DNA from: Naegleria gruberi
Taxonomy: Eukaryota
Length of the DNA stretch: 64,000 bases
Direction: 5' to 3' (one strand)
Assembly (NCBI GenBank): GCA_000004985.1
Contig: GG738927.1
In this document: piece by piece, positions 1 to 64,000 of the stretch
How positions within the stretch are numbered: the stretch's first letter is position 1
How the letters are laid out: every line of letters begins with the position of its first letter
The notes under the pieces: model-generated
The model's database searches: none
Told to the model about the DNA's origin: nothing
The model's input: the letters and a program-made list of their open reading frames with translations, nothing else
Position numbers and translations under genes: made by a program

Positions 1-3000
1 ATAAAACAGATGTATCTTCATTGAGGGGTGTAGTTGGTGAGGCAGTTGACTGGGTTTCATTCAAAGCTTCTTCCCCTGGTTCTGGAGTTACCACTGTTAA
101 TGGAGAAGATAATGCTACTACTGAAGATGATCTGGAATTAGTATTTCTACTTGATGATCTACTACTTGTTCTGCTATTAGTTCTACTGTTTCCTCTACTA
201 TTACTTCTGCTTGACCGATTACTCTTACTTTGTTGCTTAGGTTCAGCTTCTTTCTCTTTTTGTAATTGTTCCTCTTTGATTCTTGCTTCCTCTTGTTGTA
301 ATTTTGTCTTGAACTTGTGGAAATCATAGTCTGGATCACTTTCATCAATTTCTACTGTTTGAATTGGTTCTTCTTTTGGTTTTGGAACCTGTTCAACAAC
401 TTCTGGAGTTATCTTTGGAGAAGGTATTGTTATGTCTTGAGTAGAGTTTGTGCTTCTGGTAGTATTCATACTTGTAGGGATATTACCCCTTGATGTATTA
501 GCACTTGATTTTGATTTATCATCAGGTTTAAGTGATTTTAAGGCAGTGCCAAGGTTAGTATTTGGATTTCTACTTGAAATTGGATTGTTATCAATAGTAG
601 ATCGACTACTAACAGGAATGTTTGACTTCCTTGAACTAACCTTATTTGTTTGATCAAATGAGGCTATGCTTAAAGTTGGGTTACTTGTAGATATTGTCAA
701 TTCAATTTCATTTTCTAATTCATCAGGTTTCAATTCTTTAAATACAGTTTTAGGGAAATCAGTCTGCACTCCAGAATCGCTTCTTTCAATAGGCGGAGGA
801 GAAACATACTTTTCCACAACTTTTTCAACTGTTTCAATAACTCTTTCTATTACTGGTTCTGGAGGTATAACTGCCTTATTTTTTTCTGCTAAATCAGATT
901 GAAGATCACTGATTTCACTTCTAAGATAGGATATTTTAGAGAGGAGTTTGGTAATTTCAGTGTTCAATTTGATATTTTCATTACTCAAATCCAGAATGTG
1001 CGATTCCTGAACAGTGAGCAAATCATCCTTATCTGCCATATCTCGTTTCAGTCTTTCGATTTCATTAATATAATATTGAGTCTTATCAACATAAGTTCTT
1101 TGATATTCGTCTTTCCATTCATTCAATTCTCTTAATCTGGTCGTCAAGTCTTCAATTTTGAAGAGGAGATTGTTCTTAGTTCTTGTTAAATCATCCTCTC
1201 TAATGTGAGATTTGTCAATTTCTTTTTGTAAAATGAAAGTCTCAGTTTCTAAAGCTACAATTAACTCTCTATAGGCCTTATACTTTCTTAGAGGTTTCAT
1301 TATACTTTCTTTTATCTTTTCAGGATCCTCAAAGTCTTTAATTTTTGCCTGAGCTTCATCTAGTTGGGCAGTAAGTTTGGTTATACGTTTTTCTTTTGAT
1401 CTTATTTGTTTCTTGAGTTGAGAAACGACAGGATTGACAACTATTGGAGTAATTTCATCTCCTTCTCCAACATTAAAAACACTAGCATTAATATTATTAG
1501 GTGCTTGACTTGTTGTAGTGGTATAGTTAGTGAAAGTGGTTGTAGCAGAAGTTACTGAGACGGTATCATCATCTTCATCTGCCTCTACAGAACCAGGAGA
1601 TCTTTCTGTTGCTGATCCTGACTTATTTAAAGCAGGAGTTGCAATATTTACTGGTGGTATTGCAACTTCCTCCATAGCAACCATAGCTTGTGCTTTTTGG
1701 ATATTTTGTAAAGCAGATAGCTCCCTTTTGATTTTTTCATTCTCCTTCTCTAATTGCAAAGCCTTATCAAGTAATGATTGATATTGATCGTGTGGAATGT
1801 TATTATCACCGTATAATCTTTGAGCTTTAAATTTGAAAGCATTCGCTGTCTCCATTAACTTTTCAATTAAATCAGTATTTGTTTGACTATGCTTTTTCAA
1901 CTTCTCAAAAGTATCAGCTTGAAAAGTATTGATAGAGTTCAAAAGGTTTCTAATTTCATTGTCTCTATCATCAAGAGCGTTTTTAGTTTGTAATAAGATT
2001 TGATTAAGTTCCTTAATATTTTCATCTTCCAAAAATGATAACGTTAGAACTGCATCAAAATTTTCAGGAAAGTAAGAGGGTGGAACGTATTGATAGTTGA
2101 GTTTTGTTAGTTCTTCTTTCAGACAAAGTATCTCTTTGAAATATTCTGTTCTTTGCTCTTCAAGCATTTTATCTCTCTTTTCCACAAGTGAGTTTAATAC
2201 CTGATTTTCCACTTGTAATTTTCTGTGTTTATCAATACCAATTAGATTAGAATCGTGATTTTCCTTATTAGATTCCATTTCTTGTTCCTTCTTTAATTGT
2301 AGTGAGCTTTTTAGTCTCAATACAAATTCTTGTTGCCAAAATTTAAATACCAGGTTTATCCTCTCATCGAAAAAGCTTTGTATTTCCTCGTCTGTCTTGA
2401 TTATACTACCAGTTCCACTCTGTTTCTTCTCCAATTTTTCCACTACATTTTTCTTGAAATTGTCCAAAAAAACATCCTCATCAGTTGTTGTGATAATATC
2501 TACTTTTTTGAAAAGTTCAACTTTAGTGAATTCCAAGTGCTCAGAAAGTCTCTTGACTACCTGCTCAATAAAATCAAGTGTTTCATCATTACCGTCATCG
2601 TCAGTGGCCACTTTACCAGTAGCTCCAAACTCGCTGAAAGTAACACCTTGCTCCTTTGCCTCCTTTCTCCTCTGCTCCACCACATCTAAGTGTAGCTGAG
2701 CTAATTTAGCGATAATTTTCTTATCCTTAATTTCATGAGCAACTCTTCTCAGTGTTTCCTTTGTTGGTGCTTGATTTTTTAGTGTTTTAATTTCTTTCAG
2801 AGCTGATTGAAATTGGGGAGTGTTGGTATTCAGAATTTTTTGTGACTTGAATTTTGTACTGAGAGGTAGTAAGAGAGGGGACGGAGAAGCTGTAGATGGA
2901 ATTTGAGACATTTGATCGAGATATCCCAGCATTGACTCATTATCGTCAGGATCAGTTGTTTTTGAAACGAGTGAGGCTGAAGAATTTTGATTACTATTAT

Positions 3001-3178
3001 TTGATTTGTAATTTCTTCTCTTATTACTAGGGGAAGAATTCGAGTAATTTGAAAAAGCCGAAGCAGATCGTGTACTCGTTGCACTCATTGGAGTTGTCAC
3101 TCCATTGTTTGTAGTCTTAGCCGGAGGAGATGATGACCGACTACTTATCATACTACTATTATTACTAATGCTCGTCAT
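1..3178 (-). CDS. Long coiled-coil protein with Ser/Arg-rich C-terminal region; 3' end runs off window (partial)
   Basis: By-eye translation of the minus strand from ATG at 3178..3176 (in-frame TAA immediately upstream) reads open to position 1 with no stop (about 1059 codons). Heptad-rich K/E/L composition (e.g. ...LQLKKEQEMESNKENH..., ...KLTAQLDEAQAKIKDFEDPEKIKE...). C-terminal part has SRSNSRGNSRTNSRTSSRSSSR. Absent from ORF track because no stop lies inside the window. The + strand ORFs 21..329, 450..653 etc are antisense noise. Confidence 0.55.
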   Translation of the reverse strand, partial: MTSISNNSSMISSRSSSPPAKTTNNGVTTPMSATSTRSASAFSNYSNSSPSNKRRNYKSNNSNQNSSASLVSKTTDPDDNESMLGYLDQMSQIPSTASPSPLLLPLSTKFKSQKILNTNTPQFQSALKEIKTLKNQAPTKETLRRVAHEIKDKKIIAKLAQLHLDVVEQRRKEAKEQGVTFSEFGATGKVATDDDGNDETLDFIEQVVKRLSEHLEFTKVELFKKVDIITTTDEDVFLDNFKKNVVEKLEKKQSGTGSIIKTDEEIQSFFDERINLVFKFWQQEFVLRLKSSLQLKKEQEMESNKENHDSNLIGIDKHRKLQVENQVLNSLVEKRDKMLEEQRTEYFKEILCLKEELTKLNYQYVPPSYFPENFDAVLTLSFLEDENIKELNQILLQTKNALDDRDNEIRNLLNSINTFQADTFEKLKKHSQTNTDLIEKLMETANAFKFKAQRLYGDNNIPHDQYQSLLDKALQLEKENEKIKRELSALQNIQKAQAMVAMEEVAIPPVNIATPALNKSGSATERSPGSVEADEDDDTVSVTSATTTFTNYTTTTSQAPNNINASVFNVGEGDEITPIVVNPVVSQLKKQIRSKEKRITKLTAQLDEAQAKIKDFEDPEKIKESIMKPLRKYKAYRELIVALETETFILQKEIDKSHIREDDLTRTKNNLLFKIEDLTTRLRELNEWKDEYQRTYVDKTQYYINEIERLKRDMADKDDLLTVQESHILDLSNENIKLNTEITKLLSKISYLRSEISDLQSDLAEKNKAVIPPEPVIERVIETVEKVVEKYVSPPPIERSDSGVQTDFPKTVFKELKPDELENEIELTISTSNPTLSIASFDQTNKVSSRKSNIPVSSRSTIDNNPISSRNPNTNLGTALKSLKPDDKSKSSANTSRGNIPTSMNTTRSTNSTQDITIPSPKITPEVVEQVPKPKEEPIQTVEIDESDPDYDFHKFKTKLQQEEARIKEEQLQKEKEAEPKQQSKSNRSSRSNSRGNSRTNSRTSSRSSSRNTNSRSSSVVALSSPLTVVTPEPGEEALNETQSTASPTTPLNEDTSVL

Positions 3179-3442
3179 TATTTACAATTCTTAGTTGTTG
3201 TTATTGATGATGATTATGTACATGATATATTCGTTAGTGATGAACCTAGATGCTTGCAGATAATTTTTTAAAGATGAATTTCAATTACTTGAATTTTGGC
3301 GGGAAAATTAAAAGGCTTGAAATGAAGATAAAGGGAACGATTAATATTGTTGACGATAAATATCAATGATGATACGATATCCAATTTGTCATCTCAATAA
3401 TAATTTAATATAAATATAAATAATTAATATTTAAATAAAAAA

Positions 3443-6073
3443 ATGCGAAAATTCTTAAACCTGGGAAAGAAAGGAACATCAACAAAGGACAATGACACCT
3501 CTTCAGCCATTCCGTATGATGAAATTATGGATCGGGTAAAGCAAGATCAAGAGGAAAATCAACAATTACAACAACAACAACATGAACCTCTTAGTACGGG
3601 TGATGATTTTATTCTTGCTTCACTTGTAGAATCAGGCTTTATTACAGGAAGTATTAAAACAGTTTATGAAAGAGGAAAGGAAGATACTTTTTATGAAAGT
3701 TTGGATAATTTTCTTGATAAACAAAAAACGGAAATTGAAACTATTTGTAGTTCTAATTATGAAGAGTTTTTAAAATCTGTTAGTCAATTGAAAAGTGTTA
3801 GAAGTGATGGTAAAATATTGAAAAAAAAGATTATTGGTCTTGATGAAGAAGTTCAAAAAGCTGGAAAGGAAGCTCTAGAATGTGGTAAACAACTTGTTTT
3901 ATATCGAAACATTGCTGAGAATATTCATTCAGCACTTCAAGTTGTTGATCTTTGTAAGCATGTTTCAACATTAGCAACAAAAGTACATCAACAAATTCAA
4001 GAAGAAAAATACTTTTCTGCTCTGAAAACTTTGGAACATTTAGAAAAATCGATAAGAACTGTTCACAAATTTAATTTTGCTAGATTTATTGAAAAACAAA
4101 TTCCAATTTTCAAGAGAAAAATCAAACAGAATGTTGAAAGAGATTTTAATCAATGGTTAGTGAATGTTAGAAATAAGAGTAGAGATATTGGTAAATCAAT
4201 GATTGAAATGCAATTTTCTTTAATGACTACTAATGGAGTTAAATATGACGATTTTGTCAAGACCAATAATTTCAATTTTACATTTCCAAATATTGATATT
4301 ATTAATGACAGCTTGACTGTATTTGATATTCTTGAAAAATATCAAGTTGAATTAACACCTGTATATACTTGTAAACATATTTATGAATCTATGGATTCAT
4401 ATGAACAATTCAAAGGTTACTATAAGAGAAATAGAACTATCCAGTTGAATCATGAAATTAATCATGCACCACTTCTCGAGCAAAAGAAATCAGACAAGGA
4501 TACATCCATTTACCCTGCCACTGTTCAAGAATGGCTTGAAAGAATAATTGGTTTCTTTACTGTAGAATCTGTTACCTTGAGAACAACTTCAAGTTTATTA
4601 TCAAATATTGAATTGAACTCTATGTGGGAACAATCATTGCAAAAAATTCTGACATCTATTGATGAACACTTGGCTATTCGTATGAATAATCCTAAAGAGT
4701 ACTTGAATATGAAGAAGTGTGTTTTAATTTTTAGTTTAACAGCCTCTGAACAATTGGGTCTTCACACATCATTATTGATTGATTTGTTAGCTCACTATAG
4801 AAGTGCCTTCTCTAACTCTATAGAATTTAAATCAATTAGTAATATTGAAGATAGTGATTGTAAGCAACCTTTTACTTGCCCAAGAACAGACAGTGCCGAA
4901 TACAAGGATTTGAAAAAGTATGGACTCATGCAAAATCCTAACAATTATATTGCCTTTTCTGAGATTGTTTTGACATTGGCAACAGAAGTGGAATCTTTCA
5001 TATTGGACTATGAAGTTTATTGTGATAGAATAGTCTCCTACACAACAAGTATCAAACAACTTAAGAGTGGTATTATGAAACTATTCGAACATGCTGTAAA
5101 ATGTTTAGATAAGGAGTTGAATAGTAGTACTGGAACTGGTATTGCTAGATATGTGCAAGTTGTTATTAATTATCAAGCCATTTCTGATTATATCATACCT
5201 TACTTTGAAGATTTTTATGGAAAGAGAGTTAAACAACAATCTACTTCCTCAACTACCTCTTCATCTAAGAACGCTGCCGTTTCTACCTCTGAATCATCAA
5301 CAATCACCTATTTCAAACAAGTTAGTATGCAAGTTCAACAATCTAAGGAAAGAGGAGAAAACTCAATCCTGAGAGAATTGACCTCCAAATGTTCTAAATT
5401 ATTAAGTTTTTGTCAAAATTTCTCATTTGCTCCTGAATATCAAGGAAACGGTGTTATTGGTACAATTACTGACAATTTTAAAACACTTGGTAATAACTTG
5501 GGTATCAATCAACAAGATCCAAAACAACAAATGTACAACGAACCTCATCAATTCGTATTCGACATGATTGAATATTTGGATAATGCTCATCGTACATTAC
5601 AGTATCTTAAGCAAGAGAAAAAGGATCAAATCATGTTCTCTGCATGTGATAGTATAGCTCGCTATTTGCAAAATGTAATAACAAAGGAAATGGAAATAAC
5701 AATGAAAGGAATTGTACCACTGTATAAGGATGTGCAATACTTACTCAAGTTTTGCAATGACACAGAGGGATTGAAGAATTGTGCCTCTTGTTTTGCAGAA
5801 TTAGATTGTGTATTACGTTTCCTGATTGACGAATCAAAATTTTCAGAGGAAGGTTTGGTTAGTTGTGATGAGGAGAATAGACAATTGATAGAACATGAAA
5901 AAGTAATGCAAGAAATTATTGCCAAATTCGAGAAGACTGACCTTAATCGTGACAAATCGTACCTCTTGAAGAGTGTTTTACAACATTTGAAGACTTCACG
6001 AATTGAATTTTTCAAGAGAACAGTCTTGAAGAAACCAGCACTTTTGAAGAATTTGAATTTATTCAAAAAATAA
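3443..6073 (+). CDS. sec15: Exocyst complex component Sec15 (EXOC6-like), single exon, 876 aa
   Basis: Single 876-aa ORF. Region KYFSALKTLEHLEKSIRTVHKFNFARFIEKQIPIFKRKIKQNVERDFNQWLVNVRNKSRDIGKSMIEM closely parallels the conserved Sec15 core (metazoan EXOC6: ...ALKTLEHLE..YLP.VS.YRFC..M...IP.LRE.IK...M.DL.DFLE.IR..SD.IGE.AM). Length is typical of Sec15. Confidence 0.8.
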   Translation: MRKFLNLGKKGTSTKDNDTSSAIPYDEIMDRVKQDQEENQQLQQQQHEPLSTGDDFILASLVESGFITGSIKTVYERGKEDTFYESLDNFLDKQKTEIETICSSNYEEFLKSVSQLKSVRSDGKILKKKIIGLDEEVQKAGKEALECGKQLVLYRNIAENIHSALQVVDLCKHVSTLATKVHQQIQEEKYFSALKTLEHLEKSIRTVHKFNFARFIEKQIPIFKRKIKQNVERDFNQWLVNVRNKSRDIGKSMIEMQFSLMTTNGVKYDDFVKTNNFNFTFPNIDIINDSLTVFDILEKYQVELTPVYTCKHIYESMDSYEQFKGYYKRNRTIQLNHEINHAPLLEQKKSDKDTSIYPATVQEWLERIIGFFTVESVTLRTTSSLLSNIELNSMWEQSLQKILTSIDEHLAIRMNNPKEYLNMKKCVLIFSLTASEQLGLHTSLLIDLLAHYRSAFSNSIEFKSISNIEDSDCKQPFTCPRTDSAEYKDLKKYGLMQNPNNYIAFSEIVLTLATEVESFILDYEVYCDRIVSYTTSIKQLKSGIMKLFEHAVKCLDKELNSSTGTGIARYVQVVINYQAISDYIIPYFEDFYGKRVKQQSTSSTTSSSKNAAVSTSESSTITYFKQVSMQVQQSKERGENSILRELTSKCSKLLSFCQNFSFAPEYQGNGVIGTITDNFKTLGNNLGINQQDPKQQMYNEPHQFVFDMIEYLDNAHRTLQYLKQEKKDQIMFSACDSIARYLQNVITKEMEITMKGIVPLYKDVQYLLKFCNDTEGLKNCASCFAELDCVLRFLIDESKFSEEGLVSCDEENRQLIEHEKVMQEIIAKFEKTDLNRDKSYLLKSVLQHLKTSRIEFFKRTVLKKPALLKNLNLFKK

Positions 6074-6125
6074 ATTATTGTTAATATCATTGTAATATTA
6101 ACTAGCAGTTAGAAAGTTAGTAAAC

Positions 6126-8222
6126 TTATAAAATTTCAAATTTCTTTGGTGGTTCTTCTGTGAAATGAATAATAAAATCGTTAGCGTCAATTAAGGAATT
6201 CTTGTACTTGTCATTTTCTTCGTCATATTCGCTGAAGAAACATCCACCATGCTCTTTGTCGAGTGGTTCTGATAATTTCAATATTTCTTGATGTTGAGCA
6301 GTGTTATCATTAAGCTTATCCAGAGCCATTTTTCTTAACCAAAAAGCTCTATCAAACGCTTTCAAAATATTGTAATAATCTCCTTCTTGCATTTCCAATC
6401 TGATGTTTGGGTTCTTGGCATGTTTTTTCATGAAATGGCAAAACTGATCCAACATGGAATGTGATTTGAAAGTAATTTCAGTTGGTATTTTACCATTACT
6501 GAAAAACCCTCCATCTCGTGCTGATCTGGTTCTCTTGAATACCTTTTCGAAAAATTCCTTTTCATTTTCCTTAATTAAATTTTGCATTTCTTTTGAGAGT
6601 TCTAGAGATAACTTGTTCAATTTTCCCATTTTAACCTTTTTGAAAAATTGTTTAACACAAGTATTTTGATTAATCTTCTTATCAAAAATGGATTCCAAAT
6701 GTAAGGTTTGTAATAAATCTGTAACAAAATGTTGACAATTACATGAGCGAGTATTGTATAAATGATAAATATTCCATTTTGATACAACCTGAGCTATTTG
6801 CAAAAACATTTGATCCAAGTTATCAGATCGAATAGTAGCAACATCCAATACAAAGAGTGGATTCATACTTCCAGGTTCTCTAATTTTAACAAGACTACTA
6901 TCATTCCATTCTAAATATACATTTCCAATTAATAGAGCAACATGTACTAGACCAAATTTGCTTTTGATTAAACCACTTGATAATCTCTTCAAGTATCTAT
7001 TAAAGGTTAGATCGGTAATAACAAATTTGATTTTTACATATTCTTTAAATTGATTACCATTACTAATTACATTATTGCTATTAGTATTACTATTCGTATT
7101 GTTATTATTATTATTATTAGTAGAATTATTACTATTCGAAAATAATAAAGGTTTGAAATAGACATATTTCAGTCTTGATGGAATGGCCATATTTTGAGCT
7201 TTCCATGTTAATTCTATTGGTTCAACTTTCTCGGCTCTTCTTTCGTTTTGAATCTTTAATTTTTCAACAACTCGGTTAATTTCTAATTGAAAGCGTTCAT
7301 AGTGTTCATCATCCAAATTCCACAATTCCAACTTTGATTGATATTTACGGAAAGTAGAAGTAATACTTGTTGAATATTGATGAATAATTGATGAATCCGT
7401 CTGTACAACAAAAGAACTACTACTAGCATTTTGTATTGGATCACAGTCTTGAATTCTTGGTGATTTATCCAACTTGGATCTCTCTACCTTGTCGGTAAAA
7501 TCTTCAACATAATCACCTACTGACACTTCTTGATTCTTATCAGTTGAATCGGAATTTTCATCCTCCTCTTCATCGTCCTCTTCATTATCATCTTCGAAAA
7601 TATTTTCTTGTTGTAGTGTTAGAACACTTTTAATATAATCAAAGAATAGTAATAGAATTGAATCCACCTTCTCATCATGTTTTTCATGATAACTCAACTC
7701 GGTGTCTTCAATAAATTGGTCAAAGGTATATTCATTATCATTCTCATCAAATAATTTAAAATAGGTACCATCAATAGATTGTTCTTTGATCATCTCTACA
7801 CATACTTGGACGATATCTTTCTTATGGTCGTCTTGTAGAGTAAATTCATTAGATTTAAATAAGAATAATTTAGTTACGTCCGAGACTGTCCATTCATTAA
7901 CTTTTTGTTTTAAAAGTACTTCTTCAGAATTTCTCTTCTCTGTTGCTGAATTATTATAACCCTCCATAGATAGACCATTAATATTATTATTAGAGGTTGG
8001 AGAAATTAGAATTTGAGGAACATCCTGATGGTAACCATTGGCCGATTGTTGTTGTTGTTTCAAAGACATTGTAGCAGCACTTCCAGTGAGAGTATTCCCT
8101 CCCACTTGAACATTCACTTGTTGTTGTTGATGATGTTGGTGTTGGGTATTATCATTGGCTTGAGATGAATTATTAGTGGATACCTTTTTTCGTTTCGACC
8201 CAGCCGAGTTGTTTTGTCCCAT
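6126..8222 (-). CDS. LRAT/HRASLS-like (NlpC/P60 superfamily) phospholipase/acyltransferase domain protein with Gln/Asn-rich N-terminal half; begins MGQNNS (possible N-myristoylation)
   Basis: 698-aa ORF. C-terminal half contains GLVHVALLIGNVYLEWND...(H-box) followed by NCQHFVTDLL, matching the LRAT/H-rev107 catalytic Cys motif NCEHFV. Poly-Asn run (NNNNNNNTNSNTNSNN) and poly-Gln near the N-terminus. Starts MGxxxS. Confidence 0.55.
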   Translation of the reverse strand: MGQNNSAGSKRKKVSTNNSSQANDNTQHQHHQQQQVNVQVGGNTLTGSAATMSLKQQQQSANGYHQDVPQILISPTSNNNINGLSMEGYNNSATEKRNSEEVLLKQKVNEWTVSDVTKLFLFKSNEFTLQDDHKKDIVQVCVEMIKEQSIDGTYFKLFDENDNEYTFDQFIEDTELSYHEKHDEKVDSILLLFFDYIKSVLTLQQENIFEDDNEEDDEEEDENSDSTDKNQEVSVGDYVEDFTDKVERSKLDKSPRIQDCDPIQNASSSSFVVQTDSSIIHQYSTSITSTFRKYQSKLELWNLDDEHYERFQLEINRVVEKLKIQNERRAEKVEPIELTWKAQNMAIPSRLKYVYFKPLLFSNSNNSTNNNNNNNTNSNTNSNNVISNGNQFKEYVKIKFVITDLTFNRYLKRLSSGLIKSKFGLVHVALLIGNVYLEWNDSSLVKIREPGSMNPLFVLDVATIRSDNLDQMFLQIAQVVSKWNIYHLYNTRSCNCQHFVTDLLQTLHLESIFDKKINQNTCVKQFFKKVKMGKLNKLSLELSKEMQNLIKENEKEFFEKVFKRTRSARDGGFFSNGKIPTEITFKSHSMLDQFCHFMKKHAKNPNIRLEMQEGDYYNILKAFDRAFWLRKMALDKLNDNTAQHQEILKLSEPLDKEHGGCFFSEYDEENDKYKNSLIDANDFIIHFTEEPPKKFEIL

Positions 8223-9105
8223 CGTTTTGCTCGCTCTTTTAAAGGCTTTTTTTATAAACTTTGTTTGTCGGGAATTTTTTGTTATTGCTGGTTTTTATAC
8301 ACAATATTGGCAGGCAATTAGTAGATGTTTGATTGTTGGGGGGGATTAGGAAATTCATTGGAGGAAATATATCCTTGGTGTACTTTGTTATTATAGATTT
8401 CAGAAAACTTTTATCACTGATTTTTGTTTCTTCAGTACAGCTGTACAATTTGAAAGCGAGGAGGGAAGAAAAGATATTATTGGCAACTTGGATCAAATCA
8501 AGTTGTGATTTAGGGGTAGAGCTTCTAAATTCTCTGTCCTTTACGCTCCTCATCCTTAATTTTAGATATTTCACTTTGATTGTTGAATCAGTAAAAGGAT
8601 TCATTAATCCTTAAATATTGTCAAAAATCGAAAGCATTTTCAGCCACTTTCATGGGAGATGTTATTTCAATTTAGAGCTTGGAGACAATATCTAAATGGA
8701 TCTGTCCATTTAATATGGAATTTTAAATTTAATTTGTAAAATGAAAATGGAAAATCAAATCTATGCTGGAAGGGACACAGTTCGATCGGCTCTTAATACT
8801 GTTCAGAGCAGTTCTCATAGAACAGTAAGGAAATACGATTAAGCAATGAGTCATGACCACTCGATCAAACATGTTCTATCTAGAAAACAGGACTCTATCT
8901 ATTCAGAGAGAATTTTTGTCTCGGTTTTAGAGCCCAAATTTCCATATTTTACCCAAATATTCTTCTTTTTAGGATGCCTAGTTTTTAATAGAGCACAACG
9001 AAAAAAAACAACGAAAAATACCCAAGCGGTTTTCTAAGGGTGAAAATAACGACAATTTCTCATCATCACACACGATCACCATTAATTTATAAAATCAATA
9101 TAAGG

Positions 9106-9786
9106 ATGGGATCTGCCATATCAACAACACAATCACTTAACGTGACTAAGAAAACAGCCCGTTCTACGAATTATGTAACAGCCAAGAGTGCTACTTTTGA
9201 AGCTCAATCGATAGCAAATCCAACCACCTCGATAGGCAATTTTAATATGATCACCTCGTCAATAGAGTCAGCTCCAGCAAGCACTAATATTAAACAATCA
9301 CCATCAAAGAAAAGACTCTCGCGGCGATTGTTAAACTCTTCAATGAAGAAACAACATACAGATGTCGACTTTAACACACTAGAACAGAACTTGGCATCAA
9401 AAGATTACGGTAATATGGAAGATTATGCACTGACATCACCATCTGACCTGAAATGTTTAAATACCAAATCTCCAACATTGAAGAGATACTGTAAATCATT
9501 CGCCAAGACTCAAATTTCACTATGCCCAATGCCTCTTCCATCTATACACCAAGGATTCGATGTGTCGTCATCTCATGAAGATGAATTACAAACCAATTGT
9601 GAATCCATTGTATCATCATTTAGATCTAATTCCACCTCCTCCTCTTCCCTTCTCTCTTCCCAACAATCGAGTCCTAATTTCTCAGGTTCCATGCTAAAAA
9701 GAATGGAGCTTGACACATACATTGTACACAAGCAAAGAATTGCTGGGAGTGAGGTGCGAGACTTGAAAACCTATCACTTCCCTTAA
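9106..9786 (+). CDS. Hypothetical Ser/Thr-rich protein (weak call)
   Basis: ORF 9040..9786; first plausible ATG at 9106 (MGSAIST...). Low-complexity S/T-rich sequence with no recognisable domain. Confidence 0.3.
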   Translation: MGSAISTTQSLNVTKKTARSTNYVTAKSATFEAQSIANPTTSIGNFNMITSSIESAPASTNIKQSPSKKRLSRRLLNSSMKKQHTDVDFNTLEQNLASKDYGNMEDYALTSPSDLKCLNTKSPTLKRYCKSFAKTQISLCPMPLPSIHQGFDVSSSHEDELQTNCESIVSSFRSNSTSSSSLLSSQQSSPNFSGSMLKRMELDTYIVHKQRIAGSEVRDLKTYHFP

Positions 9787-10073
9787 AATAAAAATCGAGT
9801 TTATCACCCAAGGCCAAATGAAGTGAATTTTTCCAGTAATCTTAAAGATCTTATGAGTAGTTAGTTTTTTAACAATAAGCAAATGAAAATAAAGTGTTTG
9901 ATAATAAGGAAACAGATTACAAGATGTTTCTTTTGAGCTTGTTCTTCTTTGCATTTTTCTTCTGATAATTAATGCGTCCTCACTCGGCTTGCAAAACTAG
10001 CGCTTCCAACACCCAACCCAAAATTTCTCAGATGAAGTTTTCGAAACAAAAGTAAAAAAATTTGGAATACACA

Positions 10074-11862
10074 ATGCAACAAGATTCAAGTAGTAACAGT
10101 TCTAATGATGAGAATAAATCTCCTCCACCAACATCATCATCAGCATTTGTCACATCATCATCAGAAGCTGGATTGGAGGCTAATTTATCACCAATTTCTT
10201 GTATTTGCTGTAGAAAGGCCCACAAACGTTGCGATCGAAAGTTTCCCTCATGTTCGAAATGCATTCAGAGAGGAGTTGATTGTTTTGTAGGTTTAATTTA
10301 AATTGTATATACTGATTATAAATTAAAGTATAATGAACCTAAAAAGAGAGGAAAAGCCTCGGAAACCTACAGACAAAAGAAGAGAATTAAACAAGATGGA
10401 ACTGAATTAAAGCAAATTGTTCATTACTATTACTCGTACATGGCAGGTGGTTATCCAATTATTGTCAAGGCAAAATTAGAATACTTTATAGATGAATATT
10501 TGACACAAATTGAAAATAATGATGAATTTACAGTTGAAAAGAATCAATATATTACCAGCGAGCAAGAATTGAATGCAATTTATTCATTCTTCTTGGCAAT
10601 CAAGGGTATTTATTTTCAATTGAATGCCAATTTACCAAAAGCATCTGAAACAATTAGTATGTGTGAAGAGTATTTGGGGAAATTGTTGACCAAATCAATG
10701 CAGTTCTACATTTATGCTGCATGTCAAATGGTGGCAGTTTATTATAGTGGAGCAGGGGATCTTTCAAAAGTGAGATTCTATGACACGATGGTGAATTATT
10801 ATTTGAATGGAAATGAGAAAACAGTTTTTGACAAGTATGAGGAGAATATGAGGAAGAGAATGACATGCCTTTCAAAATCATCAACTGATTTCTTGGATGA
10901 ATACTCTGGATTCTTTAAAAAGATGCCAACCTTTTTCGAACATTCAGTTGCCCGTAAGCTTCAGGATTTGTTACTTCCTGGAACTCTTGAATATTTACAG
11001 GTAGCTCCAAAAACATTAGAAGGTTATGCATTCTTCAAAAAGGTCACAGAATTTACATACAGAGTTATGGGGCAATATCATAACGATATTATTAAGGAAA
11101 TGAAGGATTGCCATACGAACGATTTTTTCAAATTCGAACAAGTGCACAAAACTATTATGTATTTTGGATTTCACCTGTACTATCTGAATGCAATACCCTA
11201 TATAACACCTCAACTTGAAGAAGTAGCTCTCAAAATAACAGTTTCCACTGAAAGTGAATATTTCAAGTAAGTTTAGTTGATTTGCAAATAATTTAACTCT
11301 CAAAAGCTACGCCATTCCAGAGGTGCTTATTTCAGTGAAAGGTGCAGCTCAAGTTCATTTAGACATTTGTAAAGAAATAGAGTCTGGAAAGAGACAAAAC
11401 AATTCTACACTTCAAACAGATGGAAAAATACTAACTTTGGATTATTATTCGGTGCTGGAAAAGGATGTCAATGCTCTTACATCGTTACAGAAAAAGTACC
11501 CAAACAGAGTGGCTGATCTGTGTGAAGATTTACTGGCAAACATGAGAAATTTATTAAGAGCTCACAATGAAAGACTGATAAGATTTTCCACACAGTTCAT
11601 TGAAGAAAATGATTTGGAACCAATTGCCAATAATGAACATTGTAACAGTGATTGTTATAGTGATCAATCCAATGATTTGACACGTTCAGATGAGACGGTT
11701 AATTGTACTGAAGGACCAGCAAAGTGGAATTCTCTCATTCACTATTTGGAAGCTATTGATGGAGAATTAGGCAATGTATCAGGCAATAACAGTACCACCG
11801 AAAATACAGATTTCATACCATCAAATGATAATGAGCTAGACCTTGATCAGTTCATAATTTAA
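10074..11862 (+). CDS. Zn(II)2Cys6 binuclear-cluster transcription factor, paralogue A; 3 exons join(10074..10286,10329..11266,11307..11862), 568 aa
   Basis: Exon 1 encodes CICCRKAHKRCDRKFPSCSKCIQRGVDC, which is CX2CX6CX6CX2CX6C. Donor GTAGGT at 10287 and acceptor AAAG|TATAATGAACCTAAAAAGAGAGGAAAAGCC at 10329. Exon 2 ends ...EYFK with GTAAGT donor in phase 2, and exon 3 starts at 11307 (YAIPEV...). Exon phases and total length (1707 nt) are consistent. Exon-intron positions are identical to paralogues B and C. Confidence 0.75.
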
Positions 11863-12105
11863 ATTTCTGAAGAACTTTATACTTCCTTAGCGGACGTAAA
11901 AACAACAATTTAGCAAAGATATGTGTGGAATGAATTACCCTTATAACCTCCTTAGTACTGTAGAGTTCTGCAACATTTAATAAAAAATTTCCACTTTCGC
12001 TTGGAAACCGGTTATTGATTTCATTTAAGCTATTCACACGTATAATAATAATCAAACCACAATCGAATTAAATAGCCACAGTTCCCGCCACAAATCCAAA
12101 AAAAA

Positions 12106-13251
12106 ATGACAGAACCAGCAGCCAAGAAGATGAAGATCACACCACAACAAGAACATTCCATCAACTCCATTCCAGATGATGTGTTTAGTCACAAGATTTT
12201 CCCATTCCTCTCCGGAAATGATTTATTTAACAATCAAAGATTGGTTTGTTCATCATGGAATAATCGGGTGCTTGCTACCAGATGTTCCATTAGAGTTTGT
12301 TTGACTGATGAAGAATCTATCCGAAAGTTTATTGCTAGTGCAGAGGGAGGTTTATTCAAGAATGTTGTTGGTCTTGTTTTGAGAGCAGAAGGTTTTGGAT
12401 CAACATCATTTGAAAAGATTGTTAATCTTGATTGGCCATGTTTGACAGCATTGGATGTGTCAGATAATGATATTGGCAGTGCTGGTATTGAACAATTATC
12501 GAAGGGTAATATTAAAGGACTCACCTCATTGAAGATATTTAACAATAATATTGGTGAGGAGGGTGCTAAATTTGTATTGAGTGGTAATTTGAGTGGATTG
12601 ACCACATTGAATTATCAAAGTGTGGCTAGAAAGGGACAAGATAAGTTTTTTGCCATGACTGATCACTTTTGTGGAGATACTCCTTTTACTGTACATAGTT
12701 TTGATAACAGTGATGAATTCACTGAATATATCTTTAAATATTACCTTGATTATTGGAAACACTATGGAAGTGACTCATTGGATCTTGATGATTATGAACA
12801 AGAGGATGATGAAGAACCAAATGAACCAATTTTGAGAGAAAAAGTTTATGCATTGACATTTGGCAAAATTGCTGACATGGCAGTTAATGAAGTTGGTGGA
12901 ATGGTTTTCAATGAATGTGAAAGAGAGAGTATTGTTGCTACCATCTATGGACAAGAGCTTACTGCAGAACTTTTGAGTAACTCTGATGAGTCAACTCCAT
13001 TTGTTATGGATATAAAATCTTCCTGTAACCATGAAACGATACAAATTATTGGAAAGTCCAAGTTTTTGAAACATGTTGCAGAATACTTGGGTGGTGAAGA
13101 TGAGGACGAAGATGAGCAAAGTGATGAAAAACTATTCGAAAGGATTTCTCAAAAGATTGGAGAAAATATTGCTTCTGATGATGGTGACGAATGCCTTGTA
13201 GCAGTTTGCATTGGTGAAGTTATCAATTGTGAATTTGTCTTACTCAAGTAA
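12106..13251 (+). CDS. F-box-like / RNI-type leucine-rich-repeat protein, 381 aa
   Basis: N-terminal IPDDVFSHKIFPFLSGNDLFNNQRLVCSSWNNRV (F-box-like LP..V...IF..L......R.VC..W). Followed by RNI-like LRRs (LDVSDNDIGSAGIEQLSKGNIKGLTSLKIFNNNIGEEGAKFV...). Acidic C-terminal tail. Confidence 0.6.
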   Translation: MTEPAAKKMKITPQQEHSINSIPDDVFSHKIFPFLSGNDLFNNQRLVCSSWNNRVLATRCSIRVCLTDEESIRKFIASAEGGLFKNVVGLVLRAEGFGSTSFEKIVNLDWPCLTALDVSDNDIGSAGIEQLSKGNIKGLTSLKIFNNNIGEEGAKFVLSGNLSGLTTLNYQSVARKGQDKFFAMTDHFCGDTPFTVHSFDNSDEFTEYIFKYYLDYWKHYGSDSLDLDDYEQEDDEEPNEPILREKVYALTFGKIADMAVNEVGGMVFNECERESIVATIYGQELTAELLSNSDESTPFVMDIKSSCNHETIQIIGKSKFLKHVAEYLGGEDEDEDEQSDEKLFERISQKIGENIASDDGDECLVAVCIGEVINCEFVLLK

Positions 13252-13287
13252 GAATCTAATAAATAATAATATCATTTATTGAACTAA

Positions 13288-14022
13288 TTACCACTGAATG
13301 ACTTCTGGATTTTCTGCTTGACCTTCCAAATTGAAAAAACCACCAGTGACACCATCATCCTTAATAAGTGCCATCCTGACAATAACTTTAGCACCTTCTT
13401 GTGGAGTCTTTGTTCCCTGATAACCATTTAATTCAGTGGCACAATAGCCAGGACAAGTGGCATTTACCTTAATGTTAAATTCTGCAAATTTTTGAGAGTA
13501 GATTATGGTTAACATGTTGAGAGCAGATTTGGTAATTGTATAAGTAGTGTACAATTTTTGAGGAGAGTTTGGTAATTGGGCAACTGCTAATGATCCAAGA
13601 GTTGATGAAACATTGACAATTCTTGGATGTTTGGATTGTTCCAGTAATTCCTTGAATTCATCCATAATGATAGCAACAGCAGCAACATTGACTGAATAAA
13701 TATCAAGATATGAATCTCTAAGAGATGGATCCTTCTTTGGTGATGAAGCAACAGCAGCATTATTAATCAAAATATCAATCTTTCCATATTTTTCCTTAAT
13801 TGTCTTTTTCAAATCAAAAATTGATTGATCTGATGCAAGATCAAGAGGTAAATATTCATAAGAGATTCCTTCTTCCTTCAATTGTGTAAATGCTTGTTCA
13901 TTTGGAGATCTAGCAGTTACAATAATATGAATTGACTCATTGTAAAACTTTTCCTTTCCCAATTGAAGAGCAACTTGCAAACCAATTCCTTTAGTACCTC
14001 CAGTGACTAATGCAATAACCAT
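13288..14022 (-). CDS. Short-chain dehydrogenase/reductase (classical SDR, carbonyl-reductase-like), about 244 aa
   Basis: MVIALVTGGTKGIGLQVALQL (TGxxxGxG Rossmann motif), NNAAV, catalytic YxxxK (YTITK). ORF begins upstream at 14070, but the Rossmann fold starts right after the internal Met at 14022. Confidence 0.75.
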   Translation of the reverse strand: MVIALVTGGTKGIGLQVALQLGKEKFYNESIHIIVTARSPNEQAFTQLKEEGISYEYLPLDLASDQSIFDLKKTIKEKYGKIDILINNAAVASSPKKDPSLRDSYLDIYSVNVAAVAIIMDEFKELLEQSKHPRIVNVSSTLGSLAVAQLPNSPQKLYTTYTITKSALNMLTIIYSQKFAEFNIKVNATCPGYCATELNGYQGTKTPQEGAKVIVRMALIKDDGVTGGFFNLEGQAENPEVIQW

Positions 14023-14492
14023 TTTTTTCAATTTTCTTTTTGTTCTTTTTGTTTTTATGAAACTAATCAAATTCTGACTTTCGTTTTATTTATACATGAA
14101 ATTTGTCCTTGTTGAATAGGATAAATTGATGCGCAAGCATTTTTTGGTTGTAAACTATATTATGTGCGCTTTGATGATAAAATTGAATGGATAATCAAAA
14201 CTGTAGTTGTTAGTTTTGTTTTGTTTACAAAAACTCAATTAGTTTCAGGTATTTCTAGTGAAATATTCAAGTTAAAAAACATGACAACAAAAAGTTGGCT
14301 CCTCCCAAATGGAGAATTAAACTAAATAAGCTCCACTAACTAAAACAGTTACCTAACCAAATACCCTCCCATCATTCACTTAAAAACCAACTTTTGCTTC
14401 ACCTTTCCTCTGTCCACAACCAAAACTTCAACTCGACCTCAAAATCTGTCAAGAAAACATTGACTTAAGAATCCCTCAATTTTACAAAAAAA

Positions 14493-16271
14493 ATGTCCTC
14501 AAGCACAACTTCATCCTCAGAGCAGTTATTACCACCATCAACATCATCTTTGACATCAACATCAGCAACAACAACATCATTATCCACAATCAGTTGTGAA
14601 TCTTGTCGACATTCCCATAAGAAATGCGATAGACAACTTCCTTCGTGTACTAAATGTTCAAAGAAGGGAATTGAATGTAATGTAAGCTTTGAAATAATAA
14701 TTAGCATATTCGAATATATATTTAATAAAAGTATTCGGAGCCTAAAAAGAGAGGAAAAGCCTCAGATGCCTATAAAAAGAATAAGAAACAAAAAACTGAT
14801 TTTCCTCATCAGAATCAAATTGCACAATCATCACATGAAGATTTAATTCAACAAGTGAGTGAATTTTACTTTACATTTGTGTGTTCGGGATATCCTGTGC
14901 TTGATAAGACGAAATTGGAATATTTCACGAATGAATATTTGACCAAGTTTGAGAATGGAGAACATGTTGAATTGATTGCTAATGATTTTATTCATTCAGA
15001 GGAGGAATTACAATTGCTCTATGTTTTATTCTTGTCAATGAAGGCAATTTATTATCAATTTCATTATGAATTGGATATTGCTGAAGAAATTATGAAGAAA
15101 TGTGAAAAGTTGCTGGGACAATATTTAACACAATCATTCAATTTCTATATTTATGCATCTTGTCAGTTGGTTGCTGTTTATTATAGTGGTATTGGTGATT
15201 TGTCAAGGCTTAAATTTTATGAAACTTTGGTGAATTTTTATTTAAATCATTTGACAGGAAATACTTTTGACTTGTATGAAAAGAATTTGGAAAGAAGAGC
15301 TGCTTTTGTTTCTGGTATCACTAATGATATGGCAACTGATGGTGTTTCATCATTTATTGAAAGAGTTCCAAAGATTTTCCAAGTCACAGTGGATCAAAAG
15401 CTAGACAATATTTTACTTCCTGGAACTTTGGAGTATATTCGTACAGCACCTGCCACTACTCAAAACTATGCCTTCTTCAGACAGGTGTTAGAGTTTGTGT
15501 TTAAAGTAATTGGTCAATTCAGAGCTGAATATTGTTCCAGGTTGACATTTTGCAACACAGAAACAGCATTGAAATTTGCACAAGTTAATAGACATTTGAT
15601 TTATTGTGGATTTCATATGCAATATCTCACAAGAATGCCAAGTATGGCAAATGAATTGGAAGAATTGGCTCTCAAAGTTTCTTGCATTACAGAATCCGAA
15701 TACTTCAGGTTAGTTTCAATAATCAATATATATATCTCACAGTTGAATCAGGTATTGCTCTGCTGAAATGATTGGTTGTGTAAAAACAGCTGCTGAAATA
15801 CATTTGCGTATCTGTAAACAAATTGAGAATGGAAGCAGAAGAAATAATGCACCTCTCATAACAACAACAGGAAAATCATTGAATATTGATTATTACGCGA
15901 TATTGGAAAAGGATTTGAATGCACTTACATGTATGGAAAAGAAATTCAAACGAGTTAGTATGGTGTGTGGAACTTTAATTCAGGAAATTAGAATTACATT
16001 ACAAAATCATTACAATATGCAAGTCAATACTTTAAATCTTGCCACTGCACAAGCTCTTCGATTACCTACCATCATTGCCCAACAACAGCAACATCAACAA
16101 CATCAGCAGCAACACACCTCTCCACAAAGTTCGCACGAGGGTGATGATAAATGGATGTCCCTTATTAAATATTTGGAAGCAATTAAGGAGAGAATTGGAA
16201 ATCAACCTTCTGAAGAACCAGAAGAGACCGATGATGATGCCTTCTTAGATTTTGATTCACTTACCAATTAG
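14493..16271 (+). CDS. Zn(II)2Cys6 binuclear-cluster transcription factor, paralogue B; join(14493..14681,14732..15708,15752..16271), 561 aa
   Basis: Exon 1 has CESCRHSHKKCDRQLPSCTKCSKKGIEC (CX2CX6CX6CX2CX6C). Donor GTAAGC at 14682. Acceptor before TATTCGGAGCCTAAAAAGAGAGGAAAAGCC at 14732. Exon 2 ends TACTTCAG|GTTAGT. Exon 3 starts at 15752. Lengths sum to 1686 nt, in frame. C-terminal WMSLIKYLEAI motif is shared with A and C. Confidence 0.75.
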
Positions 16272-16293
16272 AGAATTCAATATTAAATTATAT

Positions 16294-17844
16294 TTATTTC
16301 TTAAGAACTTGTAAAAGAGATTCGAATACTTTTTCATCAAGAACAATTCCAATGTGAGAAGTGTTGAAAAACCTATGTTGATACACGGCATGTTTTTGAT
16401 ATTTTGCAAACTCATCACAAATTTGGAGAGAATAGGCAGGAACTGTTCCATCCCCATCTTCAATATTTAACACTTTCATTCCTTTCCACAAGTCATCAAA
16501 GTCCAAATCATGCAACTCCTTAGAACCCGAATATTCCATATGAGTAATAGTATGAACACCATAACCATAAAAGCAGTGAGTGGTTACATTTGGAGCGGCA
16601 ATCTTGTTATTGGAATAGGCAGAAAATTCATGATTGTAAATGTTAATGCCATTTGCAATTTGGGCATCTGAAAAGTATCTTTCAATATCTGGAAGATTAA
16701 TTCTATAACTTGGTCCAGACACATTATTTCTATTATAGGTAAAGAATGGGTAATTGTAAGGGAAATAATTTGGTGACATGAACAATGGAGAAGCATATTG
16801 GCGAACAATTTTTCTAGCATTAGAGAGCTCAAAGGTTGGAATTCCCCAATTTGTACCAGTTACATATAAAATCTGAATTGAATGTGAAAATTATTGTAAA
16901 GAATATTGTAACAAATCAATTGAAAAACTTACCAAAGCAAGTGGAGAACCATCAAAAGCACCTGCCATTGGAATGAAATTATCAATGAATTTCTCCTTCC
17001 ATGGTTGATCCACAAAAGTAGCCAAAAAGTATTGCAAGAATGGACCACCCATCGAATGTCCCAAAAGTGAAACTTTCTTATTTCCATTAATCTTGTAAGT
17101 GTCTTCAACTAATTCTTTCAAATTAAAGAAATCACCGCCAATAGAATTGTTTCTACTGGCCCATTCTCTCACACCCAATCTCCAATCCATTGTTAACCCT
17201 CTCAAACTCTTTCCAATTTGATAATTTCCATTCTGTACCAAATAATCAGATAAACTCTTCATGTAATAAGCCTTACTTTCGAATTGTGCTAAAACTGATT
17301 CTAAACCACCCATTCCACCAATATCCTTTCCAAAAATCTTTACACCTTGATCTTTTTGTCTCAATAAACCATCTTTCAATTCAATAGACATGTCATGAAC
17401 GAAACAATCTTCAGTAAAGTATGGAACTAGCTCTTCCAAAGAAATCCAAATTTGGAATGGATCAGTTGACTTTTCACACCACCAATGAGGCTCCTTCACA
17501 GCATTATTTCTCTGAGACATGAGTGCTGAACCACCCAATCCTCCCACAATAATCAATGGTGAGAAATTTCCATTCACATCTGCACCTTTCATCTTGCCTG
17601 AAATTCTTGATGACTTTACAGCTGACTTTTGAGCAATGAATTTCTCATCTTGATACATGGAAAACAATTGACCAATCTCTACATTATCTCTCTTAACCAA
17701 TTTTCGAAGATTTTCTTCCTTGATCGGAATGGAAAATCTTCCCATCATTTTGTTATTCATTGCTTGATGACTTTTGACCATCATTACCATGAACATGATG
17801 CAAATGGACAATACACAACAATAACCAATCCTCACACCTTGCAT
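16294..17844 (-). CDS. LCAT-family (lecithin:cholesterol acyltransferase / PDAT-like) lipase-acyltransferase; complement(join(16294..16872,16933..17844)), about 496 aa
   Basis: GHSMGG nucleophile elbow (LLGHSMGGPFLQYF). Downstream DGDGTV and His-containing C-terminal exon typical of the LCAT family (PF02450). Intron has GTAAGT donor and CAG acceptor, 60 nt, phase 0. Likely start MQGVRIGYCCVLSICIMFMVMMV gives an N-terminal membrane anchor. The upstream in-frame ORF extension to 18225 overlaps the neighbouring UGT 3' end and is probably not coding. Confidence 0.7.
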
Positions 17845-18107
17845 GTTGCTAATTTTCCTGTTATTAGTATTGTGTGTAGTGAACAACGGAGTGTCACGAT
17901 TTACTTCTATTTTTTTCTTGGATGATAATTGGAAGGAAGGACAGCAAATTGTTGGTTGATTTGAAAGTGGAAACCCGATGGAAGGACGATTGATCCATCC
18001 GGATAATGAGGAGTCTGTTTTAGTGAAACTCCCAACTGAAATCAATGACCATTCTTGGAAGATGATTAAGCATGATGATTTTGTTAAACATTTTAAGATT
18101 TTGTTTA

Positions 18108-19841
18108 TTATTCGTTCTTTTGCTTTGATTTTGAATAGCAGCAAATGAGTTTTGACATTTTGATAGTGAAATAAATGATAATACCATAGAATAGAATGAT
18201 ATCCAGACAATAGAATTGCCACCATGTCAAGTGCTTATCTGCAACTCCCCATGATAAATCACCATCCACTTCAGAGACTAATTCCACAATCTCAGCAGCT
18301 CTGCTCACTCCTCCAGATCTTCTTGTCAGTGCCTTAGCATGTCTAGCGGCTGTTTTGTACTTGTCACTTGTCTGTTCATCATATAAAAGCTCATGAACTG
18401 CCTTTGAGATGCTATTGATATTCCAATCTGAGGATTCCTTCTTTGAATGGTAAATGGAACGACCCACTTTGAATTCCTCAATGGCATGTGAAACTCTCAT
18501 TTGATCATAGGCAAATGGGAATCCAATTAGTAATTTTCCAAAATAGAGAGCTTCATTGACACTATTAGCTCCGCAATGTGTGAAGAAAATCTTGACCTTT
18601 TCCAAAGATAGTAATCCCTTTTGAGGAACGAATCCTTTCAATATTTTGAATCTCTTTGAATTAGTTTTGAACAAATCATGGAATGAAAGTCTTTCAAATA
18701 TTTCCATATTGAGATTTCCAAGTGCCATCAAGATTGAAATTCTTGGATTTTCATTTAAGGTAATTTGAAGTCCTTCCAATAACTTTTTCATTCCATTTTC
18801 ATCCAAAACCATTGTAGATCCGAGAACCATTAACATGATATCTTCCTGCTCATCAATCCAATTGAAAAGATCTCCCATTCCAGAACTCGAATCATTGGAA
18901 TGAGCTAATTTTCTTAGAGTTTCAATTTCATCATTAATTTGTTTCTCATTCATGAATGGACCCACAAGATGAGCATTGAAATATTGAGTATTTCCAGAGG
19001 CAAATTCAAATCCATAACTGGAAGTTTGAATTAGGGCACATTGGCTATCACTTGCAATGATTTCATTCATCTCAAAATATTCACCCAAATTTTCCATGAA
19101 TGCTTTGGCATAGAATACATCCTGAATGGCAACGAATGGCATATAGAAACGATTAGGATATTTAGTGAAATAATCCAATGAATTGGCAATGATTCCAGGA
19201 TAGTGCAACATGAATTGTCTGAAAAAGGCAGTGAAAATTTTCGTACATGGAATTTTGCTTCCTGCAATGATGGATTGAATGGAAATTAAGGTAAAATCAA
19301 TAACTGCTTGGTCAAATAAGGTCTGTGAAGGATCATTTCTAATTCTCAAATATCTCTTAATTCCAGGTTTTGCAATTTTTGATAATTTTTGTAAACGTTC
19401 CTCAAATGAAATGACATTTTCAATTTCTCCGCTTTCCTTCCAAACTTCCACAATTTCCAATTTTGAAATCATTAATCGTTCATAGGGAATCATCATTCTA
19501 TCAAATGTAAACTTGAATTGATCCAAAATATCCATATCAATCATTTTACTCATTTCTCTATGAAATTCTTCAAAATCCTCAACTTGAGTAAAGAAAACAT
19601 CCTTAGATTCCATTAAAGAAACATGAATCTTTCTCTCTGACTCCGAAATATTCAGTTTTGAATGCCATTTCTTCATTCTTGAATCTGATAACAATCCCAT
19701 TTTGGAATTCAATATTGTAATGTTTGAAATTGTCAATGATTGAGAAAGTTTTTCAACTAATTCAACCTTTGGTCGGATGTGACCGGGAAATGGATGAGAT
19801 AGAATCAATATATTCTTATTATTCATCATTATTTCTATCAA
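18108..19841 (-). CDS. Family 1 UDP-glycosyltransferase (UGT) with C-terminal transmembrane segment, 577 aa
   Basis: N-terminal ILILSHPFPGHIRP (GT1 N-domain motif). C-terminal donor-binding signature FVPQKGLLSLEKVKIFFTHCGANSVNEALYFGKLLIGFPFAYDQMRVSHAIEE (W/F-PQ...L.H.....FVTHCG.NS..E....G.P.....P...DQ..NA pattern). Hydrophobic tail WWQFYCLDIILFYGIIIYFTI. Confidence 0.75.
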   Translation of the reverse strand: MIEIMMNNKNILILSHPFPGHIRPKVELVEKLSQSLTISNITILNSKMGLLSDSRMKKWHSKLNISESERKIHVSLMESKDVFFTQVEDFEEFHREMSKMIDMDILDQFKFTFDRMMIPYERLMISKLEIVEVWKESGEIENVISFEERLQKLSKIAKPGIKRYLRIRNDPSQTLFDQAVIDFTLISIQSIIAGSKIPCTKIFTAFFRQFMLHYPGIIANSLDYFTKYPNRFYMPFVAIQDVFYAKAFMENLGEYFEMNEIIASDSQCALIQTSSYGFEFASGNTQYFNAHLVGPFMNEKQINDEIETLRKLAHSNDSSSGMGDLFNWIDEQEDIMLMVLGSTMVLDENGMKKLLEGLQITLNENPRISILMALGNLNMEIFERLSFHDLFKTNSKRFKILKGFVPQKGLLSLEKVKIFFTHCGANSVNEALYFGKLLIGFPFAYDQMRVSHAIEEFKVGRSIYHSKKESSDWNINSISKAVHELLYDEQTSDKYKTAARHAKALTRRSGGVSRAAEIVELVSEVDGDLSWGVADKHLTWWQFYCLDIILFYGIIIYFTIKMSKLICCYSKSKQKNE

Positions 19842-20904
19842 ATATTTATTAATATTTAATAAATATTAAATTAATACTATTTACCATTCTTGCAATTTAT
19901 ATGTGAAATTAAAGCTAATAGCAAAAGGAATGTAATAAGCATTCCGATTGCTTTCGTAGGTAAATTATAGGTCCTCATGTAATGCTATTTTTTTGAAAAT
20001 TTCTTTTTGATTGAAAACGAGAACCAACAATAACTATTCAATACCATGTCGTTCAATTACTAGAAATGGAATAATTGAGAAATGTGAGATTAATCCACCA
20101 TTTGAATTTAGGTTTCATGTCCATTAAGAAATGAGAAGGATGTGGACTATATATCTGGTTTCTTAGTAATAACCAAGATATGCATTGGGATGTGAACTAT
20201 TGACTGATTTCTGCATATGTGTCTACACATTTCTACACATGCATCAGTTGATCATGATTTTTTTTTTGAATACATTCTTCAAATTACAACAGGTAGCATC
20301 CATGCACATGTGCAGATGTTTCTTCACTCCACTTGAAACATGTTGTTTTGAATGTTGAAAAGCAATGCAGCAACAACGTACTACTGATTGAAAACAACAC
20401 TCACCGTATGAATAACCTCCAATGATACATATGAAAATTGATACAACAACCGTAATAATCAAATACTGTTCCTTATGGACATTACTGTCGATCAAAACAA
20501 CACCTTATTCAAATCCAATTAAATATTGAAAGCTATTCTTATTCAAAAGCAAATGAATGATCAAGACAACACACTTCAATAAATTGGCACTTTATAAATG
20601 GTTGACCTTAATTGTGAGATACTGCTTTCCTTTCTGAGTAAACGAGTGCAAAACTCTTTAAAAAACACATGTGTTTATTTGTTCTTTCAGAGCGTGAGAA
20701 AATAGCATGTTTGTAACATGAGATGTGGAATGACATCATGTGAATGTGTAGACATTACTGGTTGTGTTTAATTTAACTTTCACATGATGTCATTCCAAAA
20801 CACATTCCAAATGCCTCTGGATTCAGAAACATAGCTAAATAAAATGTTCACTAATTGATTTCATAAAGCACGTTTATTAATAAACGTGATGTCAAAGGAA
20901 TAAA

Positions 20905-22582
20905 TTAAAAGTTTTTGTTTTGAGTAAAAGTTCTAACCATTTCCAACACATTCTTTCCTTGATTCATTGGAGACATATGTCCGGCTTTGTTGACCAAAAT
21001 AGTTACCAAATTATCATATTGATGAGAGTAACCAACAATTTGACCGTCAACCTTCCATGGCTTTCTACCAAGACCCAAATCTTGATTGAAAGAACTAGCT
21101 CCATGCCAGTTCATTGATTGAATCCAATTGGTAGCTCCAACGGAATTAACTATCCAATCGTACTGACCATTATATAACAATACACGCACCTTTCTTTCTG
21201 GGCTATCAAGTAAAGCTTCAACCTTATATTTGACAGACTTGGCAATATCAGCCAAGAGATTATTCCAAACATCATTGTTTTCATCGTAATATTTGACACC
21301 TTCTGTGTGCATGAGCTTTTTGGTTTCTGGCAAGTTTACATATTGGACGTAGGCAGAAATGTCTGGATCTCCATAACTTCTAATATCGTAAACATTGACA
21401 CCACCAGCACATTGATTAATTACAAAGTCTGTGAGATTATTGTTAACATTCATAACATCGACAAATCTCTTTTCCTTGATAAGTTTAACAATTTGATCTT
21501 GATAATTCTTAACAACTGCTCTTTGAGGTCCATCAATCAAACCAGTGGCAAAAGAATAAGTATCATAACTGGCAAATTGAATTTCTGGATCAGTTAAACC
21601 ATCCTAAAATTGATTTAGTTTACAAATTTGAAATAATAAAAACCTACACCAATACCAATACCGGCCAAATTGAATGGGAAACCAGAATTCATAATACTAT
21701 TTTATGAATCAATGTAAATTCCAAATTCCAATATTTATAAACTTACTTGTAAGCAATAGATGGAACTATTTCAATGTGAATAATTTAAATTTCATAAAAT
21801 ACTTACTATATTTTCCAGCATAACTTTCACCAAACAAGTACAATTCATTACCTCTATATTTTCTAGCAAAGTCCAATTGGAAGAATTTTTCCAAAAAGAT
21901 ATGCACCTCACTAGCAACTCTATCTTCACTGTGAACATAACCTGGAGATTGAACATGTGAGAAACCGCTTCCCAATGGATTATCAAGCCAAATCTTTTGA
22001 CAGTTTGGTGAATTAGCTCAAAAATATTGAAATGACATACCATGTGATAATCATAATTCCAAGTTGTTGGATTCTTGACAAGTTTCAAAGTTTTTGGATC
22101 TACAAGATATGGTCCATTTTCAACAAACAATCCAAATTCACTTCCGGCACCAGGTCCTCCTTGGAACCAAATAATAACTTTGGTCAATCAGCAAAATTTC
22201 ATCATACACATTTTGAATAATTAATTATTAAATGATCAATCACTTGTGAAAATCTAAACATACTTGGACTATCAGCCTTTCCACTCAAAGCTTCACTAAA
22301 AACATAATACATTTGTCCCTTGTATGTCGAATTTACTTCAATAAAACCACTAAATTCAAATGGATTATTATCCATATCAACCTTGACATAATCTTCAGGC
22401 GAAATCTTCATTGGAAGAGGTGCTGGAGCAAGTCTCCTCCTTCCAGCTATCTTCTTTCCTCTCAACAAATCCACAAATAAATTAGATGTTGGAGGAGCCT
22501 TTCCTTCCGAGCCTTCCAACATCATCATGAACATTAGCGCAGAAAAGCACAACAATAAAACGATCAAGTAATTGGCGCGCAT
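20905..22582 (-). CDS. Serine carboxypeptidase, peptidase family S10 (SCPL-like), multi-exon (at least 6 exons) with signal peptide
   Basis: Exon ORFs on the minus strand carry the full S10 motif set. 22582 downward: signal peptide MRANYLIVLLLCFSALMFM..., YSGFIEVNSTYKGQMYYVFSEAL. 22187 downward: WFQGGPGAGSEFGLFVENGPY. About 21975 downward: DNPLGSGFSHV...LYLFGESYAGKY (active-site Ser). Small exons IPSIAYK and IMNSGFPFNLAGIGIG|DGLTDP. Terminal exon 21540..20905 ends NKAGHMSPMNQGKNVLEMVRTF (catalytic His). Introns are 50-70 nt GTA(A/T)GT...AG. Exact exon bounds not all resolved. Confidence 0.75.
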
Positions 22583-23021
22583 TTTTTTTTGTGTTTTTTT
22601 TAATTTTCAAATTTTTATTCGTTTAAACTCCTGAATGGATTTAATGAGGAGGAGTTTTGTGGGGAATTTTTGGAGTTATTTTGATGAGAAGGTGGCAGGT
22701 TTTTAAACTCCTGTGTTGGGACAGAGATGGATGAAATATTGATTTTGCTTGAATTGATTTTTATCAAAACACTTTACAATCAATGAAAATAGTTAAAGAA
22801 ATAGAATCTCAATATCCAAACACATTAATAACACAATTTTTCAACTAAAAACAATGGAGTCCATGCTGTTCGGTACCCATTCTTCCCTCAGAGTGAGTAC
22901 TTTCAGTCTCCTTCCATAGTAAATTATATGTTCGTACATATTGGAGGAGATTTTAAATACTCTCATTCCAAATGAGTATGAACAATAAAAGAGTCGTTGT
23001 TATTAAATCTCAAAAAAGAAA

Positions 23022-24794
23022 ATGCAACAAACTACATCAACTCTAATTACTGAATTAGCATCCAACTCCGAAAATGATGAAAATTTAAATTCTTTGAATG
23101 AAAAACAAAATGATAGAGTTGAAAATTTATCGAATTTATCACCAATTTCGTGTATTTGCTGTAGAAAGGCACATAAAAAGTGTGATAGACAACTGCCAAC
23201 TTGTTCAAAATGTATTCAGAGAGGAATTGCATGTGCTGTACGTTTACAACACTTTAAACACTTTAAAATATTTAAATGTTTAATATGAATTGAATATCTG
23301 AATAGTATAATGAACCTAAAAAGAGAGGAAAGGCAGCAGAGGCTTACCAACAGCGAAAAAAGAGAAAGGAACAAGATTTAGATGAGCTAGCTGCCAATGT
23401 CATTCATTATTTCTATACTTTCATAAGTGGAGGACATCCTGTCATTAGAAAACCCAAATTTGAATATTTTGTGAATCATTACTTGGCCCAATTGGAAAAT
23501 AACAATGAATTTGTATTAATTCCCAATGATTACATATCGAATATTGAAGAATTACAATGTATCTATTTATTTTACTTATCCATCAAGTCAATTTATTATC
23601 AATTGAATACAGAATTGGAATTGGCAAGTGACAGTATGAAAAATTGTGAGGAACTTTATTCAAAATTGGTTACAAAATCATTCATGAACTTTTATTTCAA
23701 TGCTGCTTGTCAATTTATTTCATTATATTATAGTGGAATTGGAGATTTTGTAAAAGTGAGATTTTACATTGCCATTGTAAAGTTTTATTTGAGTGAGAGG
23801 AAGGAATTTACTGATTTATATGAAAAGAATTTGGAGAGAAAGATTGTTTTTCAAAACAAGTCATCAAATGATCTCATTGATGGATTTTCTGCATTTATAG
23901 AAAATATGCCAAAAATATTTGAAGTGACAGTTGGTCAAAATTTGGAAAATTTACTCATTCCTGGGGCTTTGGAGTATTTGAGAACGGCTTCAGTCACAAC
24001 AGAGAATTACTGCTTTTTCAAACAGGTTGTGGATTTTGTTTTTAAAGTAGTTGGACAGTACAGAGTGGATTTATTCAAACAAATGATTGATTGTCATTCT
24101 GAAACATTCTTCAAATTTGAAAAACTGCACAGAAATTTAATTTATTATGGATTCCAGTTGTTTTTCCTGAGTCGATTACCTGCATTTTCACCTCAACTGG
24201 AAGAGGTTGCTCTGAAATTATCATGCTTGACAGAACATGAATATTTCAAGTATGTTTCAACAATCATTTAATTAACCAAATGATTAACGTTTATATCGTG
24301 ACAGGTATTCTGTTCCTGAGGTGATACCATGTGTGAGTGAGTGTGCAAAAATTCATTTACAAGTCATTCGACAAATTGAATCAAGAAAACGAGCAAATAA
24401 TATGCCATTCATAACTTCAAATGGAAAGGTTCTGACCATTGATTATTATTCGATACTGGAACGAGATTATAATGCTCTCAAATCACTAGAGAAACGATAT
24501 CCCCGAGTGAGGAATTCTTTTGGATCTTTGATCAATGAAATTCAAACAATTTTGAATAATCATGATAACCAAGGTGAGATGGCTCCGATCGAACCAAATC
24601 CCATTCTTTTCAATAAGCAAACCATTGATGATTCTTCGGATTTTGTTTCATCACCCAATTCCAACATATTGGCTGAAGATTTGAGATGGAAATCTTTATT
24701 GAAATATTTAGAAGCCATCAGGGAAAGATTGGGTGATGACAGTGGAAGTAGCAGTGGAGATTCTAGTTTTGATTTTGATCAATTTTTTGATTAG
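23022..24794 (+). CDS. Zn(II)2Cys6 binuclear-cluster transcription factor, paralogue C; join(23022..23237,23306..24249,24305..24794), 549 aa
   Basis: Exon 1 has CICCRKAHKKCDRQLPTCSKCIQRGIAC. Donor GTACGT at 23238. Acceptor AATAG|TATAATGAACCTAAAAAGAGAGGAAAGGC at 23306. Exon 2 ends ...EYFK with GTATGT donor in phase 2. Exon 3 from 24305 (YSVPEV...). Lengths sum to 1650 nt, in frame. C-terminal WKSLLKYLEAI...FDFDQFFD motif. Confidence 0.75.
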
Positions 24795-25043
24795 CATGTT
24801 CCGTTATCATTGTGATCCTGAACATGTTCATGTAATCATCATGTTTTCGATCAAGATATTCAAAAGAAGGAATATAAATTTGTTTATTATGTATATTATT
24901 TTAATGTTATTTTGTATATTATGTATATTATTGTTTGTTGAATTGTATATTATGTATATTGTTGTTTTGTTAATATTATGTACATTAGTTGATTAAGGTT
25001 TTAGGAATTTGTAAATTTAAAGATAATTTAAGAAGAGGAAAAC

Positions 25044-25976
25044 TCATTCCATCCACTTCCATATATGCAAGGAAGATTCTCCTGGATACTTCATTCTCTT
25101 TCTACTCTTCTTCTCTTTAAATCTACTCTTGTTGATCAATTCAATCTTTTTGCTATCTTCTGAAGTAACAAGGACTGATTTTCTTTGTTTGAATACATGT
25201 TCTGGTTTTACAATCTTGTTAATATTATATACATTAGTTGATTGAGTTTTTAACTGAATCCTAATATTTGATGCAGCATCCACTGACTTTGGAGAGCTCA
25301 ATTCTTCACCTGATTGATTAGATGCAGATTCATAGGAAGCATCCGTATTAAACGGACTAGTAGTACTCCTGGTTGATAATGTAGATGTAACACTGCTGGA
25401 TGTTGATGTTGGACTACAACTTCCCTTAATGTTACATTCATTGAACAAATCTGTCCAAGATGTTAACATGTCATTAACATCCAATCTTAACATTGGTTGT
25501 TGTTGGCTTTCAATGTCAACAGATGGTTCAATGTTCAGCATGGAATCATCATGTTCCTTCTCTTCTGGGAGGATAACGGATTGGAATGGATAATAAGAGT
25601 TGAGGAATTGTTGTTGAATGGATGAGTAATCAATAGATGCATCTACAGGAATAACGGATGGTGAAGTTACATTCATCATGGCATGAACATTCATATCACT
25701 TAATGAATTTACATGATTAAGGGAATTCATTAAGGTGGTGGAGTAGGCCGTTGGTGATTGTGGACTAACGGCTGAGCTTGATGTGCAAGTGGTCGTCAAG
25801 CCGTGATGAAGATAATTAAATGTACCTGCTGATGCTGCTATTGGGAGAGTAAGAGGTGTAGTAGTAGGGGAGGTTGGAGGAGTTGGAAGGAAACATGATG
25901 ATTGTGCTGCTACTGCCATTTGGTTTAATAGTAGGGCAAAAGAATCATGAGGAAGCACATAAATAATAGGATTCAT
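25044..25976 (-). CDS. Hypothetical Ser/Thr/Pro-rich protein with basic C-terminal K-x-PGES...W-x-W motif (paralogue of 34646..35161)
   Basis: 310-aa ORF. Low-complexity S/T/P-rich body. Conserved RLDVNDMLTSW segment and C-terminus KKSRKRMKYPGESSLHIWKWME, both echoed in the gene at 34646..35161 (RLDIEDLLREY; RRRKSKLPGESEFKLWTWI). Confidence 0.45.
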   Translation of the reverse strand: MNPIIYVLPHDSFALLLNQMAVAAQSSCFLPTPPTSPTTTPLTLPIAASAGTFNYLHHGLTTTCTSSSAVSPQSPTAYSTTLMNSLNHVNSLSDMNVHAMMNVTSPSVIPVDASIDYSSIQQQFLNSYYPFQSVILPEEKEHDDSMLNIEPSVDIESQQQPMLRLDVNDMLTSWTDLFNECNIKGSCSPTSTSSSVTSTLSTRSTTSPFNTDASYESASNQSGEELSSPKSVDAASNIRIQLKTQSTNVYNINKIVKPEHVFKQRKSVLVTSEDSKKIELINKSRFKEKKSRKRMKYPGESSLHIWKWME

Positions 25977-27333
25977 TCAGTTAGGGGAGGTTTCTAGTTA
26001 ATTTTTTTAACAAATTTTTCTCTGTGCGAGATAACTGATTACAGTAAGCGTCATCCAAATATGTAAAACGATTAAGGTAGATTTGGTCCCCACCCAAAGA
26101 TTGAGTAAGATCGCATTCAAATGTACGTACGTTTAACGAGATGGTCACTTGATACAAATATCGGTTGGATAGTATTGATTGTATTAAATTTGTCTGTTAT
26201 TATTATTATTATTGAAGAACGTTTGTGTTAAATCAAGTGTGAAAAGATTAGTGAAAGGAATAAATTCACACACGCAGCTTAATGTTGTTTTTTTTGAATC
26301 TGGGACGGAGATCTTCTCTATCAAATTGGAACAATTTTCAATGTGTGTCACACCTTACCAAGCAGGTAGCAAGTTGAAGTGTTCAGGAGCATATTTAGTC
26401 AATTGTTTAATTCCGTAAGATACTCCTCAACTAACAGATAACCACCACTGAGAGATACGCTAAATATCCAATTGCAACCTTAAAGAGCTCTTTCAGGAAA
26501 AGTATCTCGATGATGCATATTTTCGCCACTATTCAAGTTTGGAAACATTGTTTCTTGGTATAATGCTCAAATCCTTGCTATCTCTCGCCCTTAATAGTAT
26601 GTTAAAAAAAAATCTTCTGGAATATCTTTACGTTGCGTGTGAAAAATTCAAAATGTTTGGAGTGCATGGTGTGATTACAATATCAACAACAGGATATGGG
26701 ATGGGAGTATGCATGAATATGGGTCGTGGATTGTCGATAAGGGTAGGACCATTGCCATCCTCTAATTGGTGTGAGCTGAGTTTGTAATGTAATTGTATCA
26801 GTTTGTTACAAACGTATATTGCATCGTAATATATCAATGGAGTGGCAGTTAATGTTTCAGTTACATGAATTGTATACACAACAATTGAGTGTACGTTCCG
26901 TTTCAACTTGCTTCTCTTTTATATTTTAAAATTAACCTTATCAGTTTAGCGTGATGATCAATAATAGTAACACACCTCATCTTGTTGTTGAACTTTCAGG
27001 AGAGAATTGCTGTATGATTGTATGAGTTTAGTTCTTATAATTACCTTAAAGGTGAACCCTCAATAGTGTTGTCATTCAAGGAAATGGTCAGTACTGCAAA
27101 AATTAGAGATATAGTTAACCTATGAGGATTTATACAACAATGATGTACTCTCAAAAGTTGGTTTATACAATAACTGAATGAAATCTGATCTTCCAATGCA
27201 AACAATTCATGCCTACTCGAACGAGTGTTATGAGTTATAGGTTTGCACTGAGTAGAAGATGCCATTGAGCAGCGAAGTGTTAAATGTCCTAAAATCTAGT
27301 TATATATGGTGTGAAAAATCTAAGGAATTGTGT

Positions 27334-29712
27334 TTAATTCCAGTCTTCTTGATCTTCATAGATTGTTTCTGGTTCGTCATCTTCAAAGGTTGGGATTGGT
27401 GAGGTTGGTGTTGATTCGTCTGGTAAATGAATGACCTTGAATAGAATCTTTGGTGTTTCACTAATTTCTATAAATGAATGTCTTGCTAGCTTACCAATCT
27501 TGGTAATGATAAAGCTTCTCAACTTTTTCGATTTGATTGATAATTTTGATTTAAGCTCCTTGATAGAATAAACTAGGAAATGCTTCAAGTGATCCATTTG
27601 CTCCTGTAAGATTATGCTAAAATAGCTCATATCCCAAATTTTGATTGATTGTAATTGTGTCATACCAGTTAAATCAACTTCAGCTCCTTCAATGTTACAT
27701 CTATTCATTTCCAATATTTTGAGATTGGGTATTTGTACAAACTTGAATTTGTGTGGACCTTTCAAATATAAATATTGCAGTGATGTGAAAGAGTGTAAAC
27801 TCAATGCTCTCTGATTGTAGACGAGAGAGTTAATATTGGAGACAAGGTTGAATTTCTTGGAGAAAATATCGTGAAGTAAATCCTCAGTGACTGGAGTAAG
27901 TTGTGTATCAATATTGTAAACGTAATCTTCATGAACCACAATCTTCAAGTTCTTCAGGTTGGAGAATTGAGAGAGGAATGCACAAAACTTTCCAGAAATT
28001 CTCGCCAAGTCATCTTGTTCGTGTTGTTGTAAAAATAGAGATGGAACTGACACTGATGAAAGTGAAAGTTTAGCTGTCTCGTCAAGATGAATGTTATGGC
28101 AAAATTCAAACTTTTCCACTCTAGACGCAATCAATTCAAGGTTTGAAATATTTCCTGAAATGTGTATGTGAGTCTTGGAAGATTTTGAATAGTCAATATC
28201 TAAATCGTTGCATTTACCAACATCCACATACACAGAAGTTTCTTGGTTAAGGGATTCGTTGAAATTCAGTCCAATTCTCTTTACATTTCTTCCTTTGATG
28301 GTGGCTTTACTACCAATATTATAAACAGTTAATTGAATTGGACAATCTTCAATATAGAGTTCAGCGTCGGATCTAATATTGAGAGCTTTCATTCGATTCA
28401 ATTTCTTTTTGAGAATCAACTCGGGTACTTGTTTTTCCTTTTGTTTCTTTGTCTGCACCTCTGATGGTAGCGAGCTAAATAGTACTGTCTTTAATTTTTC
28501 GTGCTTATTCATCCAAAAGTTGAATAGAGTCTTTTGATCCGTTAAAGAATTCCCAAAAGTATCATAATAAAAGCATTCCAAATTTGGGAATGGTTTTTGG
28601 TTTTCTGTTATCACACAAGAAATTTGTAAATCCAACTTCTTGAGTTTAGGTAGTAAAATACCATTGAAACAAACAGAAAAGGTTACCTCTTCAAAAAAAC
28701 CTCCAACATTAATATTATCCATCACCGTCAAATCTGAAACAGAATGAGGCACTACAAAAATCTTATAATCACCTGTATACCTTTTGGCGTTTGGATTATT
28801 TTCTAACTGAACCGAACAACAAGTTTGCAAGCATAACCGTTTGAGAACTGTTAAATTTGGTGCCAATTTGTTCCAATTCTCCAATGATTTGTGTTGGGTA
28901 TTATCAATACCAATATTTTTGAGTTTTGGTGCTATACATAAAAGCGACTCGTATAATTCGTCCGTAATAGATAAGCATTCCGAACATAATTCAACAGTTT
29001 CTAATTTCGATAAATTTTTACAACTCTCAACAAAATTCTTAATAAATGATTCCCTTGGAACTTTTGCCTCTTTTGGCATGTCCAAAGCTATCTTTCTCAA
29101 ATTACTTCCAACTGGAGTGTGAATAATAGAGTGTGGATCCACAAATCCATCGAAAATATCCAAACTATCTAAATGGGAGAAGGATATCTTGGATTTTTCA
29201 ATAAATGTCTCCATTCTCAATTTTACATCAACCGGATACATTAATAGGTAAGACAACATGGTAGTATTTTCGGACCATAATTTCATAATTTCATCAGGTG
29301 AATCATCCACAGGTATTGGTATTTCTAATTTTCTAATCAATGACAAGTCGCAAAACGACTGCAACCACATGATGTATTCTTTTGTAATTTCCTTCAACAA
29401 CGAATAATAATAATTTCCATTTTCCTGATCCACAGAACAATTAGAAAATTCCTTTTCGCAATCAAAAACCAAAGGAAAATCTTCCACAAAATAGGTTGAT
29501 ACAAAAACTGTAAATCTAGCAAAGACCGAACTCCAAAAAAACGAATTATTTCTCATCCTCTCTCTCAATGCTCTATTTGTATGAGAAATAGCCAACAAGT
29601 CATTAAACCCAGTCACTTTCCTTGTCTCGGCACTCGGTAATAAATAATAGAAAATATGGTCAAATATTTCATAAGGTAAATCCTCTATGCTAAATTGTGT
29701 CATTTTTTTCAA
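27334..29712 (-). CDS. F-box-like N-terminus plus degenerate leucine-rich-repeat protein, 792 aa
   Basis: N-terminal FSIEDLPYEIFDHIFYYLLP (F-box-like LP.EI...IF..L). Long C-terminal region with irregular L-x-x-L-x-L repeats (LKNIGIDNT..., LTVLKRLCLQTCCSVQLENN...). Single ORF. Confidence 0.55.
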   Translation of the reverse strand: MKKMTQFSIEDLPYEIFDHIFYYLLPSAETRKVTGFNDLLAISHTNRALRERMRNNSFFWSSVFARFTVFVSTYFVEDFPLVFDCEKEFSNCSVDQENGNYYYSLLKEITKEYIMWLQSFCDLSLIRKLEIPIPVDDSPDEIMKLWSENTTMLSYLLMYPVDVKLRMETFIEKSKISFSHLDSLDIFDGFVDPHSIIHTPVGSNLRKIALDMPKEAKVPRESFIKNFVESCKNLSKLETVELCSECLSITDELYESLLCIAPKLKNIGIDNTQHKSLENWNKLAPNLTVLKRLCLQTCCSVQLENNPNAKRYTGDYKIFVVPHSVSDLTVMDNINVGGFFEEVTFSVCFNGILLPKLKKLDLQISCVITENQKPFPNLECFYYDTFGNSLTDQKTLFNFWMNKHEKLKTVLFSSLPSEVQTKKQKEKQVPELILKKKLNRMKALNIRSDAELYIEDCPIQLTVYNIGSKATIKGRNVKRIGLNFNESLNQETSVYVDVGKCNDLDIDYSKSSKTHIHISGNISNLELIASRVEKFEFCHNIHLDETAKLSLSSVSVPSLFLQQHEQDDLARISGKFCAFLSQFSNLKNLKIVVHEDYVYNIDTQLTPVTEDLLHDIFSKKFNLVSNINSLVYNQRALSLHSFTSLQYLYLKGPHKFKFVQIPNLKILEMNRCNIEGAEVDLTGMTQLQSIKIWDMSYFSIILQEQMDHLKHFLVYSIKELKSKLSIKSKKLRSFIITKIGKLARHSFIEISETPKILFKVIHLPDESTPTSPIPTFEDDEPETIYEDQEDWN

Positions 29713-30285
29713 TGTTTTTCATGATTTTTGCAAACCTTTATTTTCTAAATTTCCATCCTTGTGTGATGTTGGTTGTTAAATTTCTTTCCTCAATAATATA
29801 ACACAACATGTCTAGATGAATTGATGATCGGGTAGTAAATAGATATACCCAGAGAATGCATTCCGAGACAAGCTTGAATGTTCTTATTTTACAGTAAATA
29901 ATTTCTTAGTATTCAGATACTAACGATCATACAACATGAACTGTCCGCATTGTTGTAGCTGCCTTAAGTTCGGTTTACGAATCATGCTAAGGTAATAGAA
30001 TAATCAATGCACTTAATTGAGAGTCGTTGAAAAGGAATATTGAGTTTCATGTGTTCTAATATCGAGAGCTTTGTGATCCAAGAAATAAAAAATTGGTACC
30101 TACTCTCCCCTAGGCTTTGAAATAATTCCATCATCAATTTGTTTTTAATATATTAAAATTGAACACAAGGATATTGGAAATTTCATCTAGGAGAATCCTA
30201 CTAGATAATCATTTAAAAGAGAGTGTAACAATATTAAATTTTGAAACTCTACATCATCTATTCAATTTGTAAATAATACTTTTGG

Positions 30286-31047
30286 ATGAGAAGGAATCAA
30301 GAAGACTCGGATGTTGAATTGAGTGTTAGATCAGAGGTCTCCTCTGTAACTAGTCTAGGAACAGCAATGATTGCTGAAGAACAAGAGGAAAGTAGGAAGG
30401 AATGTAAACGAAAGTCTATCTTTTTATGCATATTCACAGCCTTCTTCCTAATGCTAGTCATTCCACAGTTGAGTTTATTCATTTACTTTTACTTGACCGT
30501 TGATAGTGATCCATCATTGGCCAATGATCCGAATGCTCTAGTTTTTCGACATTCTAATTGTTGTACAATAGAAAATAGTTTTGTAGATTGTTTTACAAGT
30601 CTGAAGGATACATTCTGTTCCTTCAATATTACATTCCCTGTGCAAGGGTTTGATGAGGATAGTGACCCAGATGCAATTAATGATTGTGTAATTGCTCCTA
30701 ACACAACTTTTAGAACACGAACTGATAGTATTACATACAAGATGAATGTTGGTTCCGAAGATTACATCAAGTATGCAACTAATATGCAAAACAGAACCAA
30801 AATTGAAAACATTTCATGTTACACAGATAGGACAGAGTCTTATGTGAGTGTAAATTCCATATCTAGGCTATATAATTCATACTATTTTGCAATGATTGCC
30901 ATGGGTATTCTAATGTCTGGTTTTTGTTTGGCTATTATAATTGGATGGATGGTCATTCCCTTCATCAATTTGAAAAGAGATGGTCCTAGGAGAAGGAAGA
31001 GAAATAGACAAGCAGCTGCTAATATCATCAATACTGCTAACAGATGA
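30286..31047 (+). CDS. Hypothetical membrane protein with Cys-rich ectodomain and C-terminal TM plus basic tail
   Basis: 253-aa ORF. N-terminal hydrophobic segment (IFLCIFTAFFLMLVIPQLSLFIYFYL), several Cys, second TM (YYFAMIAMGILMSGFCLAIIIGWMVIPFI), RRRKRNRQ tail. No domain recognised. Confidence 0.4.
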   Translation: MRRNQEDSDVELSVRSEVSSVTSLGTAMIAEEQEESRKECKRKSIFLCIFTAFFLMLVIPQLSLFIYFYLTVDSDPSLANDPNALVFRHSNCCTIENSFVDCFTSLKDTFCSFNITFPVQGFDEDSDPDAINDCVIAPNTTFRTRTDSITYKMNVGSEDYIKYATNMQNRTKIENISCYTDRTESYVSVNSISRLYNSYYFAMIAMGILMSGFCLAIIIGWMVIPFINLKRDGPRRRKRNRQAAANIINTANR

Positions 31048-31197
31048 TATGAATAATTATTGTCGAGTATTATCATGGAAGATTAGAGAGAAATATCCTC
31101 AGCGGAGGTTTGCTTTGATTATCTGCGATCAATAAGATTGTTTATCTTTCTTGTGGTTGAACAACTGTTGTGTTTGCAAAGAAGAAAAAACATCATC

Positions 31198-32257
31198 ATG
31201 AGCACACTTAGAGCACTATTATTAGGAGTCTATGGTTATTGGAATTATACAAAAGCTGGATTCGAGAGAAGACTCGGAAGCACCATATCAGATGAATCTG
31301 TAAAGAATGTTGGAACAATGACAAACAAAGTATGCATTGTTACTGGAGCAAATTCTGGTTTAGGTTAGTATTGTTGTTAACTGTTATTATTAACAAGTTG
31401 TATGATTAGGTTATCAGACATCTATTGATTTGGCCAAAAGAGGTTGTACATTGCATTTACTTTGTAGAAATGAAGAAAGAGGAAAGGAGGCAGTTCAAAA
31501 TATCATCAAGGAATCGAATAATGAACAAGTTTATTTACACATTGTGGATATGTCCTCTGTGAAGAGCATTAAACAATTCTTGGATAGTCAAATTGGCAAT
31601 ACAATTCCTAAACTCAATATTCTAGTTAATAATGCTGGAGCTATTGTGGAAAGGATTGATCCAGTGACTAAAACTGCTCAAGTTACCTTGAATGAGAATG
31701 GATATGAAAACAATTTCCTTGTAAATACTATTGGACCATATTACTTGACTAGAGAATTAATTAATTTCATGGAAGAGTCTGCCAAGAAAGACAAGGATGC
31801 AAGTAGAGTTATTTTTGTATCATCTGGTGGAATGCTTACTTCTAGATTGGATTTGAATAATTTACAAAATCAAGGATTTACTGGAGCTTCTGCTTATGCA
31901 CATTGCAAACGTCAATCATGTTGCATTACAGAAGAATGGGCCAAATTACATGACAAATCTCTAATAACATTCAATTCATGCCACCCTGGTTGGGTCGATA
32001 CTCCAGGTTTATCAATATCTCTTCCAACTTTCTATGAGAAATTGAAAGGAAATTTGAGAACATTGGAGCAAGGAGCTGATTGTCAACTCTATTTGGCTGT
32101 CAGTGATGAAGTGAAGGAATCTACAGGTCTCTTTTTCGAAGATCGTAAACCTGTCACTCCTCATTTCACTCTCGCCTTTACTCAAGAATCAGAACAAGAA
32201 CGTAAAGAACTCATCAAGAAGTGTGACTCCATTATCCAAGACTTGATGCTCAAATAA
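31198..32257 (+). CDS. Short-chain dehydrogenase/reductase (retinol-dehydrogenase / DHRS12-like); join(31198..31363,31410..32257), 337 aa
   Basis: Exon 1 ...VCIVTGANSGLG split by a 46-nt intron (GTTAGT...TTAG) in phase 1, continuing GYQTSIDLAKRGCTLHLLCRNEERGKEAV. Further on NNAG and YAHCK (catalytic YxxxK). Start taken at the second in-frame ATG (MSTLRALLL). Confidence 0.75.
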
Positions 32258-32514
32258 ACTTGTACACAAAAGATCTTTTATCAGTTCATTATCTCAATAT
32301 CTTATCTGCATGCGGCAGCACGAACCACCCTCCACGGAGTTGGGATAAACTGAGGAGGATGGAATAATGCAGTATCGAAAAACAGTTCTGCTCCACTACC
32401 TATTCAATATTTCAAAAAGGGTATTGCACCATTCTCTCCACCATGATTCTTCATCATTAAAAAAAAAAGCAAAGACCTGTCATCATCACCTTGCTCTCTT
32501 TAAAAACAGATCCA

Positions 32515-33852
32515 ATGCCAACCTGGAAAGAAAAAGCCAAAATATATTGGAGGTGAGTGTGTTTATAATATCTTTAAATATTTATTGGATTTTTATTCTA
32601 AACATACGATGTGAATGTTGTGAAATGATAAAAGACATCCCGATATTCACGTCTACTGGAGAGCCATCCTTGCCGAATTGCTTGGAACCGCAATTGTAAG
32701 TTATCAACTCGTTGAATTTTAATGGGAGAGAAAATTGATGAAAATCATGCAACTACAACCATGATGGGGTTGTGAATTAAATGATGCCCTTCTTGTAATC
32801 TTCAAAAAATTGCATTTTCATTGCACTGCTACCAATGACTTATAGTTTGTCTTTCTGGGTACTTCGAGTGCTGTGTTTGCCAATAAGAATGAACCAGTAA
32901 CTGTGGCATTGGGACATATTTTCGGATTGTTGGTGTGTATTCACATTTTCGGTCCAATTTCTGGAGCTCACTTTAATTGTGCAGGTTAGTAGTTGTGGGA
33001 TTTATGGATTTATTGATTTGGTTTTTGTTTAATGTTTGATGTGTAATTATTGTGTGAAATAATGAATAATGGATATTTATGGAAATTAATAGTTACTTTT
33101 GGAGCCCTTATTACAAGAAATATTGGTCTTGTATCTGGTATTGTGTATATGATTGCTCAAATTGTTGGAAGTATTGTTGGAGCTGCATTGACCACCTTAA
33201 TTGGTAAAACTGTTGTTCCAGGAATTTTCAAACCACCAGAAGATATTGATGATGCCTGGAGAGGATTTGCATTGGAAATTATCTTGACATTTGTTTTGGT
33301 TTTGGCTATATTTGGTGCTGCTGTCAAACCTCAACATTTCAAGAAATCTAATGGACTTCACTCAATTACTGGTTTGATTGCTGCCTTCCCCATTGCATTT
33401 GCTTTAGGAGCTGGTAAGTATTTGAATAATTTCAATAGTGATGGAATTTAATTTCTAAAGATGCTATGGCTGGTGCCTTAACTGGAGCTTCAATGAATCC
33501 TGCAAGAGCTTTTGTAAGTTTTCACACAAATTTCACAATTTACAAAATTTCCTTAACTTGAATTATTGAAATATTTGCTCAATTTTAACATTTACGAAAA
33601 CAACAGGGTCCACAAGTTGTTGGAGGTGTTTGGTATGCTCATTCATGGATCTATTATACAGCACCATTTATTGGAGCTGCCCTTGGAGCAATTGTTTATG
33701 AATTCTTACTTACCAAACCAAAGAAATTACAACACTACACTTCACTTTTACATATTAATACAAATTATGATGATTCAGATGATGAAAAGGATCAAGAAGA
33801 AGATCTTAGAAGCCAACAAAGCAATGCCTTATTATATACCACTAATCATTAA
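32515..33852 (+). CDS. Aquaporin / major intrinsic protein, 6 exons join(32515..32552,32635..32695,32846..32984,33093..33413,33461..33513,33607..33852), 285 aa; first NPA box reads NCA
   Basis: Exon 2 encodes HPDIHVYWRAILAELLGTAI (classic MIP N-terminus). Exon 3 ...GHIFGLLVCIHIFGPISGAHFNCA. Exon 4 VTFGALITRNIGLVSGIVYMIAQIVGSIVGAAL.... Exon 5 DAMAGALTGASMNPARAF (second NPA box). Exon 6 GPQVVGGVWYAHSWIYYTAPFIGAALGAIVYEF. All introns GTAAGT/GTTAGT...AG with consistent phases. Exon 1 (MPTWKEKAKIYW) is the least certain. Confidence 0.75.
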
Positions 33853-34645
33853 GAATTTTATTAGAGAAATAACAATTTTGGTGTGACATGTTAGTGTCAA
33901 CATTGGAAATTCAATGATTGAAATAAAAAATACTATATATGAATTATTTGAATCATTCATGATACTTTTCTTTCACCAATAACTTCAAGTGAAAGTCTGA
34001 AAATTATCACCTTGAAGTTTTTGATCAACAAGTTGTAAAATTTTCAAACTCAAAAACACAAGTGTTTCAATAAGTCTAACGATCATCTATTTGGTAACTG
34101 CCATTTCACCACATTCATATGTTAAAGAGAGAGAGATACCTTCTTGTTCCTCCAAGATGAGGACTATCATTAATGGGTACCTTTAAGGTAAATTACATTA
34201 CACCTTTCATTACCCATATCACAATACAGTTGGTTATAGACGTTATGAGATTGTTCCTTCTCATTAAACGACGTAGTGATTGTTGTCGCATCTCAGAGAT
34301 CTCACAACACCTCATCTTAATGAAACGCGAAAGTTTCAAGAGCACAATCCTCAGAGATCCTCAATCACATGAAGAGAGCGTTTCGTACTGATGGATTATT
34401 AAGGTAAGCAAACTTGGTAAAATTCTTACTGTTACTACATCAAACGAGATGGCTGCCCATTAGGAAGTCCTAACTTGCACATCTTTTTCCAAAGAGTGAG
34501 TCCGTTGTTTTCTTGAAGGGAACAATAGAATCTCTTTCCAAGTGGGAACATGTTGCTGTTGTGGAGAATTGAGACAACAATGCTCCACTAGAGGTGTACT
34601 GAGTTTGGCTGGCTTGCTCTCTATTCCCACACCACTCAAAACAAA

Positions 34646-35161
34646 ATGACTCTACAAGAGCCACAAGAAGAGAGCCAAATCACTTTTACACACACTCAAT
34701 TACCATCGATGATGAACCATGCTGCAAACAGCAGTGGAATACAATTGAGGTTAGATATTGAGGATCTGTTAAGGGAGTATGTAGCCTTAATGCAGGCATC
34801 TGCTCCAATTGCTTCTACTAATTCTACCATGGAACAGTTCTTCCACCAATCGAACAGCCCTTCTCATCACAGTAATTTATCAAATGATATAGATAATGTG
34901 TATTACTGTAAAACAGTAAGCCCAAATAATTCTGTAAATGTCTCTGAACAGCAGGTTACCAATACTATTACACTTCAACAAGACATTGTTCAAGATCGTG
35001 AGCAACAAGCAAAGAAGGGAAATTCCAAAAGGAAAAGTTCCGTTGATGATAAGCCAAATTATTCCAAATCCAAGGTAGGCAAAACACGAAGAAGAAAGAG
35101 CAAACTTCCAGGTGAATCAGAATTTAAATTATGGACTTGGATTGGAGAGAAGAGTTTATAG
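34646..35161 (+). CDS. Hypothetical protein, paralogue of 25044..25976, ending in basic K-LPGES...W-x-W motif
   Basis: 171-aa ORF. Shares RLDIEDLL and C-terminal KTRRRKSKLPGESEFKLWTWIGEKSL with the minus-strand gene at 25 kb. Confidence 0.45.
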   Translation: MTLQEPQEESQITFTHTQLPSMMNHAANSSGIQLRLDIEDLLREYVALMQASAPIASTNSTMEQFFHQSNSPSHHSNLSNDIDNVYYCKTVSPNNSVNVSEQQVTNTITLQQDIVQDREQQAKKGNSKRKSSVDDKPNYSKSKVGKTRRRKSKLPGESEFKLWTWIGEKSL

Positions 35162-35185
35162 AGAGTGGTGTGAATTATTCTTCAT

Positions 35186-37561
35186 CTATTGCTGATTCCA
35201 TTTCCTCCAATAGCAAGTGAGTAGTGATGTAATGCAATAGGTAGAGATGGTATTTCTGAAAGATTGAATATTGGCTGTCTTGTGAGCTTCAAACTTTTCA
35301 TAGAGTTCAAACAGATTCTTAGATGGATAGTCATTTGGATCAATTAGCAAGTACTCTCTCAATTCTAAAATCTTTTCATTCAGTAATTCAATGAAAGTCT
35401 CATTGGAAATATCTGATTTGAAAATGTCAAAGATGGTGTGATATTTCTGTATTCTAAGGTTTTCGTTTTGATTTTGAAGGTCGTACATCCCTAATGAAAG
35501 AAGAGCCATGTTACAGATTACAAAATAAATAATTGAACTTACATTCATTCTCCTCTATTGCTGATTCTCTAATTAATTCATAAACAGAGGAAACTGTGTC
35601 AATGGTTGTGAGTTGACTCTTGAGATTATTCTGCATCATTGTCAAGAATTTCTTTCTTAATGGATCTGAATAGAACTCTTTCCACAGGTCGTGAAAGGAA
35701 GTACTTGTTCGATTCCTTAAAGGTTGATTCATCCACTAGAATGTTAATCTTCAATTGATTGGCCAATAAGCTCAAATTCTTTGCAATCACAGTTGACTCT
35801 GAAACAATTGAATAATATCTGAATGATCGTGTTCCCAAGTTTCCTACATGACAATTCTCATTCGTTGAAATTCCCATTGAAAAATTGAACGATTCCACCT
35901 TTTCTGAAGACAAATCTTGTTGAGTATTCAAAGCTTGGAATCCTCTCTTAACTTTAAGAGCAGTTACGGCAATGTGTTTATGTTCTCTTCCAGTATCGAA
36001 TACCAAAACATACTCTGATATGGAAACAACTTGTAAATTGGCTTGGAATTGTTGAGCTGCACTTCTAATGACAGATACTATTTTAGGGAATGTTATTGAA
36101 ATTTCCTCTATTGTGTGCATGTCAGTATATTGAGGGAGAGTAATATTCAAAACACTGCATTCCTTCTTGTTGAGACCCATCCTGAATAGAGAGCTGGTGC
36201 TTCCCTTAGAGGAGAGTGATGCTTGTCTCTTAATGAGACTTTTCGAATTGGAATGTTTGAAAGATGAATAGTTTGATCTATTATCTGATACGAAACCCTT
36301 AAATGACTGGTCTGCTGTTGATTTTGTGTCGATGGAATACTTTTCTGTGTTGGATATTGGTGCCTGTCCATGGTGGTGATTGATGAGGGATTTTCCATTG
36401 TTCAGCTCAATTAATTCCTTTTCAGTCTTTTCAATTTCGTCCAATTGATTAACAACAGTATCAGGGAGGAAACTCTTAATTTCCGATAGACATTTAACAG
36501 TGGCTGCCAAACTTTGATAAATACTTTCAATTTCAATAAACATTGAAGAGTTTCGTTTCACATTTGCCAAATCAAAAACTTGAATCAATGATAATTGTTT
36601 CTCCAAAAACAATATTGGTCTAATGGCTATTCGACTAAGTAAAATTCTATATAAAACACTAAACACCAAAATACCAAAAGCAACACAAATGGAAGCTATA
36701 ATACTATTGTGAGCTGTTTTGGAAATATCATCAGAATAGACAATAATAAACTGTCGCCATGCAATATTCTCATTGGTGTAATTAGAAACTGAAACAATAT
36801 AAGAAACACCTCCACTTGTAATTGAAAAGAAGGATGGCAAGTTATAAAAGTCATAGCTTACAGCAATTGACTTCATTAAAGCTCCTGCATTTCTATCTGT
36901 GAGATCAAAAACACTGAGGGCCTTCTTTCCATCCTCACTAGTTGTTCAAATACTTCCTGCAATAGTTGTTGGACCATTCATTTCAGTAAGAATTGTAACC
37001 TTGATCTAGAATTTTCACCTCCTTCAGAAAGTCAGAAAAGAGAATTAATGGAATTGTGCATCTGCAAATTCCTTGAATAATCTTACTTCCATTCATTCTC
37101 AAAATCAATGGATCGAATAAAGGAGTTGCATATGGAAGAGCAATACTTCCATTAATGATATAGAATGGAGATGAGAAAACTCCCTCAGTTTTCAATTTTT
37201 CAATATTTGTTAAGGTGTCCAATATTTCGTTTAGTAATTTGGATAAACGTTCTCCTTTTTGATTTCTTGATCTCGGTTCCAAATCTTCTGCTGATGTTGT
37301 AGATCTCTTTGTTGAGGTAGTTGTAATATTTGTGGATGTACATTCATTACATTGTAAACCAGCACTCTATTTAATTTCAATGGCTGGTTTTTTTGTTGAC
37401 TTTTTTGTTGTACGTGGATTAAATTCTGATGACTCATTGGACATTTCTGGTGAACTGTTACTGGCTCTATGAGTTTGACAATTTCTATATTTTTGAAAGT
37501 CTGTTTTGATTTTCTCGACTTGAATTGAGAGTTTGAATTGTTCGTATAATTTCTCTAACAT
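35186..37561 (-). CDS. Receptor-like single-pass membrane protein: periplasmic-binding-protein/ANF-receptor-like ectodomain, TM, and C-terminal region resembling a degenerate class III nucleotidyl cyclase homology domain; multi-exon, bounds approximate
   Basis: Minus-strand exon ORFs at 37561..37367, 37437..37231, 37282..36983, 36876..35626 (extendable upstream in frame through ...DGKKALSVFDLTDRNAGALMKSIAVSYDF...) and 35548..35186. TM segment IIASICVAFGILVFSVLYRILL. After the TM: ...HIAVTALKVKRGFQAL...FNFSMGISTNENCHVGNLGTRSFRYYSIVSESTVIAKNLSLLANQLKINILVDESTF, which parallels the cyclase block [35 protein letters not shown].G....I.VSE.T. The metal-binding Asp positions appear substituted. Assignment rests on pattern memory only. 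Confidence 0.4.
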
Positions 37562-37913
37562 CTCTAGACCATATGTTGTTCTTCTCTGGGTTTTATCTTG
37601 TTGTTACATTTCTGATAACAAATTCGATCAACGGAGGAATTTATTATTTATTCAATAACTAGTGATTTGTAAAGAAATGTAATGCAGGATTGTAATATAT
37701 ACATCTCATAGGATATTCTCTCTTCGAATGATATCTCCAGAGTGGTAGCATTCCCTGGGAGAGGTTCTCAAACATTAACAATTTACTTCGTATGTCGGCA
37801 AGAAATTTTAAAAAGTTGGACCAAAAATTTTTATTTTACAAAATTTCCTTTTATTGCGAGCTACAGTGCCACCTTAATTCCGTTTGGCGCTAATAAAAAT
37901 CTGATTAAAAAAA

Positions 37914-38900
37914 ATGGATACCACTGATGAACCAGAGTTCGTATTTGACAATGACTACATCCAGCATGTAGATATTGCCATGGACTACGCTGACAGCGGG
38001 GAGTGTATTTTTTCTGATAATGAAGGCAATCTTCAAGGAAGTATTCACTTAATCACTGAAAGTCATACAAGCAAAACTTTGAGCGGCAGTGTGAAGAAAG
38101 CCATTCAAACTTCCTCCCGATCTGTGTGCCGTCTCTATGTACTATACAAGTCAGATTGTAATAAGGGTATAAGATCATTTGGTACAGCTTTCTTTGTATC
38201 TGAGTCATTATTAATGACTGCCCAACATTGCATCAAGCCTTCTCATACAATAGATGGGGTCGTGTACTTCTTAAAAAGTACATACATTGATCTTTCCTGT
38301 TGTTCTAGAGACTCACAATTTGAAATTGATGACTCTAGTTTGATAAAGAAGGTGCAAATTGTAGATAGAAGCAATTTTGAGAAAGATATCCAACAATTGA
38401 AGATGCCTGGAAAGGATGTTCCATGGAAGACTAGCAACGACTTCGCATTTCTAGAACTTGACCAAAGGAACCTCACCACCCCCTTCATACCTGTTGAAAC
38501 AACATTAGAGGGTAATCAGTGTTATGTTATTGGGTATCCCGGCACTATTTCTATTGAAAAATTCAAAAAGGATTATTGCAGAGATTTAGATGATACCAAA
38601 TCTAACCAATTGTGGGGAAAAGTTCAGCGTGAAATGGGCTATTTTGAATGCAAAATTGCCAGCCAAGGAACGTTTCAAGTTAAAACTGGAGATTATTTGT
38701 ACACACATAATTGTCCTACTTTGTGTGGAACAAGCGGTGCTCCGGTTGTAAATGAAAATGGGAAGTTAATTGGAATTCATGTGGGTGGAGACTATGCATT
38801 ACACAATAATTTCTGGATAACTATTTCCAATCAACATTTGAAGAGTGCTCTCATTTCTATGAAAGTTTGTTCTGATCAATCCTTTGTATCGCTCCAATAA
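37914..38900 (+). CDS. Trypsin-like (chymotrypsin-fold, Trypsin_2/PF13365-like) serine peptidase, 328 aa, no signal peptide
   Basis: FGTAFFVSESLLMTAQHCI (His-box TAxHC) and CGTSGAPVVNENGKLIGIHVGG (Ser-box G-[DT]-SG-[GA]-P followed by G.H.G, typical of HtrA/V8-like trypsin_2 domains). Confidence 0.55.
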   Translation: MDTTDEPEFVFDNDYIQHVDIAMDYADSGECIFSDNEGNLQGSIHLITESHTSKTLSGSVKKAIQTSSRSVCRLYVLYKSDCNKGIRSFGTAFFVSESLLMTAQHCIKPSHTIDGVVYFLKSTYIDLSCCSRDSQFEIDDSSLIKKVQIVDRSNFEKDIQQLKMPGKDVPWKTSNDFAFLELDQRNLTTPFIPVETTLEGNQCYVIGYPGTISIEKFKKDYCRDLDDTKSNQLWGKVQREMGYFECKIASQGTFQVKTGDYLYTHNCPTLCGTSGAPVVNENGKLIGIHVGGDYALHNNFWITISNQHLKSALISMKVCSDQSFVSLQ

Positions 38901-39440
38901 TCACTAATCTAAGAATACAATTTTGTGGGCTGTGAACATGGTGTCATGCCAACAATCTAAAAGGTTCATTGATTTCTCTATGAAACTTTTAGAAGAATAG
39001 AACAAACAACAGAAACAATCAATTCTAGATCAGTTCACCAACTCTCAGTAATCCAGGTACTAACCTCCAGGAGGTCGAATAAAAGTGACATGACGAATGA
39101 GCGGGAAAGTTGCTCGCTCCTGAATATTTTGCTTTCTTTGTTTTCACTCTCCAGCTAAAAAATTTTCGTTAGACGGAAGGGTTAATAACATTATAATATG
39201 ACGCTGCTTTGGTTGATGCCTTAATTGCAAAGGGTGTTTGGTTGGCCTATTCAGGACGATAGAATCTTATCTGGACAAGCAAATAAAGACCAAATCAAAG
39301 GCGAATTATCGGACAATGCAACTATAATACAAATTAGTATTTAATTAAGGGCAATAAGTGAAGTACTTGAATTGTTCTCAATCAAGGTTCTTATTAAGAT
39401 GCATTAATGAAATCCGAAAATTCATTATTCTTGAATATTA

Positions 39441-41480
39441 TTATTGGTAGTGGAATTTGGTAGAAGAAGTGGGAATTACAGGAAGTTTGATTCTAGTTTC
39501 GGTACATTCGTGTGTAGAGAAATCTCTTCTCTTGATATCCTTGTGGCAAGAAGGACAATGAGTTTCATATTCTGAAAGATCAACTTGTTTGGCAACTTTA
39601 AGATCATATTCCAATTCATTTCCAGAGTGGCAGATTTGATTATGTTTGGAATAGTCGCATCTCTGTACGAGGCATCCACAATAGAGACAGATGATGCTCG
39701 AAGTTTTCAACCTGTTGGAAAGGTCTCTTCTCTGCTCTAGGATTTCATCAATTGATTGGGAATAGTCAATTGGCTTTACATTTTCGAGTGACTTATCCAT
39801 AAGTACTTGACTTTCTAACACTTGCAAGTCGACCTTATTTGCATATTTTGATTGCATGCTTTGCAGTGCTGGAGTGTGCTTTCTTGGCACGAGGCATACT
39901 TTTGCTGGTTTGGCATATCCAGACATAAACTCTAATAATTTATCCAATTCTGGGTTTTGTTCTCTGCAGTCGCCATATCCTCGAATACACAAACTCTTAA
40001 GGAATGAACGTCCTGCCCCGCCCTCTTTAAATACAAATAAAAGAGTCTCGATTAGTTTGGAACTCAATTCGCCATATGAAAAAGAACGAATGGATAGATC
40101 CAATTCCTCTAAGGTCTTTAAGGAATACAAGCTATTTTGCAACAAGTCAATATCATTTTCATTATCCACATGACATGAAAATAGCTTAATATTTGGGAAG
40201 TGTGTTATCCATCTATCTATTCTATTGGTAAAGAATGAACGTCCCTCCAATTTGAGTTCCAAAACATTTGGAAGTTCTTTCAGGTTTGGATCTGAGGTGA
40301 GGAATATTGGAGAGCTGTGTCTCATCAATGCAAAATCAAAGACACCGTCCAGATTTATGGACAGCTTCTTGACGCATTTGAATTTTGCTAAGAGTTCCAG
40401 AAAGGCCTTCGTCATTTCCACTGTATCAAAAATAGACAATGATTCTTCCCAATACGAATATTGAACTGTTCCAAGTGTAACTTCCAGCTCCTCCACAATA
40501 TTATTTGAGGTAGATGAGAGTTGATTCAACTGAGCTGCTTTGGTATAATTGAGATGAAGACTCAATTTCTTACAATTAGAAAGATTATTCAATTCAAAAA
40601 ACTTTGGTCCAATATACATTGATTCCAATACATTTGATGCAATACTATATTCAGTGTCATGATATAGATATTTGAGATTTTCAAATTCTGAAGTATTGGT
40701 AAGTAAAAAACCAGTGACATTGTCAAGGACTAGATTTTCCAACTTGTCCTTCACCCAATCAAAACACTGACAAAAAGGTTGATCAACCTTACATGTTTTC
40801 AATACTACTGTTTGTAAATTATCTTTACAAGCTTTGAATAAATTGCAAAATGCATTCGAATCAAAATTAAAATCCAACTTGATGAATGAACAATTGGTTG
40901 GATAGGATGTTTCCATTGAGAATGTTGGTTCTGTGAAATAGTTTGGCAAGTAGTTGACCACTCTTTGTGAAAATTCCTTCTTTCTTTGTTGATGAAGAGA
41001 TGGGAAATGAGTATTCCTTGGACGTGATGGAGCATACCTATCTAGATTAGCTTCCTGAATACTCCCATAGATGAATAGATTGAAAATCTTCATCCTATTA
41101 CTCTCCACAAACTTGTGCAAATACTTTACGAAGGGAATAATATCCTTCTCAATCATCATGTGTTTTTGATATTGCTCCTCCTTCTCACTACTAAATAAAT
41201 GATCAAAATCACCACCATACAAATCAATATTCGGATAGATGTGCAATGTATTAATTTGTTGAATGATAATTTCTCTCCATGATGAACACACCCGAGGAAT
41301 GATCATCATGATTGATCTAAAATCCAGATAGGATATGATTGAGTAGAGTACTTCTGGAGGAACCCTCGAATGAAACCAACCACCTGATCGTTGTTGCTCA
41401 TCTTCATCATTCTCTTCATGAATCGTTGTTCTTGTTATAGGAGATGAATTGAACATTTTTTTGATTCTGTCTTCAATCAA
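39441..41480 (-). CDS. F-box protein with LRR-like middle and C-terminal TRAF-type/C2HC zinc-finger-like Cys/His cluster, 679 aa
   Basis: N-terminal VPPEVLYSIISYLDFRSIMMIIPRVCSSWREII (canonical F-box). C-terminus CLYCGCLVQRCDYSKHNQICHSGNELEYD...HCPSCHKDIKRRDFSTHEC (two C-x2-C...H-x3-C units as in TRAF-type zinc fingers). Confidence 0.55.
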   Translation of the reverse strand: MIEDRIKKMFNSSPITRTTIHEENDEDEQQRSGGWFHSRVPPEVLYSIISYLDFRSIMMIIPRVCSSWREIIIQQINTLHIYPNIDLYGGDFDHLFSSEKEEQYQKHMMIEKDIIPFVKYLHKFVESNRMKIFNLFIYGSIQEANLDRYAPSRPRNTHFPSLHQQRKKEFSQRVVNYLPNYFTEPTFSMETSYPTNCSFIKLDFNFDSNAFCNLFKACKDNLQTVVLKTCKVDQPFCQCFDWVKDKLENLVLDNVTGFLLTNTSEFENLKYLYHDTEYSIASNVLESMYIGPKFFELNNLSNCKKLSLHLNYTKAAQLNQLSSTSNNIVEELEVTLGTVQYSYWEESLSIFDTVEMTKAFLELLAKFKCVKKLSINLDGVFDFALMRHSSPIFLTSDPNLKELPNVLELKLEGRSFFTNRIDRWITHFPNIKLFSCHVDNENDIDLLQNSLYSLKTLEELDLSIRSFSYGELSSKLIETLLFVFKEGGAGRSFLKSLCIRGYGDCREQNPELDKLLEFMSGYAKPAKVCLVPRKHTPALQSMQSKYANKVDLQVLESQVLMDKSLENVKPIDYSQSIDEILEQRRDLSNRLKTSSIICLYCGCLVQRCDYSKHNQICHSGNELEYDLKVAKQVDLSEYETHCPSCHKDIKRRDFSTHECTETRIKLPVIPTSSTKFHYQ

Positions 41481-41949
41481 TCAACTATTTAAATCCAACC
41501 ATTAACAACATCCATTGACTATCAGTTATCAGTTTTATGATCATTCCGATTCTGGTAAATTGTTTTCATCAAATCAAATCAATTAAAATTTTAATTACTT
41601 GAAATTCATCGATTAATTTTTTAAAATGTTGGCAACCACAATAAATGAGAGGAAAAGCAAAGAGTGAAATACAGAGAGAAAGGCGAGAGAGGAATTTGAT
41701 GTTTTGTTTTTGTTACAATTAACAGAACTTTGTTTGGAATGATGAGAAATGCTAAGCAGGTGCACAACAGAGGTCTACGATGATAGAGTGCGCTCAAAAC
41801 TACCAAGATCTGTCCTGACTCGATTTTTAACACTTTTTTATATTTCAAGTATGTCAATACTCAATTTCAAATCTTAGATCTTTCTGAATTAATTGAAATA
41901 AATTAAGGTTTATATATTTTACAATTGAAGATTGAGTTTGTACATGGGA

Positions 41950-43530
41950 TTAATCATTAGATCTACGCTTAGACATTGGTGAAATGAAGGATCTGAGAGC
42001 ATCAGCATTATTGGCTTGAGCAGGCTTTCTGTGATTGAGTGGAACATACTTTCTATGGTCAATACCAGTATAGACTTGCTTTGGTCTGAAAATCTTGACT
42101 TCAGGATCTTCCAAACTTTCAATCCAGTGAGCTAACCAACCAGCACATCTTGGAATGAGGAAAAGAACTGGATAATAGTCAGCTGGGAAACCTAAACACT
42201 TGTAAACCAAACCAGTGTAAAAGTCAACATTTGGATACAATTTACGTTCCTTAAAGTATGGATCATTGAGGGCAATTTGTTCGAGTTCAACAGCAATTTC
42301 AATCATTGGTTCCTTGCCCAAAACTTGGAAGACTTCATCGGCAACCTTCTTGACAATCTTGGCACGAGGGTCATATGAACGATAAATTCTGTGACCAAAG
42401 CCCATCAATTTCTTCTTTCTTTGTTTGACTTCTTCAATGAATTTTGGAATATTTTCCTTTGTTCCAATTTCTTCCAACATGTGAAGAACAGCTTCACAAG
42501 CACCACCGTGCAATGGACCATACAAGGCACCAGCTGTTAATTTACATTCCATTAAATTATTATAGAAATATTAAAATATATCATTTGATATTTTGATAAA
42601 TTACTTACATGCACCAGCAATTGAGGTGTATGGATCAACTCTACTACTGCTCAAGTGACGCATAGCAGCAGTGGAACAGTTCATTTCATGTTCTGCGTGA
42701 ATAATCCACAATTTTTCAAGAGCACGAGCAAGAACTGGATTTGGATGATAGTTGACTTCACTCAATCTGTCCAACATGTACAAGAAGTTACCAGTATAGT
42801 TAAGGTTATTGACAGGATTATTGTAAGGTTTACCAATTCTGTGACGATAAGCACTGGCAGCAATGGTTGGCAACTTTCCGAGAATACGATAAATTTGCTT
42901 AAATCTAAGTGAGTCAACCTTGACACAATCCTTATCAGCACCCTTCAAGAACAAATCAGATCCTTGGAGGGATGGATTAGCATCTTCATAGAAAGTACCC
43001 ATGGCAGCAATTGATGAAATAACCATTCCCATAGGGTGAGCATCATATCTAAATTGTTTCAACAAGGTGACCATGTTTTCGTGGAGATAGGAGTGTTTAG
43101 TAACTCTTTCTTCCCATAAATTCAATTGATTTCTATCTGGAAGTTCACCATTGATTAACAAGAAGGCAACTTCAAGGAATGATGATTTTTCGGCCAATTC
43201 TTCAATATCATATCCACGATAACGTAAAATACCTTTTTCACCATCAATATATGAAATACTACTTCTAGAAATGGCTGTATTCATAAATCCAGGATCCAAA
43301 CAAACAAGATCCAATTGTTCAAAAGCAACTGATCTGATGGCATTTCCTTCTTCTACATTAATTTTGATGATTTTTCCAGTCTTTGAATCCTTAACTTCAA
43401 GGAAACGTTTTTCACCAGGATTTGATGGAGCAGTAGCACTAGTCAAATTAGTGCTCAACATTTCTCCTCCAACAACTTGAGGCATCAAGTGTTGTTTAAT
43501 TGATTGCATTCTACGTTCAGCTGAAGACAT
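41950..43530 (-). CDS. Citrate synthase, bacterial/glyoxysomal type II, with PTS2-like N-terminal extension; complement(join(41950..42533,42609..43530)), about 501 aa
   Basis: Exon 1 has [32 protein letters not shown] and [30 protein letters not shown]. Exon 2 has [22 protein letters not shown]...[18 protein letters not shown]...[36 protein letters not shown]. These are the catalytic His/Asp context of GltA-type citrate synthase. A 75-nt intron (GTAAGT...AACAG) in phase 1. The N-terminal [15 protein letters not shown] fits the PTS2 nonapeptide pattern R-x-x-x-I-K-x-H-L. Confidence 0.85.
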
Positions 43531-44018
43531 TTTTATATATTATTTACAATAACTTGAAATGATGATGATTAGAGTGTGGTATTTTGAAAAATTATACAAA
43601 GTATTATATTCTAATAATACAATGAGAGAGACGGAGGAGGACAGAAAGGGACAAAGTGTGTTTGCTTCTCTGTAACAAAGGAGAGATGGTAGGAACTTTT
43701 TTTTGATAAATTTTTTAAAGCCTTGTTTGATGTTTGGTTGTTTCTGTCTATTGGTTTGCTTAAGAAACGGAGAATTGCAAAATTGTTTGTCGCTTGTTTC
43801 GTGCTTAGTCAACGCGTGGAAGAAATAACAAATCTCCGAAGGCCATTTACTGTAGAGACAAAGAATCCATTGTAAACATAGAGTCAATTAAAGATATTTG
43901 TTGTAAATGGCATAAAAAACATGATTAGAGTATCAAGCTTTTGAAGCGTGTCAGAATTTGCCATTTCTGATTCATTTTATTCAGTCAATTGTGAACTCAA
44001 AAGGTAAAATTGTAAAGT

Positions 44019-44783
44019 TTATTGATTCGAATAAATCAGTGATACGGTCGAGATGATTACAAGGAAACAAAAGACATAAACCACACCATCACTAATAGAT
44101 TTCTGCTCTTCTTTCTGAAATTCATCGTTCATTGTTTGATTTTTGAATATTTCAGATTTAACAATTTGAAAATTAATCTTTCCCACCATTTTGTCCACAA
44201 CATTTTTGGAAGAATCTCTATTTGGAAACTCTCTGGCTAACCAATTAAGCAATTCGTGAGCAGATCCCATTTTCCAATTAAAGAATTTCAATATAATTTC
44301 CTTTTTAATCTTCATTTTCCTTGAAAAATGTTGGAGTGCAAAATATTGAAGTGAAATTTTCTTAATTTCTTTAAGGTTCATATCAGAAATTCCATCAATT
44401 TTTAAAAAATCCAAATTTTTCTCTTTTTCCAAATCATATGAAAAAGTTTTCGTTCTTTCCAAATAGAAATTCTTCACATTTTCTTTAGAAATGTCACAAT
44501 TCAAAGCAATACTTTCCAATTGATGATTCATAGCAAGCTGGATATCATTTTCTAATGAAGCAAGTCTTGAATTTTCATAAAATTGTTCATTTTCGTGATA
44601 AAAATCTAGAAATGTCAAGAGGCTTTCTTCATATATTTTAGTTTTGAGAATACTGAGACAGCACTTGTCATTAATTGAAGTGCATTGAGAGATGAGTGGA
44701 TTCTCAAGAGAATGGACGAAAGATAGAGACGAAAGTAATATAAGAAAGCAATAGAGAATTATTCTATGTTTTGTAGAAGACAT
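44019..44783 (-). CDS. Hypothetical secreted protein with N-terminal signal peptide
   Basis: ORF 44019..44813. The second Met gives MSSTKHRIILYCFLILLSSLSFVHS, a signal-peptide-like hydrophobic segment. Rest is K/E/N-rich with several Cys. No domain recognised. Confidence 0.4.
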   Translation of the reverse strand: MSSTKHRIILYCFLILLSSLSFVHSLENPLISQCTSINDKCCLSILKTKIYEESLLTFLDFYHENEQFYENSRLASLENDIQLAMNHQLESIALNCDISKENVKNFYLERTKTFSYDLEKEKNLDFLKIDGISDMNLKEIKKISLQYFALQHFSRKMKIKKEIILKFFNWKMGSAHELLNWLAREFPNRDSSKNVVDKMVGKINFQIVKSEIFKNQTMNDEFQKEEQKSISDGVVYVFCFLVIISTVSLIYSNQ

Positions 44784-44852
44784 TTTTTTAAGGTGTTTCG
44801 ATAGTAAACACACAAAATAAAGTTCAAATAATATTTAGACAATTGGGTATTA

Positions 44853-45025
44853 ANNNNNNNNNNNNNNNNNNNNNNNNNNNNNNNNNNNNNNNNNNNNNNN
44901 NNNNNNNNNNNNNNNNNNNNNNNNNNNNNNNNNNNNNNNNNNNNNNNNNNNNNNNNNNNNNNNNNNNNNNNNNNNNNNNNNNNNNNNNNNNNNNNNNNNN
45001 NNNNNNNNNNNNNNNNNNNNNNNNN
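44853..45025. other. Assembly gap (173-nt run of N)
   Basis: Contiguous N characters. The ORF-track entries 44824..45114, 44850..45167 and the first ~60 residues of 44843..46744 are artefacts of translating N. Confidence 0.95.
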
Positions 45026-46744
45026 AAGAGTATAACTGTAAAAGGAAACAATGTCTTGTCCAGTGTTTTGAACTTTGTGCCTGGAAAAACTTCATCAGAA
45101 AGTGGAAGTAGCATTGAGTTTGTAAAAACATGGCTCTATTTTTGTAAATCAACACAAACTTTCTCATTGGTCAAACCAGAAGGTCAGCACATTCTCTTTC
45201 CAAGTATTAAAAAGTGGTTCACCGTCATGGATTTCAAGCAAATTGAAATGGAAGGTGAAGAATTCAAGGTAGAGCAATTATTGAAAGAATTCTTGATATT
45301 ACTTTTCAAGTCTTGCACTTCATTCCATAAAAAAACAGAAAAGGGAATGCTAAAGAATGTTGTTGTTGCCAATTGTTTCATTTTCACAGTACCCACTGAC
45401 ACTGATCTTGAAGCAAAGAAGAGATTTAAAAGAGTTGTAAAACAAGTTATTGATGAAACATGCAAAACTTCAAGACCAATTGAAATGGATGATATCTATG
45501 TTGTTGAGGAATATTCATTGCTGTTGCGTTTGAATTCTGACAAACCGAGTACCTTGATTATTGATATCGGCCATTTGACATGTGATGCACTTGTTAAGAA
45601 AAATGATGAAATACTTCAAGTGAATGGAGAAACAAGAGGAGTTTCTCTCATCCATGAAAAGATTAAGCAGTATGATAGTAACTTCGATCCAATGGAAGTC
45701 ATGAAAAATTTGTTCGACTATAGAAGTTCAGCAGAGTTACCTGAAAAATACGAAGAGTTGAAAACAATATTCGAGGATGGTGTGAAGGAAATTGCAGAGC
45801 CCATTCTTGATCTTATTCTTCAACATGGTTGCACAGATGTTGTGATTTATGGTGCATTTATTTCTCACGACTATTTTAGAAAGTTAATTGAGAAGTATGT
45901 GACCAACATAGAATTGAGCGAGTATGTCAACAGACAATTCAATTATCTCAAAGATGAATTCAAGAATCCAATAAGGACTCCTTTCGAAGTAAGTTGTAAT
46001 CCAGATGGTGGAAGTTCATTATTGAATGGTGCTAGATGTTTAATTGAGGAAGCACTTCTTAATCGTCAAGGTTTACATCAATTAGAATATGATAGAAAGG
46101 AGCTACCTTGTATATCTCGTATTGGATTCTGCTCATTCAACGAAAAGAAGGGGTGTCTTTGTTTTGATATTGTTTGTTCACTTTTTGATGCCTACGTTAA
46201 ACAAGATACCGAGGTTTTCATCATCAAGTTCAGAAATACCATTGATGCTTCAAAGGTTGAAAACAATGAAATCACAAAGCACAACTACAAAAGTGTTGGA
46301 ATTATGGAATTTGAAAGATTTTGCGCTCTAGAAATCAAGTTTAAACCAGACCTTAAATTATTCAAAAAGGGGTTTTTCCTTCATGGAATTGTAGGTGGAG
46401 ATAACCTGAAAATACTTCTTCATTATCAAGAAGCCAACAAACAGTACTTTTGCCATGCTTTCGACATTCCAAGAACAGGAAGAAAGGATAGAATTCCTGT
46501 TAATGATATTGGAAAGGTTTTCGAAAAGGAAAATGATTGGAATACTTGGTATGGAGCTCCTTATTACATTGAGATGAATATTGAGGACAAAGATAAGTAT
46601 AGCACCATTAGGTCATCTTACTTAAACCAAATTATTAGAGGAAGAGACTGGAAATTGTTCAAAGAATTGGAAGGTGGTGAATTGACGTATCTTCCTGAGG
46701 AATCATTAGTAAATGAAGTTCAGAAAAAGAAGAGACAAAAGTAG
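45026..46744 (+). CDS. Divergent Hsp70/actin-like ATPase-fold protein; 5' end lost in the gap (partial)
   Basis: Downstream of the gap the frame reads ...LIIDIGHLTCDALV (compare Hsp70 phosphate-2 motif DLGGGTFD), VVIYGAFISHDYFRKLIEKYV (compare adenosine motif VLVGGSTRIP), NPDGGSSLLNGARCLIEEA (compare NPDEAVA.GAA). This is followed by a ~230-aa non-Hsp70 C-terminal region. The N-terminal phosphate-1 motif would lie in or before the gap. Confidence 0.5.
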   Translation, partial: KSITVKGNNVLSSVLNFVPGKTSSESGSSIEFVKTWLYFCKSTQTFSLVKPEGQHILFPSIKKWFTVMDFKQIEMEGEEFKVEQLLKEFLILLFKSCTSFHKKTEKGMLKNVVVANCFIFTVPTDTDLEAKKRFKRVVKQVIDETCKTSRPIEMDDIYVVEEYSLLLRLNSDKPSTLIIDIGHLTCDALVKKNDEILQVNGETRGVSLIHEKIKQYDSNFDPMEVMKNLFDYRSSAELPEKYEELKTIFEDGVKEIAEPILDLILQHGCTDVVIYGAFISHDYFRKLIEKYVTNIELSEYVNRQFNYLKDEFKNPIRTPFEVSCNPDGGSSLLNGARCLIEEALLNRQGLHQLEYDRKELPCISRIGFCSFNEKKGCLCFDIVCSLFDAYVKQDTEVFIIKFRNTIDASKVENNEITKHNYKSVGIMEFERFCALEIKFKPDLKLFKKGFFLHGIVGGDNLKILLHYQEANKQYFCHAFDIPRTGRKDRIPVNDIGKVFEKENDWNTWYGAPYYIEMNIEDKDKYSTIRSSYLNQIIRGRDWKLFKELEGGELTYLPEESLVNEVQKKKRQK

Positions 46745-47340
46745 GTCTTCTCATTTTGAATAAATTATACACGTGATAGGAAATACATCTCGAGATATTG
46801 TAATGAAATCATAAGGAAATGTTGTGGAAGATAACAATTTTAAATAAAATTCTTTTCAAATTACATGGATTTAGAATAAATATTGATATATGATCTTAGA
46901 TTATATGATCCTCAATAACAAAGTTCTACTTCCATTACTAAAAACTCATTCCCCTTTTATGGAACTCTAATATAAGAAAGTGATCTCGCAAACACCGCAA
47001 CTCCAACTCGTATTACACTCTTTCGATTACATTAGACCATCTACTTTGTGTACTCAATGGCTATTAACAACAAGGTGTAGTTGCAATAAATTGATAGAAA
47101 GAATAGAAAGAATAGTTTCATTTTAAACGAATACAATTTTGCATACTAAATTGGAGTCATTAGAAATCAATTGGCAATCAGCAAGGTTAATTAGGAGTTG
47201 AAAACCTTGTATTTTTGTTGATAGCCAATGGTTTGACTGTCTCTTTCGGTTATATTTACGAAACTTCTAGTTTGTGAAATTGCCCATCATGTTTCAACTT
47301 TCTAACACGAGATTAAAATCAACTTACCATACACAATAAA

Positions 47341-48459
47341 ATGAGTGAACATATATCCATTACCGAATCGAACAATAGTACATCAACAGAACCAACTAAA
47401 CCATCATCTGATGTAGCAACTGTTGGTTTAGATCGTCCATACACTACTGCAGAAGCTTTCTGTAGAAATATTGGACTTGTCTCAAAAGAAGAACAAGCAA
47501 AGATTGAAAGAACTTGTGTTGCAATTGCTGGCTGTGGTGGTGCAGGTATGTTGTGTTTTAAATATCTCAATTAATTAACATCTTTGTTAACTTTGACTAT
47601 TAATTGTAACATGCATTACAACAACATCTAATCATGTCGATGAAAAGGTGGAGGTTATGCAAGCGCATTGGCTAGAACAGGTGTCAGTAATTTCAAATTT
47701 GCTGATTTTGATCACTATGAATTGGTCAACTTTAACAGGCAATATGGTGCGACCGTTAATTCAATTGGCAGAAACAAGGCAATTGTCACATCTGAAATTG
47801 TGCTTGCCATTAATCCACTTGCCAAAACTAAAGCATTCACCAATGGTATTGATGAAAGTAATATTGATGATTTCCTTGATGGTGTAAATGTTGTAATGGA
47901 TGCACTCGATCTGTTTGCACCAAGAACCAGACGTTTACTCTACAAACATGCACACAAGAAGGGAATTGCTGTGTTTACTGCTGGTCCAATTGGTTATTCA
48001 TGTGCTTGGCAAATCTATCTTCCAACTGGTCCAACATTTGATGATTTCTGTTGCATGAATGATAGTATGAGTGATGAGGATTTGATAGTTAGACATTTAA
48101 TTACAGCAGCACCTGCTGGCACTCATCTGAAATATATGAAAGCAAAGAATGTTGATTTGAGTGGACATGCTGCTCCATCTCTGGGTCCTGTTTGTACTAT
48201 GTTGCATGGAATTTTGGTGATTGAGGTGATTAATTTTGTGACAGGAAAGAAGCCAATTAAGGGTGTGCCACATTATTTCCAATTTGATATGATGACCAAT
48301 CAATTCAAGACGGGCTATTTGAGATGGGGAAATAGAAATCCAATTCAAAAGCTGAAGATTTGGTATCTCAATAGATTATTGGAAAAAGGAAAGAAGGAAA
48401 GAGCATTGGAAACTAAACAACCAAAGGATACAGAAAAGGAAACTGAATTGAAGGAATAA
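47341..48459 (+). CDS. ThiF/MoeB/HesA-family E1-like adenylyltransferase; join(47341..47545,47648..48459), 338 aa
   Basis: Exon 1 ends ...RTCVAIAGCGGAG. A 102-nt intron (GTATGT...AAAAG) in phase 1. Exon 2 GGYASALARTGVSNFKFADFDHYELVNFNRQYG matches the ThiF nucleotide-binding and D.D.VE.SNLNRQ motifs. No catalytic-Cys or UFD-type extension was recognised. Confidence 0.7.
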
Positions 48460-48614
48460 TATGTAGATTATTGTAAATAACATTTAAAAATAATATCCTT
48501 TTCATTTCCTCTTATTGGATTCAATAGTGATAAGTATCCAAAACAGTTTCATATATTCAATCTCATCAACAAACTGCCGAATTCCAAACATCATGAACTT
48601 TTACACCTCTACGC

Positions 48615-49004
48615 ATGGTTACATTATCAGCAATTTTTAATATTATTATGGATAATCACGTGGTGATAGAATCTACTTATAATTTCTATTTGGCAACATT
48701 CTCTGTTGGATTCTTCTACAGTGCAGTGATAATATTTTGTGGAGTTGTATTTTTCTTAATCAATGATACCATTGGAATTATATGGTCTGGTTATTTAGTC
48801 CTCAAAACAATCAGAAAGGTCACCAAGAATGTGAAAAATTCCTCAGACCGAAAGTCCAGAAATCCATTCACAGTCACCTTGTCATTAATGTTTGGATTAT
48901 TGAGCTGTGAATTTCTTCAAATAGTAGCTGGCTGTGTTGCAATTGTTGGTGATGATTACAAATTCATTCTAGCTCTCGTACTATTCTATCCATTTCAATA
49001 TTGA
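48615..49004 (+). CDS. Hypothetical small multi-TM protein (weak call)
   Basis: 129-aa ORF with 3-4 hydrophobic segments. No motif recognised. Isolated ORF in an otherwise gene-free stretch. Confidence 0.25.
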   Translation: MVTLSAIFNIIMDNHVVIESTYNFYLATFSVGFFYSAVIIFCGVVFFLINDTIGIIWSGYLVLKTIRKVTKNVKNSSDRKSRNPFTVTLSLMFGLLSCEFLQIVAGCVAIVGDDYKFILALVLFYPFQY

Positions 49005-49810
49005 AAAACAAGTAGCCAGAAAATAGCAGCACAGAAACCAGTAATAATACAGCACCAACTATCGGCATTCCCAATCAAAAGGATGAAATCTTCTTCAAAT
49101 TCCAAGATGATCAAATCTATTCGGAAAGTACTCCTTCCTCAAGCCTTTCCTCCTCATTCCTTCACCTATCTTTCTAAAGTTTAAATCTTCATAAAATTCA
49201 ATTTAATATCTATTATCAACTTAAATACTCTCTTCAATCAAAAAAGCCTTTTCCATACTACTCTCATTCATTTACCTTCATCACCAAGAAAGTCTGAAAG
49301 CAAGTCTTCAATCAATTCAATCAATTTTATTTTTTTTAATTTTGATTTAAAAAATATTGCAACAACATCATCAACTACATCATGTCCTTCCTCTCTAATC
49401 CAAAACTCTTGTTGAAGAAACTCTACGGAAAGGTTGTTTCCTTAGTTTCAACACTCGGAACCATTGCTTTCACCTCTTCAACTGCTATGGTTATTTTATA
49501 TTTGCCTCTTGTCTTGAGTCAAGACCAAGAAAAGTATGCTCTTCATCGTTTGATGGCTTCAGCTTTTGGAATTAAATTGGAAAATCAAGAAGTTGCCCAA
49601 TCTGAAGTACCAATGGCATCTTTACCTCTCGGAGCAATGTCTAAATTCTAAATCTAATTGTTGATGATCATCACACAAAAATTCTTCCGTAATAATAACA
49701 TCCTCTCCTTTCCAACATGTTCCCACTTTCACAATCTACCCATAATTCCGTTTTCTTTACTTTAAATAGTACACTTCACTTGTATTAGTTTAATAAAAAT
49801 TTATTTAAAA

Positions 49811-52800
49811 TTATTGCTTTGATGCTTTAAGACAGGTCATTAAAAATCTCATATTCTTGGCATTCTTAAGTTCTTGGAAGTACAACTTGTTCAAAGACTT
49901 GAAAGTGTGGTCAGCTGATGTGAAATCGCCTTGTAACATGGCATCACTCCACATTAAAAGTTCGTGAGCCAATGCATCATTGCTAGTTTCTTGTAAAAGA
50001 GTAAAGAGTGCATTCACACTTTGAGCAATCATTCTCTTCTTTTCCAAATGAGCAGCTCCCTTATCTTCTCCTCCATATAACTTATCGAAACTTTGAGTCA
50101 AACTATCTACAACATTTTGATATCTGGCACTTGTGACATTTCTTTCAATATCAATTCCAGCATACTTTTCCAAATTTTCTCTCAAAATGGCTTGTTGATC
50201 GACAACTGGTTGAATAACCATAGGTTGTTGAATAACTTCTGATTGTGGATTCAATGTTGGTGGCATTGTAACTTGTTGCCAAGTTGGAGTCATTGATGGA
50301 GAAGAATTGCTGCTACCTGTGCTTGGTGGCATACCTCCACCCATCATTGGTGGCATACCTCCCATTGGCATTTGGTTGGATTGGAATCCAGTGGATGGTT
50401 GAATTGGTTGTGGAGCAAATGTAGCCACACCTCCCAAATTATTATTTCCACTCATTGAATTCATTCCATATCCTCCCACTGATGGCATTCCTCCGCCCAT
50501 CATTGGTGGCATACCTCCACTCATTGAGTTTGATTGGAAACCAGTAGATGGTTGAATTGGTTGTGGAGTGAAAGATGCAACTCCTCCCAAATTATTATGA
50601 ATTGGATTATGAGTACTAGTTGGTTGATGATAGACAGGTGTTGTTGTTACAGGGTTATGGACTGGTTGAGTTACAGTAACTGGTTGATGCATGGCTACAG
50701 GCTTAGCAACAGCACCAGTTGGTGGAACGATGGCTCCTGAAATTGGGGAAACTGTTGGAAGTGGTTGAGGCAACAATTGAACATCAACCTTCTTGTATCC
50801 ACTACCTCCCAATTTCTTTGTATTGGTTGGTGAATCTGATCTGGTCGAAGAAGAGATTGTAGCACTTGAGCTTGGTGGAATAGAAGAAGCATGAGTTGTT
50901 GGAGTTGGTTGTGTTGTTTGTTGTGTTGGTTTCTTCTTAATCCAAGAACTTGGCATGGAAGGAGCCTTGAGACTTTGTGGAGCCTTACCAATGGAATGAT
51001 AAAGACGATATCTCAATTCTTGAATATCAACATTGGAATAATCCTTTGGAAGAATAATTGGTTGAGATGAAGTTTGGTCAATAGCAATATTCAAACAACG
51101 GAGAGCCAATGGTAAAGTCTTTTGAACATCAACCAAACTGCCCAATTCAATACATTTCATAGCAAATGTAATATAATATTGATTCAAAACATGACCATTT
51201 TGCAACATTTGATTCAAGATAGATTCAATGTATGAAATGGTAGTTGTCTTCTTGGAGATGGAGGCATAGGTGAGATGGTGTGTATGAAGTAATTCAATCT
51301 TGGAAATCAAATCAATGAGTCTGACAGCAAAATCTGGGCTTGATGTTGAAACACCTTCAATACTCTTTTCGAATTCAGAAATCCATCTGGTGAAGATTTG
51401 TTCAATTTGTCCAGAAAGGAATGAACCCAAGAGTGATCCTAGGAGATCATCTTCAGATTGTGGTTCATTTGGTCTATCAATGAGACGTTGTTCTTCCTTT
51501 TCAACCAAAGACTTGAGAACAGAATCGATCAAAGTCTTGTTCTTTGTCATATCCAAACAGAGAGTAGCAAGTTTTTCCTTCCAACTTTCTTCAGTATGGT
51601 TAAGAACAGCATCATAATTCTTATAGACAAGATCTCTCATGGCATTAATGACGGAACCTTCCTTACTATTCAAAAATTGTTCAACAACATAATTCCACAA
51701 TTCACTATTGCCAGTAACTTTGGCCAAAACTAAGGCATCAGAAAATCTGTTACCACTCAAGCAACAGTTGATGGCTCCTTGCATATTTCCAACAATAATA
51801 TTCTTCTTAATGAGTGTGCTCAATTCCTCAGAGTTATTTCTTTCGGATTCACTTGATTGAGGTTCAACAGTTTGAGATTGTTGTTGGATAGTTTCTCTAT
51901 TGTATCCTAACAATGATTGAATCTTCTTTCCTTTTTCTTCATCAGAAGTAAACAAAATTTCCAACAAATTCCATTCCATTGATTGGCTTTCAGATTGCTT
52001 TTGCTTACAATATTGAACGCAAAGATCTCTCTTTTCTTGTGGAGAAACTTGAGAAAGAACAATCTTTTCCAATTCAATAACTTGCTTATTGAAATCGAAC
52101 ATCTTTGGTGCATCAGATTCACTAACAGAAACAGAGGCAAGAGCAGAGGCACCACTGTAAATACGAATTGGATTTGGAGTCATGAATTGTTGAACTTGTT
52201 GGTGCTTTTCCAAACTATTTTCTTCACTTTCTTGCTTGATTGTGTTATTGAAAGCAATTAATCTATTTCCAAAACACCAAGAAACACCAGCTGGTCTCTT
52301 AAGCCATTTTGGTGCAGTCTTCAAAACTGAAGCAGTTGGTTGTGAAATATTCTTGACAGAGGCATTGAATGCATTGGATTCAACATTGACAGAACTTGGA
52401 TCTTGAACACTGTAAACTTGAATCTTCTTATCAAAAGAGCTTGTTGAAAGAATAGTTGATTTGTATGACCATTGGGCATCGAAAATCCATGGATATTCTT
52501 CTTGAGTATTAACTCTTCCCTTATTATTTCTATTGGATGATGAAACTTCAGAGAAACCAGTTGAAAGTTCTCCAAGTAAATCACCAGTATTAGGATTCCA
52601 AATAAGTGAACGATTGTCCTTACCACTACTGACCAAAAGGTTACTATCTTCACGACACCAACTAACACTCAAAACACCCTTTTGATGTCCTTGTTGAGCG
52701 GATCCGAGTTCTCTGATTGGAGCATAAGCCTTTCTCAAATCCCAAACTTCAATAACTGGTCTTTCATCATCCTCACAAGCTACTAATAATTGAGTATGAA

Positions 52801-53770
52801 TATCTGGATTCCAAGCAAGAGAACTGTATCTTGATCTTGGATGATTGGCATTACTGAAAGGAACAAGAACACGTTTTTGTCTCAAATCCCAAACAACAGA
52901 TGTTCCTTGATGAGATGTTGTTGCCAAAATATATTCGAATTTTTGATTCCATTGAAGATGAGAAATTGTTTGATTTTGATGTGGATTTTTACAACCCAAA
53001 ACAACAACACCAGGTTGTTCTGGTTGCTTCAAGTTCCAGATGAAAAGTTGTCCATCTTCACCAGCACTTGCCAATAAATTGACTTGTTTTGGATTAAATT
53101 CTAAGCCACGAACACTATTTTGGTGCTTATCAAGAGTAGCAACAAGAGCAGAACTTGTTGATGAAATTTTCTTTGTCTTGGAGTAAGATTCTACCATCTT
53201 GTTAACATCAAAAAGACTAATAGTACCATCAACTTGAGCACCAGCAACAATACCAAGTGATTCTCCTGTTGATCCCGGAGTACCCCAAGAAAGTCTGTTA
53301 AAACGATCAGGTGCTTCGATTTGAGCAACTAATTTTGGATGCTTTCTAGCAGCTTCCTTTTTCTTCTTTTCCTCTTCCTCTGTTGAGATTAATTCGTTTT
53401 GTTGATGAGTAGAACCCAATGATGAAAAGAAAGCTGATGAAGAACTATTTGAGAAGAAATCATCATCGTTACTTTGGAAAATATCTGATGAATCTGTTGA
53501 TTCTTGTTGTTGTTGTACGGATTCTTCTTCAACAGGGGTTTCTTCACTCTCTTCATATTTTGTGCTTAAACTACTGATTTGCTTTCCTGTAAAGCTTGGC
53601 AATATACTGTATATTTCTAAAGTTGCTCCAGTACCTGCTTGTTGACTAGATCTCAGCGATTCATTCCAATCCAACGAGCCAGCCAGAGAACCAACAGCCA
53701 TCAAATCGGTGTGGTCTTGAATAGGACACCAAGAAAGTGTACCAGACTTGTTAACGGAAGTGAGTCTCAT
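49811..53770 (-). CDS. sec31: COPII outer-coat component Sec31, single exon, 1319 aa
   Basis: N-terminal WD40 propeller with LAWNPDIHTQLLVACEDDERPVIEVWDLRKAYAPIRELGSAQQGHQKGVLSVSWCREDSNLLVSSGKDNRSLIWNPNTGDLLGEL, paralleling the conserved Sec31 block (IAW.P....ILAS.SDD....IWDLR.......L.GH.KG.LSL.WC..D..LLLSSG.DN....WNP.TGE.LGE). Central Pro/Gly/Met-rich region with repeated GGMPPMMGGGMP. Conserved alpha-solenoid C-terminus. Confidence 0.8.
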   Translation of the reverse strand: MRLTSVNKSGTLSWCPIQDHTDLMAVGSLAGSLDWNESLRSSQQAGTGATLEIYSILPSFTGKQISSLSTKYEESEETPVEEESVQQQQESTDSSDIFQSNDDDFFSNSSSSAFFSSLGSTHQQNELISTEEEEKKKKEAARKHPKLVAQIEAPDRFNRLSWGTPGSTGESLGIVAGAQVDGTISLFDVNKMVESYSKTKKISSTSSALVATLDKHQNSVRGLEFNPKQVNLLASAGEDGQLFIWNLKQPEQPGVVVLGCKNPHQNQTISHLQWNQKFEYILATTSHQGTSVVWDLRQKRVLVPFSNANHPRSRYSSLAWNPDIHTQLLVACEDDERPVIEVWDLRKAYAPIRELGSAQQGHQKGVLSVSWCREDSNLLVSSGKDNRSLIWNPNTGDLLGELSTGFSEVSSSNRNNKGRVNTQEEYPWIFDAQWSYKSTILSTSSFDKKIQVYSVQDPSSVNVESNAFNASVKNISQPTASVLKTAPKWLKRPAGVSWCFGNRLIAFNNTIKQESEENSLEKHQQVQQFMTPNPIRIYSGASALASVSVSESDAPKMFDFNKQVIELEKIVLSQVSPQEKRDLCVQYCKQKQSESQSMEWNLLEILFTSDEEKGKKIQSLLGYNRETIQQQSQTVEPQSSESERNNSEELSTLIKKNIIVGNMQGAINCCLSGNRFSDALVLAKVTGNSELWNYVVEQFLNSKEGSVINAMRDLVYKNYDAVLNHTEESWKEKLATLCLDMTKNKTLIDSVLKSLVEKEEQRLIDRPNEPQSEDDLLGSLLGSFLSGQIEQIFTRWISEFEKSIEGVSTSSPDFAVRLIDLISKIELLHTHHLTYASISKKTTTISYIESILNQMLQNGHVLNQYYITFAMKCIELGSLVDVQKTLPLALRCLNIAIDQTSSQPIILPKDYSNVDIQELRYRLYHSIGKAPQSLKAPSMPSSWIKKKPTQQTTQPTPTTHASSIPPSSSATISSSTRSDSPTNTKKLGGSGYKKVDVQLLPQPLPTVSPISGAIVPPTGAVAKPVAMHQPVTVTQPVHNPVTTTPVYHQPTSTHNPIHNNLGGVASFTPQPIQPSTGFQSNSMSGGMPPMMGGGMPSVGGYGMNSMSGNNNLGGVATFAPQPIQPSTGFQSNQMPMGGMPPMMGGGMPPSTGSSNSSPSMTPTWQQVTMPPTLNPQSEVIQQPMVIQPVVDQQAILRENLEKYAGIDIERNVTSARYQNVVDSLTQSFDKLYGGEDKGAAHLEKKRMIAQSVNALFTLLQETSNDALAHELLMWSDAMLQGDFTSADHTFKSLNKLYFQELKNAKNMRFLMTCLKASKQ

Positions 53771-54474
53771 CTCTGTGGCCTTTGTTTTATTTTTTTAAAA
53801 TAATAAAATTTGATGACGATGGCAGTCATGAATAAGCTGTTGTTTTTATTGTGTGATGAGGTAAGCTAATACATCATCAGAATAGTGTAGTGTTGTAGAT
53901 ACAATATGATGAGGTAATATGGTAACAGATAACGCGAGACAACTGTAGAATGATTATTTAATGCTTACAAAAAGAGTTTCATCAAGATGTGCTGACAATA
54001 ATGTTTTGGCCTCTCAAGAATCCTTTTTGTATTGAACCTTAAATGAATTCTATTTCGAAACAAGGCAGTCAAGCAATTATTTGATTTAATTTTCGTTCAG
54101 TTTCTTCCCTGTCATTGCAATATTTATTTTGTAATCTTTGGATTACATTAATGTAATGAAACATAGGCAATTTATTATTTGACTGCAATCTTTCCGTTGT
54201 TTTTGTAAAGTTCAATCAATTGATAACAATGTCATCATCTTAATTAAAATACTAATGAAATCAAATTAAATCTACGTCCGCCTTTGACGGGCATAACAGT
54301 CTGACGGACCATCAAACAATTCAAATATTCCATCAAATAAACCCAATAAAGGTCCCAACAATTTAAAAAAAATAACAACAAGATAAGAGAGAGCTGCAAA
54401 CTCCCTAGAATTGTTATCTACATTGTTCATAATATCATCGGAATACATTGCTACAATAAATTATAAAAGAGAAA

Positions 54475-55005
54475 ATGGGTAATATTGGTAGTTCAATTGC
54501 CAATTCAATGGCAGAAAAGCAAAAGGCTGTGCAAGTTGAAATGCAAGAGAAAATGGTACAAAATCAGAAAAAGCAAGGAGAAAGAATGAAGAGAATGCAA
54601 ATTGCTACTCAAGTTGCTATTGCTAGAGAACGATTTTGGTGGATGGCTGGTTTCCATGGTTTTATTTCGACTGGTTTACTTGCTGGATTGATTAAGAAGA
54701 AACCAATTCATCCTGGAGTTATTCTTCCATATACGTAAGTGTTTTAATATTTACATGGATTATATTGAATTATTCTTTAATAATATTGATCATTGTAAAA
54801 TATTTTCGAATTGGAATTAAAATCGAATATGAAATTCCCTGTTCTTCACAACAGAGCTTATTCACTCGTTGTATTATACAATTGGGACTTTGCTTACGGA
54901 GACAAATTGGAAAGAATTGATAAAATCTATTCACAAATTCAAAAAGAAGACCACTGGTACATTCCAATTGATCCAGATATGGTTGAAGAAAAGAAGAAGG
55001 AATAA
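54475..55005 (+). CDS. Plasminogen receptor (KT) / PLGRKT (DUF2870) homologue; join(54475..54734,54855..55005), 136 aa
   Basis: MGNIGSS... then two TM segments around QIATQVAIARERFWWMAGFHGFISTGLLAGLIKKKPIHPGVILP. Exon 2 YSLVVLYNWDFAYGDKLERIDKIYSQI. This parallels human PLGRKT (...QIAWSREFLKYFGTFFGLAAISLTAGAIKKKKPAFLVPIVPLSFILTYQYDLGYGTLLERMKGEAE). A 120-nt GTAAGT...ACAG intron in phase 2. Confidence 0.65.
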
Positions 55006-55454
55006 GTATTGTACTAAACTTGTAAATTATTGAATAAAATCAAAATATTGTAAAGAATTCTCATTCCCAACATGAAAGACTATCCAAATCCAACATTCTT
55101 GCCTTACCTCTCTGTCTTTACTTTTATAGAAATGTTTACTTGCTTGGCGTTGAGGAGATTTTACTTGTGACTGAGCAAAAACAACTCAATAAAAAAAGCG
55201 GCAAACTTTCTCTGTTTCTCTCAATTTGTATCTTTGAAGGAAATAGTATCATCCAAGCTAGGAAGCAAAACAGAAGAAGAGAAAGGATTATATAATTTCA
55301 AACATCATCAACATTTAGAGGATAAACAAGCGGCACTCGGAAAATACATCCTCTCTCTTGTTCTTCTTCGAATAATTTCAATAATATCATCATCAAGAGC
55401 ACTTTAAAACTCTCATCATCAATTATTGTACAAATATTAATAATATATTGGAAA

Positions 55455-56774
55455 ATGTTTTATTGGCTGCTTGGATCGATACCCTTTGTGGTACTCTTTT
55501 CTTTGGCTTATTACAAACAAAACTTGTTACTCTATTGTAATTATATGCCAAGAGGACAGGCTAGAATACTTGAATACTTACCTTCTATCTTCAATCTGCC
55601 ATTCGAAGATATTTTCCTCGATACATTGGACGGACAAGCAAAGATACATTGTTGGTTCCTTCGTTATGTACAACCAAATAGTGGCGGAATTGATGCTGCC
55701 TTCCTTCAAAAGAAGTCAAACGATAAACATGATGAAGACGAGGATGGAATCTTTTCCTTCCATCAAAATCAAACTGTAGGAATTTCTAATCATGCCGAAG
55801 AACATGGAAAGAAGAAGCAAAAGAAGAGTAATGTTGCCATGATGCAATACAAGAAGCAACTTCAATATACTCCAACAATAATCATGTTCCATGGTAATGC
55901 TGGAAATATTTCCCATCGTTTGACCAATGCTAGAGATATGTATCATACTTTAAAGTGTAATATTCTCATGGTTGAATATAGAGGATATGGTAAGAGTACT
56001 GGAGAACCTTCCGAAGAGGGCTTGAAGAATGATGCTGAAACAGCAATTAGATATCTTCTTGAGAAGCGATCGGATATCAATCCAAATAACATTTTCATTT
56101 TCGGAAGAAGTTTAGGAGGAGCTGTATCAATTTATTTGGCTTCAAAATATGCCAATGCTATTCGTGGAGTTATTGTTGAGAATACCTTCATGTCTATTCC
56201 AAAGTTGATACCAGCCATTTTCCCATACAGATTCATTTCACCAATTCTTCAATTCTTTAGTGTCAATAAGTGGGATAATGAAGCTACATTGAGAAATGCT
56301 CAATTCAGAAATGATTATCACAGAAAGAGACTTAATGGTGATTTGCCATTCTTATTTATTAGTGGAAGAAAGGATGAACTCATTCCAGCCACTCATATGG
56401 ATACTCTCATTGAAATTTATTGTGAAAGATTTGGAGAATATTGTTATGTTAAGAGATTTGATGAAGGCACTCATTATGGAACTTGGTTATGTCCTGGATA
56501 TTATGTTAATTTATACAAATTTGTTAAAAAGTTTAGAGTTAATCCACCAGTTGAACCAACCAAAACAAGAAAGCATTCTGTAGCTAAGACTCACAGTCTC
56601 CCTCAAACAGAACTTCAAATGTCTGACGATGTTATTGATAATATTACTATTACATTTGCTGACCCTCAATCACTCTCTGATTATAGTGGTAGTGCTCCAA
56701 ACAGTGGATCCAATAGCAATTCTAATAGTGGTGATAACACTCCTAGAAAGAAGGGTACCTATCTCTTCAGATAG
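55455..56774 (+). CDS. Alpha/beta-hydrolase Bem46 / ABHD13-like, 439 aa
   Basis: MFHGNAGNISHRL...MVEYRGYGKSTGEPSEEGL...IFIFGRSLGGAVSIYLAS...VIVENTF...LFISGRKDELIP...GTHYGTWLCPGYY, co-linear with ABHD13/Bem46. Nucleophile GRSLG. Charge-relay Asp in RKDELIP and His in GTHY. Insert with D/E-rich and N-rich stretch. C-terminal S/N-rich tail. Confidence 0.85.
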   Translation: MFYWLLGSIPFVVLFSLAYYKQNLLLYCNYMPRGQARILEYLPSIFNLPFEDIFLDTLDGQAKIHCWFLRYVQPNSGGIDAAFLQKKSNDKHDEDEDGIFSFHQNQTVGISNHAEEHGKKKQKKSNVAMMQYKKQLQYTPTIIMFHGNAGNISHRLTNARDMYHTLKCNILMVEYRGYGKSTGEPSEEGLKNDAETAIRYLLEKRSDINPNNIFIFGRSLGGAVSIYLASKYANAIRGVIVENTFMSIPKLIPAIFPYRFISPILQFFSVNKWDNEATLRNAQFRNDYHRKRLNGDLPFLFISGRKDELIPATHMDTLIEIYCERFGEYCYVKRFDEGTHYGTWLCPGYYVNLYKFVKKFRVNPPVEPTKTRKHSVAKTHSLPQTELQMSDDVIDNITITFADPQSLSDYSGSAPNSGSNSNSNSGDNTPRKKGTYLFR

Positions 56775-56824
56775 ATTATCTTTTTAATATTTGAAAAAAA
56801 CAATTTTGAAAATTTAGGAAAAAA

Positions 56825-57595
56825 ATGAACAAGAAACGAAAGATTGATACAACCTCTTTATTCGTTCCTAATATCTCGGAAATCATTGAAACAGTTAAAC
56901 TAGGTTTGGAAAATGAAAATTTTGATGATACACTAGAATATTTGGAAAATTTACTTGATGAAAATTCCACTCCTCCCGAATCCATTAAAAGATTATTATT
57001 TCCTCTTTTCCACTTTTATATTAAATATATTTTACTTCCGAATCAACAAGTTGAAAAGGCAGTATTATTCATGAGCAAATCATTGAAATATTCATCTTCA
57101 CTCGATATTTATGTGGAACTCATAACTTCCTCTTCTTCAATTGATAATTCAAACTTAACAGACTCGAATGAAACTTTGAAAACACTCATTGATTCTACAT
57201 GCTACAATATTCTCCAAAATTCACACCTTTTCACATGTCAATGTTCAGAAAAAGAATCACAGATGAATTCTCCCTCAATTAAACTAGCAATTGAGCAAGA
57301 TGACTTTACTGAATGGGAAATGGATTTATTCACTCGAGCATTCCAGGATCCTCTCACCCAAACCTTTCACCCTGCCTCCCTTAATGAACTCCTCGATCCT
57401 CTCAATGGGTTCTCCCTCAAACGACTTTCTCAATTGGAACCACTTTCGTTTCCCTTCTCCGTCCAAGAAATTCATCCCGTCTCAACAACAAACGAAACTC
57501 AAACCACACCAACTCCCTCACCTTCACATTCCACACAACCTGTCAATATATCCGTAGTGAAAAATAGCGCTGATAAATCACCCAATCTATTTTAA
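56825..57595 (+). CDS. Hypothetical protein, 256 aa
   Basis: Clean ORF starting MNKKRKIDTT. S/T/P-rich C-terminus. No motif recognised. Confidence 0.4.
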   Translation: MNKKRKIDTTSLFVPNISEIIETVKLGLENENFDDTLEYLENLLDENSTPPESIKRLLFPLFHFYIKYILLPNQQVEKAVLFMSKSLKYSSSLDIYVELITSSSSIDNSNLTDSNETLKTLIDSTCYNILQNSHLFTCQCSEKESQMNSPSIKLAIEQDDFTEWEMDLFTRAFQDPLTQTFHPASLNELLDPLNGFSLKRLSQLEPLSFPFSVQEIHPVSTTNETQTTPTPSPSHSTQPVNISVVKNSADKSPNLF

Positions 57596-57678
57596 ATAGC
57601 TCCCTTTTAAATTACTTTACAATAAAACAAGTCCTTATTGGGTAGTAATAATTATTATGTGATTCGCAACAATAAAAA

Positions 57679-60404
57679 ATGCAACAACAAGTCTTAGAGG
57701 ATGATGTGAAGGATAAACATTATCATTCGGAAGAAGGCTTGGATGATGGCAGTAGTAGTAACAGCAAAACTTCATCATCAACTTTATCTACTAATGTTAA
57801 TAGTAATAATACAACGACAATAAGAATGGAAAATTCAAAGAGTAGTAAGAATATGGCGGTGGAGGAATCGGTGGTCAATCAGGATAACAATATTGGTGCT
57901 AGTAAGAATGATGTTAATAGTAATATGCCAACAATTGTTATTCCTCATTCTTCGGAGAGTAGTAATTCAACAATTGCACATCATCATTTGCCCTTCAAAG
58001 TTGTAAATAACATCCACAATGAAAAAAGAAATAATTCTGTAGATTCCTTCTCCTCTGTGAGTATTTCTCCAACGACACCATCCACTGCTGGAAGTAGCAT
58101 TACTGTAAATTCAAATATTAGTTATAATAATAGTCGATTTGTAAATACGAATTTCACTTTTGGTTCATCAGGCTCTTTGACATTGACACCAACTGGTATT
58201 CACTCTCCTTCAATTCAAAATTCTGCCTCTATGAATAATTCAACAGGTACACTTCCGAGTGTTGATTCACAAAATATACATTTTTCAATGCCAATAGAGC
58301 AAGGTGGCCAATCCTATCAAAACTTGTCTGTGGATACTTCTCATCCTGAATTTTTACCTGCCACCAAGTTGACAGGAACTAGTAATTCTAGTTTTGGATC
58401 GTTAATCAATGGAACAAGTACCCAAAACAGAAGTGTTCTCTCAGTGAGATCAGTTGGCTCAAATATTGCCTTTGTGCCATCTCCTGGTTCTTCCAAGACA
58501 ATAATTTCTCCAGTGGCAGTTTCTTCATCAGTTTCCTTCGCAAATAATACAAAGAATAATACCATAAGCGACCCAGTTGCATTGAAAGGTACTGAATATT
58601 ATCATCATGATGAGGATGAAAAGGACGATTTTAAAAATGATGAAATCTCTACCTTTAAGGATGTGGATTTGAATCAAGAAGTTTCCGATGAGGATGATGG
58701 ATCGTCTCATAGAGATTCAATTGATACTAACAGAAAGAGTGTGGAATTGTTACTCAAGGATATTCCAACCTCTACTGGTAAAAGTGATGATTTTCATAGA
58801 GAACGATTGTGGAGACATTTCACTAAAACTAATATTGCTTTTGGTGTTTACAATTTAATTAATGATGTTGTATCACCAGCAACAATTAGTTCAGGTTATA
58901 CTGTCGCTCAGTCTGGTATTGGCGCCTATGTTTTAACATTGGTCATTGTTGCCTGTTTGATATTTTTCACGTTGATAATTCTCTATGATATGGCTAATGC
59001 ACAAAAAGTTACGAGTTTTCCTTCATTGATTAAGAAAACTTTTGGAAATATTGGATATATTTTGATTTGCATATTTATATTTTTGTTCAATTTTGGAGCT
59101 GTTTGTTCTGAACTTATTGAAATTTCTCAAATTTTGCCTGATTTATTGTATGAGCTTATTGGAAAGGAGTCAGTTTTCATTTCAAGATATGCTGTACTTG
59201 TTTATGTAACCATTATTTTGTTACCAATTGCATCTATGAAGCAATTATCAAGCTTCAAGTATGCTTCCCTCATTTCTGTAACTAGTGTTGCCCTAATTTC
59301 CATCTTATTGACCTATGAGCTTGGTCTCGGTAGAAGAAAGGTTCCTTACAATGATTCAGTTTTTGATTTTTTAAGACCTCAATATTTGAGCGCTATGGGA
59401 ACCTTGAGTTTTGTTTTTGTTTGCCATGATGTAAGTAGTATTACACTCATACTGATTCCAATAATTCCTAAAATCAATAGGTGAGTTTTGAGGTGATTGG
59501 ATCACTCAAAAACAATAGTAGAAAGCGTTACATGATTCTTGTATTTTGCATGCTTCTTTTGGCTGTTGGAGTTCTTCTTTTTATGGGACTTTCGAGCTTT
59601 TTATTGTTTTTCGATGTCAATTTGAAGGATGCCAATGTTTTGGATTTATTACCAAAGAATTATGGATTGGCGATTTTGGCAAGAATTCTCCTTTGTGCCT
59701 CTCTTGGATTATCAATTTCCTACACTTGTTTCATGCCTCGATTTGCCCTTAAGTCAGTAATCAAGACAATTTTGCAACAATTCGACGAAGTTAAACAACA
59801 AAAGGAACAATTCAAAACAAAACCATTCACTAGTGAACCATCCGACGAAAATACAGTTACTGAAAGTGAGCTTACTGTAGTGAGTGCTGGAAAGGACTCT
59901 GAAGAGGAGGATGCTGCAACAACTAGTGTCAATGAAACTTCACCAACAAGTGAAAATACCAAACACAAGAATGCAGTCTTGGCAAGTATTTCCAGATTCT
60001 TTGCCACCAGAACAGGAAAAGACGCTCTCCACTACGGAACTACCTTAATAGTTGTCCTGTCTGCTTTCATTGTTGCAATACTTGTGGAAAATTTGGGAGT
60101 TATTATTGGACTCACAGGAGCCATCAGTGCCACAACCATCGCTTATATTTTCCCAAGTTTGACCTACATTGTTTTGGAGAGAAGAGAACGAAAGGAAATG
60201 ATTGCAAAACTATTGGAAAAACAAGATTATGAAATGGTCAAGAATCACAAGGAAGCCAAGTCAACCAATACCAGCAAGAATATCAAACTTTCACTTCCTT
60301 GGACAAGAAGGGCTGCTGTGGCCTTCTCTTATTTTGTCTTGTTGACTGGATTTGCCATTCTTGTATTGAGTTTATCGAGTATTATTTATTATGCAGTTCA
60401 ATAA
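57679..60404 (+). CDS. Amino-acid transporter, Aa_trans (SLC38/AVT-like) family with long Ser/Asn-rich N-terminal extension; join(57679..59430,59481..60404), 891 aa
   Basis: After ~390 low-complexity residues the sequence reads NIAFGVYNLINDVVSPATISSGYTVAQSGIGAYVLTLVIVACLIFFTLIILYDM... (TM1-2 of Aa_trans), ...LGTLSFVFVCHD|VSFEVIGSLKNNSRKRYMILVFCML (Aa_trans FAF.CH motif spanning a 50-nt GTAAGT...AATAG intron in phase 0), ...LIVVLSAFIVAILVENLGVIIGLTGAISATTIAYIFPSLTYIVL (TM10-11). Confidence 0.75.
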
Positions 60405-61157
60405 AGTTTTTACTAAACTTGAGATTGAATAAACTAAACTTTATCAAATTGATTTCTTCTTTTTTGGATAATGAGTTTAAAAACTCTTACCCAATGCTTT
60501 TTCTTAAATTTATAGCAAGTTTTCTTCACTAGCTTCCCGGAAATTTTCGCCGCCGCCGCCATAGCAAAAGTAAGGTCCTCCGACAAGTGTATGGTTCTTG
60601 TTGCATCCGAGTTTCATGTAAATATAAGTGCATGGATAGTGCAGTGGCATGAATCTGGTAATACCAACGCAGAGACGTTGGTTCGATTCTTGATAAGCGA
60701 TAAAATTTTAATTTTTATTTGTATCTTCTAAAGTTAATAATAGTTTGGATCTGCATAAAATAATTGCATATCTGAATTATTTAATCCATTATGAAAAGAA
60801 ATATTATTAATCATTTTTCTGTCTTGTTTATTTTGTACTTCCGTTCCCACTTGTTTTATCATTTCTGAACTAACTTTAAATTTAGCATAAAAATTGAATA
60901 AATTGTTTTCAATGTGGAAATAAATTGAATAATTATTGTAAATAATTTAGTAAAATCAAATAACTGTTAAACATGGATTCTAATGTTTCAGTTGAACTTG
61001 TTAATATTAATTCGCGTTGTATAAATAATATCCATTATTTATGAATATTAATTAAATCATTTAGTATACTTAAACTTGTAATATTAGATTCTATTTAATT
61101 TAATCTATTGAATATGTTAAAAATATTTGGAACCTATGAAGTGGAAGAGTAAATTTA

Positions 61158-62715
61158 TTATTCATTAAGTTCATCATTTACACATTGTTTGAAAAAGTTT
61201 ATAAAATCTATTTGAACATTTAAAGAAGATGGTAATTTTGATATAATATATTCACAAACATTAGAATACGGCTTAACTAAGCCAAATTGTTTTTGATTGA
61301 GTGATTTTAATATTAAAATAGGAAAGGTTGAAATTAATTTCCCAACAATAGCTTTTCTTATATAATTAGCATATTTCAAATTAGTCAGTTGTTTAAAATG
61401 TTCTTGATTATCATGGTTTTTGTTGTCTATTAAATTATGATATTTAAAAAATTCATAAACATAAATATTTTCAATATTAATATTAATAATATTACTTTCC
61501 CTTGTACTTTTTAATAATGATATAATGATCATATCATTATTCACATCAAAATTTTTAATTAGGTGTTTAGTATGATTATTATTAATTACATTTTTAATAT
61601 TAATTAATAAATTATCATGATTAACTTGTTGAATAATTAATTCTTGAATTATTTTATCTATTTTATCTAGTACTATGTTATTATTTGGAGTAATTGATGA
61701 AGTAATAATAGTATTTCCAGATTGTTGAATATTGTTGGAAGATTCAATTGTAGAATTATTATTAGTACTGATTGGTATTGTTAAATTAATTGCAGATTCT
61801 ATTGTTGTTGTAGTAGTGTTTGTAGGTTCTATTGTTGTTGTTATTAAATTATTTGATGTTGTATTTGTAGGTTCTATTGTTGTAATTGATGTAATTATTG
61901 AATCTGTTGTTGTACTTGTTAAATTATTAATATTTATAGTGTTTGTAGGTTCTATTATTGTATTTGTAGATTTAGTAGTTGTTGTTAAATTATTTGATGT
62001 AGTGTTTGTTATTGGAGTACTTATTAAATTATTTGTAGGTTCTATTGTTGTTGAATTATTTATAGTATTTGTAGATTGTATTGTTGTACTTTTTGTAGGT
62101 TCTATTGGTTTTGAATGTCTTATTATTCTCTAAATTATGTTAATGAAATATAATTAATAAAACAAACCCGTTTTTTTGTTGTTGTTAAATTAGTATGTTC
62201 TATTGTTGGTGTGGTTGTTATTAAATTATTTGATGTAGTGTTTGTTGGGTCTATTGTTGTTGTTAATTTAATTGTTGAATCTGTTGTTGTTGTTGTTAAA
62301 GTATTTGATGTAGCATTATTCGTAGGTTCTGTTGTTTTTAGTTTTTTGTGTCGCTTTGATGTTGTTAAATTATATTATATTTAAAATTAAAACAAACCCG
62401 TTTCTTATTATCACCATTATCATCACCATTATTCTTATCATCATCATCATTATTATTATCATATTCATCATTATTATCATCATCTTGTTCAACCTTTCTT
62501 TTACCAAACATCTTCTCCTCTATCGTAGTAGGAGGAAACAAAAAATGTTCACCATAAATAAAATTATCATTTGTTAAATCAATACATTCCATATTAACAA
62601 ACTCTTTTATATTATATGAATGTATAATGTGATCAACATGGATTCTAATAAATTTTGCTCCTTCGTGGATTTTTAGGTTTATGGATTTTGTTATTGGTGG
62701 ACCTTGTATTCTCAT
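61158..62715 (-). CDS. Thr-rich (TTIEPTNTTSNNL) tandem-repeat protein with N-terminal domain and N/I-rich C-terminal domain; proposed complement(join(61158..62129,62168..62353,62398..62715)), about 491 aa
   Basis: Minus-strand exon 1 (ORF 62715..62398) ends ...NKKR|GTTTGTTTTAAT.... Exon 2 (62353..62168) is T-rich and again ends ...TTTKKR|GTTTGTTTTATT.... Exon 3 (62129..61158) continues the T-rich repeats into the ORF-track segment 61544..61158. The two donors are near-identical (AAACGG|GTTTGTTTT). Introns are 44 and 38 nt, unusually short, so the splice model is tentative. Confidence 0.45.
61780..62340. repeat. Coding minisatellite: about 40-45-nt units (…TTTGTAGGTTCTATTGTTGTTGTTATTAAATTATTTGATGT…) repeated at least 10 times
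   Basis: GGTTCTATTGTTGT recurs at 61787, 61829, 61868, 61948, 62036, 62094, 62240, 62325 and so on. On the minus strand the units encode T-T-I-E-P-T-N-T-T-S-N-N-L. Confidence 0.8.
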
Positions 62716-62792
62716 TTTTTTTTAAAACATTTAAATCTATTAATAAAACATGCCGGTAGGTTTTATTTTTAGATCATCATATAAAAGTTGAA

Positions 62793-63476
62793 TCATAAAC
62801 GTTCTTTCCAAACTTTCTTTCCTTTAGCTAACTGTTCATTAACTAATTGCAATTCAAACACAATATAATCAAACTCTATTCTGATCTTGTGAGTTTCTTG
62901 TAAATAAACCAATTTTAAATTCACTACCATTGACCTCCACTTCTTCTTTTTATGTTCCCATTTATACAACCACCAATATCTATTATCCTCAAGAATAGGA
63001 AGAAAGGAATTTGGAGCATCATTAATCCATTCTAAAGTAGTTCTATCAACTTTTCTGCTACTTCCAGCCTCAAGTCCTCTATCAAAAATCCGATAATTGT
63101 CTTTGCTTTTACTTCCGTGAAATGATAAATCCAATTTCATACATAAAGCTTTCCATTCTATTTCATCACAACTAATTGTATTGTAGGTGTTAACAAATCT
63201 AGATATAGAACGTTTAGCATCTGGCACCATTCTTCTTCTGATAATATCCACAATCTCAGCCTCCATTACCATCACACGCTTCAAATAATAATCAGCATCA
63301 AAAATAAAAAAACTTTTTCGTTTTCCAATTAAATTATCGTCCAATCCTTCATTAAAATCACCAAAGAGATCCAAATAATCATCTAAACTCCCATCATCTG
63401 CTTTTTCGACAGTAGCAGCAAGCTTTTGTTCAACTTCTTCCAACACAGCCCTCTTCGAGACTTTTTTTTTGATCAT
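62793..63476 (-). CDS. Hypothetical protein, 227 aa
   Basis: Clean ORF MIKKKVSKRAVLEEVEQKL... with acidic N-terminal third and W/K-rich C-terminus. No motif recognised. Confidence 0.4.
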   Translation of the reverse strand: MIKKKVSKRAVLEEVEQKLAATVEKADDGSLDDYLDLFGDFNEGLDDNLIGKRKSFFIFDADYYLKRVMVMEAEIVDIIRRRMVPDAKRSISRFVNTYNTISCDEIEWKALCMKLDLSFHGSKSKDNYRIFDRGLEAGSSRKVDRTTLEWINDAPNSFLPILEDNRYWWLYKWEHKKKKWRSMVVNLKLVYLQETHKIRIEFDYIVFELQLVNEQLAKGKKVWKERL

Positions 63477-63866
63477 TCCAAAATTTTAATCTCACGCATT
63501 GTTGTTGGCATGGTGTTTTATTGAAAAAATTTTTGCCGCAAGTTACCAGCAAATAGTAAGCTAGTGTTATTGTCTTTTTAGTAATAGTGTGCAGGATGTT
63601 GGATGAGCGCTGGCTAGGTTTTTTATCCGTATGTAACTGCCATCCATCTCACCTTCACCCTGAAAAAACTCGTTAGATATTTCGCAAGGGTACAAATGTT
63701 CCCGCCAAATTTTTGAACAATGTGAAATTAATTGTTTTAGCAGCATTGCAAAGGTTTCAATGAATTAATTGATAACAAAATTTTGATTTTGGGATGGCAT
63801 TGATTAAATTAACTTGTGGATTCATTTGATACTCAGTAATGCTTCAATGTTAAATAGTTGCAAATT

Positions 63867-63886
63867 GGCGCCAAAATTTTGGCGCC
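63867..63886. promoter_or_regulatory. Perfect 20-nt palindrome GGCGCCAAAATTTTGGCGCC (two inverted TTTGGCGCC E2F-like half-sites). A second E2F-like TTCCCGCCAAA lies at about 63699-63709
   Basis: Read directly: ggcgccaaaattttggcgcc is its own reverse complement. TTTSGCGC is the E2F/DP consensus. Sites lie in the 5' intergenic region upstream of the minus-strand gene 62793..63476. Confidence 0.3.
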
Positions 63887-64000
63887 AACTTTAATCATGT
63901 CTGTCTTTCCAAAGATTAGAAACTTATCTTCTCCTGTCCATCAGATATCTCAAGCTAGCTGACCCTCAACTCAGAGGTTATCCGTTGGTTAAATATCCAT

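Follow-up and report, generated by a model that had tools for sequence, protein, structure and literature searches.

The locus raises the question of whether three Zn2Cys6 regulator genes (A, B and C) and the enzyme genes lying between them constitute a specialised-metabolism cluster, as a preliminary description had it, or whether the enzymes are simply neighbours of a duplicated regulator. The block extends from NAEGRDRAFT_75637 to about 75644 of N. gruberi NEG-M and is part of a 64-kb window, this being the whole stretch of DNA that was analysed (Table 1). We consider it probable that the locus consists of three old local duplicates of a Zn2Cys6 subfamily seemingly specific to the N. gruberi lineage, and that the enzyme genes in between, in a genome as dense in genes as this, are ordinary neighbours and make up no pathway.

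Table 1. Genes and divergent intergenic regions of the block, with positions in the window
Feature	Position	Strand	Remarks
Zn2Cys6 regulator A (NAEGRDRAFT_75637)	10074..11862	+	568 aa; spliced model identical to XP_002669383
Regulator A, exons	10074-10286, 10329-11266, 11307-11862	+	
LRR protein (75638)	12106..13251	+	381 aa; LRR_6 E 4e-8; identical to XP_002669384
Classical SDR (75639), CBR1-like	13288..14022	-	244 aa; adh_short E 2e-34; head-to-head with B
Divergent intergenic region SDR/B	14023..14492	.	470 bp; 0 CGG or CCG triplets
Zn2Cys6 regulator B (NAEGRDRAFT_75640)	14493..16271	+	561 aa; spliced model identical to XP_002669385
Regulator B, exons	14493-14681, 14732-15708, 15752-16271	+	
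LCAT/LPLA2-family lipase	16294..17844	-	496 aa (model); PF02450 E 3.5e-38; one 60-nt intron
GT1 UDP-glycosyltransferase (75642)	18108..19829	-	573 aa; PF00201 E 3e-12; identical to XP_002669418
S10 serine carboxypeptidase (75643)	20905..22582	-	469 aa; six exons; PF00450 E 2e-83; model = XP_002669419; head-to-head with C
Divergent intergenic region S10/C	22583..23021	.	439 bp; 1 CGG/CCG triplet, at 22871
Zn2Cys6 regulator C	23022..24794	+	549 aa; N. gruberi 'predicted protein', 100% identity and coverage
Regulator C, exons	23022-23237, 23306-24249, 24305-24794	+	

The three regulator genes are all present on the plus strand with the ends originally given, their models match NCBI proteins, and the common three-exon architecture claimed for them is confirmed by the same intron positions and phases in A, B and C, with GT..AG borders at all six introns, which occupy homologous positions. 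Intron 1 (42, 50 and 68 nt in A, B and C) is in phase 0 and does directly follow the zinc cluster, as had been described, but the shortest copy is 42 nt and not 43 nt. Intron 2 (40, 43 and 55 nt) is in phase 2 and follows the residues EYF; the codon that it splits had been reported to encode K or R, which is correct for B (R) and C (K), whereas that of A encodes N. Likewise, the tail W-x-SLI-x-YLEAI ascribed to all three proteins does not extend to C, which has W-K-SLL-K-YLEAI. The cysteine pattern CX2CX6CX6CX2CX6C has exactly three matches in a six-frame translation of the 64 kb, one in each of the three genes, and all of these match Pfam Zn_clus (PF00172) at E-values of 1e-7 to 1e-8 (1.3e-7 for A, 1.6e-8 for B) and 31-35 bits, the gathering cutoff of this family being 21 bits.

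The preliminary description furthermore took the three genes for a local expansion by duplication, and this is in agreement with their common strand and intron positions and with a neighbour-joining tree, which in each of 100 bootstraps unites A, B, C and a metagenome orthologue of B (L001) in one clade, placed among further paralogues of N. gruberi. Of the family members of N. gruberi, at least 15 in number, A, B and C are the closest to one another, and the clade has no member from N. fowleri, N. lovaniensis or Willaertia. Eight-gene windows with at least three Zn_clus genes are expected by chance about 0.1 times genome-wide, and since A, B and C are paralogous their grouping is not a matter of chance. 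The copies are 42-48% identical in pairwise amino-acid comparison and 60-80% identical in DNA. L001 is 57% identical to B as opposed to 42-47% to A and C, and because it is closer to B the duplications must be older than the split from the species of L001; separate B-like (L001) and C-like (L008) orthologues are found in independent metagenome assemblies. Judged from the proteins compared, the A/B/C subfamily appears to be restricted to the lineage of N. gruberi, neither the clade nor its sister paralogues having counterparts among labelled N. fowleri and N. lovaniensis proteins. Such a lineage-restricted clade may explain part of the difference in size of the Zn_clus family, which is the largest transcription factor (TF) family in both species (N. 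gruberi, 78 genes; N. fowleri, 56-58; PMC8296547 Table S3).

In being monophyletic, on one strand and with the same intron positions, A, B and C are reminiscent of lineage-specific tandem TF arrays, and arrays of their own family do occur: N. fowleri has two adjoining copies between DOCK, calpain and Sec7 genes (L003), a metagenome contig (L007) carries three copies head-to-tail within 4.8 kb with no genes between them, and the N. gruberi members EFC42060 and EFC42063 are on the same scaffold with accessions three apart. The present copies differ from such arrays in that they are not adjoining, with two and three unrelated genes between them, and in the age of the duplications indicated by their low identity. 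Repeats inside the A-C locus are confined to TF coding sequence and relics of the genes in between were not found there, the enzymes thus not having been co-duplicated with the TFs. Seen in this light, the locus would be a routine lineage-specific expansion of a TF family and of little consequence.

The neighbours had been named as an SDR, an F-box/LRR gene, an LCAT-family lipase, a GT1 UDP-glycosyltransferase (UGT) and an S10 carboxypeptidase, and each of them has a Pfam match, which for the putative F-box/LRR gene is to LRR_6; F-box genes are present elsewhere in the window. The best PDB relatives of the SDR include an alcohol dehydrogenase, carbonyl reductase 1 and salutaridine reductase (each at about E 1e-24), and those of the lipase are PLA2G15 (2e-28) and LCAT (2e-27). 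The lipase, for which the gene model used here differs from the exact NCBI product, begins with a hydrophobic signal-like segment (hydrophobicity maximum at residue 6), the N-terminus of the S10 protein is likewise signal-like, and the UGT has a C-terminal membrane anchor and is matched by PDB UGTs only in its C-terminal donor-binding half (best E 2e-11). The translations contain GESYAG...GHM in S10, GHSMGG in the lipase, TGxxxGxG and YxxxK in the SDR and HCGxxS...DQ in the UGT. By their sequence matches the interleaved enzymes are members of widespread clades, namely CPVL-type S10, LPLA2/LCAT and CBR1-type SDR. The vicinity of an S10 and a GT1 UGT gene is reminiscent of plant SCPL acyltransferases and UGT-made glucose esters, but outside Heterolobosea the S10 protein is, among named proteins, mostly closest to CPVL-type enzymes or 'carboxypeptidase Y/C', and in other Naegleria its gene lies beside those for a GH25 lysozyme and a small GTPase rather than beside a UGT. 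Placement in the plant SCPL acyltransferase clade is not borne out by the ranking of matches, since the named non-heterolobosean relatives are mostly of the CPVL or 'carboxypeptidase Y/C' kind (animals, Capsaspora, Anaeramoeba, Pelomyxa), while plant proteins (SCPL48- and SCPL50-like) rank lower with weaker matches.

A conserved block of TF, UGT, S10 and SDR genes, which had been suggested as a check on the cluster, does not travel with S10 in the heterolobosean relatives compared: homologues of TF, UGT, LCAT and SDR are absent within 10 kb of the closest S10 homologues (two loci in N. lovaniensis, and N. fowleri, Willaertia and two metagenome contigs), and no LCAT gene was found 3' of the B orthologue on its metagenome contig. 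One S10-homologue neighbourhood in other heteroloboseans is itself conserved. It should also be mentioned that lost synteny is weak evidence here, since N. gruberi is only distantly related to the species used for comparison; it was for this distance that the authors of a pangenome synteny analysis left the species out (PMC9928731). With respect to promoters, no 7-10-mer containing two or more G/C bases was common to the six upstream regions at a threshold of four regions for 7-8-mers and three for 9-10-mers, a result that allows for the true motif of the regulators being different, and neither paired CGG sites nor CGG-N-CCG pairs were found in the local promoters, CGG half-sites being typical of the Zn2Cys6 class.

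AflR of the aflatoxin cluster exemplifies the fungal secondary-metabolite clusters that harbour their own Zn2Cys6 regulator. The present block is like these in having Zn2Cys6 genes among genes for redox, glycosyl-transfer and hydrolase or acyl-transfer enzymes and in that some of these regulator genes share divergent promoters with enzyme genes. It is unlike them in having three paralogous regulators instead of one, enzymes from widespread hydrolase and reductase clades, no common promoter sites found and no conservation in relatives, and in lacking a core enzyme, no PKS, NRPS, terpene synthase or the like having turned up in the ORFs or Pfam matches across the 64 kb. With these differences, and with enzyme-free arrays of the same TF family, the proposal of a specialised-metabolism cluster is left unsupported, although not disproved; two of the outcomes that the preliminary description had itself named as telling against a cluster are among the findings. 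A literature search found no Naegleria-encoded metabolic gene cluster. That the block is a real co-regulated enzyme module under in-cluster Zn2Cys6 regulators, serving a xenobiotic or prey-toxin response (CBR-like reductase and UGT) or the tailoring of lipids and glycosides, is in our opinion very unlikely, but it would amount to a fungal-style cluster of regulators and enzymes outside fungi and plants, and to the first described metabolic cluster with resident regulators in this eukaryotic supergroup.

Certain observations nonetheless count against ordinary neighbours. Of the five non-TF genes of the block four encode enzymes, as opposed to five of about 22 elsewhere in the window (hypergeometric p = 0.03, post hoc, the region having been picked for this), SDR and B as well as S10 and C have a divergent promoter of some 450 bp in common, and A, B and C are still within 15 kb of each other after long divergence, so that constraint is possible. 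The enrichment, nominal as it is, and the head-to-head pairs would also fit the broader notion that at least one of A, B and C controls the SDR, UGT, LCAT-like and S10 genes as one unit, for instance in a xenobiotic response based on carbonyl reductase and UGT or as phagosomal hydrolases, and it agrees with this that all four enzymes have kept their catalytic motifs and that xenobiotic metabolism employs CBR-type reductases and UGTs in consecutive phases. Such control is however improbable, since a scaffold-forming enzyme is absent from the 64 kb, the predicted compartments of the four enzymes differ (the SDR being soluble), the promoters have neither k-mers in common nor paired CGG, the SDR/B region being without any CGG, the surroundings of S10 and of the B orthologue are not kept, and the enzymes were not duplicated along with the TFs. 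Furthermore, a Zn_clus gene near an enzyme says little, because Zn_clus is a general-purpose TF family in Naegleria.

Coupling could alternatively be restricted to the pairs SDR/B and S10/C, each co-expressed from a bidirectional promoter with no 15-kb module, and although both divergent regions are short and bidirectional promoters often result in correlated expression in compact eukaryotic genomes, this too seems rather unlikely: the two regions have no sequence in common, head-to-head pairs will be frequent by chance in a dense genome, and the S10 homologues of other species have no TF partner. An artefact of assembly or annotation might also be suspected, A, B and C being pseudogenes or alleles that were collapsed or wrongly assembled, and the draft assembly of N. 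gruberi does contain gaps, a stretch of N being present at about 44850-45030 of the window. This explanation is however refuted by the divergence of the copies and by the independent orthologues, and as each gene has an intact frame, canonical splicing signals and its full set of six cysteines, it may be regarded as virtually impossible.

If A, B and C are instead old duplicates among ordinary neighbours, their targets would mostly be found elsewhere in the genome. The proteins consist of a disordered Ser/Asn-rich N-terminus, a six-cysteine Gal4-type zinc cluster encoded by exon 1, which is the presumed DNA-binding part, a basic linker (EPKKRGKA), an all-helical domain of about 400 residues encoded by exons 2-3, which may govern activity, and, at the C-terminus, a short tail of acidic and hydrophobic character (LDLDQFII, FLDFDSL, FDFDQFFD), which resembles an activation motif and by way of which transcription would be activated. 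In the structural model the helical domain has a Cep3-like fold, that is, the fold of the fungal middle homology region, and it looks like the Cep3/Gal4-type region by this predicted fold and not by Pfam sequence match: neither Fungal_trans (PF04082), Fungal_trans_2 (PF11951) nor any other family-wide Pfam entry is listed for the 37 members at E <= 1, and the identity to Cep3 is just 5-10%. A, B and C thus share with the fungal proteins the cysteine spacing of Gal4, a Zn_clus domain above the gathering threshold, the basic linker and the acidic and hydrophobic C-terminus, but differ in this lack of a middle-region match, in showing no clear coiled-coil dimerisation element, and in that their host is a heterolobosean amoeba. 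Should the likeness in fold hold, the complete 'fungal' zinc-cluster architecture would be present in Heterolobosea, which bears on the origin of the family, and it would furthermore offer a structural approach to the TF family that is largest in Naegleria, the genus of the pathogen N. fowleri.

The three regulator genes share one architecture throughout. All six introns have GT..AG boundaries; the first (42, 50 and 68 nt in A, B and C, respectively) lies in phase 0 directly after the zinc cluster and the second (40, 43 and 55 nt) in phase 2 after EYF, while exon 2 starts with Y(N/S)EPKKRGKA and exon 3 contains W-x-SL(I/L)-x-YLEAI. Translated in all six frames, the window (G+C about 33%) yields the six-cysteine motif exactly three times, and in a Pfam search of the three proteins Zn_clus scored above its gathering threshold in each and was the only family matched. 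The preliminary description of three Zn2Cys6 genes with a common three-exon structure can accordingly be retained, but not in all details, since the shortest first intron is 42 rather than 43 nt, the codon split after EYF encodes N rather than K or R in A, and the tail of C reads SLL rather than SLI. Over 549 residues the translation of C shows 100% identity with a Naegleria gruberi 'predicted protein' at NCBI, and by exact-sequence look-up six gene models (regulators A and B together with the LRR, SDR, UGT and S10 genes) were traced to one 174-kb N. gruberi NEG-M scaffold, the locus tags of A through S10 being consecutive (NAEGRDRAFT_75637 to 75643); for the LCAT-like gene our two-exon model differs from the annotated product. 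Pairwise identity of A, B and C is 42-48%, and the divergence between the copies together with the existence of independent orthologues rules out an assembly artefact or pseudogenes. From this architecture we infer that A, B and C are Gal4/Cep3-type regulators, in which the zinc cluster would bind DNA, the helical domain would govern activity or partner binding, and the conserved, acidic and hydrophobic C-terminal tail would activate transcription. At the DNA level the zinc-cluster exons of A and C stand out among the repeated segments of these genes, the others being 67-73% identical; an old gene-conversion tract could account for this, as could strong purifying selection acting on the DNA-binding module. 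A short tandem repeat is furthermore found just downstream of C.

Features of the window and of comparison loci, with coordinates in the respective sequence
Feature	Sequence	Coordinates	Strand	Remarks
Regulator A	window	10074-10286, 10329-11266, 11307-11862	+	568 aa, rebuilt from sequence
Regulator B	window	14493-14681, 14732-15708, 15752-16271	+	561 aa, rebuilt from sequence
Regulator C	window	23022-23237, 23306-24249, 24305-24794	+	549 aa, rebuilt from sequence
Zinc-cluster exons, A vs C	window	10182-10295 vs 23133-23246		80% DNA identity over 114 nt
Inverted repeat	window	20718-20805		30-nt arms, 87% complementary, 28-nt loop
Tandem repeat	window	24873-24966		31-nt AT-rich unit, three copies
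Ser/Thr-rich ORF	window	25044-25976	-	no Pfam match
Second SDR gene	window	31430-32257	+	adh_short, E 8e-17
Ser/Thr-rich ORF	window	34646-35161	+	no Pfam match
Long ORF	window	44843-46744		contains a run of N (assembly gap), ~44850-45030
Zn_clus gene pair	L003, N. fowleri	10001-14802		826 and 639 aa
Three family copies	L007, metagenome	1-4808		head to tail
GH25 lysozyme, Arf/Ras-like GTPase, S10	L004, N. lovaniensis	7613-11752		first two precede S10 homologue
GH25 lysozyme, Arf/Ras-like GTPase, S10	L009, metagenome	1661-5901		first two precede S10 homologue
GTPase, S10	L010, metagenome	526-3572		

The wider family was retrieved by an exhaustive HMMER search with an exon-wise alignment, which yielded 710 proteins at E <= 1e-3, of which 28 reached E <= 1e-30; the weaker end of these matches consists of proteins matched over the zinc cluster only, and about 50 representatives are matched over the long non-DNA-binding region too. 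The members that can be named come from N. gruberi, N. fowleri, N. lovaniensis and Willaertia magna, and N. gruberi itself has at least a dozen further family genes on at least seven scaffolds. A homologue search by word index, run both with full-length C and with the exon-2 alignment, recovered nothing but the query and one metagenome fragment; for A and B, the sequences that represent their 90% clusters are short fragments. Metagenome scans with the regulator exon-2 alignment and with the UGT found relatives of neither. A neighbour-joining tree computed from the helical region (367 columns after trimming) groups A, B, C and L001, a metagenome orthologue of B, into one clade in 100 of 100 bootstraps, in agreement with the earlier suggestion of a local family expansion by duplication. 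The sister group contains N. gruberi 73164, 73231, 73199 and EFC42060 and one metagenome contig. Those proteins that carry a label from N. fowleri, N. lovaniensis or Willaertia belong to different clades, in which several pair one-to-one with other N. gruberi genes. Since L001 is closer to B (57% identity) than to A and C (42-47%), since L008, a metagenome orthologue of C on a contig of only 1 kb that shows no neighbouring genes, aligns to C with 78% and 52% identity over two exons, and in view of the tree placement, the duplications are old and part of an N. gruberi-side expansion. The regulator phylogeny, proposed earlier as a means of dating them, thus places them before at least the L001 and L008 species splits.

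The family also forms arrays in other places, and the two of these that were viewed with their surroundings are without enzymes: in N. fowleri, FDP41_010721 adjoins a second Zn_clus gene, the pair having DOCK, calpain-like and Sec7 genes on its flanks, and an 8.8-kb JGI metagenome contig (sample 3300002220) carries three family copies in 4.8 kb with no genes between them. A further N. gruberi pair, EFC42060 and EFC42063, with accessions three apart, is found on one scaffold. Within the locus only the regulator coding sequence is repeated, as judged from DNA repeats and translated self-comparison, and in tblastx and tblastn self-comparison none of the interleaved genes (LRR, SDR, lipase, UGT, S10) has left a relic next to another regulator copy, so they were not carried along by the duplications. 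The most probable reading is that of an ordinary old local expansion of transcription factors with incidental neighbours.

The preliminary description had instead taken the block for a candidate specialised-metabolism gene cluster, and the enzyme genes it named between the regulators were all recovered (classical SDR, LCAT-family lipase, GT1 UGT, S10 peptidase), as was the gene given there as F-box/LRR, which is supported here as an LRR protein. The catalytic motifs, read from the translations, are kept in all four enzymes, and the block has a nominal excess of enzymes (4 of 5 genes as against 5 of 22 in the rest of the window, p = 0.03), although this comparison is post hoc for a region picked for its enzymes. 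A real co-regulated module is nevertheless very unlikely. The whole window lacks a gene for a scaffold-forming enzyme, be it of the polyketide, non-ribosomal-peptide, terpene or another type, and, judged from their translations, the enzyme products would occupy different compartments, since hydrophobic signal-like N-termini are seen in the S10 peptidase and the lipase and a C-terminal membrane segment in the UGT, with neither feature present in the SDR. The lipase resembles lysosomal PLA2G15 and LCAT (E about 1e-28), for the SDR the resemblance is to carbonyl reductase 1 and to plant reductases related to it (E about 1e-24), and the UGT matches known UGTs in the donor-binding half only. The six-exon S10 gene has its closest relatives in Naegleria and Willaertia; beyond these, most of the named ones are CPVL-type or 'carboxypeptidase Y/C' proteins from animals, Capsaspora, Anaeramoeba and Pelomyxa, with SCPL48/50-like plant matches further down. 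An analogy with the plant SCPL acyltransferases was consequently dropped; by match ranking, the S10 protein appears CPVL-type and outside their clade. Furthermore, by published counts (PMC8296547, Additional files 4 and 5) Zn_clus is the largest transcription factor family in Naegleria, with 78 of 243 factors in N. gruberi and 56-58 genes in N. fowleri. A zinc-cluster gene beside an enzyme gene is therefore no mark of a metabolic cluster here, as it can be in Aspergillus.

Nor does the block travel together in the relatives compared, an outcome that the preliminary description had itself listed as speaking against a cluster. Among S10-centred loci with 10-kb flanks, that of N. lovaniensis C9374_001777 (L004, S10 identity 71%) has F-box, GH25, Arf/Ras-like and PX neighbours, those of N. 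lovaniensis C9374_003916 and N. fowleri FDP41_011292 are mutually syntenic (formin, RCC1-like, ABC transporter), and the Willaertia neighbourhood is different again; of two metagenome contigs, one repeats the GH25 and small-GTPase arrangement of the first locus and the other, shorter, holds only the GTPase and S10. Searching these loci with the eight block proteins by tblastn gave nothing beyond the S10 gene, and while the LCAT gene of the window ends 22 bp after B, in L001 the B orthologue is followed by 750 bp in which no LCAT homologue is found. It should also be mentioned that the evolutionary distance of N. gruberi from the compared genomes weakens this lack of synteny as evidence. GH25 and S10, both putative phagosomal hydrolases, show conserved microsynteny in N. 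lovaniensis (L004) and the metagenome contig L009, an arrangement that the N. gruberi window lacks. In the window, an inverted repeat is located 3' of the S10 stop codon, at a distance of about 100-190 bp, within a 1.06-kb stretch free of annotated genes between S10 and the UGT.

A more limited alternative, promoter-level coupling confined to the two head-to-head pairs (SDR with B, S10 with C), is unlikely. As to cis elements, the SDR/B divergent region contains no CGG or CCG triplet and the S10/C region just one; CGG-N-CCG-type pairs are few in the window and missing from the block promoters, and neither CGG-N(0-20)-CCG, nor the reverse arrangement, nor direct CGG repeats are enriched in intergenic regions. 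In addition, among 7-10-mers containing two or more G/C bases none was shared by enough of the six upstream regions to reach the threshold, and no Rfam families or tRNA genes were found in the locus. These promoter findings count only weakly against local control by A, B and C, since CGG sites may not be the target of these proteins. On every axis examined, be it enzymes, synteny, arrays elsewhere or promoters, the specialised-metabolism cluster is thus left unsupported. None of the block genes was found, by identifier or in expression data, in the supplements of PMC9035749, PMC8296547 and PMC10802493. Since the literature search yielded no biosynthetic cluster encoded by Naegleria, a co-regulated module here would, if true, be new for Naegleria.

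The rest of the window encodes Sec15, Sec31, citrate synthase, a trypsin-like peptidase, a ThiF-family protein, an alpha/beta hydrolase, an aquaporin, F-box proteins, several unknowns and a second SDR, which lies 7 kb outside the proposed block and has no tblastn match to the first at E <= 1e-4. Two Ser/Thr-rich ORFs share a C-terminal basic motif, roughly K-x-R-(K/R)-R-x-K-x-PGES-x3-(I/L)W-x-W (13 of 29 positions identical, pair E 1e-5), and may constitute a small lineage-specific family.

What the first reader, a model, noticed from the sequence alone, without database searches (positions are those of the whole stretch)
32846..33513. Aquaporin whose first NPA box reads NCA while the second is canonical NPARAF
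Exon 3 ends ...GPISGAHFNCA and exon 4 continues VTFGALI..., so the first hemi-helix signature is Asn-Cys-Ala. The second box (TGASMNPARAF) is standard. Known deviations are mostly NPC/NPS/NPT. A Cys at position 2 places a thiol next to the selectivity constriction and could confer redox or Hg sensitivity or altered solute selectivity.
Basis: seen in the sequence. Interest (0 to 1): 0.55.

Follow-up and report, generated by a model that had tools for sequence, protein, structure and literature searches.

The report
Naegleria aquaporin with NCA box
A water-channel gene of the amoeba Naegleria gruberi really does carry Asn-Cys-Ala in place of the usual first Asn-Pro-Ala signature, but the same change recurs in related amoebae, a dinoflagellate and dozens of bacteria, so it is a rare, tolerated variant rather than a new kind of channel.

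Summary
Window 32515-33852 (+) holds a six-exon, all GT-AG gene for a 285-aa MIP/aquaporin. It is identical to Naegleria gruberi XP_002669389.1 (JGI 75649), which has already been listed as one of two N. gruberi aquaporins. The first box is N77-C78-A79 (TGT at 32978-32980) and the second is NPARAF.

The Cys is not an error or a splice artefact:
- A Pro codon would need two base changes.
- Two tandem paralogs on an environmental Naegleria-like contig read NCAVTF (TGT) inside a single exon, and two further assemblies (99.2% and 99.7% identical) agree.
- The N. fowleri ortholog has NTA.
- dN/dS among these genes is 0.11-0.18 with saturated dS.

NCA is not unique. A dinoflagellate double-MIP carries it in both halves. 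At least 79 bacterial MIPs are NCA/NPA, including bona fide AqpZ orthologs and Sphingobacterium GlpF-like channels.

AlphaFold gives the canonical fold, with C78 as the first residue of half-helix B. The predicted ar/R filter is H57/A188/A196/R202, which is TIP3/AQP8-like.

Most likely this is a working channel in which a small residue replaces the half-helix N-cap proline, as in AQP7 (NAA), TbAQP2 (NSA) and PfAQP (NLA). A thiol-specific role (Hg or redox sensitivity) is untested. Interest is low to moderate.

The parts
32515..32552 (+). Exon 1 (ATG; MPTWKEKAKIYW + 2 nt of R13)
   Evidence: Splice model. The translation equals XP_002669389.1.
32635..32695 (+). Exon 2 (R13..I33; start of TM1)
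   Evidence: The intron positions are shared with N. fowleri and the environmental copies.
32846..32984 (+). Exon 3: TM1-TM2 and loop B up to N77-C78-A79 plus the first base of V80. It includes H57 (32915-32917, predicted ar/R TM2 position) and C64 (32936-32938).
32975..32983 (+). First signature box AAT TGT GCA = Asn77-Cys78-Ala79 (canonical NPA)
   Evidence: The alignment column is Pro in 116 of 117 homologs. The AlphaFold half-helix B starts at residue 78.
32985..33092 (+). Intron 3 (108 nt, GT-AG, phase 1). It sits 4 nt downstream of the intron in the N. fowleri and N. lovaniensis orthologs. If retained, a stop follows immediately (GGT TAG).
33093..33413 (+). Exon 4: half-helix B, TM3, TM4 and most of TM5
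33461..33513 (+). Exon 5: end of TM5 (A188, 33463-33465), A196 (33487-33489), second box N199-P200-A201 (33496-33504) and R202 (33505-33507)
33607..33852 (+). Exon 6: rest of half-helix E, TM6, acidic C-terminal tail and TAA stop

Best explanation
This is a genuine gene under purifying selection for a major intrinsic protein (aquaporin) of Naegleria gruberi. In it, the proline that normally caps half-helix B (position 2 of the first NPA box) has been replaced by cysteine. The pore-forming asparagines (N77, N199), the second box (NPA) and the filter arginine (R202) are all intact, and the predicted fold is the canonical hourglass. The protein should therefore still work as a passive channel. 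Its predicted ar/R filter (H57/A188/A196/R202) resembles plant TIP3 and animal AQP8, which suggests water plus small neutral solutes such as NH3, H2O2 or urea. A role in Naegleria's contractile-vacuole water handling is plausible but inferred. The Cys is a lineage-specific state shared by N. gruberi and an environmental Naegleria-like amoeba. N. fowleri has Thr and the sister genus Willaertia keeps Pro. The same Pro-to-Cys change has been fixed independently in a dinoflagellate MIP and in whole clades of bacterial AqpZ and GlpF-like channels. This argues that a small residue here is structurally tolerated. It would pack against the opposite box's proline or hydrogen-bond locally, as Ser131 does in TbAQP2, rather than creating a new mechanism.

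Shown: the sequence, the conservation, the selection signal, the fold and the recurrence. Inferred: channel activity, solute range, side-chain orientation and cellular role.
For: - **Gene model and identity to XP_002669389.1:**
- **Family membership:** Pfam MIP 4e-50. The best solved relatives are AQP4, AQP5, AQP2, AQP1 and TIP2;1 (E 1e-32 to 1e-25), against aquaglyceroporins at 1e-10 or weaker.
- **Fold:** AlphaFold pLDDT 87.4 and pTM 0.81, with half-helices starting at C78 and P200. Foldseek TM-scores (normalised to target) are 0.8-0.89 to AQP0/1/2/4/5, TIP2;1 and NIP2;1.
- **N. fowleri ortholog:** 70% identical, with NTA (codon ACT). The 27-residue block around the box is otherwise identical. 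An independent N. fowleri assembly gives the same result.
- **Environmental contig L004:** two tandem paralogs, both NCA (TGT) within one exon. Contigs L005 and L006 are 99.2% and 99.7% identical and encode the same NCA.
- **Selection:** dN/dS is 0.11-0.18 with dS of 1.4-2.0 for all pairs.
- **Phylogeny:** an NJ tree places these genes in one clade with 100% bootstrap support, sister to the Willaertia ortholog, which has NPA.
- **Recurrence elsewhere:** Yihiella double-MIP has NCA twice. At least 79 full-length bacterial MIPs are NCA/NPA, and one passes the NCBIfam AqpZ equivalog cut-off at 348 against 256 bits.
- **ar/R assignment:** from the 117-sequence alignment.
- **Position-2 residue:** Pro is the structural N-cap, and AQP7 is naturally NAA (PMC10010469). 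TbAQP2 Ser131 (NSA) makes no substrate contacts and stabilises the region by hydrogen bonds (PMC12803511).
- **Prior listing:** the gene is listed as one of two N. gruberi aquaporins in the contractile-vacuole paper (PMC10002747).
Against: - No transcript or protein evidence for N. gruberi was available here, and the cluster of this protein holds only the genome model.
- No permeability data exist.
- Cys is kept (always as TGT) in three gene copies that are separated by saturated synonymous divergence. It has also been fixed repeatedly elsewhere, although Pro to Cys needs two base changes. This could mean that Cys is positively favoured for thiol chemistry rather than merely tolerated.
- In TbAQP2, reverting NSA/NPS to NPA/NPA cut pentamidine uptake by 95%, so position-2 changes can affect transport indirectly.
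- Model coordinates could not be inspected. The orientation of the C78 side chain and its distance from C64 and P200 are therefore inferred from homologs.
Confidence: 0.7

Rival explanations
1. Functional thiol: Cys78 is selected for its chemistry. It would act as a redox, persulfidation or heavy-metal sensor that gates the pore from the junction of the two half-helices, or it would tune solute selectivity.
For: Cys (TGT) is retained in N. gruberi and in both environmental paralogs despite dS above 1.3. Pro-to-Cys, a two-step change, has been fixed independently in at least five lineages. The ar/R filter is TIP/AQP8-like, a class known from general knowledge to pass H2O2. A second clade-specific Cys (C64 in TM2) accompanies it in the Naegleria orthogroup.
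Against: N. fowleri has Thr at this position within an otherwise identical 27-residue block, so the orthogroup does not need a thiol. The equivalent Ser131 of TbAQP2 does not face the substrate path. I ran no comparable scan for other residues at this position, so enrichment of Cys over Ser, Thr or Ala is not demonstrated. There are no functional data.
Confidence: 0.2
2. Artefact: a sequencing or assembly error at TGT, or a mis-predicted splice junction. The real protein would then have NPA.
For: Only one N. gruberi assembly and no transcript were available. The intron sits 4 nt away from its position in N. fowleri.
Against: TGT is two substitutions from any CCN codon. No CCN-GCN-G sequence lies near either splice site, and intron retention gives an immediate stop. 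My model equals the independent JGI/NCBI model. The environmental paralogs encode NCAVTF in one uninterrupted exon, in three assemblies. N. fowleri also lacks Pro, in two assemblies.
Confidence: 0.02
3. Decaying or neofunctionalised non-channel paralog: loss of the N-cap proline marks a MIP that no longer conducts. It would be a pseudogene in progress, or a protein with a structural or adhesive role like some unorthodox MIPs.
For: This heterolobosean clade shows unusual drift in pore signatures. The environmental copies have NPN as the second box. The Willaertia ortholog has NPV followed by Met in place of the filter Arg. P0005 has NPAH.
Against: The ORF and all splice sites are intact. dN/dS is 0.17 against N. 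fowleri. Both Asn residues, R202, Q102 and E141 are conserved. The canonical fold is predicted with confidence. NCA occurs in bona fide AqpZ orthologs across many alphaproteobacterial genomes. Natural NAA, NSA and NLA channels conduct.
Confidence: 0.08

Closest known systems
Human AQP7 (NAA/NPS)
   Same: In the wild type, the proline of the first (loop B) box is naturally replaced by a small residue (Ala), and the protein is a working channel (PMC10010469).
   Different: AQP7 is an aquaglyceroporin and also changes the second box (NPS). The Naegleria protein is far closer to the AQP4/AQP1/TIP class (E 1e-32 against 1e-10 to AQP7), keeps NPA in box 2 and has Cys rather than Ala.
Trypanosoma brucei TbAQP2 (NSA/NPS) and Plasmodium PfAQP (NLA/NPS)
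   Same: These are protist MIPs with a non-Pro residue at position 2 of the first box. In the structures, the Asn and Ala rotamers are unchanged. The Ser stabilises the region by hydrogen bonds without touching the substrate (PMC12803511). The one-step ancestor inferred for Naegleria's C (TGT) and T (ACT) states would be Ser (TCT), that is NSA.
   Different: Both are aquaglyceroporins. TbAQP2 has also lost the ar/R arginine and has a very wide pore. The Naegleria protein keeps R202 and a canonical second box.
Plant TIP3 / animal AQP8 class
   Same: These are the best overall sequence neighbours outside Heterolobosea (37-40% identity). They share a His at the TM2 ar/R position, Ala at LE1 and Arg at LE2. 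The AtTIP2;1 structure is among the top fold matches.
   Different: TIPs and AQP8 have NPA/NPA and Ile or Val at the TM5 filter position, where Naegleria has A188. Naegleria also has an 11-residue longer loop D region and an acidic C-terminal tail.
AQP11 (NPC/NPA)
   Same: It has a cysteine inside the first signature box.
   Different: The Cys is at position 3 (replacing Ala), not position 2. AQP11 belongs to the divergent 'unorthodox' subfamily (PMC10010469).
Bacterial NCA/NPA channels found here (alphaproteobacterial AqpZ; Sphingobacterium GlpF/LarD-like)
   Same: They have exactly the same N-C-A-V-T first box with a canonical second box, fixed across many species.
   Different: They are of independent origin, with only about 30% identity to the Naegleria protein. 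They belong to the prokaryotic AqpZ and glycerol-facilitator subfamilies and are uncharacterised with respect to the Cys.

Membership tests
Major intrinsic protein / aquaporin superfamily (Pfam PF00230) | Significant match to the MIP profile over the whole domain | tested here: met
   171 bits against a gathering cut-off of 25, residues 20-235 on profile positions 7-222 of 222. NCBIfam TIGR00861 scores 129 bits, below its strict 171 cut-off.
Major intrinsic protein / aquaporin superfamily (Pfam PF00230) | Hourglass fold: six TM helices plus two re-entrant half-helices | tested here: met
   The AlphaFold model has pLDDT 87.4. Its helices are 21-44, 50-72, [78-86], 92-117, 131-157, 169-189, [200-210] and 219-239. 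Foldseek TM-scores (normalised to target) are 0.8-0.89 to many solved aquaporins.
Major intrinsic protein / aquaporin superfamily (Pfam PF00230) | Two Asn-Pro-Ala boxes at the N-termini of the half-helices | tested here: not met
   Both Asn residues are present (N77, N199). Box 2 is NPA but box 1 is NCA. This feature is typical rather than obligatory: AQP7 has NAA, TbAQP2 NSA and PfAQP NLA, and all are accepted members.
Major intrinsic protein / aquaporin superfamily (Pfam PF00230) | Conserved arginine after the second box (ar/R LE2) | tested here: met
   R202 is present. The column is Arg in 111 of 117 homologs.
Major intrinsic protein / aquaporin superfamily (Pfam PF00230) | Tetrameric channel that conducts water or small neutral solutes | not testable with these tools
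   This needs expression and permeability assays.
Water-selective/TIP-AQP8-like branch as opposed to aquaglyceroporins | Closer in sequence to AQP/TIP than to GlpF/AQP3/7/9/10, with no Asp after NPAR | tested here: met
   AQP4/5/2/1 and TIP2;1 score E 1e-32 to 1e-25, against AQP7, AQP3 and GlpF at 1e-10 to 1e-6. The second box reads NPARAF, not NPARD.
TIP3/AQP8-type selectivity filter (H-I-A/G-R) | His at TM2, Ile or Val at TM5, Ala or Gly at LE1, Arg at LE2 | tested here: inconclusive
   H57, A196 and R202 fit, but the TM5 position is A188 rather than Ile or Val. The assignment comes from a sequence alignment only. A pairwise HMMER alignment placed gaps differently.
Known 'position-2' NPA variants (AQP7 NAA, TbAQP2 NSA, PfAQP NLA) | Non-Pro at position 2 of the loop-B box in an otherwise intact MIP | tested here: met
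   C78. This is a shared feature only, not common descent, because those proteins are aquaglyceroporins.

The most novel reading that the evidence does not exclude
The cysteine at the junction of the two half-helices may be a selected, chemically active residue: a built-in redox, persulfide or metal switch in a TIP/AQP8-like (possibly H2O2- or NH3-conducting) channel. It would have been acquired convergently by Naegleria, a dinoflagellate and several bacterial AqpZ and GlpF clades, so that 'NCA aquaporins' form a functional class of gated channels that has gone unnoticed.
Probability: 0.12. Interest if true: 0.6.

Novelty: new member of a known kind. Interest (0 to 1): 0.27.

Why it matters
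The NPA proline is usually treated as near-invariant. This case, together with the bacterial and dinoflagellate cases found along the way, shows that Pro-to-Cys at the first box is a naturally recurring, clade-fixed state in otherwise orthodox channels. That offers ready-made natural experiments, such as AqpZ orthologs with NCA against E. coli AqpZ, on what the N-cap proline contributes and on whether a thiol at the pore centre confers Hg or redox sensitivity. For Naegleria biology, the gene is one of only two aquaporins available for contractile-vacuole water handling. The pathogen N. fowleri carries a different residue (Thr) at the same site. None of this changes the understanding of how aquaporins work unless the thiol proves to be functional.

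Tried and rejected
1. **Profile survey of NCA across the 5.8-billion-protein database.** I built short synthetic peptide profiles (A3, A4). A local test of padded 40-column profiles showed that the scores collapse, so I abandoned this route.
2. **Metagenome DNA scan for GPISGAH[F/L]N.** No new heterolobosean relatives turned up. It was useful only as a rough background: none of 121 boxes lacked Pro at position 2.
3. **N. lovaniensis ortholog.** The assembly has a run of N exactly over the exon that holds the box, so its residue is unknown. The codon ends in T, followed by a GTAAGT donor. The annotated 216-aa model therefore starts artificially.
4. **Willaertia locus.** The exact look-up failed, so intron positions could not be polarised.
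5. **Literature.** Searches for NCA together with NPA and aquaporin(s) returned only an NMR paper in which NCA is an experiment name. Searching the gene's accessions found only the contractile-vacuole preprint table.
6. **First ar/R guess.** My first guess (F59/D187), taken from a gapped pairwise alignment, was replaced by H57/A188 from the 117-sequence alignment.
7. **Genomic context.** There is no second MIP gene in the window. The neighbours are a short-chain dehydrogenase, a trypsin-like peptidase, an F-box-like protein and citrate synthase, with no functional link. Synteny with N. fowleri (Rad10 and others upstream) is not conserved.

Full report
**What is in the window.** The region is AT-rich eukaryotic DNA (about 34% G+C) with short GT-AG introns. 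Reading 31800-34800 and assembling exons by eye and by script gives a six-exon gene on the + strand. The exons are 32515-32552, 32635-32695, 32846-32984, 33093-33413, 33461-33513 and 33607-33852. The introns are 82, 150, 108, 47 and 93 nt long. The gene encodes 285 residues. Exon 3 ends ...CAC TTT AAT TGT GCA G and exon 4 begins TT ACT TTT, so the first signature box is N77-C78-A79, with the TGT codon at 32978-32980. The second box (TGASMNPARAF, N199-P200-A201 at 33496-33504) is canonical.

**Identity.** The protein is 100% identical over its full length to the Naegleria gruberi predicted protein XP_002669389.1 / EFC36645.1 / NAEGRDRAFT_75649. The window is therefore N. gruberi, and an independent annotation pipeline reached the same splice model. 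The protein matches Pfam MIP (PF00230) at 171 bits. By sequence it is closest to solved AQP4, AQP5, AQP2, AQP1 and TIP2;1 (E 1e-32 to 1e-25) and much further from aquaglyceroporins (1e-10 or weaker). A preprint on Naegleria contractile vacuoles already lists JGI 75649 / XP_002669389.1 as one of two N. gruberi aquaporins (PMC10002747). It does not discuss the motif, and no other paper in the library names the gene.

**Is NCA real?** Several independent lines say it is.
- Any proline codon (CCN) is two substitutions from TGT.
- No alternative GT/AG combination near the junction can supply CCN-GCN. Retaining intron 3 gives GGT TAG, an immediate stop.
- The N. fowleri ortholog (XP_044569512.1, 284 aa, 70% identical) reads NTA, with codon ACT, in the reference assembly. 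An independent read-archive assembly agrees. The 27-residue block GPISGAHFN-x-AVTFGALITRNIGL is otherwise identical between the two species.
- The exhaustive representative search turned up an environmental fragment with NCA. Its 7.9-kb metagenome contig (L004) carries two tandem paralogs, which I spliced into complete ORFs. Both read AAT TGT GCT GTT ACA/ACT TTC, that is NCAVTF, within a single exon. The box therefore does not depend on any splice prediction.
- Two further assemblies of that organism (L005 and L006) are 99.2% and 99.7% identical in DNA and encode the same NCA.

Pairwise Nei-Gojobori estimates among N. gruberi, N. fowleri and the two environmental copies give dN/dS of 0.11-0.18, with synonymous sites saturated at dS 1.4-2.0. 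All four genes are therefore under purifying selection. The Cys has also persisted in three copies over long divergence.

**Evolutionary picture.** An NJ tree places N. gruberi, N. fowleri, N. lovaniensis and the two environmental copies in one clade with 100% bootstrap support (242 columns, 200 bootstraps). The sister group contains the Willaertia magna ortholog, which keeps NPA in box 1. The order inside the Naegleria clade is unresolved (52% support). The second Naegleria/Willaertia paralog group is NPA/NPA. The proline was therefore lost on the stem of the Naegleria orthogroup. Cys (TGT) and Thr (ACT) are each one step from Ser (TCT), which is itself one step from Pro (CCT), so an NSA intermediate is the most economical inference. 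The N. lovaniensis state is hidden by an assembly gap.

**How unusual is NCA?**
- Among the 117 best homologs, the column is Pro in 116.
- Across about 270 first boxes collected from all hits, 234 are NPA. Most deviations are at position 3: 10 NPS, 10 NPV, and a few NPI, NPG and NPT. Position-2 deviants are few: NCA, NTA, NSA, NQA and NLC.
- NCA is nevertheless not unique. A two-domain MIP from the dinoflagellate Yihiella yeosuensis has NCA in both halves, with NPT second boxes.
- A scan of one genome per prokaryotic species for S-G-[GA]-H-x-N-C-A-V-T returned 93 sites. Of these, 79 lie in full-length MIP ORFs with a canonical second box. About 39 are in Sphingobacterium or Parapedobacter (PYSGAHLNCAVT ... 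NPARDLGP, glycerol-facilitator/LarD-like). About 38 are alphaproteobacterial or Xanthobacteraceae proteins (GHISGGHFNCAVT). Single cases occur in Chthoniobacterales and Acidobacteriota.
- One alphaproteobacterial example scores 348 bits on the NCBIfam AqpZ equivalog model, against a cut-off of 256.

Pro-to-Cys at this site has thus been fixed independently at least five times. It has occurred in both water-channel and glycerol-channel backgrounds, and it is inherited by whole genera.

**Structure and likely mechanism.** AlphaFold2, run with the 117-sequence alignment, gives a confident canonical model (mean pLDDT 87.4, pTM 0.81). It has six TM helices and two short re-entrant helices that begin exactly at C78 (78-86) and P200 (200-210), and pLDDT is about 94 around the box. 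Foldseek against the PDB returns AQP0/1/2/4/5, AtTIP2;1, SoPIP2;1 and a NIP, with TM-scores (normalised to target) of 0.8-0.89.

In the large alignment the four aromatic/arginine filter positions map as follows:
- H57 falls in a column that is His in TIPs, AQP8 and heterolobosean MIPs, and Phe in AQP1/4/5.
- A188 falls in a column that is Ile or Val in TIP/AQP8 and His in AQP1/4/5.
- A196 and R202 complete the filter.

This H-A-A-R filter is TIP3/AQP8-like with an even smaller TM5 residue. It fits the fact that TIP3 proteins are the best non-heterolobosean hits. From general knowledge of those classes, it suggests water plus small neutral solutes (NH3, H2O2, urea). This is inference only.

The literature held here describes the box proline as the N-cap of the half-helix and notes that human AQP7 is naturally NAA (PMC10010469). 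In the TbAQP2 cryo-EM structures, the Ser of NSA touches neither glycerol nor drugs and instead stabilises the region by hydrogen bonds. Even so, converting NSA/NPS to NPA/NPA lowered pentamidine uptake by 95% (PMC12803511).

My best reading is therefore as follows. The channel works in the usual way, with the two Asn residues and R202 doing the selective work. C78 is a tolerated small replacement at the half-helix N-terminus that packs against P200. Any effect on permeability would be indirect.

**Rivals.**
- **Thiol-specific role (redox, persulfide or Hg gating).** This cannot be excluded. It gains some weight from the long retention of Cys and its repeated independent fixation despite needing two mutations. 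It loses weight because N. fowleri has Thr in an otherwise identical block. I also could not show that Cys is enriched over other small residues.
- **Sequencing or splice artefact.** Effectively refuted.
- **Decaying or non-channel paralog.** Contradicted by the selection signal, the intact key residues and the existence of NCA AqpZ orthologs. The heterolobosean clade does show notable drift in pore signatures, with NPN, NPV and loss of the filter Arg in the Willaertia ortholog.

**Comparison and novelty.** The closest known analogues in mechanism are the position-2 variants AQP7 (NAA/NPS), TbAQP2 (NSA/NPS) and PfAQP (NLA/NPS). All of these are aquaglyceroporins that also alter box 2, whereas the Naegleria protein is on the AQP/TIP side and keeps NPA in box 2. 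AQP11 has a Cys in the box, but at position 3. The gene is already in the databases and has been catalogued as an aquaporin. What seems not to have been remarked on, within the searchable literature, is the NCA state and its recurrence. I class it as a new member of a known kind, namely MIPs with a degenerate first NPA box, and score interest at about 0.27. It is a tidy natural variant with easy experiments attached, not a surprise to the field unless the thiol proves to be functional.

Noticed in passing
window 32985-33092, compared with L002 3475-3592 and L001 ~3925-4015: The intron inside the signature box sits at different places in close relatives. N. fowleri and N. lovaniensis split N-x|A (phase 0), while N. 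gruberi splits 4 nt downstream after GCA G (phase 1). The two environmental paralogs have no intron there. Other introns in this gene also come and go between species: PPT|E only in N. fowleri and N. lovaniensis, RAF|GPQ only in N. gruberi and the environmental copies, YYT|APF only in N. lovaniensis, and one 42-nt intron only in envB. This points to intron sliding or repeated gain and loss.
   Followed up: partly
L004 1552-2467 and 5882-6927 (JGI metagenome 3300002220 contig, 7869 bp): These are two tandem paralogs of the Naegleria aquaporin in an environmental Naegleria-like amoeba. They are 76% identical to each other, and both have NCA in box 1 and the unusual NPN in box 2 (SGACMNPNRAF).
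   Followed up: partly
L128-L220 (prokaryotic genome contigs), e.g. L148, L131, L143, L162: At least 79 bacterial MIPs carry NCA/NPA. They include AqpZ orthologs in Xanthobacteraceae and other Alphaproteobacteria, a GlpF/LarD-like channel across the genus Sphingobacterium, and single cases in Chthoniobacterales and Acidobacteriota. The Cys codon is TGT in 47 and TGC in 32.
   Followed up: partly
protein P0145 (Yihiella yeosuensis transcriptome, 543 aa): This dinoflagellate protein is made of two fused MIP domains. Each has NCA as the first box and NPT as the second.
   Followed up: no
proteins P0003/P0123 (Willaertia magna), P0005, P0276, P0127 (Acrasis kona): Heterolobosean relatives show unusual drift in pore signatures. 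The Willaertia ortholog is NPA/NPV, with Met in place of the ar/R arginine (NPVMNMGP). P0005 has NPAH, P0276 has NPI/NPV and Acrasis has NPV/NPA.
   Followed up: no
L001 ~3914-3923 (N. lovaniensis PYSW02000021.1): A run of N in the N. lovaniensis assembly removes the exon holding the first box. The annotated protein XP_044548798.1 (216 aa) is therefore truncated and begins with a spurious MNTDK read from intron sequence.
   Followed up: yes
window 32936-32938 (C64): A second cysteine, in TM2 (LLVCIHIFGP), is specific to the Naegleria orthogroup. It is Cys in N. gruberi, N. fowleri and both environmental copies, but Ala, Met, Leu or Val in 117 other MIPs.
   Followed up: no
window 31430-32257, 37914-38900, 39441-41480, 42601-43530: The neighbouring ORFs are a short-chain dehydrogenase (+), a trypsin-like peptidase (+), an F-box-like protein (-) and a citrate synthase C-terminal domain (-). 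They have no evident link to the aquaporin. The gene order differs from that in N. fowleri and N. lovaniensis, where Rad10/ERCC1 lies upstream.
   Followed up: partly

Follow-up and report, generated by a model that had tools for sequence, protein, structure and literature searches.

Bacterial class III adenylyl cyclases of the dCache_1-(HAMP) type, such as Rv2435c of M. tuberculosis and the metagenomic proteins P0063, P0074 and P0090, are built from a first transmembrane helix (TM1), a double-Cache sensor, a second transmembrane helix (TM2), a HAMP-like linker, a cyclase homology domain (CHD) and a short helical tail. The same order of parts, at a similar length, characterises the Heterolobosean gene family to which the Naegleria gruberi locus analysed here belongs, and the family is similar to the bacterial proteins along its whole length, being homologous to them in both the ectodomain and the CHD. 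However, the bacterial enzymes keep the canonical catalytic residues, which the Heterolobosean family has lost, and the copy at this locus, which appears to be frame-disrupted, is additionally missing TM1 and the distal Cache module.

In Naegleria, a single Cache cyclase of bacterial type has already been reported (Upadhyay et al. 2016, PMC4822843), and at least 81 cyclases have been counted (PMC9928731). The family described here shares with this cyclase expansion the host organisms and the CHD superfamily, but it lies mostly below the Pfam thresholds for both dCache_1 and Guanylate_cyc and is devoid of the catalytic residues.

Animal receptor guanylyl cyclases (GC-A/NPR1) follow the same single-pass receptor logic with a C-terminal CHD, and a fold match to 9bcv was obtained. 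They differ in having a type I PBP ectodomain in place of Cache and a kinase-homology domain in place of the HAMP-like linker, and their catalytic residues are absent at the locus; only the transmembrane segment and the CHD fold are shared, with no specific relationship beyond the CHD superfamily.

The non-catalytic halves of other enzymes, namely the C2 domains of sAC/ADCY10 and of mammalian AC, likewise have the cyclase fold without the full catalytic set. In C2-type domains, Asn, Arg and the specificity residues are still present and contribute to a shared active site; in the family, neither the C1-type nor the C2-type residue set is found, and therefore no active site could be completed with any partner. 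Degenerate GGDEF/EAL sensor proteins signal by binding rather than by catalysis, and the family may be conceptually alike. A literature search on described cyclase pseudoenzymes found nothing specific.

Gene family, ectodomain and membrane-associated region

The locus occupies positions 35186-37561 on the minus strand of the window, the whole 64,000-nt stretch of N. gruberi nuclear DNA that was analysed, and runs from an ATG at 37561 to a TAG stop at 35186-35188. It is a real gene-like locus, as the initial annotation held, and the peptides quoted in its support (HIAVTALKVKRGF, FNFSMGISTNENCHVGNLGTRSFRYYSIVSESTVIAKNLS, LNITLPQYT and SEYVLVF) are all encoded within one open frame at 35626-36945 (-). 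This frame comprises 439 codons in DNA of 34% GC, where a stop is expected about every 13 codons, and contains a 416-codon annotated model: the core of the locus, 35626-36876 (-), is a 100% match to a 416-aa 'predicted protein' of N. gruberi that carries no domain annotation.

At E<=1e-3 a phmmer search recovered 294 relatives, the strongest of which, apart from the protein itself, reached 3.4e-72. The top relatives are 34-42% identical across the whole ORF, and no ortholog closer than ~42% identity to the locus protein was found. These top relatives belong to N. lovaniensis, N. gruberi, N. fowleri and Willaertia magna; several of them are named 'Guanylate cyclase domain-containing protein', and the family member XP_002676245 is annotated 'Adenylate/Guanylate cyclase [Naegleria gruberi]'. 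A homolog search by word index found nothing beyond the protein itself, or just three proteins when the family alignment was used, and the family was recovered only by exhaustive HMMER search. The family alignment comprises 42 clusters at 50% identity from Naegleria and Willaertia. The proteins, ~800-860 aa in length, consist of an N-terminal tail, TM1, dCache_1, TM2, a HAMP-like linker, the CHD and a helical tail of ~130 aa. The locus retains 51 of 66 family-conserved positions (77%), compared with 70-95% in intact members.

The ectodomain at the locus begins with the start of the membrane-proximal Cache module (36995-37243 (-), frame 1; …EGVFSSPFYIINGSIALPYATPLFD…GICRCTIPL…KILDQGY), which tblastn aligned with homolog residues ~221-288. 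The remainder of this module (ILTEMNGPTTIAGSI*TTSEDGKK…NIAWRQFIIVYSDD) follows at 36715-36993 (-), as delimited by the homologs and by the AF2 model, in which three beta-strands precede the TM helix. Comparison of the family ectodomain with the bacterial dCache_1 cyclases by hhalign gave a probability of 99.0% (E 5e-18, 310 columns). In Pfam, dCache_1 (PF02743) produced weak matches in 8 of 39 family members; the bacterial relatives score 41-94 bits, most of them above the 45-bit cut-off, and one of these cyclases has a clearly prokaryotic gene neighbourhood. A Heterolobosea-only ectodomain profile found nothing significant among PDB sequences (6mni, E 0.85), and the Cache assignment therefore rests on the hhalign comparison with the bacterial relatives and on the sub-threshold Pfam matches. 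In intact members dCache_1, a sensor type with two PAS-like modules on a long N-terminal helix, is located between two TM helices; at the locus only the part at 37243-36715 is present, and neither TM1 nor a distal module is detectable. Read against its homologs, the ectodomain is best described as the membrane-proximal remnant of a dCache_1 sensor, which replaces the PBP/ANF-receptor-like domain initially proposed.

A Kyte-Doolittle scan identified exactly one hydrophobic segment at the locus (36637-36714 (-)), in agreement with the single TM originally suggested; it corresponds to TM2 of the family, whose intact members have two such segments. This helix is followed at 36394-36636 (-) by a HAMP-like helix-loop-helix (RPILFLEKQL … SMFIEIESIYQSLAATV) and then by a signalling helix. 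The AF2 model contains the helices H48-99 (long, covering the TM), H114-134 and H139-161, all with pLDDT>84. Residues S111, E115, L130 and P138 in this region are invariant in the family, and the motif RP…S-F-E…I…L is conserved. Pfam HAMP (PF00672), a helix-connector-helix of ~50 residues that directly follows a TM helix and has a conserved Pro and Glu, has no match in the family, one bacterial relative scoring 23.5 bits against a cut-off of 25, and the domain is putatively designated HAMP-like from the predicted structure and the motif only. A low-complexity linker at 36190-36393 (-), predicted to be disordered (residues 166-225, AF2 pLDDT<50), leads to the CHD.

The cyclase homology domain and its catalytic positions

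The main part of the CHD is encoded at 35668-36189 (-), as delimited by the family profile against PDB, Foldseek and the residue table, while its end, in frame 0, was located at 35543-35628 (-) by tblastn and homolog alignment (…TIDTVSSVYELIRESAIEENE and the first base of a Trp codon). In an alignment with CyaB, RPVDR…VYEL marks the end of the cyclase domain. The initial annotation had proposed Pfam searches and a structure prediction as checks. No Pfam family, Guanylate_cyc (PF00211) included, matched the ORF, the stitched protein or the isolated domains, even at E<=10; PF00211 matched 15 of 39 relatives (best 4.1e-8). The single protein had no phmmer matches among PDB sequences; a profile of its Naegleria-only relatives had 27, all of them class III cyclases (best E 2.5e-8), and the top PDB match of the family profile is the C2 domain of soluble AC.

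An AlphaFold prediction from the single sequence was unusable (pLDDT 39), and an MSA-based AF2 model was used instead, with a pLDDT of 83.7 overall and >90 across most of the CHD. In a Foldseek search against PDB, Cya2 (2w01, E 3.4e-10, target TM 0.71-0.76, rmsd 2.5-3.5 A) was followed by CyaB, CyaC, sAC, Rv1625c and AC C1; every one of the best 50 matches is an enzyme of the nucleotide-cyclase fold, and almost all are class III adenylyl/guanylyl cyclases. Superposition of the model on Cya2, CyaB and CyaC gave TM values of 0.7-0.76. AF2 and Foldseek both return the beta-alpha-beta-beta-alpha-beta fold of the cyclase domain rather than an unrelated one. The C-terminal domain is a class III CHD on the combined evidence of transitive sequence homology, with phmmer similarity far beyond chance, family-profile matches to solved structures and the predicted fold, and this element of the initial annotation is borne out.

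All six catalytic and specificity positions are replaced in the CHD of the locus (Asp1 by T, Lys by V, Asp2 by S, the specificity residue by S, Asn by V and Arg by N). The metal-binding Asp pair (F-x-D-x-x-G-F-T and G-D), whose loss had been noticed initially, indeed reads Thr and Ser; of the 42 family members, none has kept Asp1, and 29 have D or E at Asp2. The transition-state Asn/Arg (V-N-x-A-x-R) are Val and Asn at the locus, and Asn is found in four and Arg in one of the 42 members, never together. The base-specifying pair is Lys and Asp/Thr for ATP, or Glu and Cys for GTP; Val and Ser occupy these positions at the locus, and Lys occurs in none of the 42 members, which have Ile/Val there. 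No family member among the 42 aligned clusters keeps the full catalytic set, and not one of 90 Asp1-less domains has both Asn and Arg. The canonical Asp/Asp/Asn/Arg and Lys/Thr residues are present in 47 relatives found, which are bacterial proteins. Hardly any variation is seen in the family at the GN-G…R motif of the beta4-beta5 region. Judged by its residues, the CHD is probably catalytically dead. With no catalytic residue left in this domain, the locus is therefore a probable pseudogene and not an animal-style receptor.

Lesions and the surviving intron

The upstream part of the locus, an open frame from the ATG at 37561 (37244-37561 (-)), is of low complexity, encodes no TM segment and is interrupted by an in-frame TAG at 37367-37369 (-) inside this non-homologous region. 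No similarity to the N-terminal ~220 residues of the family was found in 37244-37561, an HMM run against the six frames of 37100-38000 gave at best 1.6 bits, and homology detected by tblastn with the homologs begins only at ~37243-37183. The first ~220 family residues, which comprise TM1 and the distal Cache module and correspond to ~660 nt of coding sequence, are gone. Neither a second copy nor a missing 5' exon was found elsewhere in the 64,000-nt window. An extra match at 30868-30981 reflects TM-helix similarity and was judged spurious.

Within the homologous part, a first frameshift is located at 36994 (-), where one orphan base replaces one codon of the homologs (GY-V/I-ILTE in the family, GY|A|ILTE at the locus). 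The effect is that of a 2-nt deletion, and the alignments change frame between 36995 and 36993, skipping exactly one residue. An in-frame TGA at 36946-36948 (-) occupies the N/K/R position of the family motif AGSINTT, and the homologs align straight across it. A second frameshift, from frame 2 to frame 0, falls at 35629-35667 (-), within the loop of the final beta-hairpin of the cyclase domain: the frame-2 sequence RPVERVLF is followed by homology in frame 0, with VSSVYELIRES (family TVYExIKE). This lesion cuts the domain before its last strand, and the annotated ORF ends at the TAA at 35626-35628, just past the frameshift interval. Short introns at 36994 and 35629-35667 were considered and rejected, as no GT..AG of plausible size is present and the homologs are collinear codon for codon. 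An alternative genetic code with ciliate-type stop reassignment was also discarded, since long ORFs elsewhere in the window follow the standard code and end mostly in TAA.

A genuine 52-nt spliceosomal intron (GTAAGT…CTGTAAC…TTTCATTAG) is preserved intact at 35491-35542 (-). Its removal joins frame 0 to frame 1 and restores the family motif DEWxYEL as ENE-W-MYDL, the Trp codon being split across the splice junction; its size and ends are identical to those of three other introns at ORF junctions of the window. Downstream lies the C-terminal helical tail (MYDLQNQNENLRIQKYHTIFDIFK…DPNDYPSKNLFELYEKF…; 35186-35490 (-)), which tblastn aligned with homolog residues ~735-835 (E down to 1e-7) and which ends at the TAG at 35186-35188.

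After three frame repairs (at 36994, at the TGA and at 35629-35667) and removal of this one intron, the conceptual protein forms a single HSP with homolog residues ~221-835 (E 7e-127; 627-660 columns). The locus is not a single clean spliced ORF, and the initial annotation had missed both the frame disruption and the 5' truncation. The lesions, read from a single assembly, are defined against intact homologs, and homology runs across them; in sequence, the locus has the character of a frame-disrupted, 5'-truncated copy of a family gene, that is, of a pseudogene.

Origin of the locus and significance of the family

The locus is probably a degenerate paralog of a Heterolobosea-specific gene family, most likely a recently inactivated one. 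Intact members of the family would sense an extracellular ligand and, given the loss of catalytic residues, would signal, if at all, without synthesis of cAMP or cGMP; their output may proceed via CHD dimerisation or partner binding. The copy described here would have lost its ~220 first codons and suffered the 2-nt deletion at 36994, the TGA nonsense mutation and the further frameshift that truncates the CHD. Together, the 439-codon open frame, the 77% of conserved residues kept and the intact 52-nt intron indicate that the damage is young. We infer that the lesions exist in the organism and do not stem from the assembly, and that the locus yields no functional receptor.

A wider interpretation appears unlikely, namely that the whole family is a lineage-specific, ligand-sensing pseudo-cyclase expansion derived from a bacterial dCache-HAMP adenylyl cyclase, with the fold kept for dimerisation or output, and that the 416-aa product of the locus is an expressed truncated decoy. 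Members of such an expansion could, for example, pair with active cyclase monomers and silence them. Also unlikely is the proposal that the annotated 416-aa ORF (36876-35626) is a functional, N-terminally truncated gene. Its product would cross the membrane once, carry a short stub outside the cell besides the HAMP-like linker and the pseudo-cyclase domain, and could work without ligand as a decoy or partner of full-length members. An open frame of this length at 34% GC would be consistent with such a gene, as would the share of conserved positions, which is within the range of intact members, the confident AF2 folding of the TM, HAMP-like region and CHD, and the existence of an NCBI gene model. 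However, the ORF starts in the middle of the Cache beta-sheet, and on either side of it family homology carries on in other frames, which makes its start and stop a consequence of the lesions. Its stop also deprives the product of the final CHD strand and of the conserved tail, although the intron of the tail is intact.

The preferred reading, an inactivated paralog, also has to be set against sequencing or assembly errors, which would account for the frameshifts and stops in a gene intact in the organism, the 5' loss being a mis-join or collapsed assembly. This is improbable: four independent defects within 2.4 kb would be needed, among them a base substitution that creates TGA and a missing ~660 nt of coding sequence, while the locus contains no Ns, the flanking genes read cleanly and the annotators' model also breaks off at these lesions. 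On the other side, two of the frame changes are in or near A-rich runs, and the rest of the locus resembles a healthy family member.

It is very doubtful that the CHD is an active enzyme with non-canonical residues, producing cAMP, cGMP or another nucleotide. The frequent D/E at Asp2 (29/42), the nearly invariant GN-G…R motif and the presence of a cyclic-UMP synthase of the same fold among the Foldseek matches might point in this direction, but Asp1 and the base-specifying Lys are absent from all 42 members, Asn from 38 and Arg from 41, the 90 Asp1-less domains never combine Asn with Arg, and the locus copy has Ser at Asp2 too, in a domain that is cut short. An animal-like receptor with a PBP/ANF-receptor ectodomain, one TM, a dead cyclase domain and no kinase-homology domain has almost nothing to recommend it beyond the single TM and the dead cyclase domain, given that Pfam finds no ANF_receptor (PF01094) or Peripla_BP match in the locus protein or 39 relatives, that the ANP-receptor PDB profile matches span residues 843-994 only, which is its cyclase domain, and that the ectodomain columns match dCache sensors, with the hhalign probability given above.

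The result is mainly corrective. A 'predicted protein' of N. gruberi without annotation becomes a disrupted dCache/HAMP/cyclase-homology gene, and the animal-like ANF-receptor architecture proposed for it can be dropped: the dead cyclase homology domain of the initial annotation stands, its animal-like ectodomain and framing do not, and the arrangement regarded as unusual outside animals (dCache-TM-HAMP-cyclase) is a standard bacterial type. About 80-100 cyclases and one Cache protein are attributed to Naegleria. Of the Cache-linked 'cyclases' recovered in this analysis, a considerable proportion have retained none of the catalytic residues; their Cache domains are also too diverged for Pfam, and therefore the counts of both cyclases and Cache proteins in Heterolobosea may need revision. 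The members of the family are candidate pseudoenzyme receptors, which gives them some interest for the study of protist signalling; if true, a pseudo-cyclase expansion would mean that Cache receptors of a eukaryote have acquired a new signalling output that involves no catalysis.

Organisation and disruption of the locus

The locus on the minus strand extends from an ATG at 37561 to a TAG at 35186, and every peptide quoted for it in the initial annotation was found there. The product of its central ORF (35626-36876) matches a 416-aa N. gruberi 'predicted protein' with 100% identity. A word-indexed protein search with the locus protein yielded no match besides itself; an exhaustive HMMER search yielded 294 relatives at E≤1e-3, including 34 at E≤1e-30. 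The closest relatives, from N. lovaniensis, N. gruberi, N. fowleri and Willaertia magna, are ~830-860 aa long and 34-42% identical to the locus protein, and the 439-codon open frame (35626-36945) corresponds to their residues ~305-725. No ortholog above ~42% identity was present in the databases searched. UniRef names several relatives 'Guanylate cyclase domain-containing protein' and one 'Adenylate/Guanylate cyclase'. The remoter relatives are metagenomic proteins of ~700 aa with strong Pfam matches, of 41-94 bits to dCache_1 and 70-91 bits to Guanylate_cyc; one of them has HicAB, Wzy and AbiEi genes as neighbours on a 111-kb contig, a bacterial gene context.

In tblastn comparisons of homologs with the window, a single collinear gene was spread over several frames of the minus strand: homolog residues ~221-288 at 37192-36995 (frame 1), ~290-707 at 36993-35665 (frame 2) and ~735-835 at 35512-35231 (frame 1 again). 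At position 36994 one codon is reduced to a single orphan base (GY|A|ILTE against the family G-Y-V/I-I-L-T-E), which reads as a 2-nt deletion. An in-frame TGA at 36946-36948, one mutation from an Arg codon, occupies the N/K/R position of the family motif AGSINTT. Past RPVERVLF, the homology shifts to frame 0, where VSSVYELIRES aligns with the family TVYExIKE, where the cyclase domain has its final strand; since no plausible intron lies between these two peptides, a second frameshift must fall within 35629-35667, and it creates the TAA at which the annotated ORF stops.

Frames 0 and 1 are linked by a 52-nt GTAAGT…TAG element at 35491-35542. Its removal restores the conserved DEWxYEL as ENE-W-MYDL, with the Trp codon straddling the junction, and the element resembles, in size and ends, three other short GTAAGT…YAG introns placed exactly at junctions of adjacent ORFs in the window, namely, 54 nt at 11267-11320 (plus strand, unnamed gene 10440-11862), 50 nt at 59431-59480 (plus strand, Aa_trans transporter gene 57679-60404) and 75 nt at 42534-42608 (minus strand, citrate synthase gene 41950-43539). 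On both grounds the element is a real intron. The 120-aa minus-strand ORF 35186-35548 opens with a hydrophobic stretch, 'MNVSSIIYFVICNMALLSLG', which resembles a signal peptide but results from translating this intron. In N. lovaniensis, the closest homolog gene (3001-5556 of the genomic record L001) is an uninterrupted, intronless 2556-nt ORF, indicating that the family has gained or lost an intron.

The repaired conceptual protein aligned with residues ~221-835 of homologs in one HSP of 627-660 columns (lowest E 7e-127). The first ~220 residues of the family (N-tail, TM1 and distal Cache module) were absent upstream of ~37243, searched over 670 nt to the divergent neighbour, and elsewhere in the window; the upstream frame from the ATG is low-complexity and carries a TAG at 37367-37369.

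The cyclase homology domain

Pfam searches at E≤10 detected no Guanylate_cyc domain (PF00211) in the ORF, the stitched 644-aa conceptual protein or its isolated N- and C-terminal pieces, which, taken alone, speaks against the cyclase homology proposed in the initial annotation, but the predicted fold does not. The locus protein found nothing among PDB sequences with phmmer, and its single-sequence AlphaFold model (pLDDT 39) was uninformative. PF00211 was matched by 15 of 39 close relatives (best 4.1e-8). A profile of the Heterolobosean subfamily only, with no canonical cyclase put in, matched 27 PDB sequences at E≤0.01. Every one of these is a class III cyclase, with soluble AC (C2 domain, 2.5e-8) and CyaB (5.3e-7) at the top. 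With the family alignment, AlphaFold gave a mean pLDDT of 83.7, exceeding 90 across most of the domain, and the top Foldseek match in the PDB was Cya2 (2w01; E 3.4e-10, target TM-score 0.71-0.76, rmsd 2.5-3.5 Å, ~186 columns), followed by CyaB, CyaC, soluble AC, Rv1625c, bPAC and mammalian AC. The predicted fold is therefore not an unrelated one, and profile and predicted fold agree on the cyclase homology of the C-terminal domain.

The six defining catalytic positions were set by canonical relatives inside the same alignment. All are replaced in the locus: metal Asp1 by T, the base-specifying Lys by V, metal Asp2 by S, the second specificity residue by S, and the transition-state Asn and Arg by V and N, respectively. 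The loss is family-wide: among the 42 closest family members Asp1 and Lys are kept in none, Asn in four and Arg in one, the Asp2 position being D or E in 29. Asn and Arg occur together in 0 of 90 Asp1-less domains; the complete Asp/Asp/Asn/Arg set is kept in 47 distant relatives. Under the established two-metal, interface-site mechanism of class III cyclases, a domain with neither the C1-type nor the C2-type residue set would be unable to assemble a full active site, whether it homodimerises or pairs with a partner.

Ectodomain and membrane topology

The ectodomain had been assigned to the PBP/ANF-receptor type; however, no ANF_receptor match was found by Pfam (E≤10) in the ORF, the stitched protein or its isolated pieces, and a broad family profile matched the ANP receptor in the cyclase domain only. 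The same profile matched solved dCache sensors (6mni at 3.9e-11, 6iov, 3c8c) and alpha2delta Cache domains. Sub-threshold dCache_1 matches occurred in 8 of 39 relatives (best 2.7e-7) and an MCP-like PDC match in one of the 39. A Heterolobosea-only ectodomain profile, too diverged, had no unaided match among PDB sequences; hhalign of the family ectodomain against bacterial dCache_1 cyclases gave 99.0% probability (E 5.2e-18) over 310 columns that take in TM1 and the entire ectodomain. In intact members, ~310 residues lie between two TM segments; the locus has a single TM segment. Its TM helix is followed in the AlphaFold prediction by a HAMP-like helix-loop-helix that carries a conserved RP…S-F-E motif, although Pfam gave no HAMP match in this region. 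Cache-cyclases are standard in bacteria. Of the initial annotation, the gene locus, its single TM segment and the catalytically empty cyclase homology domain stand, while its reading of the ectodomain, and of the whole as an animal-like receptor, is wrong and gives way to a bacterial-type dCache-TM-HAMP-like-cyclase-homology architecture.

The plus-strand ORF 30277-31047 (256 aa, no Pfam match) has two hydrophobic segments, and its C-terminal TM segment resembled three family members around TM2 (tblastn, 36-39 aa, 36-42% identity); homology was rejected, the matches being judged compositional.

Status of the locus and its family

The window is AT-rich (GC ~34%) and gene-dense. Its genetic code is the standard one, TAA being the main stop codon, and its genes are of typical eukaryotic kinds (Sec15, a WD40/Sec16-like protein, F-box proteins, citrate synthase and an amino-acid transporter). 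Two large minus-strand ORFs, 27334-29718 (794 aa) and 39441-41480 (679 aa), have an N-terminal F-box match and are otherwise empty in Pfam. The divergently oriented neighbour of the locus is a plus-strand gene (37914-38900) for a 328-aa trypsin-like serine peptidase (Trypsin_2, E 2.9e-16) without an obvious signal peptide, the two ATGs lying only ~350 nt apart.

Of the family positions conserved at ≥70%, 51/66 (77%) are kept in the ORF, at the low end of the range of intact members (70-95%). At the base composition of the window, chance alone cannot keep a frame of 439 codons open; therefore, either the lesions are recent and few in number or the central ORF remains in use. The best explanation of the locus, judged from its sequence, is a 5'-truncated, frame-disrupted and probably recently dead member of the Heterolobosean family.

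That family (relatives P0002-P0045, from N. lovaniensis, N. gruberi, N. fowleri and W. magna) comprises 42 aligned clusters at 50% identity, with ectodomains that are homologous to dCache_1, though most fall short of the Pfam threshold, and cyclase domains all devoid of the catalytic residues. At least 81 cyclases have been ascribed to Naegleria (PMC9928731), and a single Cache-domain protein has been reported from it, a 'bacterial-type adenylate cyclase' (Upadhyay et al. 2016, PMC4822843). Dozens of Cache-linked Naegleria proteins below the Pfam threshold and without catalytic residues appear not to have been described before in the literature. While the locus itself is ordinary, some novelty lies at the level of the family, whose sequences identify it as a set of putative bacterial-type dCache-TM-HAMP-like-cyclase-homology receptors that have lost the cyclase catalytic residues family-wide.

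What the first reader, a model, noticed from the sequence alone, without database searches (positions are those of the whole stretch)
41950..43530. Type II (bacterial/glyoxysomal-type) citrate synthase with PTS2-like N-terminal nonapeptide
The catalytic core is GltA-like ([14 protein letters not shown]..., [13 protein letters not shown]) rather than the mitochondrial eukaryotic type. A ~75-residue N-terminal extension contains RMQSIKQHL, which fits the PTS2 pattern (R-x3-[LVI]-[LSGAK]-x-[HQ]-[LA]). This predicts a peroxisomal or glyoxysomal citrate synthase of the plant/Dictyostelium kind. It is a useful lineage marker and argues against a dikaryan fungus.
Basis: partly seen in the sequence, partly recalled or inferred. 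Interest (0 to 1): 0.5.

Follow-up and report, generated by a model that had tools for sequence, protein, structure and literature searches.

The report
Naegleria peroxisome-targeted citrate synthase, mis-annotated start
This is a Naegleria gruberi gene for a plant/slime-mould-type citrate synthase with a conserved peroxisome import signal (PTS2) at its N-terminus; it is an ordinary member of a known enzyme family, but the public gene model starts 23 residues too late and so lacks the signal.

Summary
A two-exon gene on the minus strand (43530..42609, 75-nt intron, 42533..41950) encodes a 501-aa citrate synthase. Its closest solved relative is Arabidopsis peroxisomal CSY3 (E 4e-164), and it is far from the eukaryotic mitochondrial type. 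Residues 7-15, RMQSIKQHL, form a PTS2-type nonapeptide. The window is Naegleria gruberi NEG-M: the public model XP_002669424.1 (478 aa) equals residues 24-501, so it starts at Met24 and lacks the signal. Four results favour the upstream ATG:
- The nonapeptide is conserved in N. fowleri, N. lovaniensis, Willaertia, Dictyostelium CshA and others, with synonymous changes at the defining residues.
- GC content jumps from 0.19 to 0.39 exactly at ATG1.
- Codon usage in codons 1-23 is coding-like.
- An in-frame stop lies just upstream.

According to the literature, N. gruberi has Pex7 and a separate mitochondrial citrate synthase with a classical presequence. One survey recorded no peroxisomal citrate synthase in N. 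gruberi, probably because of the truncated model.

Corrections: the extension over GltA is about 38 residues, not 75. Met at motif position 2 is outside the strict consensus, though RMx5HL is an accepted minor variant. "Glyoxysomal" is unsupported, and the lineage-marker value is weak. Localisation is inferred, not shown. This is a new member of a known kind, of modest interest.

The parts
42609..43530 (-). Exon 1 of the citrate synthase gene (codons 1-307 plus the first base of codon 308), starting at the ATG proposed here as the true start
   Evidence: ORF and splice reconstruction. Residues 24-501 are identical to XP_002669424.1.
42534..42608 (-). 75-nt intron, GTAAGT...AG, GC 0.15
   Evidence: The only in-frame GT..AG solution that restores [16 protein letters not shown]. 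GC. The N. fowleri orthologue has no intron here.
41950..42533 (-). Exon 2 (rest of codon 308 to codon 501, plus stop TAA at 41952-41950)
43486..43512 (-). PTS2-type nonapeptide RMQSIKQHL (residues 7-15)
   Evidence: Sequence. Conserved in Naegleria, Willaertia and many other eukaryotic orthologues. Five synonymous differences from N. fowleri fall at conserved residues of the RRMxxIKQHLxP stretch, three of them at motif-defining positions. In the AlphaFold model of the N. fowleri orthologue, the equivalent stretch is the end of a helix (residues 9-25) ahead of a disordered linker.
43411..43485 (-). Low-complexity linker (residues 16-40) between the signal and the folded enzyme
   Evidence: Length and sequence vary among orthologues but stay in frame. 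The equivalent N. fowleri stretch has pLDDT below 50.
43459..43461 (-). Met24 codon, the start used by the public N. gruberi model XP_002669424.1 / D2W2N7 (478 aa)
   Evidence: P0122 equals residues 24-501 exactly.
43540..43542 (-). In-frame TAA stop, three codons upstream of ATG1, closing the reading frame
   Evidence: GC drops to 0.19 and codon log-odds turn negative upstream of ATG1.
42079..43290 (-). Pfam Citrate_synt domain (residues 81-459; spans the intron)
   Evidence: PF00285, E 1e-131, 439.7 bits.
42688..42690 (-). His281 (HAEHEMN), catalytic histidine, invariant in the alignment
   Evidence: Invariant column in A1, which includes E. coli GltA. Its catalytic role is from established knowledge of citrate synthases.
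42391..42393 (-). His355 (GFGHR), catalytic histidine, invariant
42223..42225 (-). Asp411 (NVDFY), catalytic aspartate, invariant

Best explanation
The gene encodes the peroxisomal citrate synthase of Naegleria gruberi.

How it most likely works: translation starts at the ATG at 43530. Residues 7-15 (RMQSIKQHL) form the hydrophobic/basic face of a short amphipathic helix, which the cytosolic receptor Pex7 recognises as a PTS2. A flexible linker of about 25 residues separates this signal from a GltA-like enzyme body that has all catalytic residues. Inside the peroxisome the enzyme condenses acetyl-CoA from peroxisomal beta-oxidation with oxaloacetate, so that carbon leaves the organelle as citrate. 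This is the role shown for Arabidopsis CSY2/3.

Shown here: the gene structure, the enzyme family, the presence and conservation of the signal, and coding signatures upstream of the publicly annotated start. From the literature: Pex7 in the genome and a separate mitochondrial citrate synthase. Inferred: actual import into peroxisomes and the metabolic role.
For: Family:
- CSY3 peroxisomal is the best PDB match (E 4.1e-164, residues 41-489).
- GltA-type NCBIfam models score 464-500 bits, against 99.6 bits for the eukaryotic mitochondrial model.
- The catalytic His/His/Asp residues are invariant.

Signal:
- RMQSIKQHL lies at residues 7-15.
- Orthologues carry RMMNIKQHL (N. fowleri, N. lovaniensis), RLKILKQHL (Willaertia), RINILANHL (D. 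discoideum) and RLETLSRHL (Andalucia).
- 36 of 97 homologues have the canonical motif in the first 45 aa, against 3 hits elsewhere. Position 5 is L or I in 41 of 44, and Pro follows at +11 in 20 of 44.
- Chance expectation is 7.8e-4.
- RMx5HL is listed as a PTS2 of rice MDH, pxPfkB and TLP, and of Ectocarpus thiolase.

Start codon:
- Five synonymous differences between N. gruberi and N. fowleri fall at conserved residues of the RRMxxIKQHLxP stretch (three at motif-defining positions), and within the nonapeptide replacements occur only at the x positions.
- GC is 0.19 upstream and 0.39 from ATG1 onward. Frame-0 codon log-odds is +0.46 for codons 1-23 against +0.50 for the rest of exon 1 and -0.58 upstream. 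The context tatataaaaATG resembles other starts in the window.
- An in-frame stop lies three codons upstream.

Machinery and alternatives:
- Pex7 is reported in N. gruberi, N. fowleri and N. lovaniensis, and acyl-CoA oxidase is another predicted PTS2 cargo.
- A eukaryote-type citrate synthase, XP_002678141.1, with presequence MRSSLKLTKILSKAS... is listed in a supplementary file (file 4) of the study of mitochondria-enriched fractions; its cluster assignment was not read.
- The second GltA-like paralogue in Naegleria and Willaertia lacks the motif and falls in a different clade.

Structure: in the AlphaFold model of the N. fowleri orthologue, the signal sits in a helix (residues 9-25), followed by a disordered linker (33-70, pLDDT below 50), then a confident beta hairpin and core.

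Metabolic fit: N. gruberi prefers lipids, uses peroxisomal and mitochondrial beta-oxidation, and has no detected carnitine acyltransferase genes.
Against: - There is no experimental localisation and no transcript or peptide evidence for residues 1-23 in N. gruberi. The 501-aa protein and versions starting at Met8 or Met16 are absent from the 15-billion-protein collection.
- Position 2 is Met, which fails both the strict and the broad Petriv-type consensus.
- PEX13 and PEX14 were not found in Naegleria, so the import machinery is atypical.
- No peroxisomal malate dehydrogenase, the usual oxaloacetate source, was identified in N. gruberi by Gonzalez et al. 2011.
- A canonical PTS2 can still fail or mis-target; NgHIT1 went to mitochondria in PMC7710942.
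- The protein was not found in the truncated text held for the N. gruberi organelle proteome.
Confidence: 0.72

Rival explanations
1. Two products from one gene. Translation from Met1 gives the peroxisomal form. Initiation at Met8, Met16 or Met24 (by leaky scanning or a downstream transcription start) gives a signal-less cytosolic citrate synthase.
For: There are four in-frame Met codons in the first 24 residues. Met8 and Met24 also have A at -3. Automatic gene callers chose internal starts both in N. gruberi (Met24) and in N. fowleri (MNIKQHL..., P0124/P0125).
Against: The first AUG has the A-rich context seen at other starts in the window. The internal Mets are not conserved in position among orthologues. 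There are no data on transcripts.
Confidence: 0.12
2. The public annotation is right. Translation starts at Met24, the enzyme is cytosolic, and the upstream 69 nt are 5' UTR that happen to be open.
For: RefSeq/UniProt model XP_002669424.1 / D2W2N7 has 478 aa. Gonzalez et al. 2011 list no peroxisomal citrate synthase orthologue for N. gruberi.
Against: The peptide is conserved with synonymous substitutions. The motif sits at the same place in dozens of orthologues, some from complete transcript ORFs. The codon-usage and GC break lies at ATG1, not at Met24. The stop codon lies immediately upstream of ATG1.
Confidence: 0.06
3. The N-terminal extension is a mitochondrial presequence, alone or as a dual signal, and the enzyme works in the TCA cycle.
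For: The extension has three basic residues and can form an amphipathic helix. PTS2-like sequences have been seen to direct proteins to mitochondria (NgHIT1). Mitochondria and peroxisomes co-purify in N. gruberi fractionation.
Against: The first 25 residues hold 3 basic and 2 acidic residues, against 5 and 1 in the genuine N. gruberi mitochondrial citrate synthase presequence. That eukaryote-type enzyme already covers the mitochondrial function. What is conserved among orthologues is the specific R-[LIM]-x2-[LI]-x2-H-L pattern, not general presequence character.
Confidence: 0.06

Closest known systems
Arabidopsis thaliana peroxisomal citrate synthases CSY2/CSY3 (PDB 9x0i) and pumpkin glyoxysomal citrate synthase
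   Same: Best solved relative: 550 bits, E 4e-164, aligned over residues 41-489 including the eukaryote-specific C-terminal tail. Both have an N-terminal PTS2 (RLx5HL in CSY2/3) ahead of a GltA-like body. The proposed role, carrying acetyl units out of peroxisomal beta-oxidation as citrate, is the one shown for CSY2/3 (Pracharoenwattana 2005, cited; content from my own knowledge).
   Different: Met instead of Leu at motif position 2. No C-terminal SAL/SSV tripeptide; the protein ends ...RRSND. No Cys in the first 76 residues, so there is no plant-like Cys-containing processing site (sequence; the plant site is from my own knowledge). Cys replaces Asn in HGGANEA, and there is an insertion of about 9 residues at 196-207. 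A glyoxylate-cycle context was not shown for Naegleria.
Dictyostelium discoideum peroxisomal citrate synthase CshA (P0040-type)
   Same: 61-62% identity over the full length. PTS2 RINILANHL at residues 6-14 followed by an acidic, low-complexity linker. A second GltA-like paralogue without PTS2 also exists in the same genome, as in Naegleria. CshA was shown to be peroxisomal by Huang et al. 2004 (reference).
   Different: It falls in a different clade of the NJ tree (Amoebozoa versus the heterolobosean group). Its motif has canonical Ile at position 2.
Escherichia coli GltA (type II, hexameric, NADH-regulated citrate synthase)
   Same: 42% identity. The catalytic His/His/Asp residues and many active-site motifs are invariant. 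The N-terminal beta domain is alignable. The GltA-type NCBIfam models are the top hits.
   Different: The window protein has about 38 extra N-terminal residues carrying the PTS2 and about 25 extra C-terminal residues. It scores just under the equivalog cut-offs (499.9 vs 505; 464.3 vs 485.15). Hexamer formation and NADH inhibition were not tested.
Saccharomyces cerevisiae Cit2 (peroxisomal citrate synthase)
   Same: It works alike: a citrate synthase imported into peroxisomes to process beta-oxidation acetyl-CoA (my own knowledge). It is listed as a PTS1 protein.
   Different: Cit2 belongs to the eukaryotic mitochondrial-type family and uses a C-terminal PTS1. The window protein scores only 99.6 bits against that family (cut-off 619.75) and has no PTS1.
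Naegleria gruberi mitochondrial citrate synthase XP_002678141.1
   Same: Same reaction, same organism.
   Different: It is the eukaryote type (GLAGPLHGLANQE motif) with a classical basic presequence, and is listed in a supplementary file of the study of mitochondria-enriched fractions.

Membership tests
Citrate synthase superfamily (Pfam PF00285) | Significant match to the Citrate_synt domain over its full length | tested here: met
   E 1e-131, 439.7 bits, profile positions 1-357 of 357, residues 81-459.
Citrate synthase superfamily (Pfam PF00285) | Catalytic His, His and Asp present | tested here: met
   H281, H355 and D411 are invariant columns in an alignment that includes E. coli GltA.
GltA-like ('type II') citrate synthase / eukaryotic peroxisomal-type clade | Closer to GltA-type than to the eukaryotic mitochondrial type | tested here: met
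   NF004126 scores 499.9 bits and TIGR01798 464.3 bits, against 99.6 bits for TIGR01793. In the PDB search, CSY3 scores 550 bits, bacterial GltA 365-390 bits and pig or human mitochondrial enzymes about 98 bits.
GltA-like ('type II') citrate synthase / eukaryotic peroxisomal-type clade | Reaches the curated cut-off of the bacterial GltA equivalog models | tested here: not met
   499.9 vs 505 and 464.3 vs 485.15. It falls narrowly below, as expected for a eukaryotic offshoot; in the NJ tree all eukaryotic sequences sit on a long branch away from E. coli.
GltA-like ('type II') citrate synthase / eukaryotic peroxisomal-type clade | N-terminal beta-sheet domain preceding the helical core | tested here: met
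   Residues 41-80 align with the N-termini of CSY3 and E. coli GltA. The N. fowleri orthologue model has confident strands at the equivalent place (75-79, 86-90).
GltA-like ('type II') citrate synthase / eukaryotic peroxisomal-type clade | Hexameric assembly and allosteric NADH inhibition (the biochemical definition of type II) | not testable with these tools
   Needs enzyme assays and oligomer analysis.
PTS2-targeted peroxisomal matrix proteins | Nonapeptide fits the strict or broad published consensus: [RK][LVI]x5[HQ][LAF], or [RK][LVIQ]xx[LVIHQ][LSGAK]x[HQ][LAF] | tested here: not met
   Position 2 is Met; all other positions fit.
PTS2-targeted peroxisomal matrix proteins | Fits a documented variant with hydrophobic position 2 (RMx5HL) and hydrophobic position 5 | tested here: met
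   RMQSIKQHL has Ile at position 5. RMx5HL is listed as the PTS2 of rice MDH, pxPfkB and TLP and of Ectocarpus thiolase. These are predictions or orthology-based listings, not direct tests of the Met variant.
PTS2-targeted peroxisomal matrix proteins | Signal lies within about the first 40 residues, outside the folded domain | tested here: met
   It lies at residues 7-15, and the folded part begins at about residue 41. A helix followed by a disordered linker is seen in the orthologue model.
PTS2-targeted peroxisomal matrix proteins | Signal conserved in orthologues and absent from non-peroxisomal paralogues | tested here: met
   Synonymous-only changes at defining residues between N. gruberi and N. 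fowleri.
PTS2-targeted peroxisomal matrix proteins | PTS2 receptor Pex7 encoded in the same genome | not testable with these tools
   The genome is not searchable here. The literature reports PEX7 in N. gruberi, N. fowleri and N. lovaniensis.
PTS2-targeted peroxisomal matrix proteins | Pex7-dependent import into peroxisomes demonstrated | not testable with these tools
   Needs reporter fusions or fractionation.
Glyoxysomal citrate synthase (glyoxylate-cycle member) | Isocitrate lyase and malate synthase present and co-localised | not tested
   No genome access. [quoted passage not shown] I therefore do not file this gene as glyoxysomal.
Eukaryotic mitochondrial citrate synthase (TIGR01793) | Reaches the family cut-off | tested here: not met
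   99.6 bits against a cut-off of 619.75. N. gruberi has a separate protein of that type.

The most novel reading that the evidence does not exclude
Naegleria is a lipid-preferring amoeba for which no carnitine acyltransferase genes have been found, and which apparently cannot make TCA intermediates from fatty acids. In such an organism, this PTS2 citrate synthase could be the obligatory exit route for acetyl units from peroxisomal beta-oxidation, as CSY2/3 are in Arabidopsis. The human pathogen N. fowleri has an 82%-identical orthologue with the same RMx5HL signal, and humans have no enzyme of this type. It would then be a parasite-specific choke point in the pathogen's preferred energy pathway.
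Probability: 0.2. Interest if true: 0.55.

Novelty: new member of a known kind. Interest (0 to 1): 0.3.

Why it matters
Three practical consequences follow.

1. The reference N. gruberi protein (XP_002669424.1 / D2W2N7) appears to be N-terminally truncated by 23 residues. The missing part is exactly what carries the targeting information. Predictions of the Naegleria peroxisomal proteome built on that model will miss this enzyme, and one published comparative table does record 'no peroxisomal orthologue'.

2. It adds a second predicted PTS2 cargo to an organism whose PTS2 pathway has been inferred from Pex7 and a single cargo.

3. It supplies a plausible missing link in the published scheme of Naegleria lipid catabolism. 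That scheme leaves the cooperation between peroxisomal and mitochondrial beta-oxidation unresolved (how chain lengths are divided between the organelles, how fatty acids enter mitochondria) and records no carnitine acyltransferase genes.

None of this changes what is known about the enzyme family or about PTS2 signals in general.

Tried and rejected
- The look-up of encoding contigs found nothing for the Willaertia orthologue or for the public N. gruberi protein. Only the N. fowleri locus could be compared at the DNA level.
- Exact look-ups of the 501-aa protein, of spliced versions starting at Met8 or Met16, and of exon-1 ORFs starting at Met1, Met8 or Met16 found nothing. No transcript-derived support for, or against, the upstream start could be obtained this way.
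- The N. gruberi organelle proteome supplement (Horvathova 2021) is held only in truncated form. It contains the mitochondrial citrate synthase but not this protein, nor catalase, so the cluster assignment is unknown.
- Opperdoes 2011 (N. gruberi metabolism) and Pracharoenwattana 2005 are not held. The supplements of Bexkens 2018 are not held.
- I considered the trypsin-like ORF 3 kb away (37914-38900) as a possible DEG15/Tysnd1-type PTS2-processing protease. I dropped the idea because the ORF ends ...SLQ with no PTS1 and I have no other link.
- I scanned the window for PTS1-ending ORFs (none), tRNAs (none) and Rfam families (none).
- I considered 2-methylcitrate synthase. Those models score 232-335 bits, well below the citrate synthase models.
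- Two literature searches failed on term syntax.
Full report
**What is in the sequence**

The region holds one gene on the minus strand. Two open frames (43530..42601 and 42552..41950) are joined by removing a 75-nt intron, GTAAGT...AG, at 42608-42534. This is the only in-frame GT..AG combination that restores the conserved [16 protein letters not shown] stretch, and it gives a 501-aa product ending at TAA 41952-41950. An in-frame TAA lies three codons upstream of the first ATG.

**Which organism and which annotation**

- The best database hit is an N. fowleri protein (82% identity), followed by Willaertia magna (71%).
- Its 90%-identity cluster contains the N. gruberi NEG-M protein XP_002669424.1 / EFC36680.1 / D2W2N7, 'citrate synthase family member', 478 aa.
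- That sequence is identical to residues 24-501 of my model.
- The window is therefore N. gruberi. This is consistent with its 33% GC content and short intron.
- The public model starts at Met24 and does not contain the nonapeptide.
- The 501-aa sequence, and versions starting at Met8 or Met16, are not among about 15 billion public protein sequences.

**Enzyme family**

- Pfam Citrate_synt covers residues 81-459 (E 1e-131).
- NCBIfam ranks the GltA-type models first: NF004126 at 499.9 bits and TIGR01798 at 464.3 bits, both just under their bacterial equivalog cut-offs. The eukaryotic mitochondrial model scores 99.6 bits against a cut-off of 619.75.
- Among solved structures the best match is Arabidopsis 'Citrate synthase 3, peroxisomal' (9x0i; E 4.1e-164; residues 41-489). 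Bacterial GltA proteins score 365-390 bits and animal mitochondrial enzymes about 98 bits.
- In an alignment with E. coli GltA (42% identity), the catalytic histidines and aspartate (H281, H355, D411) are invariant.
- E. coli Met1 aligns at about residue 38-40, so the true N-terminal extension is about 38 residues, not 75. Residues 41-80 are the beta domain that GltA-type enzymes already have.
- A C-terminal tail of about 25 residues (S[FY]xSxxSKRR) is shared by the eukaryotic clade and absent from E. coli.

**Is the nonapeptide a real signal?**

It occurred in 316 of 200,000 shuffles of residues 2-40. It is the only hit in 13,500 aa of window ORFs.

Conservation is the stronger argument. Orthologues carry these sequences at the same place:

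| Organism | Nonapeptide |
|---|---|
| N. fowleri, N. lovaniensis | RMMNIKQHL |
| Willaertia | RLKILKQHL |
| D. discoideum (CshA-type) | RINILANHL |
| Cavenderia | RLNVISGHL |
| Andalucia | RLETLSRHL |
| Balamuthia | RLNRIGSHI |
| Spizellomyces | RIDAIAGHL |
| Piptocephalis | RLNQLSGHL |

- Of 97 full-length eukaryotic homologues, 36 have the canonical [RK][LVI]x5[HQ][LAF] motif in their first 45 residues, against three hits in all other parts of these proteins. Position 5 is Leu or Ile in 41 of 44, and a Pro follows two residues after the motif in 20 of 44.
- A second GltA-like paralogue exists in N. fowleri, N. lovaniensis, Willaertia, dictyostelids and Andalucia. It lacks the motif and falls in other parts of an NJ tree.
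- Met at position 2 is specific to Naegleria and lies outside the strict consensus. RMx5HL is, however, listed as the PTS2 of rice peroxisomal MDH, pxPfkB and TLP and noted in Ectocarpus thiolase. A Dictyostelium PTS2 with Ala at position 2 was shown to work.
- In the AlphaFold model of the N. fowleri orthologue, the motif is the C-terminal part of a helix (residues 9-25, pLDDT about 67). It is followed by a linker with pLDDT below 50 (residues 33-70), and then by the confident beta hairpin and core. That layout is what an exposed targeting signal should look like.

**Which start codon?**

Four results favour ATG1 at 43530.

- Between N. gruberi and N. fowleri, the conserved stretch RRMxxIKQHLxP differs by five synonymous changes at conserved residues (CGT/CGG, ATT/ATC, CAC/CAT, TTG/TTA, CCT/CCA); three of these lie at motif-defining positions (Ile5, His8, Leu9) and two at the flanking Arg and Pro. 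Within the nonapeptide, replacements occur only at the two free positions. This is the signature of selection on a translated peptide.
- GC content is 0.19 in the 69 nt upstream of ATG1, close to the intron's 0.15. It is 0.39 in codons 1-23, the same as in the next 23 codons.
- Codon-usage log-odds in frame 0 is +0.46 for codons 1-23, against +0.50 for the rest of exon 1. It is negative in the other two frames and in all frames upstream.
- The context tatataaaaATG resembles five other ORF starts in the window, and it is the first AUG after an in-frame stop.

I could not obtain transcript or peptide evidence for N. gruberi itself. Several orthologues with the motif do come from complete transcript ORFs.

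**Cellular context, from the literature**

- PEX7 is reported in N. gruberi, N. fowleri and N. lovaniensis. PEX13 and PEX14 were not found.
- Gonzalez et al. 2011 list acyl-CoA oxidase as a PTS2 protein in N. gruberi but record 'no peroxisomal orthologs identified' for citrate synthase. The truncated model explains that entry.
- N. gruberi has a separate eukaryote-type citrate synthase, XP_002678141.1, with a classical basic presequence, listed in a supplementary file (file 4) of the study of mitochondria-enriched fractions; its cluster assignment was not read. The protein studied here is therefore not needed for the TCA cycle.
- N. gruberi prefers lipids and oxidises fatty acids in both peroxisomes and mitochondria. 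No carnitine acyltransferase genes have been detected. According to Bexkens et al. it cannot make Krebs-cycle intermediates from fatty acids.
- Naegleria IDH1 carries a PTS1.

**Most likely mechanism**

The long form is translated, bound by Pex7 through the amphipathic RMxxIxxHL helix, and imported into peroxisomes. There it condenses beta-oxidation acetyl-CoA with oxaloacetate, and the carbon leaves as citrate. This is the function established for Arabidopsis CSY2/3 (reference; content from my own knowledge).

- Shown here: family, signal, conservation, and coding signatures of the extension.
- From the literature: the receptor and the separate mitochondrial isoenzyme.
- Inferred: import and metabolic role.

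I put this explanation at 0.72. The rivals are dual products from alternative initiation (0.12), the public Met24 start (0.06), and a mitochondrial presequence (0.06). 'Glyoxysomal' should be dropped, because nothing here or in the papers read points to a glyoxylate cycle in Naegleria.

**Comparison and novelty**

The gene works like, and by sequence belongs with, the plant CSY2/3 and Dictyostelium CshA group of PTS2-bearing GltA-like citrate synthases. It is analogous to, but not a member of, the yeast Cit2 type.

The clade with PTS2 is spread over Discoba, Amoebozoa and early-diverging fungi, and plants join it through CSY2/3 (RLx5HL). It therefore says little about lineage beyond excluding groups that lack it.

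In the searchable literature only one paper mentions Naegleria, peroxisomes and citrate synthase together, and it reports absence. The finding is thus a new, previously mis-annotated member of a known kind. It is useful for annotation and for models of Naegleria lipid metabolism, but not surprising to a specialist.

Noticed in passing
window 43459-43530 (-): The public N. gruberi protein XP_002669424.1 / D2W2N7 (478 aa) starts at Met24 and omits 23 residues that show coding signatures and carry the PTS2. Automatic callers also truncated the N. fowleri orthologue to MNIKQHL... (P0124, P0125).
   Followed up: yes
window 37914-38900 (+): A 328-aa ORF with a Trypsin_2 / trypsin-like peptidase domain (E 3e-16) lies 3 kb from the citrate synthase gene. 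PTS2-processing proteases (DEG15/Tysnd1) are trypsin-like, but this ORF ends ...FVSLQ without a PTS1, and nothing else links it to peroxisomes.
   Followed up: partly
window about 42495-42518 (-), residues 313-320 (GPLHGGAC): Cys replaces the otherwise invariant Asn of the HGGANEA motif. The change is shared by the PTS2 paralogues of Naegleria and Willaertia and by environmental or transcriptome relatives (P0022-25, P0031). It is absent from the non-PTS2 paralogues, dictyostelids and E. coli. The functional meaning is unknown.
   Followed up: no
window about 42910-42945 (-), residues about 196-207: An insertion of about 9 residues ([11 protein letters not shown]) specific to Naegleria and Willaertia, relative to all other aligned citrate synthases.
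   Followed up: no
window 41953-42030 (-), residues about 477-501: A C-terminal tail with the conserved pattern S[FY]xSxxSKRR is present in both PTS2 and non-PTS2 eukaryotic paralogues and in plant CSY3, and absent from E. coli GltA. Its role is unknown.
   Followed up: no
window 42534-42608 versus L001 3001-4602: The 75-nt intron of the N. gruberi gene has no counterpart in N. fowleri, whose gene is a single 1602-nt ORF. The neighbouring genes also differ: Cpn60_TCP1-containing and CBS-domain genes in N. fowleri, against an F-box-like gene and an unannotated ORF here. Local synteny is therefore not conserved.
   Followed up: partly
proteins P0074, P0126, P0068 (not in the window): N. lovaniensis, N. 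fowleri and Willaertia have a second GltA-like citrate synthase with no PTS2, no basic presequence and a long acidic C-terminal extension. No full-length N. gruberi counterpart appeared among the top 120 hits; only short fragments (for example P0130, 70 aa) are in its cluster. Its location and function are open.
   Followed up: partly
window 1-64000: There are no tRNA genes, no Rfam family at gathering threshold, and no ORF of 100 aa or more ending in a canonical PTS1 tripeptide. Neighbouring ORFs include an F-box-like protein (39441-41480), ThiF-family (47668-48459), a 1319-aa WD40 protein (49811-53770), an alpha/beta hydrolase (55455-56774) and an amino-acid transporter (57679-59484).
   Followed up: partly
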